The notes under the pieces are model-generated. The model made no database searches. It was given only the letters and a program-made list of their open reading frames with translations, and was not told where the DNA came from. DNA of 64,000 nt, taken from assembly GCF_053078305.1 (NCBI RefSeq), contig NZ_CP166879.1. One strand, written 5' to 3'. The stretch's first letter is position 1, and the number at the start of each line of letters is the position of its first letter. This document shows, in pieces, positions 1 to 64,000 of this stretch. Made by a program: the position numbers and the translations under genes.

Positions 1-935
1 GCCTTTAGCCAGGATTCAATAAAGTCGGCCTGGCTATAGATCTCCGCAAGCTGCTCAATGGTTAACAGAGGTACACGTGCGCTGGCATTGGTGATTATTT
101 CGCTGACAGGCTTTGTCAGATCTTCAAAATCGCTGGCCGCTGTTTGTAAATGCTGCATTTTCTGGGCAGTGCAAATAGCTTTTGCTTTACAGAAGCGGCA
201 CTGTTTTTCTCCAGGTATGAAGTTTTCCAGCGGTAGTGTCTCAATGCCTTCGCATTCAGCAATATTGAGAACAAGGATCGCACTGGTTGCGGCCTCCTGT
301 GCCCGTTCACCGAAAGACTGAAGTTCCTGTACGGTTAACGACCATTCTGAAACGTGGTTGAGCCTTGGCTGGTGAATAAATAATCTTACAGTCTCAAAGT
401 CATACAGCATGCTGAATTGTTCGAGCGCACCCAGAGCATACAGTTGTAGTTGCTCATTTTGTTCTGCATCAATGCGGACGCCTTTGCCATATTTCAGGTC
501 GTGGATTTGTAATTCGTTACCAGCGATGATTATGCCGTCGGCAGTTCCGAAAGATTCTTCCACCCCCGTTATATGTGAGAAATCAACACGTTGTTCAACC
601 AATAGTTCATTATTCTGTGCAAGAGTCCAGACCGTATCAACATACCGGCCAACGGCTTCGACCATTTCATCATCCACCTGTGGGCCAGATGTATCATCAG
701 GATTTTCGCGAAGGGGGTATGAGCCGAGAAACATAGAAACATTGCATCCGGCGTAGTGTTCCGGGTGGCTTTGCCTGTTTCGTAGAACTTTTTCAGCAAG
801 CGCGTGCGCTGCAGTGCCCTCGATTGCAAAAGTTGTTTCTTTATCCGGTTGTGTGGCCTCCAGCGCCAGACTTCCTGGGCAGCGCATCCATCGATGCGCT
901 GATGATGGAGAAAGTTGTGCATGAACGTCTGGCAT
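1..935 (-). CDS. PD-(D/E)XK exonuclease, Cas4-like with C-terminal Cys cluster; C-terminus runs off window start
   Basis: Manual minus-strand translation from ATG at 935-933 gives [23 protein letters not shown]... open to position 1; contains HDLKYGK and [10 protein letters not shown] (C-x2-C-x5-C); absent from ORF track because no stop lies in the window. Confidence 0.55.
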
Positions 936-937
936 GA

Positions 938-1840
938 TTAACCCTCCAGTGCTTTTTCAGCCAGGGTGATTACTTCAGCGAGATTTTCATCCGTTACTTC
1001 ACCAAGTTTCCTGGCTCCCTGTTTTTCCAGAATTGCAATAGCTTCTGCCCGGTAACCCCCTTTTGCTAACTGGAGGATCAACCCTTCAGCTTGTTTGCGT
1101 AGTGCCGCGAAATCAATTGTATGGTCATCTTTGGCGTCATTATTCTGGCTGGAATTTGCTGCGTCTCTGCGTGCAAATTCTTCCTGCAGCTGAAGGTACT
1201 CAACACGGTTGATCTCGATATGGCCTTTTTTAAGCATCTCGTTCAACTTGCGTAAGGTGTGGAGTTCACTGGCTGCTGTGCCGGATACATTTTTGACGTA
1301 AAACGGCCCCGTGCGTTCTCCATCTTTGTTACTGGCCTTTTTCGGCTTAACTTCATCACGCCCATCTGCAGGTGCATCAAGTAGTTGCTCGGCAAAAGCA
1401 CGTCGCTCGCCGATGGTTGGCAGGTCGTCCCAGAACTTAAGAATGTTACGGGACAGGTCCAGAAGAGCGGGTTTATGCAGTGCCCTGGCTCGTTTGACGC
1501 CCTGCAATGCGCTGTCGAGAGCATCAATCTGAACTACTCGTTTATCGCCTTCAGCATCACGGTAGGCAACAGCACGTTGCAGCATGTCTTCTGTGATAGG
1601 GGTGGCTACCGGGTAGAAACCAGCCAGTGCGATAACGTCGCTGAACTCCAGATCATCCAGTGTCATTGCCGCTGACATATTTTCAGTTTCAGTTGCTGTA
1701 TCCCGACATTCCTGCACTCGTGAAATCGTGTCAGGATGCATAACAATACCTGATGCCATTGTGCGGATAAGACGTTCAAGCAGCGCATTATGTTGTGCCA
1801 GAAGTTGATTATTAAGTTCGAGACTGGTTTCTAAACTCAT
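938..1840 (-). CDS. Hypothetical phage early protein (300 aa), immediately upstream of the nuclease; possibly replication or recombination associated
   Basis: ORF track; stop 2 nt before nuclease ATG; no family recognised. Confidence 0.55.
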
Positions 1841-1986
1841 ACTGTGGTCCTCGCAACAAGGAGAATGAAAGTGATGATCAGACCGAGCGCAGTGGCAACG
1901 GCCAGACCGGTCATCAAATCGAAGTTTTTACGGCGATAACGGAGAACATCGCGCCCCGTCAGTCGATAGAGGTGTTCAGGTTTCAT
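1838..1986 (-). CDS. Small predicted membrane protein (49 aa)
   Basis: Manual translation [49 protein letters not shown]; stop overlaps ATG of downstream gene (ATGA). Confidence 0.3.
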
Positions 1987-2102
1987 CGGTTGTATTCCTT
2001 TTTTCATATCGGGGAGCGCGCTGTTGCGAGTGCGCTTTCAGACATAAAAAAGCCCGTCACTTGCGGCGGGCAAAGACTACACACAGCAATTACATGGATG
2101 AT

Positions 2103-2297
2103 TCAGTTGGTATTGTGCGTACGTGGTACCACAAGGTTGAAGCGGACACGCCAGTGCGTTGCAATGGTATGCAGGAAAGCACCACATCCAGGGCAGTGCT
2201 CATAACATTCGTTGATTTGGTATCGTTTTGGCTTTGGTGTCTGAAGCTGTGTTTGGCAAGCAGGGCATTCACCTTTGAGCGGTTTATATGTTTTCAC
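2103..2297 (-). CDS. Small zinc-ribbon-like protein (two CxxC pairs: CPAC and CPGC)
   Basis: ORF track 64 aa; position in early-left operon. Confidence 0.35.
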   Translation of the reverse strand: MKTYKPLKGECPACQTQLQTPKPKRYQINECYEHCPGCGAFLHTIATHWRVRFNLVVPRTHNTN

Positions 2298-2580
2298 GCC
2301 GTTTCCTCATTCAGTTCACTTTGGTGGTTCGGCGGCTTCGACTTGTATCAGTAGGCAGTGCTTCGCCGCACCCCAAAGGGAACTTACTGACCCGTATTGC
2401 CGACATCCTGTCCCGCCACGGTCCCGACGCATGGTTTAGAGTCGCGCCGTTCGACTTGTGGCTAAAGATACAATTTGAGTTGTATTGTGTAAACCACAAA
2501 CGTGGTATTTTGTGGGGTGTGAATACTACTTTATTGATATTTAAGTGAATTTAATTTGTAAGACTTTACAAATGGGGTAA

Positions 2581-2600
2581 GGGAGGCTGTTACGCCTCCC
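2581..2600. terminator. GC-rich hairpin (GGGAGGC / GCCTCCC) 20 nt downstream of repressor stop; possible terminator or attenuator
   Basis: Inverted repeat read directly; flanking U-tract is weak. Confidence 0.3.
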
Positions 2601-2619
2601 GATATTTACGGTGGGAATA

Positions 2620-3243
2620 CTAACGTTTACGGCGGTAAATACGGTGTTCGATCATTACACCTATGATCTGTAAGTTCATATCTGCACTACGAAAAATAGG
2701 GTAATCAGGATTTAGGGGGATTAATTCAAAGTCGTCGATGCCGATTCCTAATGGACGGTATTTTTTAAATGTAGCTTCGTGACCGTCGTTTTTGGCGACA
2801 ACAAACTCCCCTGGTGCAGGACATAGTTCAGGATCGATGATAACAATGTCTCCTTCTTTAAACTCTGGTTGCATGCTGTCGCCATCAATACGTAATGCGA
2901 AGCATGTTTCTGGAATGTCAGAGTCTGCCAAAATATATTCAAATTCCCCTGTCAGATCTGTTATGTCTCTTGCTTCTGTAAGCTCTCCTGCCTGAACGTA
3001 ACTTAATATAGGTATGCGTCTGGTACTTATCTCCGCGAGAGGCATAATATTTTTACCGTTCAGTAGCCAGTCTGGGCTACATTTCAAGGCCTTAGCCAGA
3101 TCCAGAAGATTGCGTGGCTTTCTGGTTCGTCCACTTTCGATGGATTCTATGGATTGTTGGCTAACCCCTGCAGAATTCGCTACTTCCACTTGAGTCATTC
3201 CTAATTCCAAACGACGTGCTTTAAAACGGGCTGCGAGAGACAT
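2620..3243 (-). CDS. CI-like phage repressor (N-terminal HTH, C-terminal S24 LexA-type autopeptidase)
   Basis: HTH signature LGMTQVEVANSAGVSQQSIESIE; S24 motifs GDSM and FKKY; start taken at ATG 3243 (ORF track extends to 3294). Confidence 0.8.
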   Translation of the reverse strand: MSLAARFKARRLELGMTQVEVANSAGVSQQSIESIESGRTRKPRNLLDLAKALKCSPDWLLNGKNIMPLAEISTRRIPILSYVQAGELTEARDITDLTGEFEYILADSDIPETCFALRIDGDSMQPEFKEGDIVIIDPELCPAPGEFVVAKNDGHEATFKKYRPLGIGIDDFELIPLNPDYPIFRSADMNLQIIGVMIEHRIYRRKR

Positions 3244-3363
3244 GGGATTAGTCCTTCTGGGTTGTATTAATGTGTATACCCACATTAAAAACAATTTTTG
3301 TTGTATTTGACAAACCTCATTTGTTGTTGCTAAATACCACTAAAATTGTATGAGGTGAAAGCA
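3244..3363. promoter_or_regulatory. Divergent immunity control region: operator-like palindrome TTAATGTG-N6-CACATTAA (3267-3288), perfect -35 TTGACA (3307-3312), Shine-Dalgarno GAGGTG before cro
   Basis: Read directly from sequence; -10 element is weak. Confidence 0.45.
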
Positions 3364-3576
3364 ATGACCTTAGCGACCCGAGTAAAAGAACGACGTAAAG
3401 AACTCAAAATGACGCAAGTTACGTTGGCTGAGCTCACAGGAGTGAGCCAGCAGGCAATAAACAGAATTGAAAGTGGTGTTATTGCTCGGCCACGTTATCT
3501 TCTTGAAATGTCTATAGCATTGGATTGCGACCCTAATTGGCTGTTGTATGGCTCACAAAACGATAAAAAGGCTTAA
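3364..3576 (+). CDS. Cro-like HTH regulator
   Basis: HTH signature MTQVTLAELTGVSQQAINRIESG; divergent from repressor; start at ATG 3364 with SD. Confidence 0.7.
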   Translation: MTLATRVKERRKELKMTQVTLAELTGVSQQAINRIESGVIARPRYLLEMSIALDCDPNWLLYGSQNDKKA

Positions 3577-3579
3577 CCC

Positions 3580-5772
3580 ATGTCCGATAGCAAACCATGG
3601 GGAGCTACGCCTGATGAGTGGTTTCATTTCGACCTGGTATTGGGGAGAACTGATCATCTTCTCCCAGTTGTATGTAACCCCGGTGCGACCATATCCCCTG
3701 ATAGTAAACTGAAAGCGCTGGGTAAGACGCCAAGTCGCTATAACCGGGACCGCCAGGTCACCGGTATTGCTCAATGGACCGGGTATGTTGTTACTGAGCA
3801 TGATTTTGCCCGCTGGTCGAATGAACCGGATTATGGCATCTGCGTGCGTACAGGCCATGGCTGGCTGGCGCTGGACGGCGATAGCGAAGATGAAGACATT
3901 CAGGCAGATATTCGCAAAACGCTTGTGCAACTTCTGGGGGAGTTGCCGCCGCGACGCTGGCGAGCAAACAGTAATAAGTGTCTGTATCTGCTGGCCGTTG
4001 ATGGTGATTTCCGTAAGCGTATCCATCGCCTGGCGGGGGATATGGGCATTATCGAGTTGCTGGCGAACGGGCAGCAGTTCGTTGCCTGTGGTACGCACAG
4101 CAGCGGCGCGCGTATTGAATGGGACGGTGGTTTGCCGGATGAACCTCCGGCTATTACTGGTGAGCAGCTTGAAACGCTGTGGCAGCGCCTGGCTGAACAA
4201 CTCCCTGTGTCGGTAACCACCGAAGCGGGCAACACGAAGATGCGCGACCGATCAGCATTCACGCCCGGCGCGACGGATGATACAGCTGAATATCTTGATG
4301 CCAATGGCTGGACGCTGCTGGATGGCGCAAATGGTGAACGATATATCCGCTGTCCGTTTGAAGACGGCCACAGTAGCGGGGGCGATCCAACAAGCACAGC
4401 TTATTTTCCTGCGGGAACCGCGGGCTTTGAGCAGGGGCATTTTAAATGCCTGCATGCCAGTTGTGCGCATCGTGATGACGGAGATTTCCTTAATGCCATC
4501 GGGATCCGCAACGACGATTTCGAAGATCTGACCAGCACCGAAGTGGCGGAACCTTTACCGCTGCCTGCTTTCGAGCGTGATAAATGGGGGCGTATCGAGG
4601 CAACCATCAGCAACGCAGCCAAAGCAGTAGTACGCCCTGATTTTGTGGACATCGATATTCGCTTTGACCAGTTCCGCGACGAAATCATGTTTGCCTCTGC
4701 AGGATCCGGACAATGGCGAGCATTCACCGATGCGGATTATGCGCGCCTGCGCATCACGATGGAAAAGCGGGGATTTAAACCTGTTGGTCGTGAACTTATT
4801 CGCGATGTGGTGTTACTTGCAGCCGATGAACAACCATTCGATTCAGCGATTACCTGGCTGAACGGGCTGGAGTGGGATGGCGTGCCGCGCATCGAATGTT
4901 TCTACCATACGCACTTCGGTACAGCCGACACGCCTTATACCCGTGCGGTGTCTATGTACATGTGGACCGCGTTGGCGGGGCGAGTACTGGAGCCAGGCAT
5001 CAAAGCGGATATGGTGCCGATCCTCGTTGGTCCGCAGGGCTGCGGTAAGTCTTCCGGAGTGGAGGCACTGAGCCCTGATCCTGCGTTTTTTACTGAAATC
5101 TCTTTTGCCGAAAAAGACGATGATCTCGCTCGAAAAATGCGTGGTCGGCTGGTGGCAGAGATTGGTGAACTGCGCGGACTTAATACCAAAGAGCTGGAGT
5201 CAATCAAAGCGTTTGTGACGCGTACTCACGAAAACTGGATCCCGAAATACCGGGAGTTCGCCACCCAGTTTCCTCGTCGCCTGGTGTTCGTTGGTACCAC
5301 CAATGAGGACGAATTCCTTGCGGACAAGACTGGTAACCGTCGCTGGCTCCCCGTGGAAGTGTCGAAAGTCGACGTGAAAGCGATAAAAAGAGATCTCCTT
5401 TTACTTTGGGCTGAGGCTCGTGAGGTGTTTCAGCGTCTGGGGGGTATCCAGTTCCGTGAGGCTGAACAACTGGCAGCGAGTGTCCATGAACAGTACACCA
5501 TCAAGGATGCTTGGCTTGAAACGGTAGAGAAATGGCTCGACACGCCAGACCTGATGACTAATGAACTTCCGCGAAATTGCGAATTTTTACGCGCAAGTGA
5601 TGTTTTGCGTGATGCGATTGGGCTAAATCCTGACCGCATCGGAAAACGCGAAGAAATGCGAATTAGTAATGTTTTGCAAAATTGCGGGTATAAGCGTGTC
5701 CAAAGGCGAATTGGGGGGAAAATGACTCGAATTTTTGAGGCGGTGTCCCAACCTGTACCAGCCTCAAAATAG
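3580..5772 (+). CDS. Phage replication primase-helicase (N-terminal primase-polymerase-like region, C-terminal P4/VirE-type NTPase)
   Basis: 730 aa; Walker A GPQGCGKSS; family assignment from recall. Confidence 0.75.
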   Translation: MSDSKPWGATPDEWFHFDLVLGRTDHLLPVVCNPGATISPDSKLKALGKTPSRYNRDRQVTGIAQWTGYVVTEHDFARWSNEPDYGICVRTGHGWLALDGDSEDEDIQADIRKTLVQLLGELPPRRWRANSNKCLYLLAVDGDFRKRIHRLAGDMGIIELLANGQQFVACGTHSSGARIEWDGGLPDEPPAITGEQLETLWQRLAEQLPVSVTTEAGNTKMRDRSAFTPGATDDTAEYLDANGWTLLDGANGERYIRCPFEDGHSSGGDPTSTAYFPAGTAGFEQGHFKCLHASCAHRDDGDFLNAIGIRNDDFEDLTSTEVAEPLPLPAFERDKWGRIEATISNAAKAVVRPDFVDIDIRFDQFRDEIMFASAGSGQWRAFTDADYARLRITMEKRGFKPVGRELIRDVVLLAADEQPFDSAITWLNGLEWDGVPRIECFYHTHFGTADTPYTRAVSMYMWTALAGRVLEPGIKADMVPILVGPQGCGKSSGVEALSPDPAFFTEISFAEKDDDLARKMRGRLVAEIGELRGLNTKELESIKAFVTRTHENWIPKYREFATQFPRRLVFVGTTNEDEFLADKTGNRRWLPVEVSKVDVKAIKRDLLLLWAEAREVFQRLGGIQFREAEQLAASVHEQYTIKDAWLETVEKWLDTPDLMTNELPRNCEFLRASDVLRDAIGLNPDRIGKREEMRISNVLQNCGYKRVQRRIGGKMTRIFEAVSQPVPASK

Positions 5773-5773
5773 A

Positions 5774-5925
5774 GGTTGGTACATTTTAACTAATTGAATT
5801 TAAAGGTCAGTACCAACTGTACCAACTGTACCAACCTAATTACTAAGAACCCCATATATATATATAAGTCGCTTGGGGAAAAGGTTTGAAAAGAGCTGGT
5901 ACAGGTGGGTACAGGTTGGTACAGG
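5774..5925. repeat. Iteron cluster: GTTGGTACA once and TGTACCAAC x3 (5811-5835), AT-rich (TA)n core (5853-5866), inverted GTACAG-type repeats x3 (5896-5924); candidate replication origin
   Basis: Repeats read directly; sits immediately after the primase-helicase stop. Confidence 0.6.
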
Positions 5926-6053
5926 CCGAACAAGGAATTTTTTGCACATAACAGCGTGTAATAAGCGAATCGGAACTGCGTTATCCACACCCACGGATAA
6001 ACAGACGTGGTTCTCAGAAAATTTTTTCGTAGCAAAACGTAGAGGTCAGAGCT

Positions 6054-6476
6054 ATGCGTAATATTCAACAGGTTTTAGAGCGCTGGGGTGGCTGGGCAGC
6101 GAGTGAAGGTGGTAGCGTCTACTTTCCTCCTGTTGCAGCCGGGTTTAAGAATCTGCTACCCGCGACGCAGTCTGGAAGGCTGAAATGCAGTGACAATGAC
6201 GGTCTTATCATCAACTCCGCTATGAGCTGCCTGAAGAAAAAAGATCCGTATCTGTGCACGCTCCTTGAGTGGCATTACGTCCAGGCCATGCCCGTGCGGG
6301 CGATGGGTGAGAAGCTCGGCGTATCTCACACCCACGTTCTGAAGAGGCTTCAGGCGGCAGAGGGATTTATTGACGGTTGCTTAGCCATGCTGGATGTGGT
6401 GCTCGAAATGGATCAGTCGGTTCAGTCAAAGCCTCAGGCTATCAGGACTTTGCGTAGGAGCTGCTCGGCGGCATAA
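6054..6476 (+). CDS. Late-gene antiterminator, Q-like (putative)
   Basis: 140 aa; upstream of lysis cassette; resembles small Q-type antiterminators from recall. Confidence 0.45.
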   Translation: MRNIQQVLERWGGWAASEGGSVYFPPVAAGFKNLLPATQSGRLKCSDNDGLIINSAMSCLKKKDPYLCTLLEWHYVQAMPVRAMGEKLGVSHTHVLKRLQAAEGFIDGCLAMLDVVLEMDQSVQSKPQAIRTLRRSCSAA

Positions 6477-6507
6477 TATCCAGCAATCAATCACGTAAGG
6501 GAACCAG

Positions 6508-6684
6508 ATGGCTCTGATCAGCGTTCGCAACAGATTTGAAAGCTTCATGGAACAGAGGTACCCAGACCTGTCGTTGCAGGTCAAAGGTAATATTGGCGCA
6601 TCAATGAAGGCCCAACTTGGCATCGGATTGAACGAGAATTGTACAGTGAAGATGTTACTTACTGTGATTCAGCAGTTCAGTTGA
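6508..6684 (+). CDS. Small hypothetical protein (58 aa)
   Basis: Manual translation MALISVRNRFESFMEQRYPDL...; SD AAGGGA upstream; stop overlaps next start. Confidence 0.3.
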   Translation: MALISVRNRFESFMEQRYPDLSLQVKGNIGASMKAQLGIGLNENCTVKMLLTVIQQFS

Positions 6685-6848
6685 TGTGGACACTCTTTCA
6701 GGCAGGTGTTCTGGCCGAACGAAGAGCTACCAGCGTTACGCTTCCTGCGCTGAAGGCAAAGCCGGATAGCTTCTACGATGCGGGTTATAACGAAGGTATT
6801 CAGGACTGTCGTAAACATCTGACGGCATCAGGCATCAAGGTAAGATAA
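6684..6848 (+). CDS. Small hypothetical protein (54 aa), translationally coupled to upstream small ORF
   Basis: ATG at 6684 overlaps upstream TGA (TGATG); ORF track lists a longer form from 6639. Confidence 0.3.
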   Translation: MWTLFQAGVLAERRATSVTLPALKAKPDSFYDAGYNEGIQDCRKHLTASGIKVR

Positions 6849-6914
6849 AAAATAGTTGTGGAATTCCAAAAAGCCGATTAGCCTGATATCTGTTGAAAAC
6901 AGTTCATCACGAAG

Positions 6915-6940
6915 AGGCTTCCGCAAGGGGGCCTTTTTTA
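6915..6940 (+). terminator. Rho-independent terminator (stem AGGCTTCC / GGGGGCCT, GCAA loop, T-run)
   Basis: Hairpin plus TTTTT read directly. Confidence 0.5.
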
Positions 6941-7167
6941 TTGCCCCATTCTGGGGAAAAGTTAATAAAACAGGGCTTTCGCTGCGAAAAAACGCTATGC
7001 AGTTTTTGCCCTTTTTTATGCACCTTTTATTCACTCGAATTTCGTCATTCTGGACCACTTAAGTTGATTAAATAGGCCTTTCATCGCAAATCTATTGCGA
7101 GCGGGGATCGTGTGGTTCCTATAACGTACATTATGTTAAATAACTTCCTTTTTTAACAAATTTAACA

Positions 7168-7193
7168 AGGTTCGCTATGGCGAACTTTTTTTT
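7168..7193 (+). terminator. Rho-independent terminator (GTTCGC-TATG-GCGAAC then T8); possible tR'-like terminator ahead of the lysis genes
   Basis: Perfect 6-bp stem and 8 T read directly; tR' role is inference by analogy with lambda. Confidence 0.55.
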
Positions 7194-7294
7194 GTATTCA
7201 GGGCCCACCGAAGGACGGCTCATAACCCAATCCTACGGGCGTATACGCAGGGCCCGCCTTTCAACAACACCCCGTAATGGCGGAGGTGGGAAGT

Positions 7295-7636
7295 ATGAAA
7301 ATGCACAATGCTCCTCATTCCTGGCCTGACTTACTGGAACTCTTACAAAGTTGGTGGCGTGGAGATACGCCGTTGGGCGCAGTGGTTATGTCAATTGTTA
7401 TGGCTGGCTTGCGCATTGCCTATTTTGGCGGTGGCGGCGGCTGGAAACGAAAAACGCTTGAGATTTTGCTCTGTGGTGCTCTGACGCTGACCTTTGCATC
7501 CGCTCTTGAGTATGTTGGATGGCCTAAATCTCTTTCTGTTGCCATTGGTGGTGGTGTTGGGCTGATCGGTGTCGATGCTATTCGTGGGGCTGCAATGCGA
7601 GTAATCGGTAACAAGTTTGGTGGCTCTAAGGAGTAG
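7295..7636 (+). CDS. Holin, class I (three predicted TM segments) with dual-start Met-Lys-Met motif
   Basis: ATG AAA ATG at 7295-7303 after SD GGAGGTGGG; hydrophobic segments; directly upstream of endolysin. Confidence 0.7.
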   Translation: MKMHNAPHSWPDLLELLQSWWRGDTPLGAVVMSIVMAGLRIAYFGGGGGWKRKTLEILLCGALTLTFASALEYVGWPKSLSVAIGGGVGLIGVDAIRGAAMRVIGNKFGGSKE

Positions 7637-7639
7637 TTC

Positions 7640-8116
7640 ATGCAGACACTAAATTCCCAACGTAAAGCTTTCCTGGATATGGTGGCATGGTCAGAAGGAA
7701 CGGATAACGGGCGACAACCGACACGTAATCACGGTTATGACGTTATCGTCGGAGGTGAGTTGTTCACTGATTACTCCGATCACCCTCGCAAACTTGTCAC
7801 GCTAAACCCGAAGCTTAAATCAACAGCCGCAGGCCGGTATCAGCTTCTTTCACGCTGGTGGGATGCCTACCGCAAGCAGCTTGGCCTGAAAGATTTTTCG
7901 CCAGAAAGTCAGGACGCTGTGGCGCTGCAGCAGATTAAAGAGCGTGGCGCTTTACCGATGATTGACCGTGGCGATATTCGTCAGGCAATCGACCGTTGCA
8001 GCAATATCTGGGCGTCGTTACCTGGTGCAGGTTACGGTCAGTATGAACATAAAATCGGTGACCTGATTTCCAGGTTTAAAGATGCTGGTGGGGTGGTAAA
8101 TGAAGCTGACTTATAA
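7640..8116 (+). CDS. R: Endolysin, lambda R-type lytic transglycosylase
   Basis: Near-identical to recalled lambda R N-terminus (QRKAFLDM.AWSEGTDNGRQ.TRNHGYDVIVGGELFTDYSDHPRKLVTLNPKLKST). Confidence 0.9.
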   Translation: MQTLNSQRKAFLDMVAWSEGTDNGRQPTRNHGYDVIVGGELFTDYSDHPRKLVTLNPKLKSTAAGRYQLLSRWWDAYRKQLGLKDFSPESQDAVALQQIKERGALPMIDRGDIRQAIDRCSNIWASLPGAGYGQYEHKIGDLISRFKDAGGVVNEADL

Positions 8117-8624
8117 GATTGTTATCGCGGCATTTTTCTTCTCTGCCTTTGGGGCGCTCGTCTGGTCTGCAAACCATTACCACAGCAAGTATCAGGCAGA
8201 AAAGTTGCGGGCTGATAAAGCGGAAGGTGAAGCTGAATATCAAGGGAAAGTGATAGCTAATCAGGCATTAAACTTCAATCGTTTTAACCAGATAGCAGAA
8301 AAAGCAAGCCGATTAAATTCTCTGGTCGACATCGGTCACGAGAAGACAGTCATCAAATACCGTGAGGTTCTGCTCCGTGAAAAGAACTGTGATTTCCCTG
8401 TTCCTGTTGATATTGCTGTCGGGGTGCTCAACTACGCGAACCGTTTACGCGCCAGCGCATTGCACGCCGATTCCGGGGACATTGACTCAGCCGGTGATCG
8501 TGCCACTACCACCAGAACGTTGACATATTGCCAGGCTGTTCTGTGGATTAACCCACTGTTGGCAGCCATCGAGAAGGCGAATAACCAGTTGGCTGGTGTC
8601 CGACAAATAGAACAGTCCCGGTAA
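8100..8624 (+). CDS. Rz-like i-spanin
   Basis: N-terminal TM segment; follows and overlaps endolysin; contains embedded +1-frame lipoprotein ORF. Confidence 0.65.
   Translation: MKLTYKIVIAAFFFSAFGALVWSANHYHSKYQAEKLRADKAEGEAEYQGKVIANQALNFNRFNQIAEKASRLNSLVDIGHEKTVIKYREVLLREKNCDFPVPVDIAVGVLNYANRLRASALHADSGDIDSAGDRATTTRTLTYCQAVLWINPLLAAIEKANNQLAGVRQIEQSR
8377..8523 (+). CDS. Rz1-like o-spanin lipoprotein embedded in the +1 frame of Rz
   Basis: Manual translation (GTG start assumed) KRTVISLFLLILLSGC... with lipobox LSGC and proline-rich tail PVIVPLPPER; start codon uncertain. Confidence 0.5.
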   Translation: MKRTVISLFLLILLSGCSTTRTVYAPAHCTPIPGTLTQPVIVPLPPER

Positions 8625-8685
8625 TAGCATTACAGAAGCTCTTCCAGGAGGGGCTTCGATAATGACCTGATAACTGGAAAATAAA

Positions 8686-9258
8686 ATGACTAAGAAGCTG
8701 AAAGCAAAACACGAGGTGTTTTGTCGCGAGTTTCTTGTCGATCTGAATGCTACACAAGCAGCTATTCGCGCAGGCTACGTCTCCAGGCGAGCACATGTTA
8801 CGGGGGCTGAACTATACGGTAAACCTGAGATACGCGCCCGTATTAACGAGCTAAAGCAGGAGCGTATTGATCAACTGGGCATTGATGCGAATTATGTGCT
8901 GATGCGACTGGTTGAGATCGACAGGCTCGATGTGGCTGACATCCTGGAGGACGATTTAAGTATTAAGCCTCTGTCTGCGTGGCCGGAATCGTGGCGTCGG
9001 TACCTGAGTGGATTTAACCTCGCTGAAATGTTTGAGGGGCGAGGAGATGACAGAGAAATGGTCGGGATCCTTAAAAAGATTAAGTGGCCTGATAAGGTTA
9101 AAAACCTTGAGTTGCTTGGGCGTCATGTTTCTGTTCAGGCGTTTAAAGACAACGTCAAAAATGAAGTGACTGGCGCTGATGGAGGACCCGTCAGAACAGA
9201 AATTACCAACTTAACGCCGGAGCAGGCTGCAGAAGCGTATAAAAAAATGATGGGCTAA
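8686..9258 (+). CDS. Terminase small subunit (P27-type)
   Basis: 190 aa; position before large terminase; family from recall. Confidence 0.75.
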
Positions 9259-9260
9259 GT

Positions 9261-10883
9261 ATGCCGTTACCATTTCACTTCGATTTTAAACATCCTGATT
9301 ACCAGATGGTTTTTGAATGGCGGATGGAACGCTTACAGCGCATTCGCCAGAACCCTGAAATATTGCCCGTATTGAAGCAGTTTTACCGAACCAATCCGGC
9401 TCAGTTCATCATCGACTGGGGCATGACAACGGACCCGCGTAATATTGATTATGGCCTGCCGGTGACCATTCCGTTTTTACTCTTCCCTAAGCAGGAGGAG
9501 TGGATCCACTGGATTATGGAACGCTGGGGCAATCGGGAGAATGGTATTACCGAAAAATCCCGTGAAATGGGGCTCAGTTGGACCGCGATCGGACTGGCCT
9601 GCTCGCTTTGTCTCTTCAACAAAGAAATGGTTATCGGTTTCGGCTCCCGTAAAGAGGAATACGTCGACAGCACCGGTGACCCGAAAGCATTGTTCTGGAA
9701 GGCACGCAAGTTCGTGGAAACGCTACCTGTAGAGTTTCGCGGTTCGTGGAGCGAGAAGAAGCACGCGCCATATATGCGTGTTGAGTTTCCTGAAACTGGT
9801 GCCGTTATCAAAGGCGAGGCTGGCGATAATATTGGTCGTGGTGACCGTACCACGCTTTATCTGGTTGATGAGGCTGCATTCCTTCAGCGTCCTCTGCTGA
9901 TTGATGCGGCGTTGTCACAAACGACGCGTTGCCGTATCGACCTGAGTTCAGTTAACGGCATGGCTAACCCGTTCGCTCAGAAGCGTCATGGCGGGAAGAT
10001 ACCGGTATTCACATTCCACTGGCGGGATGATCCTCGCAAGGATGAAGAGTGGTATCGCAGGGAATGCGAGAAAATCGATAATCCGGTGGTGGTGGCACAG
10101 GAACTTGATCTGAACTACAGCGCATCAGCGGAAGGCGTTCTGATTCCATCCGAATGGGTACAGGCTGCCGTTGATGCGCATATCAAACTGGGTATCCAGC
10201 CAACAGGCAAACGACTTGGCGCGATGGATGTCGCCGACGAAGGCAGGGACAAAAATGCCTTTTCCACCCGTCATGGCTTCCTCCTGGAAAATGTGCGGGA
10301 ATGGTCCGGTGTGGGCAGCGACATTTATCAGTCCGTCGAGAAGGTTTTCGGCTTTTGCGAACAGGACAACCTCGAAGAGTTTCGCTTTGACGAGGACGGG
10401 CTGGGCGCTGGCGTTCGCGGCGATGCACGCGCTATCAACGAACTGCGTAACGCTGCGCGTCGACCGTCAATACTTGCCACACCGTTTCGAGGTAGTGGCG
10501 CGGTATTTGATCCGGATGATGAAGCTGTTCGCGGGGACAACGGGCAAGCCGCGCGTCTGAACAAGGACTTCTTCGCTAACGCCAAAGCCCAGAGCTGGTG
10601 GCGGTTACGTAAACTTTTTCAGAATACCTGGCGCGCCGTGGTTGAAGGTATGGCTTACAACCCGGACGAAATCATCTCAATCAGCAGTAGCATGGCACTC
10701 AAAGATCAACTCATCATCGAGCTTTCGCAGCCGACCTATTCCATTAATGGTGTGGGAAAAATCGTTATTGATAAACAGCCTGATGGGACCCGGTCGCCAA
10801 ATCTTGCCGACTCGGTGATGATCAACTATGCCCCAATGAATTCAGCCCTGAACATCTGGGAGTTGCTAGGGAGACAGGCCTGA
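9261..10883 (+). CDS. Terminase large subunit
   Basis: 540 aa; position and size; followed by portal. Confidence 0.8.
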
Positions 10884-12349
10884 TGGCACGAAACAAACAA
10901 GCCCTGCGGCGAACTGCGCAGGCCACAGCTGATGGTTATGAGAATTTTATCGCCCGCGTAGGGATGCAGACACCTAACCAGCACTCAGCATCCACCTACC
11001 GGGCTAATTTCACCAGTCGTAACCGCATGCTGGTGGAATGGTCCTATCGTTCTTCCTGGATCATCGGCGAAGCAGTCGATGCTATCCCGGATGATATGAC
11101 CCGCAAAGGCATTCGCATCACTTCGGAAATTGATGCAAAAGATCGTGGCATTCTCGAATCACAACTGGATGAGTTGCAAATCTGGGATGCGCTGAATGAC
11201 GTGCTGAAATGGTCGCGCCTCTACGGCGGCGCGGTGGGTTTCATCATGATTGAGGGGCAGGCACCAATGACCCCGCTGCGACCCGAAACCATCGGTAAGG
11301 GCAAGTTTAAGGGGATTCTCCCGCTCGACCGCTGGATGATTGACCCGGTACTGACCCGCCGCATTAAAGATATGGGGCCGGACCTGGGTAAACCTGAGTT
11401 TTATGATGTGGTGACCACAGCAACGGGAATTCCTGCCTGGCGCATTCATCACAGTCGCCTGATTCGCTTTGATGGCGTCACGCTGCCATTTCAGCAGAAG
11501 ATGACCGAGAACGAATGGGGAATGTCGGTTGTAGAGCGTATCTGGGATCGTCTTACCGCGTTCGACAGCGCTACTGTCGGTGCGGCGCAGCTGGTCTACA
11601 AGGCGCATTTGCGTACCTACAGCGTGGAGAAGCTACGCGAGCTTATCGCACTTGGTGGTCCTGCGTATGAAGCGTTGCTGAAGAATATTGACCTGATTCG
11701 ACAGTTCCAGAGCAATGAAGGCATGACTCTCATGGACTCGCGGGATAAGTTTGAAACCCATCAGTACAGCTTCAGTGGTCTGGATGACATCCTTTCACAG
11801 TTTGCAGAACAGATTAGTGGAGCTGTTGGTATCCCACTGGTGCGGTTGTTCGGACAGTCCCCGAAGGGATTTTCTACCGGCGATGCAGACCTTGCCAACT
11901 ATTACGACCGGGTAAGTTCGTTGCAGGAGAGGCGTTTACGTCTTCCGGTGCGGCGGATACTGGACATCATGCATCGTTCGGAACTTGGCAAGCCGCTCCC
12001 GGATGATTTCACATTTGAGTTTAACCCGCTCTGGCAAATGTCTGATGTCGATCGTTCAACGGTGGCATTAAATACCACCAACGCAATCAGTACAGCGCTG
12101 GGTGATGGTCTGATGACACTGAAAGCTGCTATGACTGATTTGCGCGAAAATTCTGACGTAACCGGCATCGGGGCATCCATTACCGACGAGGACATCGAGA
12201 ATGCCGAAGACGAAGCGCCGCCCGGCATCGGCGAACCTGATGACGAACCGCAGGAACCGTCAGGCGGAAATCCGCTATCGAACCAGCCTACGCAGGATAG
12301 CGCGGGCGGTCGGGGACATCGTAAATGGTCGCTACGATGGTTCAAATGA
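10883..12349 (+). CDS. Portal protein
   Basis: 488 aa with acidic low-complexity C-terminus; follows terminase. Confidence 0.75.
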   Translation: MARNKQALRRTAQATADGYENFIARVGMQTPNQHSASTYRANFTSRNRMLVEWSYRSSWIIGEAVDAIPDDMTRKGIRITSEIDAKDRGILESQLDELQIWDALNDVLKWSRLYGGAVGFIMIEGQAPMTPLRPETIGKGKFKGILPLDRWMIDPVLTRRIKDMGPDLGKPEFYDVVTTATGIPAWRIHHSRLIRFDGVTLPFQQKMTENEWGMSVVERIWDRLTAFDSATVGAAQLVYKAHLRTYSVEKLRELIALGGPAYEALLKNIDLIRQFQSNEGMTLMDSRDKFETHQYSFSGLDDILSQFAEQISGAVGIPLVRLFGQSPKGFSTGDADLANYYDRVSSLQERRLRLPVRRILDIMHRSELGKPLPDDFTFEFNPLWQMSDVDRSTVALNTTNAISTALGDGLMTLKAAMTDLRENSDVTGIGASITDEDIENAEDEAPPGIGEPDDEPQEPSGGNPLSNQPTQDSAGGRGHRKWSLRWFK

Positions 12350-12974
12350 CAGTATCACGGAAATTATTGAGACGCTGGAACGCTACAGTGAAATCATAAC
12401 CCCCTGGGCGACAAAGGTCGCGGAAAACTTTACCGCCGACATTGTACGCAAGAATGATGAGCAGTGGCGTAAACACAGCAAAACCATCAGCCGTGAGCTA
12501 CGCAATCTGGTAAACAGTGCCCCTCCAGGGCAGGTGATGAAATCCATCGTTGCTGAACAGGTTAAGTACATCAAATCGCTACCCCTCGAGGCGGCTGACA
12601 GGGTGTACGACATCCAGAATCGGGCGATAGAAGCTGTTGTTACCGGTGGGAGAGCGGAACATTTTGCTAAAGAAATAGCCGCATCGGGTGATATAGCAAA
12701 GTCCAGAGCTGACCTGATTGCCCGTACTGAACTTGGACGTGCAACCGGCGCGCTGGATCAGGCGCGTGCGCTGTCAATTGGTTCGAATGGTTATATCTGG
12801 CGTACAGCCGAAGATGGTGATGTCAGGCATTCTCATCGGGAAATGGAAGGTAAATTTGTCGAATGGGGCAAACCTCCAACGCTTGACGGCATGACAGGTC
12901 ACGCTGGCGAGCTCCCGAATTGTCGCTGTTATAAAGAAATTGTTTTTCCCACCTCCCATTCTTACCCCGCCTGA
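12201..12974 (+). CDS. Head morphogenesis protein (Mu F / SPP1 gp7 family)
   Basis: Motif region WRTAEDGDVRHSHREMEGKFVEWGKPP; start uncertain, the annotated ATG overlaps the portal gene by 149 nt. Confidence 0.65.
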   Translation: MPKTKRRPASANLMTNRRNRQAEIRYRTSLRRIARAVGDIVNGRYDGSNDSITEIIETLERYSEIITPWATKVAENFTADIVRKNDEQWRKHSKTISRELRNLVNSAPPGQVMKSIVAEQVKYIKSLPLEAADRVYDIQNRAIEAVVTGGRAEHFAKEIAASGDIAKSRADLIARTELGRATGALDQARALSIGSNGYIWRTAEDGDVRHSHREMEGKFVEWGKPPTLDGMTGHAGELPNCRCYKEIVFPTSHSYPA

Positions 12975-12988
12975 ATCGCAGGTAACAC

Positions 12989-14209
12989 ATGAAATATTTT
13001 TTCAATACCCGGCTGGGGGAAACCCGCTATCAGCTGGCTGACGGCTCGTTGCTGTGCAAAGACGTGCCGATAGGACGAACAGGTAAGCAGCTCTATGGTG
13101 CTGATGACCTGCCAAAACTGAAACCCGATAAGTTCGGTGAAATAGTCGTCACGCGTTCTCCTGAGCAGGTATTCCATCCCGCCACGCTTGCCTCATTCGA
13201 AGGAATGAGTATCACGGTGTTGCATCCCGAGGATGAAAACGGGGATGTGCGGCTGGTGAATCCAGAGAACTGGAAAGAGCTCGCGGTCGGGCATCTTCAG
13301 AATGTCCGGCGCGGGGCGGGTGTGCAGTCTGATTTGATGCTGGCTGACCTTATCGTCAAAGACGAAAACGCCATTCAGCTGATCGAAGATGGCCTGCGCG
13401 AAGTGTCGTGTGGCTATGACGCGGAATATAAACAGGCTGAGCCGGGTAAGGCTCAGCAGGTCGCTATTACCGGAAACCATGTGGCTCTTGTCCCTAAAGG
13501 CAGAGCCGGAAATCGTTGTGCAATTGGAGACAGAGACACAATGGCAAATCAAAAGAAAAGCTGGTGGACCCGCATGCGCACGGCCATCAAAACGGGTGAC
13601 GCTGACACCATGAACGAACTGGTGGAGTCGGCTCCCGCATCGGTTACAGGAGATGAGGGGGATTTGCCGCAGGGCGTTAATCTCAACATCAACCTGTCCC
13701 CGCAGCAACCGCTACCGGACAAAGCACCAGAGATGGGCGGAGGTCCAACCGGCGACAGTGATGATGACCTCAAAACATTACTGAAAGCCCTGCTGGCTAA
13801 GCTGGAAGGAAATGCGACGGGCGATAACGACAATAAGCCTGACGATAATCCGACCGGTGACGGCGAGGACGATGAAGAGGAAACCACGATTACTGGTGAC
13901 TCAGCCTGGCGTGCCGAAGTTATCGTTCCGGGTATCGATCTGAGCCGTAAGATGAAACCGACCGCGTTCAAACGTGAGGTTCTGGCTTCTGCTGACAAAA
14001 CGCTGGTTCGCCAGATAGTCGGTGATGCGGATATCCGCAAATTGCCGAAACAATCGGTCGACATGGCGTTTAATGCCGTGTCTGAGATTGCCAAAGGGCG
14101 AAACACCCGCGCCACCACCGGCGATGCACAGCGCCCAAACATGGGCATGACCAGTATCGCTTCCCTGAACAAACAAAACGCTGAATTCTGGGCAAACCGT
14201 AAAGGGTAA
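12989..14209 (+). CDS. Putative prohead protease/scaffold protein (Mu gpI-like)
   Basis: 406 aa with acidic low-complexity segment; gene order. Confidence 0.45.
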   Translation: MKYFFNTRLGETRYQLADGSLLCKDVPIGRTGKQLYGADDLPKLKPDKFGEIVVTRSPEQVFHPATLASFEGMSITVLHPEDENGDVRLVNPENWKELAVGHLQNVRRGAGVQSDLMLADLIVKDENAIQLIEDGLREVSCGYDAEYKQAEPGKAQQVAITGNHVALVPKGRAGNRCAIGDRDTMANQKKSWWTRMRTAIKTGDADTMNELVESAPASVTGDEGDLPQGVNLNINLSPQQPLPDKAPEMGGGPTGDSDDDLKTLLKALLAKLEGNATGDNDNKPDDNPTGDGEDDEEETTITGDSAWRAEVIVPGIDLSRKMKPTAFKREVLASADKTLVRQIVGDADIRKLPKQSVDMAFNAVSEIAKGRNTRATTGDAQRPNMGMTSIASLNKQNAEFWANRKG

Positions 14210-14212
14210 AAA

Positions 14213-14719
14213 ATGAATAATGTATTTCTGTACCGGATGCCTGTTGGCATTGCCGGGGCCGTCTCTCGCCCGCAGGACTTAACCGTCGAACCGGTGGTCC
14301 TTAAATCCGATAACGCCTTCGCTGCCTATGGCCTGGCTGGTAAATACGATGATGACGGTTTTTTCGTGCCGCTGGCAGATGGTGATACCGCAGACAAGGT
14401 GAAGGGGATCTACGTGCGCCCTTATCCGACCACTTCGCAGCCGGACATGGTTCGCCAGGTGGGGACTGGCAAGAACTTCCCGGGCGACGCCATGAAGCGT
14501 GGCTACGTGACCGTTAATCTCGGTTCTGATTTTGATGCCAGCACCATCAAAAAAGGCGACCCGGTATACGTTGTCGTCTCCACTGATGAATCCATCAAAG
14601 TGCCGCTGGGTGGATTCATGGCCACGTCAGTCAGTGGCAAAAACGTGGTGCTGACCAACGCTGAATTCACAGGTGCCGGAGATGCTGACGGCAATGCAGA
14701 AATTTCCTGGAAGATTTAA
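14213..14719 (+). CDS. Putative capsid structural or decoration protein
   Basis: 168 aa; between scaffold and major capsid. Confidence 0.4.
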   Translation: MNNVFLYRMPVGIAGAVSRPQDLTVEPVVLKSDNAFAAYGLAGKYDDDGFFVPLADGDTADKVKGIYVRPYPTTSQPDMVRQVGTGKNFPGDAMKRGYVTVNLGSDFDASTIKKGDPVYVVVSTDESIKVPLGGFMATSVSGKNVVLTNAEFTGAGDADGNAEISWKI

Positions 14720-14730
14720 GGAACAGACGA

Positions 14731-15672
14731 ATGATTACTTTTGATCAGGCAACCGTTGACAGCTCTGGTGCCTTTCTCATCGGGGAGCTGGAGCGACTCG
14801 ACCAGACGCTGAACCTGCCACTGGTGGGGTACACCTGGACCCGCGATATTCAGTTGCGTGAAGATGTCTCCATCGCAGATGACATTTCCAGCTGGACGAA
14901 TACCAGCTTCGCCGCTGCGGGTACTGGTGCAAATCCGAATGGCAAAAACTGGGTAGGCAAAGACTCAACCGCTATTGCTGGCGTGAACGTGGATATCGGC
15001 AAATCCGGTAACCCGATGAACCTGTGGGGGATGGAACTTGGCTGGACGGTCATAGAATTGCAGGCTGCTCAGCAGATCGGACGCCCGATTGATACGCAGA
15101 AGTATGACGGGATGCAACTGAAATGGCAGATGGATAACGATGAACAGGTATATGTTGGCGATTCCGCATTAAACCTGAAAGGTCTTGTTACCCTGGACGG
15201 CGTGCCTGTCAACAACGCTGCCAAAACGTGGGCAACCTCAACACCGGACGAAATCCGCGCAAGCATTAACCAGGTGCTGTCTGATGCGTGGGCCGCTTCC
15301 GGTTACTCTGTGGTTCCGCGTGATTTGCTGATCCCGCCTGAGCAGTTTGCTCTGTTGTCCAGCATCATCGTTTCATCTGCGGGTAACCAGTCCCTGTTGA
15401 CGTACCTTCAGACCAACACCATCAGCTATCACCAGAACGGTGTTCCGCTGAATATCCGCGCGGTTAAATGGCTGAAAGGCCGTGGTGTGGGGAATAAGGA
15501 TCGCATGGTTGCGTACACCAACGATAAAAAATACGTCCGCTACCCGCTGGTTCCGCTTCAGAGCGTGCCGGTGCAGTATCGCGGTCTGTATCAGATCGTC
15601 ACTTACTACGGCAAGCTGGGTGCGGTTGAGCCAGTGTACAAAGAAACCATTTCGTACGTTGATGGCATTTAA
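14731..15672 (+). CDS. Putative major capsid protein
   Basis: 313 aa; gene order in head module. Confidence 0.5.
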   Translation: MITFDQATVDSSGAFLIGELERLDQTLNLPLVGYTWTRDIQLREDVSIADDISSWTNTSFAAAGTGANPNGKNWVGKDSTAIAGVNVDIGKSGNPMNLWGMELGWTVIELQAAQQIGRPIDTQKYDGMQLKWQMDNDEQVYVGDSALNLKGLVTLDGVPVNNAAKTWATSTPDEIRASINQVLSDAWAASGYSVVPRDLLIPPEQFALLSSIIVSSAGNQSLLTYLQTNTISYHQNGVPLNIRAVKWLKGRGVGNKDRMVAYTNDKKYVRYPLVPLQSVPVQYRGLYQIVTYYGKLGAVEPVYKETISYVDGI

Positions 15673-15713
15673 CAGCCACATGGCCCCCTGGCGGGGCCAT
15701 TAAGGATGACCCG

Positions 15714-15935
15714 ATGGCAAAAAATAATGCAGTAATACACGTACATACCCCGTTTGTGCTCACGCTTCCCGACGGTTCACGGCGCGAGTTTGTTAAAGGC
15801 CGTCATGCTGTGGAGGAAGACGTTGCCACGCACTGGTTCACTCGTGCGCACGCGGAAGTATCCGTTGGCAAAGCCACAGACGCGCGTAACGAGGTAAAAA
15901 ATGCCAAAGAATCAAAGTCTGCCAGCGGTAAGTGA
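15714..15935 (+). CDS. Hypothetical phage protein
   Basis: ORF track 73 aa. Confidence 0.3.
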
Positions 15936-16308
15936 TTTTCGCCGCGACTTCCCGCAGTTTGCTGACCCTGCCAAATATCCCGAAGCGCAAATCCAGTTTC
16001 GTCTGAATCTGGCCGATGAACTGCTGAGCGAAAACGTCACCGGCAAAAAGTTGTTTCCGTACTTTGCCGGGTTGTTCGTTGCGCACTACATGACGCTCTG
16101 GGCGGCAGACAGCCGGGCGATGCTGGCTGGCGAGCCGGGCGGTTCAACCAATGGAGTTCAGTCCTCAAAGTCCGTGGATAAGGTAAGCGTCAGTTATGAC
16201 ACCAGCGCGACGCTGAATCCTGATGCAGGTTTCTGGAATAACACCCGATATGGCGCTGAATTTTATCAGTTGATCACGATGTTCGGTGCAGGTGGTCGCC
16301 AGCTATGA
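15901..16308 (+). CDS. Putative head-tail connector protein
   Basis: 135 aa; position after capsid gene. Confidence 0.4.
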
Positions 16309-16859
16309 GTTTCAAAAGCGGTGTAACAACGAGGGTGGATAACGCTAAGGCTATTCTGGATGCGCTCAGGTCGTTAACCAAAAAAGATGTGCTGGTCGGC
16401 ATCCCTTCGGAAGACAGCGAGCGGGATGATGTTCCGTTTGGTAATGCGGGCATCGGTTACCTCAACGAATACGGCTCACCAGAGCAGAACATCCCGCCAC
16501 GACCTCACCTGGTCCCCGGCGTTAAATCGGCAGAAGAGCAGACGGTGCCGCAGCTCAAAGCCGCGGCGCAGGCTGCACTTGATGGTAATGCTGCGGGAGC
16601 AGAAAGCGCACTCAACCGTGCCGGAACACTGGCCGCTAATGGCGTCAGGCGTTACATGACCATTACCGGCTTTACGCCGCTTGCTGACAGTACTGTTGAA
16701 GCCCGGGCTCGTCGGGGGCGCAAGGGGGCAACACTGGAACTTGCCCGGCGTGCTGCTGGCGAATCCCCGGGAACCGAACTGGCGAAACCATTAATTGACA
16801 CCGGGCAATATCGCAGAGCGATTACCCATGTTGTGAGGGATAAAAATGCCGACTCTTGA
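16305..16859 (+). CDS. Hypothetical phage structural protein
   Basis: ORF track 184 aa; overlapping start/stop with neighbours. Confidence 0.45.
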
Positions 16860-17235
16860 TGTAACAGATGTGCTTTTTGACCCCGATTTTTGCGACTTCA
16901 ATTTGTGGGTAACACGCCGTGTGCAAACGGTGGATGAGGACGGGATCGGCAGCGACAGCGAAGTTAAAAAGCAGTTTGCCGGAGTCGTAACTGTTGATCG
17001 CTCTCTGGAAAACCGTCGTATGCAGGCCGGGCAGGTAATCAGCGGTGCAATTCTGATTGTGACGACTGAGCGACTGACGCAGGGACAGACTGGCCGTGAT
17101 GCCGATATCGTGACGTATCAGGGCCGTGATTATCGTGTGACTTTCGTCGACCCGTATACAGCGTATGGTGCCGGATTCGTTCAGGCGCATTGTGAGTTGC
17201 TGCCGTTTGATGGGGGAATTCCGGTTGAGCAATAA
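16846..17235 (+). CDS. Hypothetical phage structural protein (head completion/neck)
   Basis: ORF track 129 aa. Confidence 0.45.
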   Translation: MPTLDVTDVLFDPDFCDFNLWVTRRVQTVDEDGIGSDSEVKKQFAGVVTVDRSLENRRMQAGQVISGAILIVTTERLTQGQTGRDADIVTYQGRDYRVTFVDPYTAYGAGFVQAHCELLPFDGGIPVEQ

Positions 17236-17773
17236 CACCAGCACAGAGCGCGGATGGCTGATACCAACCAGTGGCGATCCGGATTATGACGAAGCGCTCG
17301 ACAGGCTGTTAAGCCAGTGGATGCGTAACGTTTCCGGTCTGTCTGCCGGGATGGTTCGCCCGCGCTGGCAGAAAGAGCAGCCGCCACTGCTACCGGCTGA
17401 AACGAACTGGTGTGCGTTTGGGGTTATCGGATGGTCAGGTGATGACAGTCCGGCATTCACCAGACAGACTGATGATGGCTCTCAGCTCTGGCGGCATGAA
17501 ACGATTGAGTGTATGGCTTCGTTTTATGGTCCGGCGGGGATGGTGTATGCGTCCCGGTTTCGTGACGGTATATCTGTACCGCAGAACAACGCAGCACTGA
17601 ATGTGCTGGGGCTGTCTCTTGGCGATTACACAGGTCTGACTCCCTTCCCTGAACTTATTAATCAGCAATGGGTCCGCCGCTACGATATGACGGTGCGTCT
17701 GCGCCGGAAGGTTGTGCGCGAGTACGGTATTAAATCGCTGGTGGAAGCACCAGTCATCTTTTTCGGAGATTAA
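17165..17773 (+). CDS. Hypothetical phage structural protein; alternative start at 17210
   Basis: ORF track 202 aa. Confidence 0.4.
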   Translation: MVPDSFRRIVSCCRLMGEFRLSNNTSTERGWLIPTSGDPDYDEALDRLLSQWMRNVSGLSAGMVRPRWQKEQPPLLPAETNWCAFGVIGWSGDDSPAFTRQTDDGSQLWRHETIECMASFYGPAGMVYASRFRDGISVPQNNAALNVLGLSLGDYTGLTPFPELINQQWVRRYDMTVRLRRKVVREYGIKSLVEAPVIFFGD

Positions 17774-17776
17774 GCT

Positions 17777-18922
17777 ATGGCACAGGGCTTGCCTGTATCA
17801 AACGTTGTTAATGTTGATGTGATCATGTCGCCGCGTGCAGCATCAGGGCGAAATTTTGGTGCATTACTCATTCTCGGCCCGTCCACAATCATTCCGGTAA
17901 GTGAGCGCATTCGCCGTTATTCTGCCGCGGAAGATATTGGAAAAGATTTTGGCGTGGAATCACCAGAATATAAGGCTGCGCAGGTGTTTTTCTCTCAATC
18001 ACCGAAACCTCAGGAGGTTTTTGTTGGTCGTTGGGTGAAAACGAAGGGAGACAGCGAACAGGCCACGCCTGAGACGCTGGAGCAGGCTGTGAATGCCATG
18101 CTCGATTATACTTCATGGTATGGGCTGGGGATTGCAGACGATGCAGATATTCCGGATGCAGACTGGCTGAAAGTGGCTGCGGCGATCGAATCCTCTTCTG
18201 TAAGCCGTATTCTGGCGATTACGACAAGCGATGAGAAATGCCTGCAGACTGCATCCAGCGATGATTTGGCATCAAAACTGAAAACCGCCGGATATTCACG
18301 CAGTTTTATTCAGTATTCATCGGGTAATAAATACGCTGCGTTATCTGCATTTGGCCGGGCATTCACGGTTAATTTCAATGGCAGTAATACCGCGATTACG
18401 CTCAAGTTTAAGCAGGCGCCGGGCGTCGGGTATGAAACACTGACAGTCAGCCAGGCATCGGCACTTGATGCAAAAAACTGCAATGTGTTCGTGTACTACC
18501 AGAATGATACGGCTATCCTCCAGCAGGGAGTGATGGCTAACGGCGATTTCTTTGATGAACGCCACGGCCTGGACTGGTTACAGAATTATGTGCAGACCAA
18601 CCTCTATAACCTGCTTTATACCAGCACCACGAAAGTACCCCAGACTGAAGCCGGTATTACCAGACTGTTATCAAGTGTTGAAAAATCACTGGATCAGGCC
18701 GTTCAGAATGGACTGATTGCTCCGGGCGTATGGAACGGTGGCGACCTGGGTCAGTTGTCATCAGGTGACACGCTGCCCAAAGGTTATTACGTATACGCCC
18801 AGCCACTGGATGAACAGGCACAATCAGAACGTGAAGCCCGTAAGGCTCCGGTGATTCAGGCTGCAATAAAACTTGCAGGCGCGGTTCATTACGCTGACGT
18901 ACAGATTAACGTTGTTCGCTAA
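17777..18922 (+). CDS. Putative tail sheath protein
   Basis: 381 aa; precedes tube, chaperone and tape measure. Confidence 0.45.
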
Positions 18923-18932
18923 GGGGAAGTGA

Positions 18933-19373
18933 ATGTCTACCTATTCTTTTATGGATGTCACTGCGACGCTGACCGGGCCGACCGGTTCGATTGACCTCGG
19001 GTACGGTTCGGCAAGTTCTGAAGAGGGGATTGTGGTTGCGATGGGCGGTCCTAAAAACACCATGACCATCGGTGCTGATGGCGAAGTGATGCACAGTCTC
19101 CATGCAGATAAAAGCGGGACGATTACCGTTAACCTTCTGAAGACATCACCGACAAATAAAAAATTGTCGCTGGCGTATAACGCACAGAGCCAGTCTTCTG
19201 CCACATGGGGGAATAACGTTATCGTGATCCGCAACAAGGTCAGCGGCGACATCATCACGGCACGCAGTGTTGCGTTCCAGAAACAACCGGATAACGCCAA
19301 CGCTAAAACCGGTAATACGATGCCGTGGGTGTTTGACTGCGGCAAGATTGACCAGGTTCTCGGGGAGTTTTAA
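18933..19373 (+). CDS. Putative tail tube protein
   Basis: 146 aa; gene order. Confidence 0.45.
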   Translation: MSTYSFMDVTATLTGPTGSIDLGYGSASSEEGIVVAMGGPKNTMTIGADGEVMHSLHADKSGTITVNLLKTSPTNKKLSLAYNAQSQSSATWGNNVIVIRNKVSGDIITARSVAFQKQPDNANAKTGNTMPWVFDCGKIDQVLGEF

Positions 19374-19376
19374 TAC

Positions 19377-19829
19377 ATGGAGTTCGAAATCAAAGGCGTG
19401 AAATATCGCGTGGCAAAACTCAGCGTTTTTGACCAGCTGAAAGTGACCCGCAAACTTCTGCCGGTGCTGGCAGGAATGATGTCAGATTTCGGGAGCATTC
19501 GCTCCCGTTTGCCTGCTGATGGCAAAATCGACACCGTGAAATTCGAGCAGTTAAAACCGGTGTTTGAAACCATGCTCCCGCGTATCGCTGAGGAACTGTC
19601 TTCCCTGACCGAAGATGACACCAGTGCGATTATTCATCCCTGTCTTGCGGTGGTATCGCGGCGTCATATGGACGGATGGGTTCCGGTATTTACCCAGGGC
19701 GAACTGATGTTTGATGATATTGACTTGCTGGTCATGCTGCAGCTGGTGGCGCGGGTGGTCGCCGATTCGCTGGGAAATTTTTTGCCTACACCCCTTACCA
19801 GCACGACGCAGAGCCTGCAACAGGGCTGA
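19377..19829 (+). CDS. Tail assembly chaperone (G-like)
   Basis: 150 aa directly upstream of tape measure; -1 frame open from 19724 to 20017. Confidence 0.55.
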   Translation: MEFEIKGVKYRVAKLSVFDQLKVTRKLLPVLAGMMSDFGSIRSRLPADGKIDTVKFEQLKPVFETMLPRIAEELSSLTEDDTSAIIHPCLAVVSRRHMDGWVPVFTQGELMFDDIDLLVMLQLVARVVADSLGNFLPTPLTSTTQSLQQG

Positions 19830-20017
19830 CGTTTAACAGCCTGCCGGACGGGCTGTCCTACCTTCTCAATCCGGTTGACGCCGGGTTAATTCCTTATACA
19901 GCACTTAAAGATGGCTCTGTCGATTTGTACGATATTGCTCTTTTGAATGACCATCTGGCGGTAAAAGCGGATAACCAGCGGCGCATTGAGAAATGGAGAG
20001 AGGATAATGAACGCTGA
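19772..20017 (+). other. Candidate programmed -1 frameshift: slippery GGGAAAT TTTTTG (19772-19784) with 78-codon -1 frame extension ending at 20017 (GT-like product)
   Basis: Heptamer in X XXY YYZ register of the chaperone frame; -1 frame has no stop between 19724 and 20015. Confidence 0.45.
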
Positions 20018-21995
20018 AACTATTAAAGATTTCCTCGTCTCGCTTGGCTTCAGTGTGGATGATGCAGGAGCGAAAAAGTTCGGTTCTGTCCTCGCCGGTA
20101 CAACTGCAAATGTCATCAAAATGGGGCTGGCCGTTGAAGGAGCCGCGCTGTCCGTGGTGGCCTTCACGGCTAAGATCGCCTCCGGTCTGGATAATCTTTA
20201 CTGGGCGTCACAGCGCACTGGAGCGACAGTCCAGGGAATTCAGTCTATTGGCTATGCGGTTTCGCAGGTTGGCGGCAGCGTGGACGCTGCGCGATCTTCT
20301 CTGGAAAGCCTCTCCCGGTTTATTCGTAATAATCCCGGTGCAGAGGGATTTCTGAATCGCCTGGGGGTACAGACACGGGATGCCAGCGGTAACATGCGTG
20401 ACATGGCCGCTATTTTTACAGGTGTAGGCCAGAAGCTCAGCGGCATGCCGTATTACCGGGCTAACCAGTATGCGCAGATGCTGGGCATTGACGAAAATAC
20501 CCTTATGGCGATGCGTCGGGGTGTGGGTGGTTTCTCCGGGCAGTACAGCGCAATGGCGAAAGCTATCGGCTTCAATGCTGACGAGGCGGCCAGAAGCTCC
20601 AACAAATTTATGACCTCCCTGCGTGAGTTTAGCGCGATGGCAGGCATGGCCCGTGACAAAATCGGCTCTAATCTTGCGGGTGGACTTGCGGGGTCGCTGG
20701 ACACCCTGCGCCGCCATATCCTGGACAACTTCCCGCGCATCGAGCAGACTCTGACGAAAGCCATAAAAGGCATTCTGGCGCTCGGGGATATTATCGGGCG
20801 GCTGTTCTTCAGACTGATTGAGGGGACATCAGGCCTTATCACCTGGTGGCAATCGCTGGATAAGCAAACGCGGGAGTTGATCTCGCTGTTTGGCGCACTG
20901 ACGATTGCGCTGCGCATTCTGAACAGTACGTTCTGGATGTCGCCGATTGGCCTCATTACCGCGCTGGCGGCGGGGATTGCCCTCCTGTGGGAGGACTATC
21001 AGACCTGGAAGGAAGGCGGCGACAGCCTGATTGACTGGGGCAAGTGGAAACCGGAGGTCGATGCCGCGCTGAAGATGGTTCGTGACCTTAAAACAACCGT
21101 TAACGACCTGGTGAAAGCGCTGGCGAAACTGCTCAATATTGACCTCAAATCATGGTCCCTGAAGTGGGATTTCAGCAACTTCATCGACCAGATGGGCGAA
21201 TTCAGCAAAATGCTGAACATGATCGCCGACCTGCTCAACGCTATCAAAGATGGCCGCTGGGCTGATGCCGTCAGCATCGGCAAACAGATACTTAATCAGG
21301 GCAGCGAAAATCCGTCAGCGATGCCGATGGTTACAGACAGCGCTAACAGTACTGCCGACTGGATTAAAGAGCACTGGGGATTCGATCCCCGCAGCGTGGG
21401 CCGGACGGTACGCGGCTGGTTTGGTGATGATGAGCCGGAACAACATGCACAGGCTACGAAACGAGGAGAACGGAATAACAATCCGGGAAACCTTAATTTT
21501 GCTGGTCAGGCAGGGGCTTCTCTTGAACGCCCGGGCGGGCGATTTGCCAGATTTGAAACTGCCTTTGATGGATTACGGGCTCTTGCTCGTCAGTTAATGC
21601 TGTACGCCGGACGGGGAATAAACAGTGTGGAGAAAATTATCTCTACCTGGGCACCTGCGTCTGATAATAACAACACAACTGCGTATATCAGGGCTGTATC
21701 GCAACGACTGGGAGTGGATCCCCGGGCTGCCCTGAATATGAGCGATCCGCAAACCATGTCAGCATTGATGAGCAGCATTATCCAGCATGAAAATGGAAGA
21801 AATATCTATTCTCGAGAGCTGATTAATAAGGCTGCCGTGGCGGGAATTAGTGGCAAAATGACAGAGGTTAACCAGCAAAATACTTACCACATTTACGGTG
21901 GCGGAGATCCGCACGCTGTCGGTAATGAGGTTGCACGTCGGCAACAGTCTGCAAATGCTCAGGTCATGCGAAGTAATCAGGTGAGGGTGGGTTAG
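20007..21995 (+). CDS. Tail tape measure protein
   Basis: About 660 aa; ATG at 20007 with SD GGAGAGAGG (ORF track begins at TTG 19986). Confidence 0.75.
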   Translation: MNAETIKDFLVSLGFSVDDAGAKKFGSVLAGTTANVIKMGLAVEGAALSVVAFTAKIASGLDNLYWASQRTGATVQGIQSIGYAVSQVGGSVDAARSSLESLSRFIRNNPGAEGFLNRLGVQTRDASGNMRDMAAIFTGVGQKLSGMPYYRANQYAQMLGIDENTLMAMRRGVGGFSGQYSAMAKAIGFNADEAARSSNKFMTSLREFSAMAGMARDKIGSNLAGGLAGSLDTLRRHILDNFPRIEQTLTKAIKGILALGDIIGRLFFRLIEGTSGLITWWQSLDKQTRELISLFGALTIALRILNSTFWMSPIGLITALAAGIALLWEDYQTWKEGGDSLIDWGKWKPEVDAALKMVRDLKTTVNDLVKALAKLLNIDLKSWSLKWDFSNFIDQMGEFSKMLNMIADLLNAIKDGRWADAVSIGKQILNQGSENPSAMPMVTDSANSTADWIKEHWGFDPRSVGRTVRGWFGDDEPEQHAQATKRGERNNNPGNLNFAGQAGASLERPGGRFARFETAFDGLRALARQLMLYAGRGINSVEKIISTWAPASDNNNTTAYIRAVSQRLGVDPRAALNMSDPQTMSALMSSIIQHENGRNIYSRELINKAAVAGISGKMTEVNQQNTYHIYGGGDPHAVGNEVARRQQSANAQVMRSNQVRVG

Positions 21996-22582
21996 TGGAT
22001 ATTCTCTCTACACTTTTTCATCAGCAGAGCAGAAAAATAGGAATGATTGTTCCCAGTGTTGTTATTTCAGAGAAGCATACAGATATGCTTGAAATAACAG
22101 AGCATCCGGTAGAGGTTGGGGCCGCTGTCGCTGATCATGCCTATAAAAAACCGTCAGAAGTGGTGATGGAGGTTGGTTTCGCCGGTGGCGGCGCATTGCT
22201 GGATTTTGCCAGTAATCTGACGGCTACCAGCCTGCTCGGCCTGAGTCCTCAGCAGACGTATCAGGAGCTACTGGATCTGCAGGAAAGCCGTATCCCCTTC
22301 GATGTGGTAACCGGTAAACGACTGTACAGCAACATGTTGATCCGGGCGTTGGAAGTGACGACGGACAAGACAACCGAAAACGTCCTGTCCGCCGTCCTCA
22401 CCCTGAGGGAGGTCATTATCTCCCGGACACAGCAGATTACCGTCGCGGATAAAACCAACATGAAGGAAGGGGCCAGCACGTCGGCGGTACAGAACAGCGG
22501 CAACAAAACCACAAAGCCTCCAGATACTTCACTGCTGAAAAGCATCACGGGTAACGTGGCGTCATTACTGGGGGGCGGCTAA
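21995..22582 (+). CDS. Hypothetical tail protein
   Basis: ORF track 195 aa; GTG start overlapping tape-measure stop. Confidence 0.4.
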   Translation: MDILSTLFHQQSRKIGMIVPSVVISEKHTDMLEITEHPVEVGAAVADHAYKKPSEVVMEVGFAGGGALLDFASNLTATSLLGLSPQQTYQELLDLQESRIPFDVVTGKRLYSNMLIRALEVTTDKTTENVLSAVLTLREVIISRTQQITVADKTNMKEGASTSAVQNSGNKTTKPPDTSLLKSITGNVASLLGGG

Positions 22583-22884
22583 TGACAATTCAGGAAATTC
22601 CGCTGACAGCGGACAACCAGCAGTTCAGCATCGTCCTGGGGGGTGTCACCTGGCGGATTAGCATCATATGGCGCGATCTGTACTGGATTATGGACCTGCA
22701 GAACGACAGAGGGGAGCCGGTAATCTCCGGTATTCCTCTTGTCACTGGTGCTGACCTGCTGGCGCAGTACGCCTGTATGGGGCTTGGTTTTAAGCTGGTG
22801 GTGGTCTGTGATGACAACACACAGGATTACCCCACAAAAACTGACCTGGGCGGTCGCAGCCATTTACTGGTATCAACGGAGTAA
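22582..22884 (+). CDS. Hypothetical tail protein
   Basis: ORF track 100 aa. Confidence 0.4.
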   Translation: MTIQEIPLTADNQQFSIVLGGVTWRISIIWRDLYWIMDLQNDRGEPVISGIPLVTGADLLAQYACMGLGFKLVVVCDDNTQDYPTKTDLGGRSHLLVSTE

Positions 22885-22886
22885 GC

Positions 22887-23951
22887 ATGTCACAGAACTG
22901 GATGAGACATTTCGAGCTGCAGCTTGTGGACGGGAACGGTCAGGGAATTGAGCTAAGTGATTTCAAAGTCACCTTTACGATCGACTGGTTCAACATCAGC
23001 AGCGCGTCCCGGGTAGGGACTATCAAAATTTATAACCTCTCGGCAGATACTGTGAACCGAATTACCGGGCAGGAGTTTTCGAAAGTGCGTCTGATTGCCG
23101 GTTACGACGGTATCGCGCCGGAGGTGTCAGCAAGCGACGTAGGGACCGTGCGGGGAGTTGACGCGGCGGACGTGGGCCAGAGAGATGGCCGCAACTACGG
23201 ACTGATTTTCAGCGGTGAAATTCGCTACTCGGTCACAGGAAAAGACAGTCCGGTTGATACCTACGTCCTGATTCAGGCAGCAGATACTGATCTGGCTTTT
23301 GCCACCAGTATAACCTCACAGACGCTGGCTGCCGGTTACACGGTCGCTGATGTGAACCGTGCGCTGATGAAAGACTTCGAAGCCAAAGGCGCGACCGAAG
23401 GCCTGACGCCTGAAATGCCTGCTACTGTATTCCCCCGGGGGCGGGTACTCTTTGGCATGACGCGGCATCTAATGGATAACGTAGCCGGACAATGTGGCGC
23501 AACATGGCAATTCGTGGACGGTCAGCGCCAGATGGTGGCGAATAACGAATATGTTCACGAAGCGATTGTGCTCAACAGCGCTACCGGGCTTATTGGCATG
23601 CCGCAGCAGACTATCGGTAACGGCGTAAACGTCCGCGCGCTTATTAATCCGAACATCCGGGTTAACGGGCTCATTCAGCTGGATCAGGCTTCCGTCTATC
23701 GTACCGCGTTGTCGAACAACGATATTGCGATGGCTGGTGGTCAGATCACCGACCAGAACACGGACGGAAATATCACGCTCAGCGGCACCACATCGCAGCC
23801 TGCCTGCATCGCAACGGATGGCGTTTATATTGTGCGCGGGATTATGTACACTGGCGACACAAGGGGCCAGGCGTGGTACATGGATATGATGTGTGAAGCG
23901 CGTGGCGCGGCGGATCTTGTTTCCTCATCAGCGAGGGAAAGAGGGCTTTAA
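22887..23951 (+). CDS. Putative baseplate hub protein (P2 gpD / Mu gp44-like)
   Basis: 354 aa; gene order. Confidence 0.45.
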   Translation: MSQNWMRHFELQLVDGNGQGIELSDFKVTFTIDWFNISSASRVGTIKIYNLSADTVNRITGQEFSKVRLIAGYDGIAPEVSASDVGTVRGVDAADVGQRDGRNYGLIFSGEIRYSVTGKDSPVDTYVLIQAADTDLAFATSITSQTLAAGYTVADVNRALMKDFEAKGATEGLTPEMPATVFPRGRVLFGMTRHLMDNVAGQCGATWQFVDGQRQMVANNEYVHEAIVLNSATGLIGMPQQTIGNGVNVRALINPNIRVNGLIQLDQASVYRTALSNNDIAMAGGQITDQNTDGNITLSGTTSQPACIATDGVYIVRGIMYTGDTRGQAWYMDMMCEARGAADLVSSSARERGL

Positions 23952-24286
23952 TGAAACGGTTATGTTTGGCGTTAGTTATGATGGTTACTGCTCCGGCGAT
24001 GGCTGCAATTCAGTGCGGCAACTACACGATGACCGGTGACGGAATGACTGTTATTAACGGTGAAACTGTCACATCACAGAAGATAAAATTTCTGGGAAAA
24101 GATGGTGACTATTCAAACATGAAAATGGACATGGGCCTGATGCCTTCCCGTGATGGTAACAATTACGGCTTTGAGTTTGTGAAACGTAACGGAAAAGCTT
24201 TCCTGAACGTCCAGCTGCTGCAGAACAGCATGGACGCGCCGAAAATCATTGGATCTTTCCCGTGTAAAAAAGTGAGCAGCAAGTGA
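23951..24286 (+). CDS. Small secreted protein with signal peptide (moron, unknown function)
   Basis: N-terminus MKRLCLALVMMVTAPAMAA; two Cys; inserted between baseplate genes. Confidence 0.5.
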   Translation: MKRLCLALVMMVTAPAMAAIQCGNYTMTGDGMTVINGETVTSQKIKFLGKDGDYSNMKMDMGLMPSRDGNNYGFEFVKRNGKAFLNVQLLQNSMDAPKIIGSFPCKKVSSK

Positions 24287-24795
24287 CAGTTGATGATGAT
24301 CCTTTGAATTCATTTCAAGACCCTGACTTTCAGGAACTTCTCGGCGGAATTGATATTACTCTTGTTATAAGGTTTTTTAATTATTTTTCGCGTTTCGAAT
24401 ATGCGTTAAAAAGAATTAATTTCAAAAAAACTGATCGTAGAAATTATCTAATCGGTGCTGACTGGAGCCGCTACGCTACTGATGATACGCGGCCTTTATA
24501 TCCTACTGGAAATAGAAATGTCGATAGGGCAGTTGAGTATCTATGTCAGCAACCTGTGAAGCAGCAGAGGCATGATTTTTCGTGGGAGGATAAACCTCCA
24601 ATCGAACCTCATTCTCTTGCTGAAGCATTAAAGCAGATCCCGTATATAAGAAATAATCTCTTTCACGGCGGGAAGTATTTACGTCCCGACCCCGTTCGTG
24701 ATGAAAAGTTATTGAAATACTCTATTTATTTGATGCAGTTGTGTTTGATAACTGATAATCAGCTTTCTGAATACTTTAATACTATCCACCGATAG
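24283..24795 (+). CDS. Hypothetical protein with HEPN-like R-x4-H motif (RNNLFH); candidate abortive-infection/RNase-type moron
   Basis: GTG start overlaps upstream stop (GTGA); visibly AT-rich; motif at residues 123-128; followed by terminator. Confidence 0.45.
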   Translation: MTVDDDPLNSFQDPDFQELLGGIDITLVIRFFNYFSRFEYALKRINFKKTDRRNYLIGADWSRYATDDTRPLYPTGNRNVDRAVEYLCQQPVKQQRHDFSWEDKPPIEPHSLAEALKQIPYIRNNLFHGGKYLRPDPVRDEKLLKYSIYLMQLCLITDNQLSEYFNTIHR

Positions 24796-24815
24796 TCATT
24801 CTTCATGAGATAAAA

Positions 24816-24844
24816 CCTGCCACCCGGCGGGTTTTTTGCTTTTT
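24816..24844 (+). terminator. Rho-independent terminator after the moron pair (CCTGCC-ACCC-GGCGGG then TTTTTTGCTTTTT)
   Basis: Hairpin with one G-U pair and T-run read directly. Confidence 0.5.
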
Positions 24845-24855
24845 GGAGCCTAACA

Positions 24856-25608
24856 ATGGCAGTAACTGACCAGACCCGCAGTGGCGATCTTGCCGAAACA
24901 TTTAAATCTGAACGGGAAACAACAAAGAACCAGATCCGTGTCGCCTTGCCTGGCATTATTCAGTCATTCGATCCTGACGCGGTGACGGCGGTTGTGCAGC
25001 CAGCTATCCGGTCGGTTGAAAAGGATAACGACGGTAACCGCATTACCAAAAATTACCCATTGCTGGTGGATGTGCCAGTGGTATTCCCGCGCGGCGGAGG
25101 CTGTACGTTGACTTTTCCGGTAAAAGCTGGGGATGAGTGTCTTGTCGTTTTTGCCGATCGTTGTATTGATTTCTGGTGGCAGAGCGGCGGGATACAGGAG
25201 ACGGTTGATGACAGAATGCATGATTTATCGGATGCGTTTTGTATTGTCGGTCCCCAGTCGCAGGCAAGGAAGATTAGCGGTATTAATACCAGTGCCACAC
25301 AGTTGCGTAGTGACGACGGCAGCACCTATTTTGAGCTTAATCCTGATACCCGGAAAATTAAAATTGTCGCTCCGGGGGGGCTTGATGTGGTTGCCCCCCT
25401 GGCTGATTTTTCTGAGAAAGTAACCATTCATGGCCTGTTAACCTGGATGGGGGGCATGGTGGGGTCTGTTGTTTCTGGTGTGGCTTCAAAAATCACTGGT
25501 GCTGTTGAGTTTTTGGGTAGCGTGAAGGCTAACGGCAAGCCAATCGATGATACGCACACTCATGGTGGTGTTCAGCGCGGTGGAAGCAATACCGACGGAG
25601 TAAACTGA
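24856..25608 (+). CDS. Baseplate assembly/spike protein (gpV-like)
   Basis: 250 aa; gene order. Confidence 0.55.
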   Translation: MAVTDQTRSGDLAETFKSERETTKNQIRVALPGIIQSFDPDAVTAVVQPAIRSVEKDNDGNRITKNYPLLVDVPVVFPRGGGCTLTFPVKAGDECLVVFADRCIDFWWQSGGIQETVDDRMHDLSDAFCIVGPQSQARKISGINTSATQLRSDDGSTYFELNPDTRKIKIVAPGGLDVVAPLADFSEKVTIHGLLTWMGGMVGSVVSGVASKITGAVEFLGSVKANGKPIDDTHTHGGVQRGGSNTDGVN

Positions 25609-25961
25609 TGCGATACAGACGTGAAGACGCCGATGGCGATTACACCTTTGGCAGCGGTGATGACACCTGGCTGATTAACTCACCGGAGGCCGTGGCGCAG
25701 GCGGTAAAAACGCGATTCGAATTGTGGTATGGGCAATGGTTTCTCGACACCACCGAGGGGACTCCGTGGATCCAGTCCGTACTCGGTAAGCAGAAGCCGG
25801 AAACCTACAACCTGGCGATCCGTAAGCGCATCCTCGAAACGCGGGGCGTTAAATCAATCCTCTCTTTCAATACGACGGTGGATACCACGACCCGACGTGT
25901 CATGTTTTCCGCTGAAATCGACACTCTTTATGGAATAACGACTGTTACATCGGAGGCGTAA
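25608..25961 (+). CDS. Baseplate protein (gpW-like)
   Basis: 117 aa; gene order. Confidence 0.55.
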   Translation: MRYRREDADGDYTFGSGDDTWLINSPEAVAQAVKTRFELWYGQWFLDTTEGTPWIQSVLGKQKPETYNLAIRKRILETRGVKSILSFNTTVDTTTRRVMFSAEIDTLYGITTVTSEA

Positions 25962-27160
25962 TGGCTCTGAACCTTGATTCTCTCGGTTTATCTGCAAAGG
26001 TAACCGCGGAGGGGATCAGTGCGCCTGATTATCAGACGATACTCAGCACCCTGATTAGCTATTTTCAGCAGATTTATGGCAGTGATGCCTACCTCGAACC
26101 GGACAGCAAAGACGGCCAGATGGTGGCTCTGATGGCGCTGGCGATTCATGATGCCAATAATATGGCGATAACTGTCTACAACTGTTTTTCACCGGCAACC
26201 GGCTATGGGGCTGCACTGACCAGTAACGTGAAAATAAATGGTATTTCACGTAAAGGCGCGACGAACTCTACGGTTGATTTGCTTCTTACAGGAACTGCCG
26301 GAACAACCATCATTAATGGCAGCGTGAAAGACAGTAATAATGTGATATGGCGTTTGCCTGCTTCAGTAGTGGTCGGCGTGGATGGTACAGTGATGGCGAC
26401 CGCAACATGTTCCGTCAGTGGTGCAGTGGCGGCGCTGGCTGGAACTATCACTGAAATTAATACGCCAACCCGTGGCTGGGTTTCGGTAACTAATCCTGCT
26501 GCGGCTACTGTGGGCACTCTGGCAGAAACTGACGCGGAGTTACGTATCCGTCAGTCGCAAAGTGTTGCGTTGCCATCAATAACCCCATTTGAAGCACTGG
26601 ATGGTGCTGTTTCTAATGTTACCGGTGTAACCCGCCACAAACTCTATGAAAACGATACTGGTTCGGAGGACGGTAACGGGTTACCGCCACACTCTGTTGC
26701 TGTAATTGTGGATGGCGGTGATGTGACGGATATTGCTCAGGCTATCAGAGGGAATAAAGGCCAGGGGACAGCCACTCACGGTACAACATCCGTTACGGTT
26801 CCGGATAAATACGGCAATCCCCATGTAATCAAATTCTCGCGTTCCAGTGATGTGCCTGTTTATGCCCGGATTAAATTAAAAGTTTTTACGGGTTATACCT
26901 CACAGATAGGGCAGCAGATCCAGCAGGCTATTTCCGACTATATCAATAGTTTGACGATTGGTGATTCGGTCCTTTTAAGTCGCATTTACTCACCGGCGAA
27001 TCTTGGCGTGGTGAGTGGCGGGAATGCACGCTATTACGATATTCAGGAACTGACGATTGGGAAATCCCCGGGGGCTTTGTCGTCATCAAACATTGATATC
27101 AGATACAACGAATCTGCGTCCTGTACCCCGGAAAATATCGTTATAACGGTGGAGTCATGA
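25961..27160 (+). CDS. Baseplate protein (gpJ-like)
   Basis: 399 aa; gene order. Confidence 0.55.
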   Translation: MALNLDSLGLSAKVTAEGISAPDYQTILSTLISYFQQIYGSDAYLEPDSKDGQMVALMALAIHDANNMAITVYNCFSPATGYGAALTSNVKINGISRKGATNSTVDLLLTGTAGTTIINGSVKDSNNVIWRLPASVVVGVDGTVMATATCSVSGAVAALAGTITEINTPTRGWVSVTNPAAATVGTLAETDAELRIRQSQSVALPSITPFEALDGAVSNVTGVTRHKLYENDTGSEDGNGLPPHSVAVIVDGGDVTDIAQAIRGNKGQGTATHGTTSVTVPDKYGNPHVIKFSRSSDVPVYARIKLKVFTGYTSQIGQQIQQAISDYINSLTIGDSVLLSRIYSPANLGVVSGGNARYYDIQELTIGKSPGALSSSNIDIRYNESASCTPENIVITVES

Positions 27161-27837
27161 GCAAATACACCGAACTAATCACGAACTACCACGCCACCAA
27201 ACCTAAATTTCTTGCGCATGTTGATCTGATGACCCGGCCGCTTATTGATGTTGCGGCTGCCACCAGAGGGCTGATTACTGCATTTGATATTGACTCTGCG
27301 GTTGGTGTGCAACTTGACATTCTGGGATTGTGGATCGGACGTAGCCGTGTTGTCAGCCAGCCTATCTCAGGTGTCTATTTCAGCTGGGATACCGACGGGC
27401 TTGGATATGATCAGGGGGTATGGCAGGGACCATACGATCCTGATTCCGGATACATGTACCTCAGCGATGAAACTTATCGTGTCATTCTTAAAGCGAAGAT
27501 TGCGATTAATAACTGGGATGGACGGAATGATTCGCTTCCGGCAATTCTTGACGCTGCAACAGCAGGATCCGGGCTGCGAATGCAGATAGTCGATAACCAG
27601 GACATGACGATATCGGTCTGGGTCTTTCCTGATACTGATATTTCAGATGTATCGCGTGAGTTAATTGCGGCAATTAAACAGGGGTATCTCACAGTAAAAG
27701 CCGCCGGGGTATGGGCGGGTGGCATTGAAACACCTTCGGTGGAAACCCCATCGGAAGGCTCAAAATTTTTTGGTTTTGATATGGATAACGAATTCATCAG
27801 TGGTTTTGATGTAGGAGCATGGGGAGTATTACTCTGA
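27157..27837 (+). CDS. Tail/baseplate protein (gpI-like)
   Basis: 226 aa; gene order. Confidence 0.5.
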   Translation: MSKYTELITNYHATKPKFLAHVDLMTRPLIDVAAATRGLITAFDIDSAVGVQLDILGLWIGRSRVVSQPISGVYFSWDTDGLGYDQGVWQGPYDPDSGYMYLSDETYRVILKAKIAINNWDGRNDSLPAILDAATAGSGLRMQIVDNQDMTISVWVFPDTDISDVSRELIAAIKQGYLTVKAAGVWAGGIETPSVETPSEGSKFFGFDMDNEFISGFDVGAWGVLL

Positions 27838-28292
27838 TGGCGAAAAATGACTTTAAAGCGTTTGCAACGGATCGAAATGCCAATGTTATATCGCAGGAGG
27901 AATGGGAAGCGTTGCCCGCGCTTTTATCCGGATTTACAGCAGGGAAAGCCTCCAGTGCGCAAGTCAATAAGGTTATTCGGCAGGTCAGCTTTATTGCTGC
28001 AGCTCTGGCCCAGTTTGTAAGTGATAAAACGCAACGGGATGTGCTTGATAATGGTGATCTGCCCGGTTTTGTTGAATTGCTGGGATCGGGGTTTGCTGTT
28101 GAATACCTGAGCCGCAAGAATCCGTTTGGTGATATCAAATCGGATGGCACGGTGAAAACGGCTCTCGAAAACCTTGGTTTGGGAGAAGAGCACAGCGTTA
28201 AGCCGGGTTGTTTCTGCCTGCGTCAGCTTCCGCCCGGCCTGCAATTTCAGCTGAATCAGACTAATGGAAGCCATAGCCGCATCAATCAGTGA
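27837..28292 (+). CDS. Tail fibre, constant N-terminal part, fused in the present orientation to only 34 codons beyond the crossover site
   Basis: ATG 27837 overlaps gpI stop; reads through site at 28162-28187 (N-L-G-L-G-E) and stops at 28290. Confidence 0.6.
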   Translation: MAKNDFKAFATDRNANVISQEEWEALPALLSGFTAGKASSAQVNKVIRQVSFIAAALAQFVSDKTQRDVLDNGDLPGFVELLGSGFAVEYLSRKNPFGDIKSDGTVKTALENLGLGEEHSVKPGCFCLRQLPPGLQFQLNQTNGSHSRINQ

Positions 28293-28715
28293 CTGGCGCC
28301 GTACTTCTGCCGCGTCTACTGCGGCGTTATGCTGTGCCTCAGTGTCGGTCACCCATTTCTCACCATCCCATTTATCGTATGACGTTAACGGGGCGATAGT
28401 GGTTGTATTTTCAGGGTAATCACCCGGAACTGTGATTTCTTTTGATTCTCCTGTTTCGGTGCTATAGACGATTTCACCGCGATGGTCTGGCACATATTCC
28501 CATGAGTTAAAATCTGCAGAACGGCAAATTGCATAACCAGCTTTATATGAGCCAGGAGCATCTAAACAGGAACATGCCGGGATACCGACACCCACAGCAA
28601 GATATTCAGTTGATGTGGAAATATATTCCCGTGTTTCACCATCATAATTATAAACGGTAATGTCTCCGGCCTTTGTGGCGATGAGTTCATTATTTAATAC
28701 AGCTTTACTTATCAT
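27924..28715 (-). CDS. Tail fibre assembly protein (Tfa/U-like); in this orientation the frame reads through the crossover site into antisense of the fibre gene
   Basis: ATG at 28715 overlaps stop of variable fibre cassette (ATGA); native C-terminus probably near the site at 28187. Confidence 0.5.
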   Translation of the reverse strand: MISKAVLNNELIATKAGDITVYNYDGETREYISTSTEYLAVGVGIPACSCLDAPGSYKAGYAICRSADFNSWEYVPDHRGEIVYSTETGESKEITVPGDYPENTTTIAPLTSYDKWDGEKWVTDTEAQHNAAVDAAEVRRQSLIDAAMASISLIQLKLQAGRKLTQAETTRLNAVLFSQTKVFESRFHRAIRFDITKRILAAQVFNSKPRSQQFNKTGQITIIKHIPLRFITYKLGQSCSNKADLPNNLIDLRTGGFPCCKSG

Positions 28716-29196
28716 GCAGCCCTCACAATATAATTAAAGGCGATGTTACGGGAGCGGGTTTCAGATGCTGTGCGAACTGAGCGAGATGCGTCGAATGTCC
28801 AGTTATAAGCGCCATAACCCTCAATAATTTCGGCTTCCTTTAGACCTGTAGATAATACTTGCCCATGTTGACTAAATGGCCCTGAACTAAGTACGTCTCT
28901 AAAAAGCTGGGTACGCCCAAAAGAACCAACAATATTCTGAATTGCATCATTCTGTGCAGATAATAAGTTACGACCAGAGTCAATCCCGCGCCCATCATCC
29001 CAGCCACGAATAAATTCACCGCGTAAATCTGGTAATTTTAATGTTGGGTAAGCCTTTGCCAGATTTGGGTACTTTTCAGAAGAAAATACTGCTCCGTTAC
29101 ATTTTAGCCACCCCATTGGCGGAGTGGCTGAAGGCCACGGAACAGGCACACCAACCGGTAATGCAGAGCCTTCTCCCAAACCAACGTTTATGAAAA
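28162..29196. mobile_element. Invertible DNA segment (about 1 kb) flanked by inverted 26-bp Pin/Gin/Hin-type crossover sites at 28162-28187 and 29171-29196
   Basis: Perfect 14-bp inverted core TTCTCCCAAACCAA (29171-29184) and its reverse complement TTGGTTTGGGAGAA (28174-28187); invertase gene adjacent. Confidence 0.75.
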
Positions 29197-29224
29197 TGCA
29201 GAAATAACGAGCAAATGGCATCAT
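28712..29224 (-). CDS. Variable C-terminal tail-fibre cassette (receptor-binding part) in the silent orientation
   Basis: Same N-V-G-L-G-E junction frame across site 29171-29196 as the constant part; first 12 codons lie outside the segment. Confidence 0.6.
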   Translation of the reverse strand: MMPFARYFCIFINVGLGEGSALPVGVPVPWPSATPPMGWLKCNGAVFSSEKYPNLAKAYPTLKLPDLRGEFIRGWDDGRGIDSGRNLLSAQNDAIQNIVGSFGRTQLFRDVLSSGPFSQHGQVLSTGLKEAEIIEGYGAYNWTFDASRSVRTASETRSRNIAFNYIVRAA

Positions 29225-29250
29225 TCCTGCTTTTGTCAGGGAGATCTACC

Positions 29251-29805
29251 ATGCTTATTGGCTATGTACGCGTATCAACAAATGACCAGAATACCGATCT
29301 ACAACGTAATGCGTTGAACTGTGCAGGATGCGAGCTGATTTTTGAAGACAAGATAAGCGGTACAAAGTCCGAAAGGCCGGGACTGAAAAAACTGCTCAGG
29401 ACATTATCGGCAGGTGACACTCTGGTTGTCTGGAAGCTGGATCGGCTGGGGCGTAGTATGCGGCATCTGGTCATTCTGGTTGAGGAGTTGCGCGAACGTG
29501 GCGTTAATTTTCGCAGCCTGACGGATGCTATTGATACCAGCACACCGATGGGGCGTTTTTTCTTTCATGTGATGGGGGCCCTGGCTGAAATGGAACGAGA
29601 ACTGATTGTTGAACGAACAAAAGCTGGACTGGAAGCTGCTCGCGCACAGGGACGAATTGGTGGACGTCGTCCCAAACTTACACCAGAACAATGGGCGCAG
29701 GCCGGGCGACTAATTGCATCAGGAGTTCCTCGCCAGAAGGTGGCGATCATTTATGATGTTGGCGTATCGACTTTGTATAAGAAGTTTCCGGTCGGAGATA
29801 AATGA
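29251..29805 (+). CDS. pin: Serine DNA invertase, Pin/Gin/Cin/Hin family
   Basis: MLIGYVRVSTNDQ with catalytic Ser; C-terminal HTH; 184 aa; adjacent to crossover site. Confidence 0.9.
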   Translation: MLIGYVRVSTNDQNTDLQRNALNCAGCELIFEDKISGTKSERPGLKKLLRTLSAGDTLVVWKLDRLGRSMRHLVILVEELRERGVNFRSLTDAIDTSTPMGRFFFHVMGALAEMERELIVERTKAGLEAARAQGRIGGRRPKLTPEQWAQAGRLIASGVPRQKVAIIYDVGVSTLYKKFPVGDK

Positions 29806-29885
29806 AACCGTAGCACGTCGTATGCAAGAACGTGCCACGGCTGGCTGATAAGCTTGTAAAAATATTGAACAGGGAGTGGAGCATT

Positions 29886-30533
29886 CTATGAAGCTAATTT
29901 GTTTAATTTCATTTGTAGTGACTTTACTTCTTGGTCGATAATGTCGAATCCCTTATTGACAGCATCTCTTAGCTCTGCATCAATATTTTTTATCCCTTGA
30001 GCATAATCTACCATTATATTTATTTTTGCATCATGTAATCTCTTATACATGGTTTTATTTTTGTTATTGTCTGCCATGCCAATAAGGATTTTTTCATAAT
30101 CCTCAATGAGTTTGTTGTTTCCTTTAAATGATTGTATTAATGAGCGTGAATATGTGTATATGTTAATTATTGAGTCTCTAGCAGAATCATTTAGTTTTGC
30201 AATGACATTCGCATTTTGCTCATAGAATGTGAAATTATCATCCCCTACAGGGAATGTGAGAATCAACATTTGTCCCGGTTTTATATTATCAATGTGTGTT
30301 TTCATCCTTTTATTATATAAATTGATTAGGGTGAAAACTTCTCCCTTAACTCCTTTTAATACTGAAAGTTGTAATTCAAGGGATTCTCTTTCTGTCTCTA
30401 CTTTAGACAGCTTAGCTTGTTGGGTAACTCCTTTTAGGGTAAACCATCCGCCAATAAGAGTACCAACTAGAGCTGTGAGGGAGGAGGATAACCATCCAGG
30501 TATGCTATTTAAAAGATTACTAAATTCACTCAT
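29886..30533 (-). CDS. Hypothetical membrane-anchored protein (N-terminal TM helix, coiled-coil-like remainder); prophage cargo
   Basis: ORF track 215 aa; hydrophobic stretch WLSSSLTALVGTLIGGWFTL; strongly AT-rich. Confidence 0.5.
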   Translation of the reverse strand: MSEFSNLLNSIPGWLSSSLTALVGTLIGGWFTLKGVTQQAKLSKVETERESLELQLSVLKGVKGEVFTLINLYNKRMKTHIDNIKPGQMLILTFPVGDDNFTFYEQNANVIAKLNDSARDSIINIYTYSRSLIQSFKGNNKLIEDYEKILIGMADNNKNKTMYKRLHDAKINIMVDYAQGIKNIDAELRDAVNKGFDIIDQEVKSLQMKLNKLAS

Positions 30534-30593
30534 TATAAGTACTCGCTAATATTGAACGATATATATATATCAAATTATTATAAAACTCGTCAG

Positions 30594-30935
30594 CTACTGG
30601 AGAAGGCTACCTGAACTTCGATCTATTCCTGCATCCATATAGTTGATGGTCTTCTGGAGCTCTTCGATTAGGGCAACAGCTTTTGCTCGAGAAATGCATA
30701 TTAGTTGATCCGGAAATTCTTGTAAGGGCCAGTTTGGTATACAGGCCATGTTATCAATGAAGGATGCAGACAAGTAAACTTCATTGGTAACCAGAGAATA
30801 GCTTACCTCAAAATTGGTGAGTTCCGGCAAACTGCTAACGTTTGACTCTTTTCTGCGCATAATATTATCCATGACTGTAATTATGTACAGGTGATGGTCT
30901 TCAATTTCGAAGAGGGAGTCAAGGGGGAGTCTCAA
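30594..30935 (-). CDS. Hypothetical protein, upstream partner of the membrane protein; prophage cargo
   Basis: ORF track 113 aa from TTG; alternative ATG gives about 92 aa; AT-rich. Confidence 0.4.
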   Translation of the reverse strand: MRLPLDSLFEIEDHHLYIITVMDNIMRRKESNVSSLPELTNFEVSYSLVTNEVYLSASFIDNMACIPNWPLQEFPDQLICISRAKAVALIEELQKTINYMDAGIDRSSGSLLQ

Positions 30936-31174
30936 ATGAACCGTTATAGAAAAAGGGGGGGGATCTTTGTGTTGCTGAACTTATGCAAAATTTTTTTGCA
31001 CCATAAATCCAACAACACATTCAATAACACATTGCTGTATCACTATGAAAATAAATGTGTTTTTATTTGATTTCACACATATCACAATTGATGCATTTTT
31101 TAGTGATTAACAGCGCCATAAGGAAACTCTCAAAACAACACAAACCGGGCGGGCATTATACGCGCATTCTTTAC

Positions 31175-32023
31175 TCAGACCAGTTTTTTCACCAGCGCTT
31201 CACTATGACGAATACGTTCTGGTGCCAGTTCCAGATCCTGCTGAATCAGCGCAATGAACAGCAAATCCGTTAACATTCCCTGCGCGTGACAAGCAGAGAT
31301 TGAAGCACTGTTTGTCGCTTGTTCTTCGGCAATGGTATACAGGCAATGAGAAGCACGCTGTTGCAGGGCATTGGGAGTAAAGCCGGTAATCGCCAGCACT
31401 TTTCCGCCCACTCGCAGCATCTCATCTGCCGCCAGGTTTAACTCGCGTCGTACACCGGTGTAAGAAATGGCTAATAACAGATCGTCAGGGGACGACGCCT
31501 GTACGGTAGCGAGTAGCGCATGCATATCGCGCACTGCGGCAGCATTGAAGCCAATCTTCATCAGCTTCCAGGCAAAGTTTTGCGCCACCAGACCCGAAGC
31601 GCCAATACCGGTCAGAATTATCCGCCGCGCAGAGCGCAACATTGTTACGCATTCATGCAGTTTCTCTTCACTATTAACGTTTAGCGTTGCGTACATAGCG
31701 GCAGTATTTTCTTTAATCAGTTTTTCGCCGACCAGCCGTAACGGATCATCACCGCGGATTTGGTTATGAATGGGCACGGAGGGCGATTCCGGCTGGCTTG
31801 CCAGCGCTTCACTCAACGCCAACTTAAGCGCCGGAAAACCTTTATAGCCGAGTTTTTGCGCGAACTTCACGACGCTGGACTGACTGACTCCGGCTTCGTT
31901 GGCCAGTTGCTGAGAGCTTAAATGGCGCGCCGTATCAGGTTGTAGCAGCAGATAATCCGCCAGTTTTTTATCACTCTGGGCAAGCCCCTGGTAACGCTGA
32001 CGGATACGAAGTAAGCCGTTCAT
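31175..32023 (-). CDS. yfhH: RpiR/MurR-family transcriptional regulator YfhH
   Basis: HTH plus SIS-domain sequence; K-12 gene order; start taken at the ATG giving 282 aa. Confidence 0.85.
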   Translation of the reverse strand: MNGLLRIRQRYQGLAQSDKKLADYLLLQPDTARHLSSQQLANEAGVSQSSVVKFAQKLGYKGFPALKLALSEALASQPESPSVPIHNQIRGDDPLRLVGEKLIKENTAAMYATLNVNSEEKLHECVTMLRSARRIILTGIGASGLVAQNFAWKLMKIGFNAAAVRDMHALLATVQASSPDDLLLAISYTGVRRELNLAADEMLRVGGKVLAITGFTPNALQQRASHCLYTIAEEQATNSASISACHAQGMLTDLLFIALIQQDLELAPERIRHSEALVKKLV

Positions 32024-32231
32024 ATCTTTCCTCGCGATGAAATAGTGGCGACAACAGGCAATATGAGACACACGCGAGTGAATTTTATATTCCATTGCCG
32101 CTAATTGCCATGAATTAAAAATTCCAGTTAGCCATGATGCGGTCGATTGTTGCCGGAAAAGTGATGATCTATCTGTTAGGCTATGTAGTAGCGAAAATTA
32201 ATCAGGATGTTTCAGTCCAGAGGAGTATGGT

Positions 32232-32867
32232 TTGGCAACTCACGAGCGTCGTGTGGTGTTTTTTGACTTAGATGGAACATTGCATCAGCAGGATATGTTC
32301 GGCAGTTTTTTGCGTTATTTACTGCGTCGCCAGCCGCTGAATGCGTTACTTGTCCTGCCGTTGTTGCCGATCATAGCCATTGCGTTATTGATAAAAGGTC
32401 GTGCGGCACGCTGGCCGATGAGTCTGCTTCTGTGGGGATGCACTTTTGGTCACAATGAAGCGCGTTTGCAGGCGTTGCAGGCCGATTTCGTACGCTGGTT
32501 TCGTGACAATGTTACCGCCTTTCCGCTGGTTCAGGAGCGATTAACCACCTACCTGTTAAGTTCCGATGCTGATATCTGGTTGATTACCGGCTCTCCGCAG
32601 CCGCTGGTTGAAGCGGTTTATTTCGATACGCCCTGGCTGCCGCGGGTTAATCTTATCGCCAGCCAAATTCAGCGTGGCTATGGTGGTTGGGTATTGACGA
32701 TGCGTTGTCTGGGACATGAAAAGGTCGCACAACTGGAGCGCAAAATCGGCACGCCGCTGCGGCTGTACAGTGGCTATAGCGACAGTAATCAGGACAATCC
32801 GCTGCTTTATTTCTGTCAGCATCGTTGGCGAGTAACCCCGCGCGGTGAACTCCAGCAACTGGAATAG
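32232..32867 (+). CDS. pgpC: Phosphatidylglycerophosphatase C
   Basis: 211 aa; HAD-type N-terminus FFDLDGTL; K-12 gene order. Confidence 0.85.
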   Translation: MATHERRVVFFDLDGTLHQQDMFGSFLRYLLRRQPLNALLVLPLLPIIAIALLIKGRAARWPMSLLLWGCTFGHNEARLQALQADFVRWFRDNVTAFPLVQERLTTYLLSSDADIWLITGSPQPLVEAVYFDTPWLPRVNLIASQIQRGYGGWVLTMRCLGHEKVAQLERKIGTPLRLYSGYSDSNQDNPLLYFCQHRWRVTPRGELQQLE

Positions 32868-32879
32868 AGTAAAGCATAG

Positions 32880-34981
<2,102 letters not shown>

Positions 34982-35146
34982 TTAGTTAATTCTCTGTGTC
35001 GTGCGCGTCCCAGCTTGAAAAAACGTAATAATAGTGAAAGGTTTACTCATAAATGAGCGGCATTTTGCGTAAACCTGCGCCAGATGGCAACTTATTACAG
35101 CCATTGGCGGCACGCGTTGCTAATTCACGATGGTGATTTTATTTCC

Positions 35147-35185
35147 ACGCAAACGGTTTCGTCAGCGCATCAGATTCTTTATAAT
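35147..35185 (+). promoter_or_regulatory. purL promoter region: PurR box ACGCAAACGGTTTCGT (35147-35162) and -10 TATAAT (35180-35185)
   Basis: 16-bp match to recalled PurR operator consensus; consensus -10 read directly. Confidence 0.6.
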
Positions 35186-35242
35186 GACGCCCGTTTCCCC
35201 CCCCCCCTTGGGTACACCGAAAGCTTAGAAGACGAGAGACTT

Positions 35243-38200
35243 ATGATGGAAATTCTGCGTGGTTCGCCTGCACTGTCGGCATTCCGAATCAACAAACTGC
35301 TGGCACGTTTTCAGGCTGCCAGGCTCCCGGTTCACAATATTTACGCCGAGTATGTCCATTTTGCTGACCTCAATGCGCCGTTAAACGATGATGAGCACGC
35401 ACAACTTGAACGCCTGCTGAAATATGGCCCGGCACTCGCCAGCCACGCCCCGCAAGGCAAACTCCTGCTGGTGACCCCGCGTCCTGGCACCATCTCTCCC
35501 TGGTCTTCGAAAGCGACCGATATTGCCCATAACTGCGGGCTACAACAGGTAAACCGCCTTGAGCGCGGCGTTGCTTACTATATAGAAGCCGGTACGCTGA
35601 CCAATGAACAATGGCAGCAGGTTACCGCTGAACTGCACGACCGCATGATGGAAACGGTCTTTTTTGCTTTAGATGATGCAGAGCAGTTGTTTGCCCACCA
35701 TCAACCGACTCCGGTTACCAGCGTTGATTTGCTGGGGCAGGGCCGTCAGGCGCTGATCGACGCTAACCTGCGTCTTGGCTTGGCTCTGGCGGAAGATGAA
35801 ATTGACTATCTGCAGGATGCTTTCACAAAGCTTGGTCGTAACCCGAACGACATCGAGCTGTATATGTTCGCTCAGGCGAACTCTGAGCACTGCCGCCACA
35901 AAATTTTTAATGCCGACTGGATTATCGACGGTGAACAGCAGCCGAAATCGCTGTTCAAGATGATCAAAAATACTTTCGAAACCACGCCAGATCACGTTCT
36001 CTCTGCTTATAAAGATAACGCCGCCGTAATGGAAGGTTCTGAAGTGGGCCGCTACTTTGCTGACCACGAAACGGGCCGCTACGATTTCCATCAGGAACCG
36101 GCGCATATTCTGATGAAAGTCGAAACTCACAACCACCCGACGGCGATTTCTCCGTGGCCGGGCGCGGCGACCGGTTCCGGCGGCGAAATTCGTGATGAAG
36201 GCGCCACCGGACGCGGCGCGAAGCCGAAAGCGGGTTTGGTTGGTTTCTCCGTTTCCAACCTGCGAATTCCTGGCTTCGAACAGCCGTGGGAAGAAGATTT
36301 CGGTAAGCCTGAGCGCATTGTCACCGCGCTGGACATCATGACCGAAGGCCCGCTGGGCGGCGCGGCGTTTAACAACGAATTTGGTCGTCCGGCACTGAAT
36401 GGCTACTTCCGTACTTATGAAGAAAAAGTGAACAGCCACAACGGCGAAGAGCTGCGCGGTTATCACAAACCGATCATGCTGGCGGGCGGGATCGGCAACA
36501 TTCGCGCCGATCACGTACAAAAAGGCGAGATCAACGTCGGTGCGAAACTGGTCGTTCTCGGCGGCCCGGCAATGAACATCGGTCTTGGCGGCGGAGCGGC
36601 GTCTTCCATGGCGTCAGGTCAGTCTGATGCCGACCTCGACTTTGCTTCCGTACAGCGCGACAACCCGGAGATGGAGCGTCGCTGCCAGGAAGTGATCGAC
36701 CGTTGCTGGCAGCTTGGTGATGCCAACCCAATCCTGTTTATCCACGACGTCGGCGCTGGCGGTCTTTCTAACGCGATGCCGGAACTGGTGAGCGACGGCG
36801 GGCGCGGCGGTAAATTTGAACTGCGCGATATTCTAAGCGACGAACCGGGCATGAGCCCGCTGGAAATCTGGTGTAACGAATCCCAGGAACGCTACGTGCT
36901 GGCGGTTGCTGCCGATCAATTACCGCTGTTTGACGAACTGTGTAAGCGTGAGCGCGCACCCTACGCGGTGATTGGTGAAGCGACCGAAGAACTGCATCTT
37001 TCTCTGCACGATCGTCATTTTGATAATCAGCCGATCGATCTGCCGCTGGACGTCCTGCTTGGTAAAACGCCGAAGATGACCCGCGATGTACAAACGCTGA
37101 AAGCGAAGGGCGATGCGCTGGTCCGTGAAGGGATCACCATTGCAGACGCGGTGAAACGCGTACTGCATCTGCCGACCGTGGCGGAGAAAACTTTCCTGGT
37201 GACCATCGGTGACCGCAGCGTAACCGGCATGGTGGCGCGCGATCAGATGGTGGGGCCGTGGCAGGTGCCGGTCGCTAACTGCGCTGTCACTACCGCCAGC
37301 CTCGACAGCTACTACGGTGAAGCGATGGCGATTGGCGAGCGTGCGCCGGTTGCGCTGCTGGATTTCGCCGCCTCTGCCCGTCTGGCGGTCGGTGAAGCGT
37401 TAACCAATATTGCCGCAACACAGATTGGCGATATCAAACGCATTAAACTTTCCGCCAACTGGATGGCGGCGGCAGGCCACCCTGGTGAAGATGCGGGCCT
37501 GTATGAAGCCGTTAAAGCCGTGGGCGAAGAGCTTTGTCCGGCGCTGGGCCTGACGATCCCGGTGGGTAAAGACTCTATGTCGATGAAAACCCGCTGGCAG
37601 GAAGGTAACGAAGAGCGCGAAATGACGTCGCCGCTGTCGCTGGTGATTTCTGCATTTGCCCGCGTGGAAGATGTACGTCACACCATCACGCCGCAGCTTT
37701 CTACCGAAGATAACGCACTGCTGCTGATTGATTTGGGCAAAGGCAATAACGCGCTGGGCGCAACGGCGCTGGCGCAGGTTTATCGTCAGCTTGGCGATAA
37801 ACCGGCAGATGTACGCGATGTCGCGCAACTGAAAGGCTTCTATGACGCGATTCAGGCGCTGGTTGCACAGCGTAAGCTGCTGGCGTATCACGACCGCTCT
37901 GATGGCGGCCTGCTGGTAACGCTGGCGGAAATGGCCTTTGCTGGTCATTGTGGCATTGACGCTGATATCGCCACTCTGGGTGACGATCGCCTGGCGGCGT
38001 TGTTTAACGAAGAACTGGGTGCGGTGATTCAGGTTCGTGCCGCTGACCGTGAAGCGGTCGAATCCGTACTGGCACAGCATGGGCTTGCTGATTGCGTCCA
38101 TTATGTTGGGCAGGCGGTTTCCGGTGACCGTTTTGTGATTACCGCCAATGGGCAGACTGTATTCAGCGAAAGCCGCACTACGTTGCGTGTCTGGTGGGCA

Positions 38201-39130
38201 GAAACTACCTGGCAGATGCAGCGCCTGCGTGACAACCCGGAGTGTGCCGACCAGGAGCACCAGGCGAAATCAAACGACGCCGATCCTGGCCTGAATGTGA
38301 AACTGTCGTTCGATATCAACGAAGATGTGGCAGCACCGTATATTGCCACTGGCGCACGTCCGAAAGTTGCCGTGCTGCGTGAGCAGGGTGTGAACTCGCA
38401 TGTTGAAATGGCGGCAGCTTTCCACCGTGCGGGCTTTGATGCTATCGACGTGCATATGAGCGACCTGCTGGCTGGACGCACGGGCCTGGAGGATTTCCAC
38501 GCCCTGGTCGCGTGCGGTGGTTTCTCCTACGGTGATGTGCTGGGTGCCGGTGAAGGTTGGGCGAAGTCTATCCTGTTCAATGACCGTGTACGCGATGAGT
38601 TTGCAACCTTCTTCCACCGTCCGCAAACGCTGGCGCTGGGGGTATGTAACGGTTGCCAGATGATGTCTAATCTGCGTGAACTGATCCCAGGTAGTGAGTT
38701 GTGGCCACGTTTTGTGCGCAATACCTCCGATCGCTTTGAAGCGCGTTTCAGCCTGGTTGAAGTGACCCAAAGCCCGTCGCTGCTGTTGCAGGGGATGGTG
38801 GGCTCGCAAATGCCGATTGCTGTCTCTCATGGTGAAGGGCGCGTGGAAGTGCGTGATGCGGCGCATCTGGCGGCACTGGAAAGCAAAGGGCTGGTGGCAC
38901 TGCGCTATGTCGATAACTTCGGCAAAGTCACTGAAACCTACCCGGCTAACCCGAACGGTTCTCCGAATGGTATTACGGCGGTCACGACTGAAAGCGGTCG
39001 AGTCACCATTATGATGCCGCATCCGGAACGTGTTTTCCGTACTGTCAGCAACTCCTGGCATCCGGAAAACTGGGGCGAAGATGGCCCGTGGATGCGTATT
39101 TTCCGCAATGCGCGTAAGCAGTTGGGGTAA
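35243..39130 (+). CDS. purL: Phosphoribosylformylglycinamidine synthase
   Basis: 1295 aa from [12 protein letters not shown]; unmistakable large PurL. Confidence 0.95.
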
Positions 39131-39190
39131 GCCGTCAAACCCATTGGTTTTGCAACCCGCATCCGGCATTAAACACCAACCACTATTATA

Positions 39191-39216
39191 AGCTCCCAAC
39201 TCCGGGAGCTTTTTTG
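39191..39216 (+). terminator. purL rho-independent terminator (AGCTCCC / GGGAGCT then TTTTTT)
   Basis: Hairpin and T-run read directly. Confidence 0.55.
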
Positions 39217-39330
39217 TGTCTGTAAATCACGACAATGGGTGGTTTGGCGCGTCGCTTTTTGGCGACACTTAACTGATTGATTTAACTGAAATATAATAAG
39301 TTTATCTTAAGCTGTCTCTTTTTAGCGACA
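39217..39330 (+). promoter_or_regulatory. Three TGTC-N10-GACA activator sites (39217-39234, 39250-39267, 39313-39330) upstream of glmY; GlrR binding sites
   Basis: Inverted-repeat half-sites read directly; matches recalled GlrR site architecture. Confidence 0.55.
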
Positions 39331-39419
39331 CAGTGGCTGATTTACACCCAAATAGTGGAGAAGCCATAAACCCCTCAAAGCAACGTATAATCAGTACGTT
39401 ACCAAACTATTTTCTTTAT

Positions 39420-39439
39420 TGGCACAGTTACTGCATAAT
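39420..39439 (+). promoter_or_regulatory. glmY sigma-54 promoter (TGGCAC-N5-CTGCA) overlapping a sigma-70 -10 CATAAT
   Basis: -24/-12 elements read directly. Confidence 0.6.
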
Positions 39440-39446
39440 AGTAAGC

Positions 39447-39632
39447 AGTGGCTCATTCACCGACTTATGTCAGCCCCTTCGGGACGTGCTACATAAAATT
39501 CGAATGACGCACAACAAGGTGCCTGCCGTCCAACTTCTGATATCAGCGTAGCTATATCAACCATCGGGCGAAACGTCGAGTTAGGCACCGCCTTATTCCA
39601 TAACAAAGCCGGGTAATTCCCGGCTTTGTTGT
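39447..39632 (+). ncRNA. glmY: Small RNA GlmY
   Basis: Position between purL and glrK, sigma-54 promoter, terminal hairpin AAAGCCGGG / CCCGGCTTT plus U-run; sequence matches recall. Confidence 0.7.
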
Positions 39633-39688
39633 ATCTGAACTTCCCCTCGGTTAGCATCAGGCTATTCGCGTCTGACGAGAGTAACACC

Positions 39689-41116
39689 TTGAAACGCTGG
39701 CCCGTTTTTCCCCGCTCATTACGACAACTGGTAATGCTGGCATTTTTGCTGATTCTGCTACCCCTGTTGGTGCTGGCATGGCAAGCCTGGCAAAGCCTGA
39801 ATGCGCTTAGCGATCAGGCGGCGCTGGTTAACCGCACTACGCTTATTGATGCCCGGCGCAGTGAAGCGATGACCAACGCGGCACTGGAGATGGAGCGCAG
39901 CTACCGTCAGTATTGCGTGCTGGACGACCCTACGCTTGCGAAGGTTTATCAAAGCCAGCGCAAGCGTTACAGCGAAATGCTCGATGCTCACGCAGGCGTG
40001 CTGCCTGACGATAAACTTTACCAGGCATTGCGTCAGGACTTGAACAATCTGGCCCAACTTCAGTGTAACAACAGTGGTCCCGATGCTGCTGCCGCCGCGC
40101 GTCTTGAAGCCTTTGCCAGTGCCAATACCGAAATGGTGCAGGCCACGCGCACCGTGGTGTTCTCTCGTGGGCAGCAACTTCAGCGTGAAATCGCCGAACG
40201 TGGGCAATATTTTGGTTGGCAATCGCTGGTGCTATTTCTGGTGAGTCTGGTGATGGTGCTACTTTTCACGCGGATGATTATCGGTCCGGTGAAAAATATC
40301 GAGAGGATGATCAACCGGTTGGGGGAAGGGCGTTCACTGGGCAATAGCGTCTCGTTCAGTGGACCGAGCGAGTTACGCTCGGTTGGGCAACGTATTCTTT
40401 GGTTAAGTGAGCGCCTGTCATGGCTGGAATCCCAACGCCATCAATTTTTAAGACATTTATCTCATGAATTAAAAACGCCACTGGCGAGTATGCGCGAGGG
40501 CACTGAATTACTGGCTGACCAGGTTGTCGGGCCGCTTACGCCAGAGCAAAAAGAGGTGGTGAGCATTCTTGATAGCAGCAGCCGCAATTTGCAAAAGCTG
40601 ATCGAACAACTGCTTGATTACAACCGTAAACAGGCGGACAGTGCGGTGGAACTGGAGAATGTTGAGTTAGCACCGCTGGTGGAGACAGTAGTTTCTGCTC
40701 ATAGCCTGCCCGCACGGGCTAAAATGATGCATACCGACGTCGATCTCAAAGCAACAGCTTGCCTGGCGGAGCCAATGCTGCTGATGAGCGTACTGGATAA
40801 TCTTTACTCCAATGCGGTGAACTACGGGGCTGAATCCGGTAACATTTGCCTTCGCAGCAGTTTACATGGTGCGCGGGTTTATATTGATGTTATCAATACA
40901 GGCACGCCCATTCCGCAAGAGGAACGCGCCATGATCTTCGAACCCTTTTTTCAGGGAAGCCACCAGCGAAAAGGGGCGGTGAAGGGCAGCGGTCTGGGAT
41001 TAAGCATTGCCAGGGATTGTATTCGCCGTATGCAAGGGGAACTGTATCTGGTCGACGAGAGCGGGCAAGACGTTTGTTTCCGCATTGAATTACCGTCGTC
41101 GAAAAACACGAAATAA
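39689..41116 (+). CDS. glrK: Sensor histidine kinase GlrK
   Basis: TTG start gives 475 aa; histidine-kinase H-box and ATPase motifs; K-12 gene order. Confidence 0.85.
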   Translation: MKRWPVFPRSLRQLVMLAFLLILLPLLVLAWQAWQSLNALSDQAALVNRTTLIDARRSEAMTNAALEMERSYRQYCVLDDPTLAKVYQSQRKRYSEMLDAHAGVLPDDKLYQALRQDLNNLAQLQCNNSGPDAAAAARLEAFASANTEMVQATRTVVFSRGQQLQREIAERGQYFGWQSLVLFLVSLVMVLLFTRMIIGPVKNIERMINRLGEGRSLGNSVSFSGPSELRSVGQRILWLSERLSWLESQRHQFLRHLSHELKTPLASMREGTELLADQVVGPLTPEQKEVVSILDSSSRNLQKLIEQLLDYNRKQADSAVELENVELAPLVETVVSAHSLPARAKMMHTDVDLKATACLAEPMLLMSVLDNLYSNAVNYGAESGNICLRSSLHGARVYIDVINTGTPIPQEERAMIFEPFFQGSHQRKGAVKGSGLGLSIARDCIRRMQGELYLVDESGQDVCFRIELPSSKNTK

Positions 41117-41280
41117 TACTAACAGCCTATCCCATCAGGCTATTTTATTTGCCAGTTCGGCCCCGGGCAGTGCTCGAAATCCTCACGTACGACGTGTACG
41201 CTCCGGTTTCTCCGCGCTGTCCATGTCCAAACTGTCTGCAACAATTACGCCCACTGGGATAGGCTTTAAGTCTGGTGAAT

Positions 41281-41994
41281 ATGCGACACATTTTTCAACG
41301 ATTATTGCCCCGACGGCTGTGGCTGGCAGGGCTGCCATGTCTGGCATTGCTGGGTTGCGTGCAGAGTCACAATAAGCCAGCCATTGATACGCCAGCAGAA
41401 GAAAAAATTCCGGTTTATCAACTGGCTGACTATCTTTCTACTGAATGTAGCGACATCTGGGCGCTGCAAGGTAAATCAACTGAAACCAATCCGCTTTACT
41501 GGCTGCGGGCGATGGATTGTGCTGATCGTTTAATGCCTGCGCAGTCGCGTCAGCAAGCCCGCCAATATGACGACGGCAGCTGGCAAAATACCTTTAAACA
41601 AGGGATTTTGCTCGCCGACGCCAAAATTACGCCGTATGAGCGCCGCCAGCTGGTCGCGCGCATTGATGCGTTAAGTACCGAGATCCCGGCACAGGTTCGC
41701 CCACTGTATCAACTCTGGCGCGACGGTCAGGCGCTGCAACTGCAACTGGCGGAAGAGCGCCAACGCTACGGCAAACTCCAGCAGTCCAGTGACAGCGAGC
41801 TGGATACTTTGCGCCAGCAACATCACGTTCTACAACAGCAGCTGGAACTCACCACCCGCAAGCTGGAAAACCTGACCGATATTGAACGCCAGCTCTCGAC
41901 CCGCAAACCGGCTGGAAATTTCTCGCCGGATACGCCGCACGAGGGTGAAAAGCCCGCGCCATCCACCCATGAGGTCACTCCTGATGAGCCATAA
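41281..41994 (+). CDS. qseG: Lipoprotein QseG
   Basis: 237 aa with lipobox LLGC; between glrK and glrR. Confidence 0.85.
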   Translation: MRHIFQRLLPRRLWLAGLPCLALLGCVQSHNKPAIDTPAEEKIPVYQLADYLSTECSDIWALQGKSTETNPLYWLRAMDCADRLMPAQSRQQARQYDDGSWQNTFKQGILLADAKITPYERRQLVARIDALSTEIPAQVRPLYQLWRDGQALQLQLAEERQRYGKLQQSSDSELDTLRQQHHVLQQQLELTTRKLENLTDIERQLSTRKPAGNFSPDTPHEGEKPAPSTHEVTPDEP

Positions 41995-43318
41995 ACCTGC
42001 GCATTTATTATTGGTCGATGACGATCCGGGATTGCTGAAACTGCTTGGCCTGCGCCTGACCAGCGAAGGCTACAGTGTGGTCACGGCGGAAAGTGGCGCT
42101 GAAGGATTACGGGTACTGAATCGCGAAAAAGTAGATTTAGTTATCAGCGACCTGCGGATGGATGAAATGGACGGTATGCAGCTGTTTGCTGAAATCCAGA
42201 AAGTGCAGCCGGGAATGCCGGTAATTATTCTTACCGCGCATGGTTCTATTCCCGATGCCGTTGCTGCAACACAGCAGGGCGTTTTTAGTTTCCTCACCAA
42301 GCCAGTCGATAAAGACGCGCTATATCAGGCAATTGATGATGCGCTGGAACAATCCGCGCCAGCCACCGACGAACGCTGGCGCGAGGCGATTGTCACCCGC
42401 AGCCCGCTGATGCTGCGTTTGCTGGAACAGGCGCGGCTGGTGGCGCAATCAGACGTCAGCGTTTTGATTAATGGCCAGAGCGGCACCGGGAAAGAGATTT
42501 TCGCCCAGGCTATCCACAACGCCAGCCCGCGCAATAGCAAACCATTTATTGCTATTAACTGTGGTGCATTGCCTGAGCAATTGCTGGAGTCGGAGCTGTT
42601 TGGTCATGCGCGTGGCGCGTTTACTGGCGCTGTCAGCAATCGCGAAGGTTTATTCCAGGCGGCGGAAGGCGGAACGCTATTTCTCGATGAGATTGGCGAT
42701 ATGCCTGCGCCGTTGCAGGTCAAACTGTTGCGCGTGTTGCAGGAGCGTAAAGTGCGCCCGCTGGGCAGTAACCGCGATATTGATATCAATGTACGGATTA
42801 TTTCTGCCACTCACCGTGATCTGCCAAAAGCGATGGCGCGCGGGGAATTCCGCGAAGACCTCTATTACCGCCTCAACGTTGTCAGCCTGAAAATTCCGGC
42901 ACTGGCGGAGCGCACAGAAGACATTCCGCTACTGGCAAATCACCTGTTGCGCCAGGCGGCAGAGCGACATAAACCGTTTGTCCGCGCGTTCTCTACCGAT
43001 GCGATGAAACGCCTGATGACCGCGAGCTGGCCGGGTAATGTGCGCCAGTTGGTCAACGTGATTGAACAGTGCGTGGCGCTGACCTCATCTCCGGTGATTA
43101 GTGATGCATTAGTAGAGCAGGCGCTGGAGGGCGAAAACACGGCGCTGCCAACCTTTGTTGAGGCACGTAATCAGTTTGAACTCAACTATTTGCGTAAGCT
43201 GCTGCAAATTACCAAAGGCAACGTCACCCATGCGGCGAGAATGGCGGGGCGCAACCGGACAGAATTTTATAAACTGCTTTCCCGACACGAGCTGGATGCA
43301 AACGATTTCAAGGAATGA
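41984..43318 (+). CDS. glrR: Sigma-54-dependent response regulator GlrR
   Basis: Receiver domain, AAA+ sigma-54 activator motifs; 444 aa from [14 protein letters not shown]. Confidence 0.9.
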
Positions 43319-43342
43319 ATTGGCGTTATGTGTTACGTTTAG

Positions 43343-43717
<375 letters not shown>

Positions 43718-43729
43718 ACCGCGTCAAGG

Positions 43730-43755
43730 GTTGCCGGATGTTTCCATCCGGCAAC
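43730..43755. terminator. Bidirectional terminator hairpin between convergent glnB and hmp (GTTGCCGGATG-TTTC-CATCCGGCAAC)
   Basis: Perfect 11-bp stem read directly. Confidence 0.6.
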
Positions 43756-43761
43756 ATCAAA

Positions 43762-44952
43762 TCACAGCACCTTATGCGGGCCAAAGCATTCGTAATGAAT
43801 GTTTTCCTGCTTCACGCCCAGATCCACTAACTGTTTCGCGGCAAACTGCATGAAGCCAACCGGGCCGCAGAGATAGAACTGCATTGTCGGATCGCTGAAC
43901 GCACCTTCCAGTTTGCTCAAATCCATCAGACCTTCGCTATCAAACTGACCTTTAGCGCGATCGGCTTCGCTCGGCTGACGATACCAGGTGTGCGCGGTAA
44001 AGCGCGGCAGTGACTGCCCCAGTTCCTTAACTTCATCGGCAAAGGCGTGAACATCGCCATTTTCTGCCGCATGGAACCAGTTCACTTGTGCTGTGTGGCC
44101 TGCTTTTGCCAGCGTGTCGAGCATTGCCAGCATTGGCGTTTGACCAACACCGGCAGAGATTAACGTCACTGGTGTGTCATCTGCGACAGCCATAAAGAAA
44201 TCACCTGCCGGAGCGACCAGTTTCACGACATCGCCAACATTGGCGTGATTGTGCAACCAGTTGGATACCTGCCCACCCTCTTCGCGTTTCACCGCAATAC
44301 GATAGCCTTTGCCATCCGGTTTGCGAGTCAAAGAGTACTGACGAATTTCCTGATGCGGGAAACCTTCCGGCTTCAGCCAGACGCCGAGATATTGCCCCGG
44401 ACGGTATTCTGCCACTGCGCCACCGTCGACCGGCTCCAGTTCGAAGCTGGTGATAAGCGCGCTGCGCGGTGTTTTAGCCACAATGCGGAAATCGCGAGTA
44501 CCTTCCCAACCACCGGCTTTGCTGGCGTTTTCGTTATAGATTTCCGCCTCGCGATTGATAAATACATTAGCCAGTACACCATAGGCTTTACCCCACGCGT
44601 CCAGCACTTCCTGCCCCGGGCTGAACATTTCGTCCAGCGTTGCCAACAGGTGTTCACCGACGATGTTGTACTGTTCCGGTTTGATCTGGAAACTGGTGTG
44701 CTTCTGCGCGATTTTTTCTACCGCTGGCAGCAGCGCAGGCAGGTTTTCAATATTACTGGCGTAGGCGGCAATAGCGTTAAACAGGGCTTCACGTTGATCG
44801 CCATTACGCTGGTTACTCATGTTAAAAATTTCTTTGAGTTCTGGGTTATGAGTAAACATACGGTCGTAGAAATGGGCGGTTAACTTTGGCCCCGTTTCCA
44901 CCAGTAAAGGGATGGTGGCTTTTACTGTAGCGATGGTTTGAGCGTCAAGCAT
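43762..44952 (-). CDS. hmp: Flavohaemoglobin (nitric oxide dioxygenase)
   Basis: 396 aa from [17 protein letters not shown]; ORF track begins 21 nt upstream. Confidence 0.95.
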
Positions 44953-44968
44953 ATGGTCTTCCTTTTTT

Positions 44969-45001
44969 TGCATCTTAATTGATGTATCTCAAATGCATCT
45001 T
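44969..45001 (-). promoter_or_regulatory. NsrR operator in the hmp promoter (AAGATGCATTTGAGATACATC on the hmp strand)
   Basis: Match to recalled NsrR 11-1-11 inverted-repeat consensus, immediately upstream of hmp. Confidence 0.5.
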
Positions 45002-45279
45002 ATAAAAAATAGCCCTGCAATGTAAATGGTTCTTTGGTGTTTTTCAGAAAGAATGTGATGAAGTGAAAAATTTGCATCACAAACCTGAAAAGAAATCCGT
45101 TTCCGGTTGCAAGCTCTTTATTCTCCAAAGCCTTGCGTAGCCTGAAGGTAATCGTTTGCGTAAATTCCTTTGTCAAGACCTGTTATCGCACAATGATTCG
45201 GTTATACTGTTCGCCGTTGTCCAACAGGACCGCCTATAAAGGCCAAAAATTTTATTGTTAGCTGAGTCAGGAGATGCGG

Positions 45280-46533
45280 ATGTTAAAGCGTGAAATGAAC
45301 ATTGCCGATTATGATGCCGAACTGTGGCAGGCTATGGAGCAGGAAAAAGTACGTCAGGAAGAGCACATCGAACTGATCGCCTCCGAAAACTACACCAGCC
45401 CGCGCGTAATGCAGGCGCAGGGTTCTCAGCTGACCAACAAATATGCTGAAGGTTATCCGGGCAAACGCTACTACGGCGGTTGCGAGTATGTTGATATCGT
45501 TGAACAACTGGCGATCGATCGTGCGAAAGAACTGTTCGGCGCTGACTACGCTAACGTCCAGCCGCACTCCGGCTCCCAGGCTAACTTTGCGGTCTACACC
45601 GCGCTGCTGGAACCAGGTGATACCGTTCTGGGTATGAACCTGGCGCATGGCGGTCACCTGACTCACGGTTCTCCGGTTAACTTCTCCGGTAAACTGTACA
45701 ACATCGTTCCTTACGGTATTGATGCTACCGGTCATATCGACTACGCCGATCTGGAAAAACAAGCCAAAGAACACAAACCGAAAATGATTATCGGTGGCTT
45801 CTCTGCATATTCCGGCGTGGTGGACTGGGCGAAAATGCGTGAAATCGCTGACAGCATCGGCGCTTACCTGTTCGTTGATATGGCGCACGTTGCGGGCCTG
45901 GTTGCTGCTGGCGTCTACCCGAACCCGGTTCCTCATGCTCACGTTGTTACTACCACCACTCACAAAACCCTGGCGGGTCCGCGCGGCGGCCTGATCCTGG
46001 CGAAAGGTGGTAGCGAAGAGCTGTACAAAAAACTGAACTCTGCCGTTTTCCCTGGTGGTCAGGGCGGTCCGTTGATGCACGTAATCGCCGGTAAAGCGGT
46101 TGCTCTGAAAGAAGCGATGGAGCCTGAGTTCAAAACTTACCAGCAGCAGGTCGCTAAAAACGCTAAAGCGATGGTAGAAGTGTTCCTGGAACGCGGCTAC
46201 AAAGTGGTTTCCGGCGGTACTGATAACCATCTGTTCCTGGTTGATCTGGTCGATAAAAACCTGACCGGTAAAGAAGCAGACGCCGCTCTGGGCCGTGCTA
46301 ACATCACCGTCAACAAAAACAGCGTACCGAACGATCCGAAGAGCCCGTTTGTGACCTCCGGTATTCGCGTGGGTACTCCGGCAATTACGCGTCGCGGCTT
46401 CAAAGAAGCAGAAGCGAAAGAACTGGCTGGCTGGATGTGTGACGTGCTGGACAGCATCAATGATGAAGCCGTTATCGAGCGCATCAAAGGTAAAGTTCTC
46501 GACATCTGCGCACGTTACCCGGTTTACGCATAA
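45280..46533 (+). CDS. glyA: Serine hydroxymethyltransferase
   Basis: 417 aa from [17 protein letters not shown]. Confidence 0.95.
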
Positions 46534-46564
46534 GCGAAACGGTGATTTGCTGACAATGTGCCCG

Positions 46565-46671
46565 TTGTTCATGTTGGATGCGACATGAACACCTTCTCAG
46601 GCCTACAAAATCTTGCAAATTCAATATATTGCAATCTCCGTGTAGGCCTGATAAGCGTAGCGCATCAGGCA
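46565..46671. repeat. REP/BIME-type extragenic palindromic repeats (AGGCCTACA ... TGTAGGCCTGATAAGCGTAGCGCATCAGGC)
   Basis: Inverted palindromic units read directly in the glyA-yphH spacer. Confidence 0.5.
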
Positions 46672-46691
46672 ATTTTTCGCTTATGATCATC

Positions 46692-46713
46692 AAGGCTTCC
46701 TTCGGGAAGCCTT
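46692..46713. other. Stable hairpin (AAGGCTTCC-TTCG-GGAAGCCTT) between glyA and yphH; possible terminator or transcript stabiliser
   Basis: Perfect 9-bp stem with UUCG loop; no clear U-tract. Confidence 0.4.
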
Positions 46714-46730
46714 TCTACGTTATCGTGCCA

Positions 46731-47924
46731 TCAAATCTGTCGTAACTGCGCCTCAACATACAAATAGCCAATTCCCAGCACCTGTTGTGCGCGGCTTAAT
46801 TGCCCGAAGCCAATTTGCGTCGCTTTCACGCTCGGTCCTTCGTCGCGGTCGAACGGGTTAAATCCTGTCTGGCGAATAATAGTATTAAGCCAGTTCTCAC
46901 CAAAGGCACAACTGCGACCGTACAACCAAATCTGATTAATATTGAGGATGTTGAGGAAGTTATACAGACTCAAACCAATGGCATTGGCAGAGCGATCAAC
47001 CCAGCTGGTGATCCACGGTTCTCCACTTTGCCAGGCAGCGATTAACTGCGCTGTAGTCAGTTTTTCAGGATCAAGCTGAGTATTAACCGGTTGTGATTTT
47101 AGCCATACCCGCGCCTGTTTTTTTAATGCGCTTAACGAGGCGACGGTTTCCAGGCAGCCGTAACGTCCACAGTCGCAGACGACGCCATCCGGATTAACGA
47201 TGGTGTGACCAATCTGTCCGCTACCATACAAACTGCCGCGATAAATTTGCTCGTTAATCACGAACGACGAGCCAATGCCGTAATCAACGTTGATCACGCA
47301 GAAATCCCGTTCCTGCGAATTATTTTGCCATTTTTCCGCCAGCGCCAGCATCACGCAGTCATTATCGACCATCACCCGAATGCCGAGCTTCTCTTCCAGC
47401 AGATACTTCACCTCAACCGGCGTTGTCCAGGGCGCTTGCGGCATGGTTTGCGACACTCCGGTCACAGGATCAACCTGACCGTGGATTGCCAGCGCCAGAT
47501 TGATGGTGCGGTCCGGCCACAATTTACGGTGGCGATGCCAGCATTTTTCGATTTCGGACAGCAGCGCCTGCGGCGTCGGTGCATCAATCTGTAAATACTC
47601 AAATTCACCTTTCGGACTTAAACAAGCATTAGCAACCTGACACTCAATACTGGTGGGCGTCACGTTCAGACACAGCGTCCAGTCACCCTCCGGCGCAATC
47701 AGCCATGTACCGCTACTATGCCCGCGCGTCTGGCTTTCATCGTCGATATTCACCACCCGTTTTTCGCTTTCCAGTTCCTGCAAAATATTACTGACTGCCG
47801 GAATCGAAATTTGCGCCAGCCGGGCCAGCGTTGATTTATTGGCGCGCTTTTGCCGGTACAGCAGTTCCAGAATCACGCATTTGTTATGGTGGCGAATCTG
47901 TTGATTGTTAATGCAGGCTCTCAT
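46731..47924 (-). CDS. yphH: ROK-family (NagC-like) transcriptional regulator YphH
   Basis: 397 aa from ATG 47924; K-12 gene order. Confidence 0.85.
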   Translation of the reverse strand: MRACINNQQIRHHNKCVILELLYRQKRANKSTLARLAQISIPAVSNILQELESEKRVVNIDDESQTRGHSSGTWLIAPEGDWTLCLNVTPTSIECQVANACLSPKGEFEYLQIDAPTPQALLSEIEKCWHRHRKLWPDRTINLALAIHGQVDPVTGVSQTMPQAPWTTPVEVKYLLEEKLGIRVMVDNDCVMLALAEKWQNNSQERDFCVINVDYGIGSSFVINEQIYRGSLYGSGQIGHTIVNPDGVVCDCGRYGCLETVASLSALKKQARVWLKSQPVNTQLDPEKLTTAQLIAAWQSGEPWITSWVDRSANAIGLSLYNFLNILNINQIWLYGRSCAFGENWLNTIIRQTGFNPFDRDEGPSVKATQIGFGQLSRAQQVLGIGYLYVEAQLRQI

Positions 47925-48041
47925 CTTCACTAAACCTTGTTTAGTTAATTGCGTGATTATTCCGCGAAAACATTGCCAGATTGTTCAATACACTGCCACA
48001 AATCTTTTAATTCAGTATGTCTTGTTAATATTGAGGGCACC

Positions 48042-51000
48042 ATGACTCCAGTAAAAGTGTGGCAAGAGCGCGTTGAGATCCCGACCTATGAAACCGGGCC
48101 GCAGGATATACATCCCATGTTCCTCGAAAATCGCGTTTATCAGGGATCGTCCGGCGCGGTTTATCCCTACGGCGTGACCGATACGCTGAGCGAGCAGAAA
48201 ACCCTGAAATCCTGGCAGGCGGTGTGGCTGGAAAACGACTACATCAAAGTGATGATCCTGCCGGAATTGGGCGGTCGGGTGCATCGCGCATGGGATAAAG
48301 TGAAACAGCGCGATTTTGTCTATCACAATGAAGTCATTAAACCTGCGCTGGTGGGGCTGCTGGGACCGTGGATCTCCGGCGGGATTGAGTTTAACTGGCC
48401 GCAACACCATCGCCCGACCACCTTTATGCCCGTTGATTTCACCCTCGAAGCCCATGAAGACGGCGCACAGACGGTGTGGGTAGGCGAAACGGAGCCGATG
48501 CATGGTTTACAGGTGATGACAGGTTTCACCCTGCGCCCTGACCGGGCGGCGCTGGAAATCGCCAGCCGCGTCTATAACGGCAACGCCACGCCGCGTCATT
48601 TCTTGTGGTGGGCCAACCCGGCAGTGAAAGGGGGGGAAGGGCATCAGAGCGTCTTTCCGCCGGATGTAACGGCGGTGTTTGATCACGGCAAACGGGCCGT
48701 CTCCGCTTTCCCTATCGCCACCGGCACTTACTACAAAGTGGACTACTCCGCTGGAGTGGACATTTCTCGCTATAAAAATGTGCCCGTTCCAACCTCATAT
48801 ATGGCTGAAAAATCACAGTACGATTTTGTCGGCGCGTGGTGTCACGATGAAGATGGCGGTTTGCTACACGTTGCCAACCACCATATTGCGCCAGGTAAAA
48901 AGCAGTGGAGCTGGGGACACAGTGAATTTGGCCAGGCGTGGGATAAGAGCCTAACTGATAATAACGGCCCGTATATCGAACTGATGACCGGTATTTTTGC
49001 CGATAACCAGCCCGATTTTACCTGGCTTGATGCTTACGAAGAGAAGCGTTTCGAGCAGTATTTCCTGCCTTATCATTCTTTGGGCATGGTGCAAAATGCC
49101 TCCCGCGATGCGGTGATAAAACTCCAGCGTAGTGAGCGGGGGATTGAGTGGGGGCTGTATGCCATCTCTCCGTTGAACGGATACCGCCTGGCGATCCGCG
49201 AAATCGGCAAATGCAACGCGTTACTTGATGATGCCGTGGCACTGATGCCTGCGACCGCTATCCAGGGCGTGTTGCACGGTATCAATCCTGAAAGGCTGAC
49301 CATTGAGCTCTCCGATGCCGACGGCAATATTGTACTGAGTTATCAGGAACATCAGCCGCAAGAGTTGCCGTTGCCGGACGTCGCCAAAGCGCCACTGGCA
49401 GCACAAGACATTACCAGTACAGATGAAGCCTGGTTTATCGGTCAGCATCTGGAGCAATATCATCACGCCAGCCGTTCACCGTTCGATTACTACCTGCGCG
49501 GCGTGGCGCTGGATCCGCTGGATTACCGCTGTAATCTGGCGCTGGCGATGCTGGAGTATAACCGCGCAGATTTCCCGCAAGCGGTGGCGTATGCCACTCA
49601 GGCTCTGAAACGCGCACATGCGCTGAACAAAAATCCGCAGTGCGGACAGGCGAGTTTGATTCGCGCCAGTGCTTACGAACGTCAGGGACAATATCAACAA
49701 GCCGAAGAGGATTTCTGGCGTGCGGTCTGGAGCGGCAACAGTAAAGCCGGAGGCTATTATGGTCTGGCACGACTGGCGGCGCGTAATGGTAACTTCGACG
49801 CGGGTCTGGATTTTTGCCAACAAAGTCTTCGCGCCAGCCCAACCAATCAGGAAGTGCTTTGCCTGCATAATCTGCTGCTGGTGTTAAGTGGTCGTCAGGA
49901 CAACGCGCGTTTGCAGCGCGAGAAACTGCTGCGCGATTATCCGCTGAACGCCACTCTGTGGTGGCTGAACTGGTTCGATGGTCGTAGCGAATCAGCTCTC
50001 GCGCAGTGGCGCGGTCTGTGTCAGGGACGCGACGTTAACGCCCTGATGACCGCCGGGCAACTGATTAACTGGGGAATGCCCACCCTGGCGGCAGAGATGC
50101 TGAACGCACTGGACTGCCAGCGCACGCTGCCGCTTTACCTGCAAGCCAGCTTGCTGCCGAAAGCCGAACGTGGCGAACTGGTCGCAAAAGCCATTGATGT
50201 CTTCCCGCAGTTTGTCCGTTTCCCGAATACGCTGGAAGAAGTGGCGGCGCTGGAGAGTATTGAAGAGTGCTGGTTTGCTCGCCATTTACTGGCCTGCTTC
50301 TACTACAACAAACGTAGCTACAACAAAGCCATTGCCTTATGGCAACGTTGCGTAGAGATGTCGCCGGAGTTTGCCGACGGCTGGCGCGGGTTAGCGATCC
50401 ATGCGTGGAATAAGCAACACGATTATGAGCTGGCCGCGCGTTATCTTGATAATGCTTATCAGCTTGCGCCGCAGGATGCACGTCTGCTTTTCGAACGGGA
50501 TTTGCTTGATAAGTTAAGTGGAGCCACACCGGAGAAACGACTGGCGCGTCTGGAAAATAATCTGGAAATTGCGCTGAAACGCGACGACATGACCGCAGAA
50601 CTGCTCAATTTGTGGCATCTCACGGGGCAGGCAGACAAAGCGGCGGACATTCTCGCCACGCGCAAATTCCACCCGTGGGAAGGCGGGGAAGGGAAGGTCA
50701 CCAGTCAGTTTATCCTCAACCAGTTATTACGCGCCTGGCAGCATCTTGATGCCAGACAGCCGCAGCAGGCCAGCGAACTGCTTCATGCCGCGCTGCATTA
50801 TCCGGAGAATTTAAGCGAAGGCCGTTTACCGGGGCAAACTGATAACGACATCTGGTTCTGGCAGGCGATATGCGCCAACGCGCAGGGCGATGAAACTGAA
50901 GCGACGCGTTGTTTACGTCTGGCGGCGACCGGCGATCGCACCATTAACATCCACAGTTATTACAACGATCAGCCGGTTGATTATCTCTTCTGGCAAGGAA

Positions 51001-51323
51001 TGGCGCTACGACTGCTGGGCGAACAACACACCGCACAGCAACTGTTTAGTGAAATGAAACAGTGGGCGCAAGAGATGGCGAAAACCAGTATTGAGGCGGA
51101 TTTCTTTGCTGTTTCACAACCTGATCTGTTGTCGCTGTATGGCGATTTACAACAGCAGCATAAAGAAAAATGCCTGATGGTGGCGATGCTGGCGTCCGCG
51201 GGACTCGGGGAGGTTGCGCAATATGAGTCTGCTCGCGCTGAATTGACGGCGATTAATCCGGCCTGGCCGAAAGCGGCATTATTCACCACTGTGATGCCTT
51301 TTATTTTTAACTACGTTCGCTAA
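48042..51323 (+). CDS. yphG: Large TPR-repeat protein YphG
   Basis: ATG 48042 with SD GAGGG; upstream TTG at 47949 would give the 1124-aa form in the ORF track. Confidence 0.8.
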   Translation: MTPVKVWQERVEIPTYETGPQDIHPMFLENRVYQGSSGAVYPYGVTDTLSEQKTLKSWQAVWLENDYIKVMILPELGGRVHRAWDKVKQRDFVYHNEVIKPALVGLLGPWISGGIEFNWPQHHRPTTFMPVDFTLEAHEDGAQTVWVGETEPMHGLQVMTGFTLRPDRAALEIASRVYNGNATPRHFLWWANPAVKGGEGHQSVFPPDVTAVFDHGKRAVSAFPIATGTYYKVDYSAGVDISRYKNVPVPTSYMAEKSQYDFVGAWCHDEDGGLLHVANHHIAPGKKQWSWGHSEFGQAWDKSLTDNNGPYIELMTGIFADNQPDFTWLDAYEEKRFEQYFLPYHSLGMVQNASRDAVIKLQRSERGIEWGLYAISPLNGYRLAIREIGKCNALLDDAVALMPATAIQGVLHGINPERLTIELSDADGNIVLSYQEHQPQELPLPDVAKAPLAAQDITSTDEAWFIGQHLEQYHHASRSPFDYYLRGVALDPLDYRCNLALAMLEYNRADFPQAVAYATQALKRAHALNKNPQCGQASLIRASAYERQGQYQQAEEDFWRAVWSGNSKAGGYYGLARLAARNGNFDAGLDFCQQSLRASPTNQEVLCLHNLLLVLSGRQDNARLQREKLLRDYPLNATLWWLNWFDGRSESALAQWRGLCQGRDVNALMTAGQLINWGMPTLAAEMLNALDCQRTLPLYLQASLLPKAERGELVAKAIDVFPQFVRFPNTLEEVAALESIEECWFARHLLACFYYNKRSYNKAIALWQRCVEMSPEFADGWRGLAIHAWNKQHDYELAARYLDNAYQLAPQDARLLFERDLLDKLSGATPEKRLARLENNLEIALKRDDMTAELLNLWHLTGQADKAADILATRKFHPWEGGEGKVTSQFILNQLLRAWQHLDARQPQQASELLHAALHYPENLSEGRLPGQTDNDIWFWQAICANAQGDETEATRCLRLAATGDRTINIHSYYNDQPVDYLFWQGMALRLLGEQHTAQQLFSEMKQWAQEMAKTSIEADFFAVSQPDLLSLYGDLQQQHKEKCLMVAMLASAGLGEVAQYESARAELTAINPAWPKAALFTTVMPFIFNYVR

Positions 51324-51419
51324 ACCCTATTAACTGTAATATTTGAGCGGCACGTGCTGCCGCTCATCACAAAATAATTAGAATAAGCCGTTGTTAATAA
51401 AAACCCTACAGGAGGCTCT

Positions 51420-52403
51420 ATGCCTAAAAAAATGAGAACAACCCGTAATCTATTATTAATGGCTACGCTATTAGGTAGCGCACTATTTGCCAGAGCTGCG
51501 GATAAAGAAATGACCATTGGCGCAATATACCTTGATACTCAGGGATATTACGCTGGAGTGCGTCAGGGCGTTCAGGATGCGGCAAAAGATTCTTCAGTAC
51601 AGGTACAGTTAATTGAAACTAACGCCCAGGGTGATATTTCGAAAGAAAGTACCTTTGTTGATACCCTCGTGGCGCGTAATGTCGATGCTATTATTTTATC
51701 GGCAGTGTCTGAAAATGGCAGTAGCCGTACCGTTCGTCGCGCCAGTGAAGCGGGTATTCCGGTGATTTGCTACAACACCTGTATTAATCAAAAGGGGGTC
51801 GATAAATATGTCTCGGCGTATCTGGTCGGCGATCCGCTGGAATTTGGTAAAAAACTGGGTAACGCTGCCGCCGATTATTTTATTGCCAATAAAATTGACC
51901 AGCCGAAAATTGCCGTCATCAATTGCGAAGCCTTTGAAGTTTGTGTGCAGCGACGTAAAGGATTTGAAGAAGTATTAAAATCCCGCGTTCCCGGCGCGCA
52001 AATTGTCGCTAATCAGGAAGGGACTGTTTTAGATAAAGCGATTTCCGTTGGTGAAAAACTGATTATCTCCACGCCGGATCTCAACGCCATTATGGGGGAA
52101 TCGGGCGGTGCGACACTCGGCGCGGTAAAAGCGGTACGTAATCAAAATCAGGCCGGAAAAATTGCTGTTTTCGGTTCGGATATGACAACCGAAATTGCTC
52201 AGGAGCTGGAAAACAATCAGGTGCTGAAAGCGGTAGTGGATATTTCCGGTAAGAAAATGGGCAATGCTGTTTTCGCGCAAACATTGAAGGTTATCAATAA
52301 ACAAGCCGACGGTGAAAAAGTGATTCAGGTGCCAATCGATCTCTATACCAAAACGGAAGACGGTAAACAGTGGCTGGCAACGCACGTTGATGGTCTGCCC
52401 TAA
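51420..52403 (+). CDS. yphF: ABC sugar transporter periplasmic binding protein YphF
   Basis: 327 aa with signal peptide; K-12 gene order. Confidence 0.85.
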   Translation: MPKKMRTTRNLLLMATLLGSALFARAADKEMTIGAIYLDTQGYYAGVRQGVQDAAKDSSVQVQLIETNAQGDISKESTFVDTLVARNVDAIILSAVSENGSSRTVRRASEAGIPVICYNTCINQKGVDKYVSAYLVGDPLEFGKKLGNAAADYFIANKIDQPKIAVINCEAFEVCVQRRKGFEEVLKSRVPGAQIVANQEGTVLDKAISVGEKLIISTPDLNAIMGESGGATLGAVKAVRNQNQAGKIAVFGSDMTTEIAQELENNQVLKAVVDISGKKMGNAVFAQTLKVINKQADGEKVIQVPIDLYTKTEDGKQWLATHVDGLP

Positions 52404-52425
52404 TCGCTGATTCGCAGAGGTCCCT

Positions 52426-53937
52426 ATGTTCACGGCAACAGAGGCAGTCCCGGTAGCAAAAGTGGTGGCAGGAAATAAGCGTTATCCCGGCGTCGTTGCG
52501 TTGGATAACGTTAACTTCACGCTCAATAAAGGCGAGGTTCGTGCGCTGTTAGGCAAAAACGGCGCGGGCAAATCGACCCTCATTCGAATGCTTACCGGTA
52601 GCGAACGTCCGGATAGCGGTGATATCTGGATTGGCGAGACGCGACTGGAAGGCGACGAAGCTACGCTGACTCGCCGTGCCGCTGAACTGGGGGTTCGTGC
52701 GGTTTATCAGGAGTTAAGTCTGGTGGAAGGGCTGACGGTGGCGGAAAACCTCTGCCTCGGTCAGTGGCCCCGCCACAACGGCATGATTGATTACCTGCAA
52801 ATGGCGCAGGATGCCCAACGTTGCTTACAGGCGCTGGGCGTTGACGTTAGTCCTGAACAACTTGTTTCAACACTAAGCCCGGCGCATAAGCAGCTGGTGG
52901 AAATTGCGCGGGTGATGAAGGGCGAGCCGCGCGTGGTCATTCTTGATGAACCTACCAGTTCGCTTGCGAGTGCGGAAGTTGAACTGGTGATCAGCGCGGT
53001 GAAAAAGATGTCGGCACTGGGCGTGGCGGTGATTTATGTCAGCCACCGGATGGAAGAAATTCGCCGCATTGCCTCCTGTGCCACCGTTATGCGCGACGGG
53101 CAGGTGGCTGGCGATGTGATGCTCGAAAACACTTCCACGCATCATATTGTGTCGCTAATGCTAGGGCGCGATCACGTTGATATTGCGCCGGTTGCCCCTC
53201 AGGAAATTGTGGATCAGGCCGTGCTGGAAGTCCGTGCGTTACGCCATAAGCCCAAGCTGGAGGATATCAGTTTTACGCTACGTCGTGGCGAAGTGCTCGG
53301 CATTGCTGGTCTGCTGGGGGCAGGGCGCAGTGAATTGCTGAAAGCGATTGTTGGGCTGGAGACGTATGAACAGGGCGAAATTGTTATCAACGGCGAGAAA
53401 ATCATGCGCCCCGATTACGGCGACATGCTGAAACGCGGCATTGGCTATACGCCAGAAAACCGCAAAGAAGCGGGGATCATTCCCTGGCTGGGCGTTGACG
53501 AAAATACAGTGCTGACCAATCGGCAAAAAATCAGCGCCAACGGTGTGCTGCAATGGTCCACCATCCGCCGCCTGACCGAAGAGGTGATGCAGCGGATGAC
53601 GGTCAAGGCCGCCAGTAGCGAAACACCCATCGGCACGCTTTCTGGCGGCAATCAGCAAAAAGTGGTGATCGGTCGTTGGGTCTATGCCGCCAGCCAGATT
53701 TTGTTGCTCGACGAGCCAACGCGCGGCGTCGATATCGAAGCCAAACAGCAGATTTACCGTATTGTCCGTGAGCTGGCTGCCGAAGGAAAAAGCGTGGTGT
53801 TTATCTCCAGTGAAGTGGAGGAGTTACCGCTGGTGTGCGACCGCATTCTGTTGTTACAGCACGGTACGTTCTCGCAGGAGTTTCACGCTCCGGTCAATGT
53901 GGATGAGCTGATGTCCGCCATTCTGTCTGTGCACTGA
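52426..53937 (+). CDS. yphE: ABC transporter ATP-binding protein YphE (tandem ATPase domains)
   Basis: 503 aa; Walker A GKNGAGKST and LSGG signature. Confidence 0.85.
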   Translation: MFTATEAVPVAKVVAGNKRYPGVVALDNVNFTLNKGEVRALLGKNGAGKSTLIRMLTGSERPDSGDIWIGETRLEGDEATLTRRAAELGVRAVYQELSLVEGLTVAENLCLGQWPRHNGMIDYLQMAQDAQRCLQALGVDVSPEQLVSTLSPAHKQLVEIARVMKGEPRVVILDEPTSSLASAEVELVISAVKKMSALGVAVIYVSHRMEEIRRIASCATVMRDGQVAGDVMLENTSTHHIVSLMLGRDHVDIAPVAPQEIVDQAVLEVRALRHKPKLEDISFTLRRGEVLGIAGLLGAGRSELLKAIVGLETYEQGEIVINGEKIMRPDYGDMLKRGIGYTPENRKEAGIIPWLGVDENTVLTNRQKISANGVLQWSTIRRLTEEVMQRMTVKAASSETPIGTLSGGNQQKVVIGRWVYAASQILLLDEPTRGVDIEAKQQIYRIVRELAAEGKSVVFISSEVEELPLVCDRILLLQHGTFSQEFHAPVNVDELMSAILSVH

Positions 53938-53960
53938 TGAATTTTACCGAGGAACCTAAG

Positions 53961-54959
53961 ATGTCTGCTTCGTCATTACCATTGCCGCAGGGCAAGAGCG
54001 TCTCGCTCAAACAATTTGTCAGTCGCCATATTAATGAGATCGGTTTGCTGGTGGTGATTGCCATTCTTTATCTGGTCTTCTCCCTGAACGCGCCTGGCTT
54101 TATCTCATTGAATAACCAGATGAACGTGCTGCGCGATGCCGCCACCATTGGGATTGCCGCCTGGGCGATGACGCTGATTATTATCTCCGGTGAAATTGAT
54201 GTCAGCGTTGGGCCGATGGTGGCTTTTGTCTCGGTGTGCCTGGCATTTTTGCTGCAATTTGAAGTTCCGCTGGCGGTGGCGTGTCTGCTGGTGTTGCTGT
54301 TAGGCGCGCTGATGGGAACGCTGGCCGGGGTGCTGCGCGGCGTGTTTAACGTACCAAGTTTCGTTGCCACACTGGGGCTGTGGAGCGCCCTGCGCGGAAT
54401 GGGGCTGTTTATGACCAACGCACTGCCAGTGCCGATTGACGAAAACGAGGTGCTGGACTGGCTGGGCGGACAATTTCTCGGTGTGCCGGTATCCGCGCTG
54501 ATCATGATGGTGCTGTTTGCGCTGTTTGTGTTCATTAGCCGAAAAACCGCCTTCGGGCGCTCGGTTTTTGCCGTTGGCGGTAATGCCACGGCGGCGCAGT
54601 TGTGCGGTATTAACGTTCGTCGGGTACGCATTCTTATCTTTACCCTTTCGGGATTATTAGCGGCGGTGACCGGCATTTTGTTGGCGGCGCGCCTCGGTTC
54701 TGGTAACGCAGGTGCGGCAAACGGTCTGGAGTTTGACGTCATCGCCGCGGTCGTGGTCGGCGGTACGGCACTTTCCGGCGGTCGCGGTTCCCTGTTCGGT
54801 ACATTGCTTGGTGTGCTGGTGATTACGCTAATCGGTAACGGTCTGGTGCTGCTCGGTATTAACTCCTTTTTCCAGCAGGTGGTACGCGGCGTCATCATCG
54901 TGGTGGCGGTGCTGGCGAATATCTTGCTGACCCAGCGAAGCAGTAAAGCGAAACGCTAA
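53961..54959 (+). CDS. yphD: ABC transporter permease YphD
   Basis: Multi-pass hydrophobic protein; start at the ATG giving 332 aa. Confidence 0.8.
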   Translation: MSASSLPLPQGKSVSLKQFVSRHINEIGLLVVIAILYLVFSLNAPGFISLNNQMNVLRDAATIGIAAWAMTLIIISGEIDVSVGPMVAFVSVCLAFLLQFEVPLAVACLLVLLLGALMGTLAGVLRGVFNVPSFVATLGLWSALRGMGLFMTNALPVPIDENEVLDWLGGQFLGVPVSALIMMVLFALFVFISRKTAFGRSVFAVGGNATAAQLCGINVRRVRILIFTLSGLLAAVTGILLAARLGSGNAGAANGLEFDVIAAVVVGGTALSGGRGSLFGTLLGVLVITLIGNGLVLLGINSFFQQVVRGVIIVVAVLANILLTQRSSKAKR

Positions 54960-55024
54960 ACCTTAACGCCCCTGGCGCGGGTGCGGCAGGGATGAAAATT
55001 AATCGTATTGTTAATGAGGGATTT

Positions 55025-56086
55025 ATGAAAACGATGCTGGCAGCTTATTTACCAGGAAATTCGACCGTCGATCTGCGGGAAGTTGCGGTGCCGACGCCGG
55101 GGATTAACCAGGTACTGATCAAAATGAAATCCTCCGGGATTTGCGGAAGCGATGTCCACTATATCTACCATCAACACCGCGCCACGGCGGCGGCGCCCGA
55201 TAAACCGTTATACCAGGGCTTTATCAACGGTCATGAGCCGTGCGGGCAAATTGTGGCGATGGGGCAAGGCTGTCGCCATTTTAAAGAGGGTGATCGCGTG
55301 CTGGTGTATCACATTTCTGGCTGTGGTTTTTGCCCGAACTGCCGCCGCGGCTTTCCTATCTCTTGTACTGGCAAAGGAAAAGCGGCTTACGGCTGGCAGC
55401 GTGACGGCGGTCATGCCGAATATCTGCTGGCGGAAGAAAAAGATCTGATCCTCCTGCCGGATGCGCTGAGCTACGAAGATGGTGCGTTTATCAGTTGCGG
55501 CGTTGGCACGGCCTATGAAGGGATTTTGCGCGGCCAAGTTTCCGGCAGCGATAACGTGCTGGTGGTCGGTCTGGGGCCGGTCGGCATGATGGCGATGATG
55601 CTGGCGAAAGGTCGCGGTGCAAAACGGATCATCGGCGTTGATATGCTGCCGGAACGTCTGGCGATGGCAAAACAGTTAGGGGTGATGGATCACGGTTATT
55701 TAGCGACCACCGAAGGTCTGCCGCAGATAATTGCTGAACTTACCCACGGTGGCGCGGATGTTGCGCTCGATTGTTCCGGTAATGCCGCAGGTCGCTTGCT
55801 GGCACTGCAATCCACTGCTGACTGGGGGCGGGTGGTTTACATTGGTGAAACCGGAAAAGTGGAATTCGAGGTCAGCGCCGATCTGATGCACCATCAACGG
55901 CGGATTATTGGCTCCTGGGTGACCAGTCTGTTCCATATGGAAAAATGCGCCCACGATTTGACTGACTGGAAGCTGTGGCCGCGTAACGCCATTACTCATC
56001 GCTTCTCGCTGGAACAGGCAGGTGATGCCTATGCGCTGATGGCGAGCGGCAAATGCGGGAAAGTTGTGATTAACTTCCCGGATTAA
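55025..56086 (+). CDS. yphC: Zinc-dependent alcohol/sugar dehydrogenase YphC
   Basis: 353 aa; GHEP and Rossmann GLGPVG motifs. Confidence 0.85.
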   Translation: MKTMLAAYLPGNSTVDLREVAVPTPGINQVLIKMKSSGICGSDVHYIYHQHRATAAAPDKPLYQGFINGHEPCGQIVAMGQGCRHFKEGDRVLVYHISGCGFCPNCRRGFPISCTGKGKAAYGWQRDGGHAEYLLAEEKDLILLPDALSYEDGAFISCGVGTAYEGILRGQVSGSDNVLVVGLGPVGMMAMMLAKGRGAKRIIGVDMLPERLAMAKQLGVMDHGYLATTEGLPQIIAELTHGGADVALDCSGNAAGRLLALQSTADWGRVVYIGETGKVEFEVSADLMHHQRRIIGSWVTSLFHMEKCAHDLTDWKLWPRNAITHRFSLEQAGDAYALMASGKCGKVVINFPD

Positions 56087-56097
56087 GGAGTTAGCGG

Positions 56098-56970
56098 ATG
56101 ACCATCTATACCTTATCTCACGGGGGGCTCACGCTGGACGTTTCTGACCAGGGCGGCGTAATCGAAGGCTTCTGGCGCGATACGACGCCGCTCTTACGTC
56201 CTGGTAAAAAAAGCGGTGTGGCAACCGATGCCTCCTGTTTTCCGCTGGTGCCATTTGCAAACCGGGTGAGCGGCAACCGTTTTGTCTGGCAGGGGCGTGA
56301 GTATCAACTGCAACCGAATGTTGAATGGGATGCGCACTATCTACACGGCGATGGCTGGCTGAGCGAGTGGCAATGTGTCTCGCACAGCGATGATAGTTTG
56401 TGTCTGGTGTATGAACATCGCAGCGGTGTCTATCACTATCGGGTAAGTCAGGCGTTTCATTTAACGGCGGATACGCTGACGGTGACGCTCTCTGTCACCA
56501 ATCAAGGGGCAGAGACGCTGCCATTTGGTACCGGCTGGCATCCTTATTTTCCGTTGTCGCCGCAAACGCGGATTCAGGCACAGGCGAGCGGTTACTGGCT
56601 GGAGCGGGAGCAGTGGCTGGCGGGTGAGTTTTGCGAGCAGCTACCGCAAGAACTGGATTTTAACCAGCTCGCGCCGTTGCCGCGCCAGTGGGTGAACAAT
56701 GGTTTTGCCGGATGGAATGGTCAGGCCCGCATCGAGCAGCCGCAGGAGGGTTATGCCATCATCATAGAAACGACGCCACCTGCACCGTGTTATTTCATCT
56801 TTGTTTCCGACCCGGCGTTTGATAAAGGATATGCGTTTGATTTCTTCTGTCTGGAGCCGATGAGCCATGCGCCGGATGACCATCATCGCCCGGAAGGGGG
56901 GGACCTCATTGCGCTTGCGCCGGGGGAATCAACAACCTCAGAGATGTCGTTGCGGGTAGAGTGGCTGTAA
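56098..56970 (+). CDS. yphB: Aldose 1-epimerase family protein YphB
   Basis: 290 aa; K-12 gene order. Confidence 0.8.
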   Translation: MTIYTLSHGGLTLDVSDQGGVIEGFWRDTTPLLRPGKKSGVATDASCFPLVPFANRVSGNRFVWQGREYQLQPNVEWDAHYLHGDGWLSEWQCVSHSDDSLCLVYEHRSGVYHYRVSQAFHLTADTLTVTLSVTNQGAETLPFGTGWHPYFPLSPQTRIQAQASGYWLEREQWLAGEFCEQLPQELDFNQLAPLPRQWVNNGFAGWNGQARIEQPQEGYAIIIETTPPAPCYFIFVSDPAFDKGYAFDFFCLEPMSHAPDDHHRPEGGDLIALAPGESTTSEMSLRVEWL

Positions 56971-56980
56971 TTTATAAAAT

Positions 56981-57010
56981 GCCGGATAAGGCGTTCACGC
57001 CGCATCCGGC
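56981..57010. repeat. REP element (GCCGGATAAGGCGTTCACGCCGCATCCGGC)
   Basis: Canonical REP palindrome read directly. Confidence 0.65.
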
Positions 57011-57017
57011 ATCTTTC

Positions 57018-57440
57018 CTAACGGCGATCGAGAGAAATTGCCCCCGGCCCGGTAATTGCCAATAGCAAGAACGCGCCAGCGATACTGACATTCTTCCAGA
57101 AATTAATCATATTTGGCCCGACGGCATCGCCGGTCATATCCCAGTAATGGTGACCAATCACCGCCGTACCCAGCGTGTAGAAAATAAACAGTACCGCCAG
57201 CGGACGGGTGAAAAAGCCAAGCACGATTAATATCGCGGCGGGCACTTCCATAACTACCGCAATAATCGCTGCCAGCATCGGCATTGGTGCGCCCAGCGAG
57301 GCCATATATTGGACCGTACCGTCAAAGCCCATCATTTTGGGAAAACCAAAAATAATGAAAATTAGGACCACGGCGATACGGGCAATTAATAACAAAACGG
57401 GGCGGGCAGCACCAAAATCAAAATAACGTAGTGAGTTCAT
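57018..57440 (-). CDS. yphA: DoxX-family inner membrane protein YphA
   Basis: 140 aa hydrophobic protein; ORF track begins 45 nt upstream. Confidence 0.8.
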
Positions 57441-57536
57441 AACCAATCCCTTTGCAAGATAATGTGATTTAAACGTAATACACACTCTGGTACCTCGCCA
57501 CGCCCCAGGCGTTGAGATATTCGCTAATTATCCTGG

Positions 57537-58748
<1,212 letters not shown>

Positions 58749-59561
58749 TTAAAGATCCAACCCAGCCGCTACGTGGCGAATGCCGCGAATCGCTAAACCC
58801 GCATCAGCGTTGATCATCACACCGCTTAATGCGCGATTATTGCGCCGCGATGCCAACATCACATACGGACCCGTAAAATCAGCCGGTTGCGGGAAAAATT
58901 GCAGCGGTAAAATGGCGGCAATTTTCTCCGGCGTCAGAGACTGCATTATCGAGGTTTCACTTTGCCCGAGCGCCTGTGGGCCGCGCAGGTCGCTGGCCAT
59001 ACCACACGGGCCGACGCCATTCACCCGCACTTTCGGTGCCAGTTCATAAGCCAGTTGGCGAATAAGTCCGGTTGCGGCATGTTTACTGGCGGTGTACAGC
59101 GGGCCACCGCCGCCGGGATACCAGGCGGCATTTGATAGTGTGAAAATCATGCTGCCTTCACCGGCGATTAACGCCGGAGCGCAGGCTTTTGCACCCAGCA
59201 GGTAACCGAGTACGTTGACGTTAAACAGCTCGTGGAAGCCGGTTTCGAGCGTCTCTGCGGGAGTATTAACCAGTGAGGCATTGTGATCCCAGATGCCCGC
59301 ATTGCCGATAAAACAATCCAGCTTGCCGGAACGAGTCAGGATCTGATCGACCGCGCGTTGATAATCGGCATAACAGGTCACGTTACCTTCCACCGCCAGA
59401 ATATGTTCGCCAAATCGCTGACGCAGACTGGCGACTTTTGCCGCCGACAGTTCCAACGTGGCAACCTGCGCGCCTTCTTCGATAAATCGCTCGACCAGCG
59501 CCAGGCCTAATCCCGATCCGCCGCCGGTAATAAAAATGGACTCGTTATGCAGATCGCTCAT
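58749..59561 (-). CDS. hcaB: Dihydrodiol dehydrogenase (short-chain dehydrogenase)
   Basis: 270 aa; TGGGSGLG motif. Confidence 0.9.
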
Positions 59562-59877
59562 GGCTGCGCCTCCGGTAAGTCGATGAAAATGTCACCACCT
59601 TCAACGTGTACTGGATAAGTGGTGAGCGGATCGGTAGCGGGCAGGCATAACGCTTTCCCCGTTTTCAGGCAAAAACTGGCGGCGTGTAGCGGGCACTCCA
59701 CCGTGGCGTCATCTTCCAGATACCCTTCTGACATCGACGCATTACCATGGCTGCAACGATCGTTAATGGCATAAAACTCGCCGCCAACGTTGAACAGGGC
59801 GATGACGGGCGAGGTATCGATCCGGAGAGCCTCACCCTCCGGCACATCCGCAACGGGACACGCATAAATTCGATTCA

Positions 59878-59878
<1 letters not shown>
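59558..59878 (-). CDS. hcaC: Rieske ferredoxin of 3-phenylpropionate dioxygenase
   Basis: 106 aa; Rieske CxH...CxxH. Confidence 0.9.
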
Positions 59879-61790
<1,912 letters not shown>

Positions 61791-61889
61791 CTATTTTTGT
61801 GCCATAAGGATGTTGCTGGTTGGTTGCTAATATGTGAAATAGTTAATTTCTACCAGCTGAGACGTTTTTTCGATAACAAGGGGAAGGTG

Positions 61890-62780
61890 ATGGAACTACG
61901 GCATTTACGCTATTTCGTCGCAGTGGCGCAGGCACTGAACTTTACCCGTGCGGCGGAAAAACTGCATACCTCACAGCCTTCGTTAAGCAGCCAGATCCGC
62001 GATCTTGAAAACTGTGTCGGTGTTCCGTTACTGGTGAGGGATAAGCGTAAAGTCGCGTTGACGGCGGCGGGAGAATGTTTTCTCCAGGACGCGCTGGCAA
62101 TCCTCGAACAAGCGGAAAATGCCAAATTACGGGCGCGGAAAATTGTTCAGGAAGACAGACAATTAACCATTGGCTTTGTGCCATCGGCGGAAGTGAATTT
62201 ACTGCCAAAAGTATTACCGATGTTTCGTCTCAGACAGCCAGACACCTTGATTGAGCTGGTGAGTTTAATCACCACGCAACAGGAGGAAAAAATTCGCCGT
62301 GGTGAACTCGACGTCGGCTTAATGCGCCATCCTGTTTATAGCCCGGAGATTGATTATCTGGAGCTTTTTGACGAACCATTAGTGGTGGTGTTACCGGTTG
62401 ATCACCCTTTAGCACATGAAAAAGAGATCACCGCCGCGCAACTGGATGGCGTGAATTTCGTCAGTACCGATCCGGCGTATTCCGGTTCGCTTGCGCCGAT
62501 CGTTAAAGCGTGGTTTGCACAAGAAAACAGCCAGCCAAATATCGTCCAGGTGGCAACGAATATTCTGGTGACCATGAATCTGGTGGGCATGGGGCTGGGC
62601 GTCACTTTGATACCCGGTTATATGAATAATTTTAATACCGGGCAGGTTGTTTTTCGTCCCATTGCCGGAAATGTGCCTTCCATTGCTTTACTGATGGCGT
62701 GGAAGAAAGGGGAGATGAAGCCGGCATTACGCGATTTCATCGCCATTGTGCAGGAACGTTTGGCAAGCGTAACGGCATAA
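61890..62780 (+). CDS. hcaR: LysR-family activator of the hca operon
   Basis: 296 aa from MELRHLRYFVAVAQ; divergent from hcaE. Confidence 0.9.
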   Translation: MELRHLRYFVAVAQALNFTRAAEKLHTSQPSLSSQIRDLENCVGVPLLVRDKRKVALTAAGECFLQDALAILEQAENAKLRARKIVQEDRQLTIGFVPSAEVNLLPKVLPMFRLRQPDTLIELVSLITTQQEEKIRRGELDVGLMRHPVYSPEIDYLELFDEPLVVVLPVDHPLAHEKEITAAQLDGVNFVSTDPAYSGSLAPIVKAWFAQENSQPNIVQVATNILVTMNLVGMGLGVTLIPGYMNNFNTGQVVFRPIAGNVPSIALLMAWKKGEMKPALRDFIAIVQERLASVTA

Positions 62781-62939
62781 TTACGCATTATCTTTGCAAC
62801 ATGCGTCACGGATCGCAGTTTTTGAGTGCTTGTGAACTGGCGTTACGGACATCGGGAAGCAGGCTCGAATATTCTTATTTTTCAACTTGCACCAACATTC
62901 GATTAACTCCAGACTAACGCCTCCTGACGGGAGGGACTC

Positions 62940-64000
62940 ATGGTTTTGCAATCCACGCGCTGGTTGGCGCTCGGCTATTTCACATACTTTTTTAGTTACG
63001 GCATTTTTCTACCTTTCTGGAGCGTCTGGCTTAAAGGGATTGGTTTAACGCCAGAAACCATCGGCCTGTTATTGGGGGCAGGTCTGGTTGCCCGTTTTCT
63101 CGGGAGTTTGCTCATCGCGCCCCGCGTCAGCGATCCTTCTCGCCTGATTTCCGCCTTGCGCGTGCTGGCACTGCTGACACTTCTCTTTGCTGTCGCCTTC
63201 TGGGCGGGGGCGCACGTAGCGTGGCTGATGCTGGTGATGATTGGCTTTAACCTCTTTTTCTCACCGCTGGTACCGTTGACCGATGCACTGGCGAATACGT
63301 GGCAAAAGCAGTTCCCGCTTGATTACGGCAAAGTGCGACTGTGGGGCTCGGTGGCGTTTGTCATTGGCTCGGCGCTGACGGGCAAACTGGTCACTATGTT
63401 TGATTATCGGGTGATCCTCGTGCTGTTGACGTTGGGCGTGGCATCCATGCTGCTCGGCTTTCTCATCCGTCCGACGATTCAGCCACAAGGGGCAAGCCGC
63501 CAACAGGAGAGCACCGGTTGGTCAGCGTGGTTGGCGCTGGTTCGCCAGAACTGGCGCTTTCTGGCCTGCGTTTGTTTATTGCAGGGGGCGCATGCGGCCT
63601 ATTACGGTTTTAGCGCCATTTACTGGCAGGCAGCTGGCTACTCGGCCTCGGCGGTGGGGTATTTGTGGTCGCTGGGCGTGGTGGCGGAAGTCATTATCTT
63701 TGCACTGAGTAATAAACTTTTCCGCCGTTGTAGTGCACGCGATATGCTGTTGATCTCGGCGATTTGCGGCGTAGTGCGCTGGGGCATTATGGGAGCAACT
63801 ACGGCGTTGCCGTGGTTGATAGTGGTGCAAATTCTGCATTGCGGCACCTTCACGGTCTGCCACCTGGCCGCCATGCGCTATATTGCCGCTCGCCAGGGTA
63901 GCGAAGTCATCCGTTTACAGGCGGTTTACTCTGCCGTCGCGATGGGCGGCAGTATCGCTATCATGACCGTTTTCGCCGGTTTCCTGTATCAATATCTGGG
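62940..64000 (+). CDS. hcaT: MFS transporter HcaT (3' end beyond window)
   Basis: ATG 62940; hydrophobic multi-pass sequence open to window end. Confidence 0.8.
   Translation, partial: MVLQSTRWLALGYFTYFFSYGIFLPFWSVWLKGIGLTPETIGLLLGAGLVARFLGSLLIAPRVSDPSRLISALRVLALLTLLFAVAFWAGAHVAWLMLVMIGFNLFFSPLVPLTDALANTWQKQFPLDYGKVRLWGSVAFVIGSALTGKLVTMFDYRVILVLLTLGVASMLLGFLIRPTIQPQGASRQQESTGWSAWLALVRQNWRFLACVCLLQGAHAAYYGFSAIYWQAAGYSASAVGYLWSLGVVAEVIIFALSNKLFRRCSARDMLLISAICGVVRWGIMGATTALPWLIVVQILHCGTFTVCHLAAMRYIAARQGSEVIRLQAVYSAVAMGGSIAIMTVFAGFLYQYL

Follow-up and report, generated by a model that had tools for sequence, protein, structure and literature searches.

A prophage junction in yfhL, very probably the attR of a SEN34-like phage, with a hypervariable A5G8 tract at its outer edge

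The interval considered here covers positions 30936-31174 of the window, by which we mean the whole stretch of 64,000 nucleotides that was analysed. Its left limit is set by the TTG start at 30935 of the longest form of a minus-strand phage ORF, and its right limit by the stop codon of yfhH at 31175. The first complete chromosomal gene to the right is yfhH itself (31175-32023, minus strand; longest ORF 31175-32095, 306 aa), which encodes a MurR/RpiR family regulator and is followed by pgpC (yfhb), tadA, mltF and purL in the order found in K-12. The genes to the left belong to a phage and include those for a Pin-type invertase, tail fibre, baseplate, tail and head. Both gene orders were read from the RefSeq annotation of matching complete genomes; the best of these matches the window at 99.7% identity and none is exact.

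The position of the junction was determined by alignment. When a 1301-bp query spanning the interval was compared with 5426 complete E. coli genomes, 5425 gave a match, while at least 80% of the query was matched in only 122. In a spread of other genomes, among them K-12 MG1655 and O157:H7, the alignment starts at query base 673 (position 31072 of the window), and the features beneath the match are yfhH and yfhL. In K-12, yfhL lies on the yfhH strand, 55 bp downstream of that gene, and the match begins 48 bp inside it. The right 103 bp of the interval are chromosomal and comprise the native 55-bp yfhH-yfhL intergenic region (31120-31174, where the alignment shows no difference from K-12) and yfhL codons 1-16. 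At the junction the gene is truncated (31063-31119, minus strand): the native start and 16 codons (31119-31072) are followed by phage-derived Ile-Lys-stop, so that the stub reads MALLITKKCINCDMCEIK and then a stop, compared with MALLITKKCINCDMCEPEC at the start of K-12 YfhL. The first-pass annotation had described K-12-like synteny from yfhH to purL, the absence of a prophage here in K-12 and an attachment site somewhere within a 240-bp spacer. The annotations of matching genomes and of K-12, which carries no prophage at the yfhH locus, agree with the first two, and the third is now narrowed to the break at 31072. The conserved chromosome had been taken to begin at 31175, whereas the alignments with K-12 and prophage-free strains place its edge at 31072, and the supposed plain spacer contains the 5' part of yfhL, a gene that had been missed.

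The overlap region of the attachment site, hereafter the core, occupies 31072-31089 and is the 18-bp sequence TTCACACATATCACAATT. On the minus strand it corresponds to codons 11-16 of yfhL (NCDMCE), which belong to the first cysteine motif of the 4Fe-4S ferredoxin YfhL. The core occurs once in the 64-kb window, where an 18-mer would be expected 0.01 times by chance, because the left end of the prophage lies approximately 9.4 kb before window position 1; the window itself begins inside the phage replication module (DUF2800, LexA-like and VapE genes). For the same reason, attL was read in related complete genomes. In DEC5B (E. coli O55:H7), whose right prophage end agrees with the window at 99.7% identity, the genes at the left end are, in order, acpS, shoB, yfhL, tyrosine integrase, HTH regulator, SNF2 helicase and DNA polymerase, and the same arrangement is found in FDAARGOS_1059, which matches window positions 1-11997 at 99.6% identity. 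The core is identical in the attR of the window, the attL of DEC5B (L003:12986) and of FDAARGOS_1059 (L013:6756), and the attB of K-12 (L002:3001). Its edges are sharp, with exactly 18 common bases and zero identity past them on the phage sides. The comparison with K-12 and with the far end of the prophage, which had been put forward as the way to find a direct repeat, has therefore yielded an exact one in two complete genomes with the same type of prophage; it is known from these related genomes, whose prophage ends are 97-99.7% identical, the left end of the source genome being outside the window. The two cores are 41,393 bp apart in DEC5B and 44,405 bp apart in FDAARGOS_1059, and by arithmetic from these genomes the left core of the source strain should stand approximately 9.4 kb before position 1. 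Its attL would be expected to read TTCACACATATCACAATT and then, rightward, AATACAGCGTTTAGTAATTAG, with the integrase gene beyond.

That integrase is a 465-aa ORF located 215 bp from attL in DEC5B and FDAARGOS_1059, outside the window, and it matches the tyrosine integrase family PF00589 of Pfam (30.5 bits, cutoff 27.1) and phrog_1 (E = 1.6e-26). On the other side of the core, the P arm of the attachment site extends over 30963-31071 and carries repeated motifs. One of them, AACACATT, is present in direct orientation at 31014-31021 and 31026-31033 and inverted at 31054-31061, and one more copy lies in the P' arm near int. In the attP that was reconstructed from the phage side of attR, the core and the phage side of attL, this makes four copies on both strands and in both arms; of 2000 shuffles that preserved dinucleotides, a single one brought any 8-mer to that number. 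All sampled prophages keep the two direct copies, and the inverted copy at 31054-31061 is not conserved in a sister lineage. A related motif, CAGCAACAC, has one copy per arm, the P-arm copy being inverted at 30969-30977. It is plausible that both repeats are arm-type integrase sites. A search of the phage collection found no free-phage genome with this attP, and the integrase/attL region gave zero megablast matches there.

Beyond the P arm lies a small minus-strand gene for 88 aa (30594-30860; 267 bp in RefSeq) that belongs to phrog_17793 (PHROG E = 1.3e-43). The longest ORF at this place runs from the TTG start to 30594 (30594-30935, 113 aa), and the PHROG match covers residues 26-113 of it; this match, the RefSeq annotation and the homologue in Salmonella phage SEN34 all give ATG 30860 as the true start. 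In the circular genome of SEN34, the homologous gene SEN34_31 (88 aa; L012:3976-4242) is located directly beside a 380-bp non-coding region and the integrase gene. Owing to this position and homology, 30594-30860 is to be regarded as a conserved phage gene and not as cargo. Searches of Pfam, PHROGs and PADLOC gave no match for the 88-aa ORF beyond phrog_17793. The gene stands beside attP and divergent from int both in the E. coli prophages and in SEN34, and this position suggests a possible role in integration, excision or lysogeny.

The sequence left of the junction had been called phage cargo as a whole. It is indeed made up of phage genes, but the label fits the next ORF (29886-30533, minus strand) and not the one that adjoins the tract. 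The 215-aa product of this variable gene has a hydrophobic N-terminal segment followed by a coiled part rich in Lys and Asn; Pfam, PHROGs and PADLOC returned no family match for it, and the kilobase 30001-31000 has the lowest GC content of the window (0.357). Homology with ECSC054 and vB_EcoM-606R2 begins only at window position 30579; 606R2 has another gene in the slot, and SEN34 one for an O-acetyltransferase. Because it sits in a variable cargo slot between the invertase and phrog_17793 genes, the 215-aa ORF is a candidate for a function in superinfection exclusion or defence. A (TA)n run, tatatatatatat, at 30563-30575 adjoins the onset of homology (approximately 30579) with the differently loaded sister prophages and may be a recombination boundary of the slot.

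The affiliation of the phage is indicated by its large terminase, which over 540 aa shares 95.4% identity with its counterpart in Salmonella phage SEN34 (genus Brunovirus, NC_028699) and is 99.3% identical to those of three E. coli records, vB_EcoM-606R2 and relatives. These records (vB_EcoM-606R2, -611R5 and -683R1) were considered as free phages and rejected; they are prophage predictions and not packaged genomes, since they include the host genes yfhH, pgpC and tadA. With SEN34 the prophage has in common the order phrog_17793, attP, int on the circular genome, a phrog_17793 gene that is 79% identical in DNA and occupies the same place beside attP and int, a similar order of the tail and baseplate modules, and a cargo slot between the tail-fibre genes and phrog_17793. 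On the other hand, the integrase of SEN34 has 393 aa compared with 465 aa in the prophage, its attP arms carry AGTACA-type repeats unlike those described above, it lacks the G tract, and its replication module consists of RecT/exonuclease genes where the prophage has DNA polymerase, VapE and DUF2800 genes. Judged by terminase identity and gene order in the sequences compared, the prophage is SEN34-like, with replication and integration modules that differ from those of SEN34.

At the outer edge of the attachment-site arm, the interval contains a mononucleotide tract, A5G8 (30950-30962 on the plus strand; C8T5 on the strand of the neighbouring genes), consisting of A5 at 30950-30954 and G8 at 30955-30962 in the context TATAGAAAAAGGGGGGGGATCTTTG. 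The tract belongs to the non-coding part of the phage DNA; the core is 110 bp away, and the phrog_17793 start follows 95 nt downstream. The G8 run had been recognised in the first-pass annotation at these positions but was placed immediately upstream of the first cargo ORF, while the distance is 95 nt and the ATG at 30860 belongs to a conserved phage gene. A single G8 is not remarkable in itself, because approximately 0.5 runs of at least eight G or C would be expected in the 64-kb window by extrapolation from shorter runs; the window has two, the G8 and a C11 at 35197.

What distinguishes the tract is its variation, which was followed across isolates as the first-pass annotation had advised. 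Tract sequences were retrieved from 16 of the 123 genomes that carry this prophage end. Thirteen of the 16 have A3-5 followed by G5-G10 or by interrupted runs, with almost invariant flanks, and the other three (97-3250, BCE049 and 606R2) form a divergent lineage that reads AAAGGGGAGCTC, with only G4. The alleles seen are A5G6, A5G7, A5G8, A5G9, A5G10, A4G7, A4G8, A3G5, A3G6, A3G7, A3G8, A3G4AG5 and A3G5AG2, at least 13 among 17 sampled sequences whose flanks are approximately 98-100% identical, so this is the most variable spot among the sampled isolates. Among approximately 100 matches listed of the 123 genomes, a 66-bp segment around the tract was matched over 60-68 bp. Two O55:H7 strains are one G apart (G6 in DEC5B, G7 in CB9615). 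Equal counts were found within re-sequenced or clonal genomes, namely H10407 and SEC470, three of BH100, 97-3250 and 97_3250, and UTAK-2, -4 and -6, and the exact allele of the window is common to 18 complete genomes among the matches listed. The shorter neighbouring runs, G5 at 30923 and T7 at 30991, show occasional single-base indels. The suspicion that the tract is prone to slippage is thus upheld on an evolutionary scale, as its length differs between lineages. It would have grown by slippage from a short G4. For typing these prophages on a fine scale, the variable A/G tract could be used as a marker.

We consider it very probable that the interval holds the attR of a temperate SEN34-like (Brunovirus-like) myovirus prophage of approximately 40-44 kb in yfhL, and that the A5G8 tract is a slippage-prone homopolymer, most likely a neutral one. 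From the arrangement of the three sites we infer that strand exchange would take place within the 18-bp core, by site-specific recombination through the tyrosine integrase, into the 5' part of the ferredoxin gene yfhL. The product on the attR side would be the native yfhL promoter with its start codon and 16 codons entering phage DNA and meeting a stop two codons later. On the attL side, the phage DNA that follows the core on its right imitates the start of yfhL imperfectly (AATACAGCGTTTAGTAATTAGTAAAGACAT), and the gene there reads MSLLITKRCINCDMCEPEC; the K-12 probe aligns for 20 bases beyond the core at reduced identity. At attL, yfhL is annotated as a full-length gene of 86 aa with an altered N-terminus (MSLLITKR... 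in place of MALLITKK...). The imitation restores the 86-aa YfhL frame beside the integrase gene, and the chimeric gene would presumably be expressed from phage signals. Because the 5' end of yfhL is replaced and not the 3' end, the phage must also supply a start codon and expression signals. Integration of this kind exchanges the first 16 codons of yfhL, and presumably its expression signals, without destroying the gene. That yfhL is kept on lysogeny, since the phage replaces its first 16 codons, amends the simple reading of a "disrupted gene" given in a survey paper.

The alternative that deserves most attention concerns the tract and not the junction. Slippage in it might alter the spacing inside a promoter or between a promoter and an activator site, or the 5' leader of the leftward transcript, so that the tract would act as a functional contingency switch under which phrog_17793 and the membrane-anchored 215-aa cargo protein are phase-varied; we consider this unlikely. 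The run exceeds the length of approximately seven from which a mononucleotide run can slip (G8 here, G5-G10 in relatives), it is polymorphic among closely related isolates, with many length alleles in nearly invariant DNA (the two O55:H7 strains included), and it stands upstream of two co-oriented genes on their transcriptional side. A hexamer found by hand, TATAAC at 30948-30943 on the minus strand, would even place C8T5 in the spacer of a promoter, but its -35 element matches at only 2 of 6 positions, and a sigma-70 scan of 30500-31300 found neither a minus-strand promoter nor a terminator. The tract lies outside the real ORF (start 30860), whose ATG is 95 nt away. Moreover, it is not a conserved regulatory feature, because a long tract is missing before this gene in the divergent lineage and in SEN34. 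The persistence of interrupted alleles (G4AG5, G5AG2) argues for decay rather than maintenance, the counts are stable in re-sequenced strains, and the neighbouring short runs vary too.

Homopolymer phase variation is unusual in E. coli. Like the contingency loci of Neisseria and Haemophilus and the poly-C of Bordetella fim promoters, the tract has a G/C run of at least eight upstream of genes and is polymorphic between isolates. It differs from them in that neither a promoter nor a reading frame is demonstrably changed by it, the tract is not kept in relatives, and it is stable in re-sequenced strains. In a narrower form, a genuine slippage switch would have been gained by one lineage of yfhL-integrating SEN34-like prophages and would tune a leftward transcript that enters the prophage after starting in the displaced yfhL/yfhH promoter region or at a weak promoter of the phage. 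This is quite improbable; if true, phase variation of phrog_17793 and of the low-GC 215-aa protein would constitute a homopolymer contingency locus in E. coli on a prophage end. Transcription driven by the host might read through the tract into phrog_17793 and the cargo gene, because yfhH and the yfhL stub are oriented towards the prophage and the scan revealed no terminator. The tract is most likely a neutral mutational hotspot, its neutrality being inferred from the absence of evidence for an effect.

Other readings of the DNA around the tract were tried. A plus-strand ORF that spans it (30891-31070) was rejected as coding sequence, because the length alleles of relatives would frameshift it. 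On inspection of the sequence, a G-quadruplex or hairpin was also rejected: the G runs are separated by too much sequence (27-nt loop), and the strand that carries them has no C run to pair with. A search of 30400-31400 against Rfam gave no family and a single chance miRNA hit (E = 0.77).

Homopolymer miscalling in long-read or 454 assemblies is very unlikely to be the main source of the length variation, over a tract that is in truth uniform. Homopolymers are a classic error site of several sequencing platforms, and the window itself has a C11 in the purL leader, where 5,411 of 5,425 genomes match at 95-99% with lengths that imply C6-C7. The tract alleles, however, differ also by G-to-A interruptions and by the length of the A run, the same counts recur in independent assemblies of one clone or strain, and the G8 allele is common to 18 complete genomes from different laboratories. 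Part of the length differences could nevertheless be assembly error. The C11 run itself (35197-35207) lies just downstream of a PurR box, ACGCAAACGGTTTCGT, and a TATAAT hexamer, and has no exact match among complete E. coli genomes; among the matches listed, nearly all imply C7, those of O157 strains C6 and APEC O1 C10. It is either a real expansion of the 5' UTR or a homopolymer error of the source assembly. This oddity calls for caution on exact run lengths, although the G8 allele is independently attested.

As for the junction, the empty site is precise. A 251-bp K-12 probe that spans the core aligns without a break in 5266 of 5426 complete genomes and is split in those that carry the element, and the flanks of occupied genomes rejoin exactly via the 18-bp core. 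The yfhL site is occupied in approximately 159 genomes (approximately 3%). A phage right end like that of the window is present in 123 genomes, once in each and always in the chromosome, and the remaining occupied genomes presumably carry other elements. The possibility that the junction is the edge of a rearrangement or degraded island, with a coincidental 18-bp identity, is extremely improbable: in its favour is that the window has one end only, but the empty-site counts and the exact rejoining through the core effectively refute it in the genomes compared, chance alone would give an 18-mer only 0.01 times in 64 kb, the full set of phage genes is there together with an integrase, and other phage types, Stx2b prophages among them, use yfhL too.

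As an integration site for phages, yfhL is already published, and the junction is a known kind of feature at a known site. The gene is listed among those hit by prophage integration in the part of Bobay et al. (2013; PMC3603311) that deals with it, Stx2b prophages are placed in yfhL in the corresponding passages of two other papers (PMC10675304; PMC12029490), and SEN34-like prophages have been noted in E. coli O26:H11 (PMC5592225). The host gene and the chromosomal neighbourhood in these passages on the yfhL hotspot (PMC3603311; PMC10675304; PMC12029490) are the same as here. Those passages treat yfhL as disrupted or as an insertion site and give no core, whereas here the frame is restored at attL; the prophage described here is a SEN34-like myovirus with no stx in the window, and not a lambdoid Stx phage. 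The core is now supplied for a site that is occupied in approximately 3% of complete E. coli genomes and also used by Stx2b prophages, and the exact prophage boundary (31072-31089) is fixed for annotating the source genome.

The att junctions of lambda type in coding genes, such as those of phage 21 and e14 in icd, likewise have one short core sequence that recurs unchanged at the two ends and in the empty site (rule summarised in PMC7192596). In both cases a tyrosine integrase is found at one end, repeated motifs lie on both arms, the target is a highly conserved coding sequence, and a phage imitation of the displaced gene end keeps the frame. It is more usually the 3' end of the gene that is replaced, while here it is the 5' end, and the displaced native start of the gene persists as an 18-codon stub beside yfhH. 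The current understanding of phage integration is unchanged by these observations.

Elsewhere in the prophage, a segment at 27800-29805 carries opposed tail-fibre and tail-fibre-assembly ORFs that adjoin the gene of the Pin-type serine DNA invertase (29251-29805, plus strand; Pfam Resolvase E = 1.1e-51 and HTH_7; annotated as pinE in DEC5B), the enzyme of a tail-fibre switching module. This arrangement suggests an invertible host-range segment, perhaps comparable to those of Mu (Gin) and e14 (Pin). In the left arm of the sister prophage in FDAARGOS_1059 (L013:11593-12354, outside the window), a gene for a TIR-domain protein and a frameshifted gene for an ANR-family regulator lie between the VRR-NUC and DNA polymerase genes. 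At this place, DEC5B carries YfbU-family and hypothetical genes instead, and this region looks like a second variable slot, possibly related to defence.

Follow-up and report, generated by a model that had tools for sequence, protein, structure and literature searches.

A run of eleven cytosines lies a short distance ahead of purL in the 64,000-nt stretch of Escherichia coli DNA analysed here (the window, from contig NZ_CP166879.1 of RefSeq assembly GCF_053078305.1), and it raises the question of what so long a homopolymer means in the leader of a purine biosynthetic gene. The run could be a sequencing error, a passive product of replication, or a device that sets the expression of the gene. 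We favour, with a probability of about 0.7, the reading that C11 arose by expansion of a poly(C)/poly(G) repeat that is hypermutable by nature, and that this allele is near-neutral and not a switch.

The C11 tract and the purL promoter

Direct reading of the window gives exactly 11 C at positions 35197-35207, in the context TATAATGACGCCCGTTT-CCCCCCCCCCC-TTGGGTACACC, just as an earlier note made from the sequence alone had described. That note had also placed the tract between the -10 element and PurR box on one side and the start of purL on the other, and this placement is correct, with TATAAT at 35180-35185 and the purL ATG at 35243. In full, the tract stands in the order TATAAT-GACGCCC-G-TTT-CCCCCCCCCCC-TTGGGTACACCGAAAGCTTAGAAGACGAGAGACTT-ATGATGG. 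It is the sole homopolymer of at least 9 bases in the 64 kb window, the runners-up being two runs of 8 bases each, G8 at 30955-30962 and T8 at 7186-7193. As the expected number of C or G runs of 11 or more is only 0.038 per 64 kb under independent base composition, the length of the tract is not explained by chance composition. The features of the region are as follows.

33425..34981, minus strand: mltF, the divergent neighbour, from the list of open reading frames and the annotation of homologous regions
35147..35162, plus strand: PurR operator, or pur box, ACGCAAACGGTTTCGT; it overlaps the -35 region of the purL promoter
35180..35185, plus strand: -10 hexamer TATAAT, a perfect consensus, read directly
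35186..35192, plus strand: GC-rich discriminator GACGCCC, read directly
35193..35196, plus strand: G35193, the predicted transcription start, and the TTT after it, which form the 5' part of a conserved pyrimidine block
35197..35207, plus strand: C11 homopolymer, a variable mononucleotide repeat with the allele series C5-C10, at predicted +5 to +15 of the purL mRNA
35208..35242, plus strand: remaining purL leader with a Shine-Dalgarno-like GAGAG at 35234-35238, invariant in seven aligned E. coli sequences
35243..39130, plus strand: purL coding sequence, phosphoribosylformylglycinamidine synthase, 1295 aa, from the open reading frame coordinates and the RefSeq annotation of homologous regions

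The pur box ACGCAAACGGTTTCGT is exactly the reverse complement of ACGAAACCGTTTGCGT, which Cho et al. 2011 (PMC3159470) give as the purL PurR site. Its core, GCAAACGGTT[T/A]CGT, stands a constant 17 bp upstream of the -10 hexamer in all 66 readable Enterobacterales loci, and with this spacing fixed the hexamer itself reads TATAAT in 64 of them and TATACT in the other 2. A generic promoter scan did not call the purL promoter because its -35 element is poor and is replaced by the PurR box; the promoter was therefore assigned from the invariant geometry of box, 17 bp and TATAAT. By its sequence, it is a PurR-repressed, sigma-70 promoter of the textbook pur type. Like other PurR-repressed pur promoters (PMC3159470), it has a 16-bp pur box over the -35 region and a GC-rich discriminator; in itself it is no different from them, and the homopolymer comes on top, as a peculiarity of purL. 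Across species, C or G predominates at positions 3-7 after the -10 hexamer, and the K-12 purF, purMN, purHD and guaBA promoters likewise have GC-rich discriminators; we infer at most a tie between the discriminator and stringent control.

The geometry of the -10 hexamer puts the predicted +1 at G35193, and it is on account of this start site that the tract is counted as transcribed; the SMRT-Cappable-seq data hold no purL entry. Downstream, the Shine-Dalgarno region AGACGAGAGA is conserved across Enterobacterales, and the ATG at 35243 is the RefSeq start of purL in K-12 and five other strains. On the minus strand, the promoter-like sites of mltF, at 35165-35136 and 35090-35062, both lie upstream of the tract.

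With a tract of C11, C8 or C5, purL can be read in frame from an intergenic ATG at 35084, which gives a mechanical open reading frame of 1348 aa; with the C7 of K-12, that ATG falls out of the purL frame. As this ATG lies upstream of the promoter, its use is very unlikely, and gene callers could mis-extend purL to 35084 in genomes with some of the tract alleles.

Positions 1-31071 of the window are a tailed prophage that neither K-12 nor the closest strain, D8, carries; homology to D8 begins only at 31072, beside yfhL. Its genes include those for a VapE-like primase/helicase (3580-5772), a portal protein (10883-12349) and a baseplate J protein (25961-27160). The G8 run at 30955-30962 is near the prophage junction, and no tRNA gene was found anywhere in the 64 kb window.

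Length alleles of the tract in E. coli

Of 5,426 complete E. coli genomes, 5,425 were matched by a 201-nt query spanning the site, none of them at 100%; the top match, at 99.5%, was strain D8 with C10. Alleles were counted as exact matches to a 35-nt flank, Cn and a second 35-nt flank. The counts below, which leave out 31 of the 5,425 genomes, presumably on account of SNPs in the flanks, are counts of genomes that are not phylogenetically independent.

C5: 1 of 5,425 complete E. coli genomes
C6: 610 of 5,425
C7: 4459 of 5,425, including K-12 MG1655
C8: 253 of 5,425
C9: 64 of 5,425
C10: 7 of 5,425
C11 or longer: 0 of 5,425

One length, C7, is thus common to 82% of the genomes. C9 and C10 are present in genomes that were finished early (e.g., APEC O1, S88, IHE3034, SE11 and SMS-3-5). 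In an independent sample, the first 120 metagenome contigs with the locus, the tract was C6 in 5, C7 in 97, C8 in 15 and C9 in 3, and a scan of the whole metagenome collection gave no allele of C10 or longer. When seven strains were aligned, the 143 nt upstream of the ATG were identical throughout, with the exception of the tract, whose length was C11 in the window, C10 in D8 and in APEC O1, C9 in SE11, C8 in EC69, C7 in K-12 MG1655 and C6 in 2017C-4109.

The earlier note had called the tract unusually long for E. coli, had proposed a comparison with K-12 MG1655 and other isolates, and had allowed that an identical tract in every genome would speak against its view. The comparison gives C7 for K-12, lengths from C5 to C10 among the 5,425 complete genomes, none of which exceeds C10, and in the window the longest allele seen. 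C11 is therefore the longest allele yet, in the upper tail, of a length-variable repeat.

How fast the length changes can be seen from nearly identical genomes. MG1655 (C7) and ER1709 (C6) differ over 30 kb by 1 SNP and by a single gap, which is the tract. ER1709 is K-12-like, and its C6 is either a recent slippage in a laboratory lineage or a consensus error in the assembly (position about 15036). Among APEC O1 (C10), S88 (C9), IHE3034 (C9) and MS7163 (C8), 30 kb hold 1-5 SNPs in each pairwise comparison, and again the sole gap is the tract. Altogether, near-clonal pairs with 1-5 SNPs per 30 kb differ in tract length in 5 of 7 cases and show no other indel, so that the tract changes about as often as the 30,000 surrounding bases together gain a few substitutions. 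Being the only indel among near-clonal genomes marks the locus as a slippage-prone mononucleotide repeat, and the proneness to slipped-strand variation that the earlier note had supposed is visible as slippage-like, single-base steps between almost identical genomes.

This behaviour agrees with what has been reported for E. coli, in which indel rates grow exponentially with the length of a homopolymer and G.C runs of 8 bp count as hot spots (PMC8510543). A hypermutable repeat is expected to be an uninterrupted run of about 7 nt or more, to have alleles that differ by single units between conserved flanks, and to change much faster than point substitutions accumulate; the tract is C11 in the window and C7 in K-12, forms a series from C5 to C10 in the 5,425 genomes, and outpaces substitution in the near-clonal pairs. 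Judged by every criterion that can be tested on sequence, it is a hypermutable mononucleotide repeat.

That mononucleotide repeats in the non-coding DNA of E. coli can be polymorphic is known already, and Gur-Arie et al. 2000 and Diamant et al. 2004 reportedly described such repeats and their use for strain typing. The purL tract resembles these typing repeats in being an uninterrupted intergenic homopolymer with invariant flanks and single-base alleles, and in varying between closely related strains; the mechanism that we propose for it, replication slippage countered by mismatch repair, would be shared as well. What sets the window apart is that its C11 is longer than any allele of the purL tract in 5,425 complete genomes. 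Slipped-strand mispairing during replication would change the length in single-base steps, and because the rate of slippage should climb steeply with tract length, lineages with C9 or C10 would readily yield C11. The haplotypes nearest to the window over mltF-purL are D8 with C10 (99.6% identity), Res13-Sevr with C9 and OZ282453 with C9; as these are already long, C11 looks like one further step in a long-tract lineage.

An error of assembly or base calling is the alternative that survives best. Under this explanation the locus is truly variable, and the true length in the window is shorter, e.g., C10 or C9. Consensus sequences from 454, PacBio and nanopore reads have their classic errors in long homopolymers, and whatever the sequencing platform, an 11-mer is where error is most likely. 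That C11 occurs in none of the 5,425 complete genomes, and that the metagenome collection has nothing of C10 or longer, would also fit a miscall. Against it, the alignment of the window with D8, the closest haplotype, contains 172 SNPs over 28,059 nt and a single gap, so that the tract is the sole indel in 28 kb, and the six other 7-base runs in the aligned stretch all agree. With one gap and six concordant runs, the window shows no signature of a general homopolymer error. Furthermore, C9 and C10 also occur in the early finished genomes, and from the series of 4459, 253, 64 and 7 genomes one would expect C11 in roughly one of several thousand genomes. Some of the single-base differences between public assemblies may be assembly errors. 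For the window, we consider a miscall of one base or so at C11 unlikely, although its chance is well above negligible, and the C11 allele is probably genuine and nearly neutral.

A conserved block after the -10 hexamer

The tract is the 3' part of a block, purine-T(3-4)-C(2-7), that follows the GC-rich discriminator and is conserved in Enterobacterales. The purL upstream regions came from 80 species, and conservation was analysed in the Enterobacterales subset, 64 species with the block. In these species the 8th base after the -10 hexamer is G in 53, each of the three T positions after that G is kept in 57-64, and two C positions are invariant (64/64). By these counts, the block is as conserved as the -10 hexamer itself. 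It is located at 35186-35215 in the window and about 60-110 nt before the purL ATG in relatives. The block reads T3C7 in E. coli and E. albertii and T4C6 in Enterobacter, from which we simply infer that in the Escherichia lineage a T-to-C change made the C-run long enough to be prone to slippage.

Outside the order the block is missing, as in purL promoters of the Vibrio, Shewanella and Pseudoalteromonas types. Nor was it found at the other K-12 pur promoters, with which purL shares only the GC-rich discriminator; a regulon-wide motif of the start region is therefore out, the T/C block being purL-specific among K-12 pur promoters. At the K-12 pur regulon loci (cvpA-purF, purMN, purC, purHD, guaBA and purEK), the discriminators are GCGCCCC, TGCGCCG, GCGGGCG, GCCGCGG and GACGCCC, and homopolymer runs stand at the predicted start in two other promoters, those of purMN (AATTTTATTTTTC) and purHD (GAAAAATAAGG). 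Such discriminators and runs would be compatible with stringent control and possibly with slippage at the start site. Many genera have in addition a GC-rich inverted repeat of about 10-25 nt (e.g., GCGCC..GGCGC or GCGTC..GACGC) between the pyrimidine block and AGACGAGAGA; this repeat, which may form a hairpin in the leader, is missing from E. coli, E. albertii and some Citrobacter.

The conservation of the T/C block suggests a constraint on this part of the leader, and tract length could matter quantitatively. One explanation built on this is that the conserved start, purine-U(3-4)-C(n), is an element that senses nucleotides or binds a factor, and that the length of the C-run modulates purL output in a quantitative manner. 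The candidates include UTP-dependent reiterative transcription as at carAB P1, in which escape would need repeated addition of CTP, a pyrimidine-rich contact for S1 or Rho, and an effect on promoter escape. Regions of UTP-dependent reiterative transcription have been described at carAB P1, pyrBI, codBA and upp, three or more identical bases at +1 or directly behind it are enough for the process, and carAB P1, which starts with GUUUGC, is controlled by UTP-dependent stuttering (PMC6245113; PMC8812562).

The predicted 5' end of the purL transcript, G-UUU-C, resembles that of carAB P1. The purL G-UUU comes after a strong -10 hexamer and a 7-nt discriminator, and its T-run (TTT at 35194-35196) is nearly invariant across Enterobacterales. 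The conserved G35193 directly ahead of the T-run stands 8 nt downstream of the -10 hexamer, the geometry from which the start was predicted. Together with the conservation of the G, the three T and the two C positions in the 64 species, this likeness is what favours a length-sensitive start region. In contrast to carAB P1, the T-run of purL leads into a C-run instead of a G, variation is in the C-run rather than the T-run, and the gene serves purine, not pyrimidine, biosynthesis, so that pyrimidine sensing would have no obvious logic here. The start site on which the likeness depends is itself placed by the geometry of the -10 hexamer, and the block is not common to other K-12 pur promoters. 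The C-run also has 2 to 7 bases in different species and 5 to 11 in different E. coli genomes; such a spread goes against a tight length requirement and argues that the exact length is not critical. A search of the literature gave no report of reiterative-type or nucleotide-sensing control of purL.

Taken together, modulation of purL output by the length of the C-run seems improbable. The fullest version of the idea, in which the start block would be a transcription-factor-independent control element and the alleles from C5 to C11 heritable, quickly mutating quantitative settings of purine biosynthetic capacity, is decidedly improbable. If there were such an element, its form would most likely be UTP/CTP-sensitive reiterative transcription or control of promoter escape, as at carAB P1, and the longer alleles would then be enriched in some extraintestinal and avian pathogenic lineages.

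Tract length and purL expression

With C11 read as an expanded allele of a hypermutable repeat, the remaining question is what four additional bases would do to the gene. The tract is downstream of the -10 hexamer and the PurR box, 26 nt before the Shine-Dalgarno-like GAGAG and 35 nt before the ATG, and its length leaves unchanged the -35/-10 spacing, the position of the PurR operator and the spacing between the Shine-Dalgarno sequence and the AUG. The earlier note had suggested that the tract could alter the length or the structure of the leader. The length is altered by definition, but the predicted structure is not: the minimum free energy is -6.6 to -6.8 kcal/mol for C6, C7, C10 and C11 alike, and at each of these lengths the leader is less structured than its shuffled versions (-6.8 kcal/mol, z about +1.7). 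Tract length would thus alter only the length of an unstructured 5' UTR; with C11 this UTR should be four bases longer than in K-12, and the effect on purL expression should be nil to small. From the folding predictions and the unchanged spacings, near-neutrality of C11 is most likely.

Other functions of the leader were considered and set aside. A structured leader RNA or riboswitch is out in view of the weak fold (z=+1.7) and the search of Rfam at E<=10, which returned no leader family and only a meaningless 11-bit match inside purL. A terminator or attenuator is out, as the scan found no terminator-like site. A leader peptide or poly-proline upstream open reading frame across the C-run is out, as no start codon occurs from the predicted +1 up to the tract, and a Rho-loading (rut) site is unlikely, since the leader past the C-run is short and G-rich.

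The last explanation is that of a contingency (phase-variation) locus, in which changes of length would reversibly switch or strongly tune purL expression, after the model of the poly-G/C tracts in promoters of Neisseria, Haemophilus and Bordetella. Poly-C/G tracts of Bordetella pertussis are reported as phase-variable contingency loci (PMC1891110), and the purL poly-C resembles them in adjoining a promoter and in differing in length between isolates. The purL homopolymer is, moreover, highly polymorphic, differs even between near-clonal isolates, and has its longest alleles recurring in extraintestinal and avian pathogenic strains. Unlike the contingency tracts, however, it lies after the -10 hexamer and the PurR box and before the Shine-Dalgarno sequence, i.e., not between -35 and -10, not in an open reading frame and not between the Shine-Dalgarno sequence and the AUG, and at such a position no known on/off geometry applies. 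Since the spacings, the operator and the predicted folding are all unaffected by tract length, an on/off phase switch is unlikely. It also speaks against a switch that purL encodes a housekeeping biosynthetic enzyme, that one length, C7, dominates the population, and that the run in other Enterobacterales is only 2-7 C, with a mode of 5, which is too short to switch. We regard a contingency locus as highly improbable. A search of the literature for a purL homopolymer or the purL promoter found nothing relevant.

In practice, the purL leader tract is a fast-evolving length marker that could help fine-scale typing, and in E. coli genomics it will also be a source of spurious variants and of assemblies that disagree. 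Should the length of the tract, or the T/C block around it, affect purL output, there would be an extra, PurR-independent layer in the control of purine biosynthesis. A repeat would then be tuning a core metabolic gene quantitatively in nature, and such tuning would be relevant because growth in blood and urine is limited by purine synthesis.

Follow-up and report, generated by a model that had tools for sequence, protein, structure and literature searches.

In Escherichia coli K-12 the response regulator GlrR binds to three TGTCN10GACA motifs that lie >100 bp upstream of the small RNA gene glmY (Goepel et al., PMC3045617). This gene's sigma-54 promoter requires the sites ABS2 and ABS3 but can do without ABS1; ABS3 is flanked by two IHF-like sites (WATCARXXXXTTR), the distal one of which is essential as well, and transcription of glmY depends on rpoN, glrR and IHF (PMC3045617). 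In addition, the hexamer CATAAT has been characterised by mutagenesis as a sigma-70 -10 element overlapping the -12 element of the sigma-54 promoter (PMC3045617). GlmY is made as a transcript of 184 nt and trimmed to a processed form of 148 nt, which mimics the homologous small RNA GlmZ and sequesters RapZ, the adaptor protein of RNase E (PMC4152352). RapZ that is free of glucosamine-6-phosphate (GlcN6P) stimulates phosphorylation of QseE/QseF (GlrK/GlrR) and in this way glmY transcription, and the binding of GlmY to RapZ limits the QseE/QseF response (PMC7073468).

Here we analyzed the interval 39217-39632 of a 64-kb stretch of DNA (64,000 nt, in the following called the window), for which an earlier note, made from the sequence alone, had proposed a complete glmY locus. 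We assign a probability of about 97% to the reading that this interval is the E. coli glmY sRNA gene together with its complete upstream control region, and there is no evidence that contradicts the identification as glmY. The feature is already known and was interpreted correctly in the earlier note, which was also right in rating it as not novel: the gene, its dual sigma-54/sigma-70 promoter and the GlrK/GlrR-RapZ-GlmZ-glmS circuit have been established by experiment in K-12 and carry little weight as a discovery. What our analysis adds is a natural variant, rare and recurrent, in the best conserved of the GlrR sites. The coordinates of all features are given in Table 1.

Table 1. Features of the glmY locus, its neighbouring genes and the prophage, in coordinates of the window
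Feature	Position	Strand	Relative to +1	Remarks
purL (phosphoribosylformylglycinamidine synthase)	35243-39130	+		Upstream neighbour; NCBIfam NF003672, 2275 bits
purL intrinsic terminator	39190-39216	+		8-bp stem and T6 tract, abuts ABS1; -13.6 kcal/mol, z -4.5 (terminator scan)
ABS1 (distal GlrR site)	39217-39234		-230 to -213	TGTCTGTAAATCACGACA; exact TGTC-N10-GACA
ABS2 (middle GlrR site)	39250-39267		-197 to -180	CGTCGCTTTTTGGCGACA; CGTC-N10-GACA, one mismatch at first base
IHF site 1 (distal)	39270-39282	-		AATCAATCAGTTA; matches consensus WATCARNNNNTTR; between ABS2 and ABS3
ABS3 (proximal GlrR site)	39313-39330		-134 to -117	TGTCTCTTTTTAGCGACA; exact TGTC-N10-GACA
IHF site 2 (proximal)	39389-39401	+		AATCAGTACGTTA; matches consensus WATCARNNNNTTR; K-12-identical
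sigma-54 -24/-12 element	39420-39435	+		TGGCACAGTTACTGCA (TGGCAC-AGTTA-CTGCA); K-12-identical
sigma-70 -10 hexamer CATAAT	39434-39439	+		Overlaps TGC of the sigma-54 -12 element; K-12-identical
glmY primary transcript	39447-39630	+		184 nt; +1 is A39447, mapped from K-12 b4441
GlmY core, 148 nt (SL1 and central RapZ-binding SL2)	39447-39594	+		RF00128 match; corresponds to the processed active form
glmY intrinsic terminator	39600-39632	+		Perfect 14-bp inverted repeat, GCCGGG/CCCGGC core, TAATT loop
glrK/qseE sensor kinase	39689-41116	+		TTG start; 473/475 identical to K-12; qseE in the TUM13936 annotation
qseG lipoprotein	41281-41994	+		NF007997, 359 bits; coordinates from the TUM13936 annotation
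glrR/qseF sigma-54-dependent response regulator	41984-43318	+		NF011695, 980 bits; 444/444 K-12-identical
Prophage primase/helicase	3580-5772
Prophage small and large terminase	8686-10883
Prophage portal	10883-12349
Prophage head protease	12989-14209
Prophage major head	14731-15672
Prophage tail sheath	17777-18922
Prophage tape measure	19986-21995
Prophage baseplate	25961-27160

Identity of the locus

The covariance-model match to GlmY, on which the earlier note had made its reading depend, was found. When the whole 64-kb window was compared with Rfam, one match scored above the gathering score, namely GlmY_tke1 (RF00128) on the + strand at 39447-39594 with 147.1 bits (gathering score 33, E 8e-33), covering positions 1-163 of the 163 model positions. 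The alignment to K-12 glmY that had likewise been proposed places b4441 (184 nt) at 39447-39630 with 183 of 184 nucleotides identical and both mapped ends in agreement, and the promoter is almost identical too. The sole difference within the gene is at +54, where the window has U and K-12 has A. This position falls within an internal loop of the Rfam structure, and U is the commoner state, as most genera and four of the seven other E. coli alleles have it. From -82 to the start codon of glrK the window is K-12-identical except for +54 and -2 (G here, C in K-12); 24 further substitutions or indels relative to K-12 all lie in unconstrained spacer upstream of -82.

The gene lies between purL, which ends at 39130, and glrK, which starts at 39689, just as the earlier note had placed it, with the glrK start 59 nt after the 3' end of glmY. 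The start of purL was taken from the RefSeq annotation of E. coli TUM13936 (100% identical), the mechanical open reading frame (ORF) starting at 35084. We observed the gene order purL-glmY-glrK-qseG-glrR-glnB-hmp, which is the order of K-12. A stretch of 601 bp around glmY occurs in 5425 of 5426 complete E. coli genomes and lies between purL and qseE/glrK in every one of them; that of the window is 100% identical to that of TUM13936. The RefSeq annotation of this twin holds no feature between purL and qseE, so glmY is easily overlooked; the annotation of MG1655 (K-12) lists the ncRNA glmY (b4441, 184 nt) and nothing else here. Taken together, K-12 identity, gene order and the published architecture are all reproduced, and the match to the known GlmY/GlrK-GlrR circuit drawn by the earlier note holds.

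The RNA might instead be the paralogue GlmZ, a base-pairing activator of glmS, as the two RNAs are homologues from one Rfam clan (CL00011) and have the central stem-loop in common (PMC4152352). However, at overlapping matches cmscan keeps only the best member of a clan, and this member is GlmY with 147 bits; furthermore, the 183/184 identity is to glmY b4441, and the place between purL and glrK is that of glmY. The clan-best match, the b4441 identity and the gene position refute a GlmZ identity, to which we give next to no probability, and the RNA is treated as GlmY in the following.

Several observations concern the variation of this region. Identity of at least 99% over 39100-39700 (601 bp) is found in just 8 of 5425 E. 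coli genomes, most genomes ranging from 90 to 99%. The variation is concentrated in the spacers between the binding sites and 3' of the purL stop, and binding sites, promoter and GlmY are nearly invariant across E. coli, leaving a clear phylogenetic footprint. Many E. coli carry an 18-bp palindromic REP-like insert, CGGCATTYACGCCGCATC, directly 3' of the purL stop; it is absent from the window (39160-39165) and from K-12 and explains the two length classes of 601 and 618 bp among the matches. In E. coli GMF065 the gene of an IS200/IS605-family transposase lies ~100 bp upstream of ABS1, in the usual place of purL and its terminator; glmY and all three ABS sites of this strain are intact. Compared with K-12, GlrK has asparagine instead of histidine at positions 119 and 378, of which N378 adjoins the conserved asparagine of the ATP-binding N-box; its accession is common to strains B and MS20657, which suggests a common allele.

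Transcript, terminator and promoters

Folding of the 184-nt transcript gave -64.2 kcal/mol (z -5.5), and its minimum-energy structure contains the 5' stem-loop SL1, the central SL2 and the Rho-independent terminator. The transcript of approximately 185 nt described in the earlier note corresponds to the annotation-mapped transcript here, except that the latter has 184 nt and stops 2 nt before the end coordinate given there. Its strong terminator was recovered as the 14-bp perfect hairpin at 39600-39632, which has a folding energy of -23.3 kcal/mol (z -8.6) and is K-12-identical; the tract TTTGTTGT follows or overlaps it.

Also present is the -24/-12 element with the overlapping -10 hexamer CATAAT (39420-39435 and 39434-39439), both K-12-identical. 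The sigma-54 element has one mismatch from TGGCAC-N5-TTGCA and ends 11 nt before +1. Searching the window for the sigma-54 consensus at this stringency returned two matches against 2.3 expected, which taken alone is not above chance; the significance of the element lies in its position and its identity to the K-12 promoter and not in the consensus match. For CATAAT we found no -35 hexamer matching at 4 of 6 positions at a spacing of 16-18 nt.

A generic promoter and terminator scan of the window reported neither the glmY promoter nor the glmY terminator. The promoter was missed because it has no usable -35 hexamer, and the terminator because the scan extends the hairpin through A/T pairs, so that too few T are left in the tail. 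Both misses are due to the workings of the scan and are not evidence against the promoter or the terminator.

GlrR and IHF binding sites

The earlier note had described three TGTC-N10-GACA sites. This is accurate for ABS1 and ABS3, which match exactly and are invariant in eight E. coli alleles, but ABS2 reads CGTC-N10-GACA; three perfect sites are present in K-12 but not in this sequence. The positions of the two IHF-consensus matches fix the numbering of the sites in the window, as they lie on either side of ABS3, as published (PMC3045617). Start-to-start spacing is 33 bp between ABS1 and ABS2 and 63 bp between ABS2 and ABS3, corresponding to ~3 and ~6 helical turns.

For evaluation of the cluster we counted motif occurrences in the whole 64-kb window. 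Exact TGTC-N10-GACA occurs just twice, as ABS1 and ABS3, and sites with at most one mismatch are not in excess (16 observed versus 22.8 expected). When the window was simulated 1000 times with a first-order Markov model, two exact sites never came to lie within 120 bp, and three sites of at most one mismatch did so in 14 of the 1000 simulations. The clustering of the GlrR sites is beyond chance.

Comparison across Enterobacterales

We scanned species-representative genomes with a pattern composed of the sigma-54 core (TGGCAC-N6-TGC) and the GlmY 5' end and obtained at least 120 stretches. Among the matches listed, 81 Enterobacterales loci show the three-site architecture; they form a sample and not a census. 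The presence of the sigma-54 core in these 81 loci is given by construction, as the retrieval pattern requires an intact promoter core; the three-site upstream architecture goes beyond this pattern. A spacing of 32/33 and 63 bp is kept in 78 of the 81 listed loci. Among the 81, a perfect ABS2 is present in 76, a perfect ABS1 in 62 and a perfect ABS3 in 34. A GlrK homologue follows downstream on the same strand in 76/81, the other five loci holding too little downstream DNA. The overlapping -10 element TGCATAAT was seen in 35 of the 81, in line with the published limitation of the sigma-70 overlap to some genera.

Next, the GlmY 5' regions of 80 species were aligned. The core helices of SL1 and SL2 are kept, compensatory changes occur at six pairs and loop lengths are variable. 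RNAalifold, applied to 155-nt slices of these regions, recovered the SL1 and SL2 cores alone; neither the outer SL2 helix nor the variable loops were retained, owing to the fixed-length slices and the gappy MAFFT alignment.

These data also bear on whether the interval could encode a small protein, with the RNA features being incidental. Two ORFs on the mechanical ORF list would be candidates, one of 72 aa at 39333-39551 (+) and one of 76 aa at 39457-39687 (-). However, the loop indels across the 80 species are of many lengths while the helices are kept, as is typical of a structured RNA and not of a coding frame. Moreover, the start of the 72-aa ORF would precede the promoter, and K-12 annotation has the ncRNA alone at this place. 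We regard a small protein as extremely improbable and retain the reading of the interval as the glmY RNA gene.

A rare variant in ABS2

The mismatch in ABS2 concerns its first base (39250), which is C here and T in K-12; the spacer of the site additionally carries a C-to-T change relative to K-12. All seven other diverse E. coli alleles that we compared read TGTC at ABS2. A 54-mer of the window around ABS2 was found in 6 of 5426 complete E. coli genomes, a count that covers one flanking context only; queries with the C base in two other flanking contexts yielded 10 additional genomes, and the control query with T 2120 genomes. The change is thus present in 16 or more of the 5426 complete genomes (at least 0.3%), to which contexts beyond these three could add a few; it is rare and, from its occurrence in three sequence contexts, recurrent. 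Across the 81 listed species loci, ABS2 begins with T in 77 cases, with C in 3 and with G in 1, and positions 2, 3, 4, 13, 15, 16 and 17 are invariant; all of the latter are intact in the window. The three loci with CGTC belong to Enterobacter sp. Bisph1, Cedecea sulfonylureivorans and Atlantibacter subterranea; glrK lies downstream in Bisph1 and Cedecea, and the downstream DNA of the Atlantibacter locus is too short to tell. A compensating change in GlrR was considered and is ruled out by the 444/444 identity of the protein to K-12 GlrR.

The change could measurably weaken GlrR binding, so that in this lineage glmY would be driven mostly by sigma-70 and would respond poorly to GlrK/GlrR. ABS2 is essential for the activity of the K-12 sigma-54 promoter (PMC3045617), it is the best conserved of the three sites with a near-constant T at its first position, few E. 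coli carry the C allele, and the unchanged GlrR protein offers no compensation. However, the same CGTC is found in three other species, and within E. coli the change arose in three or more sequence contexts, which suggests that it is tolerated. The outermost position of the half-site is also the least constrained one, the cross-species invariant positions being untouched, and one mismatch in ABS3 is common among other species. Weighing these points, we consider a measurable loss of GlrR-dependent activation unlikely, if well above negligible. The effect of the change is probably mild, and in our reading from the sequence comparison it would be a tolerated or mildly weakening polymorphism, which may slightly weaken the GlrR-dependent arm in this strain.

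If the change does weaken GlrR binding, the lineages carrying it would have a naturally attenuated input of GlcN6P, an envelope precursor, and of QseE/QseF into GlmY, and glmY expression would be shifted towards constitutive sigma-70 transcription. The variant could also serve as a natural allele for probing how far GlrR tolerates deviation from its recognition sequence.

Other regions of the window

We take the K-12 map to place the genes from acpS to rpoE beside pgpC/tadA/mltF/purL, with rpoE ~18 kb upstream. The sigma-54 promoter of rpoE, the second known GlrR target, was sought at this distance; a prophage lies there in place of rpoE. The prophage is of the myovirus type and occupies about 3500-29000, on the side of pgpC/tadA/mltF/purL expected to hold the K-12 acpS-to-rpoE genes. 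An accessory sugar-uptake cluster was observed between glyA and the hca operon at 46731-56970. It comprises a ROK-family regulator on the - strand, a 1124-aa protein with DUF5107 and TPR, a periplasmic sugar-binding protein, an ABC ATPase, a permease, a zinc alcohol dehydrogenase and an aldose 1-epimerase.

Proposed mechanism

Family membership, the identity of gene and promoter to K-12, the presence and spacing of the cis elements, the identical GlrR and the conservation in the 81 listed species loci come from the present analysis; the start site, the use of two promoters, the trimming of the RNA, the sequestration of RapZ and the feedback loop we infer by carrying over the K-12 experiments to this sequence. 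Under this model, two promoters would share the start site A39447, sigma-70 acting via CATAAT and sigma-54 via TGGCAC-N5-CTGCA. Phosphorylated GlrR (QseF) bound at -230, -197 and -134 would switch on the sigma-54 promoter, and IHF would bend the DNA between the GlrR sites and the promoter so that GlrR reaches the polymerase. The 184-nt transcript would end at the 39600-39632 hairpin and then be trimmed to ~148 nt. GlmY would not pair with a target but would act as a GlmZ mimic that soaks up the adaptor protein RapZ. With RapZ sequestered, GlmZ would survive by escaping RNase E cleavage and would activate translation of glmS, the enzyme making glucosamine-6-phosphate. RapZ free of GlcN6P would in turn stimulate GlrK/GlrR and close the feedback loop.

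Comparison with known systems

GlmZ (sraJ/ryiA, clan CL00011) is a small RNA homologous to GlmY; the central RapZ-binding stem-loop is the same in both, and in many Enterobacterales GlmZ also has a GlrR/sigma-54 promoter (PMC3045617). Unlike GlmY, which has no pairing region and acts as a decoy, GlmZ pairs with the glmS mRNA and is itself cut by RNase E, for which RapZ serves as adaptor (PMC4152352). The gene of GlmZ lies at a different chromosomal locus, outside the window; glmS, rpoN and ihfA/B are not part of the window either.

The closest system is glmY of K-12 (b4441; formerly sroF/tke1), with which the window has the start, length, terminator and promoter core of the gene in common as well as ABS1, ABS3, both IHF sites and the flanking genes. 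They differ in ABS2, which runs CGTC...TTTTTGG... in the window and TGTC...TTTCTGG... in K-12. The glmY promoters of Salmonella, Citrobacter, Yersinia, Serratia, Proteus and other genera combine a sigma-54 element, three ABS at 32/33 and 63 bp and a downstream glrK as observed here, and the distance of ABS3 to the promoter varies among other Enterobacterales from -93 to -145. In those species departures from the consensus are frequent in ABS1 and ABS3; the deviating site of the window is ABS2.
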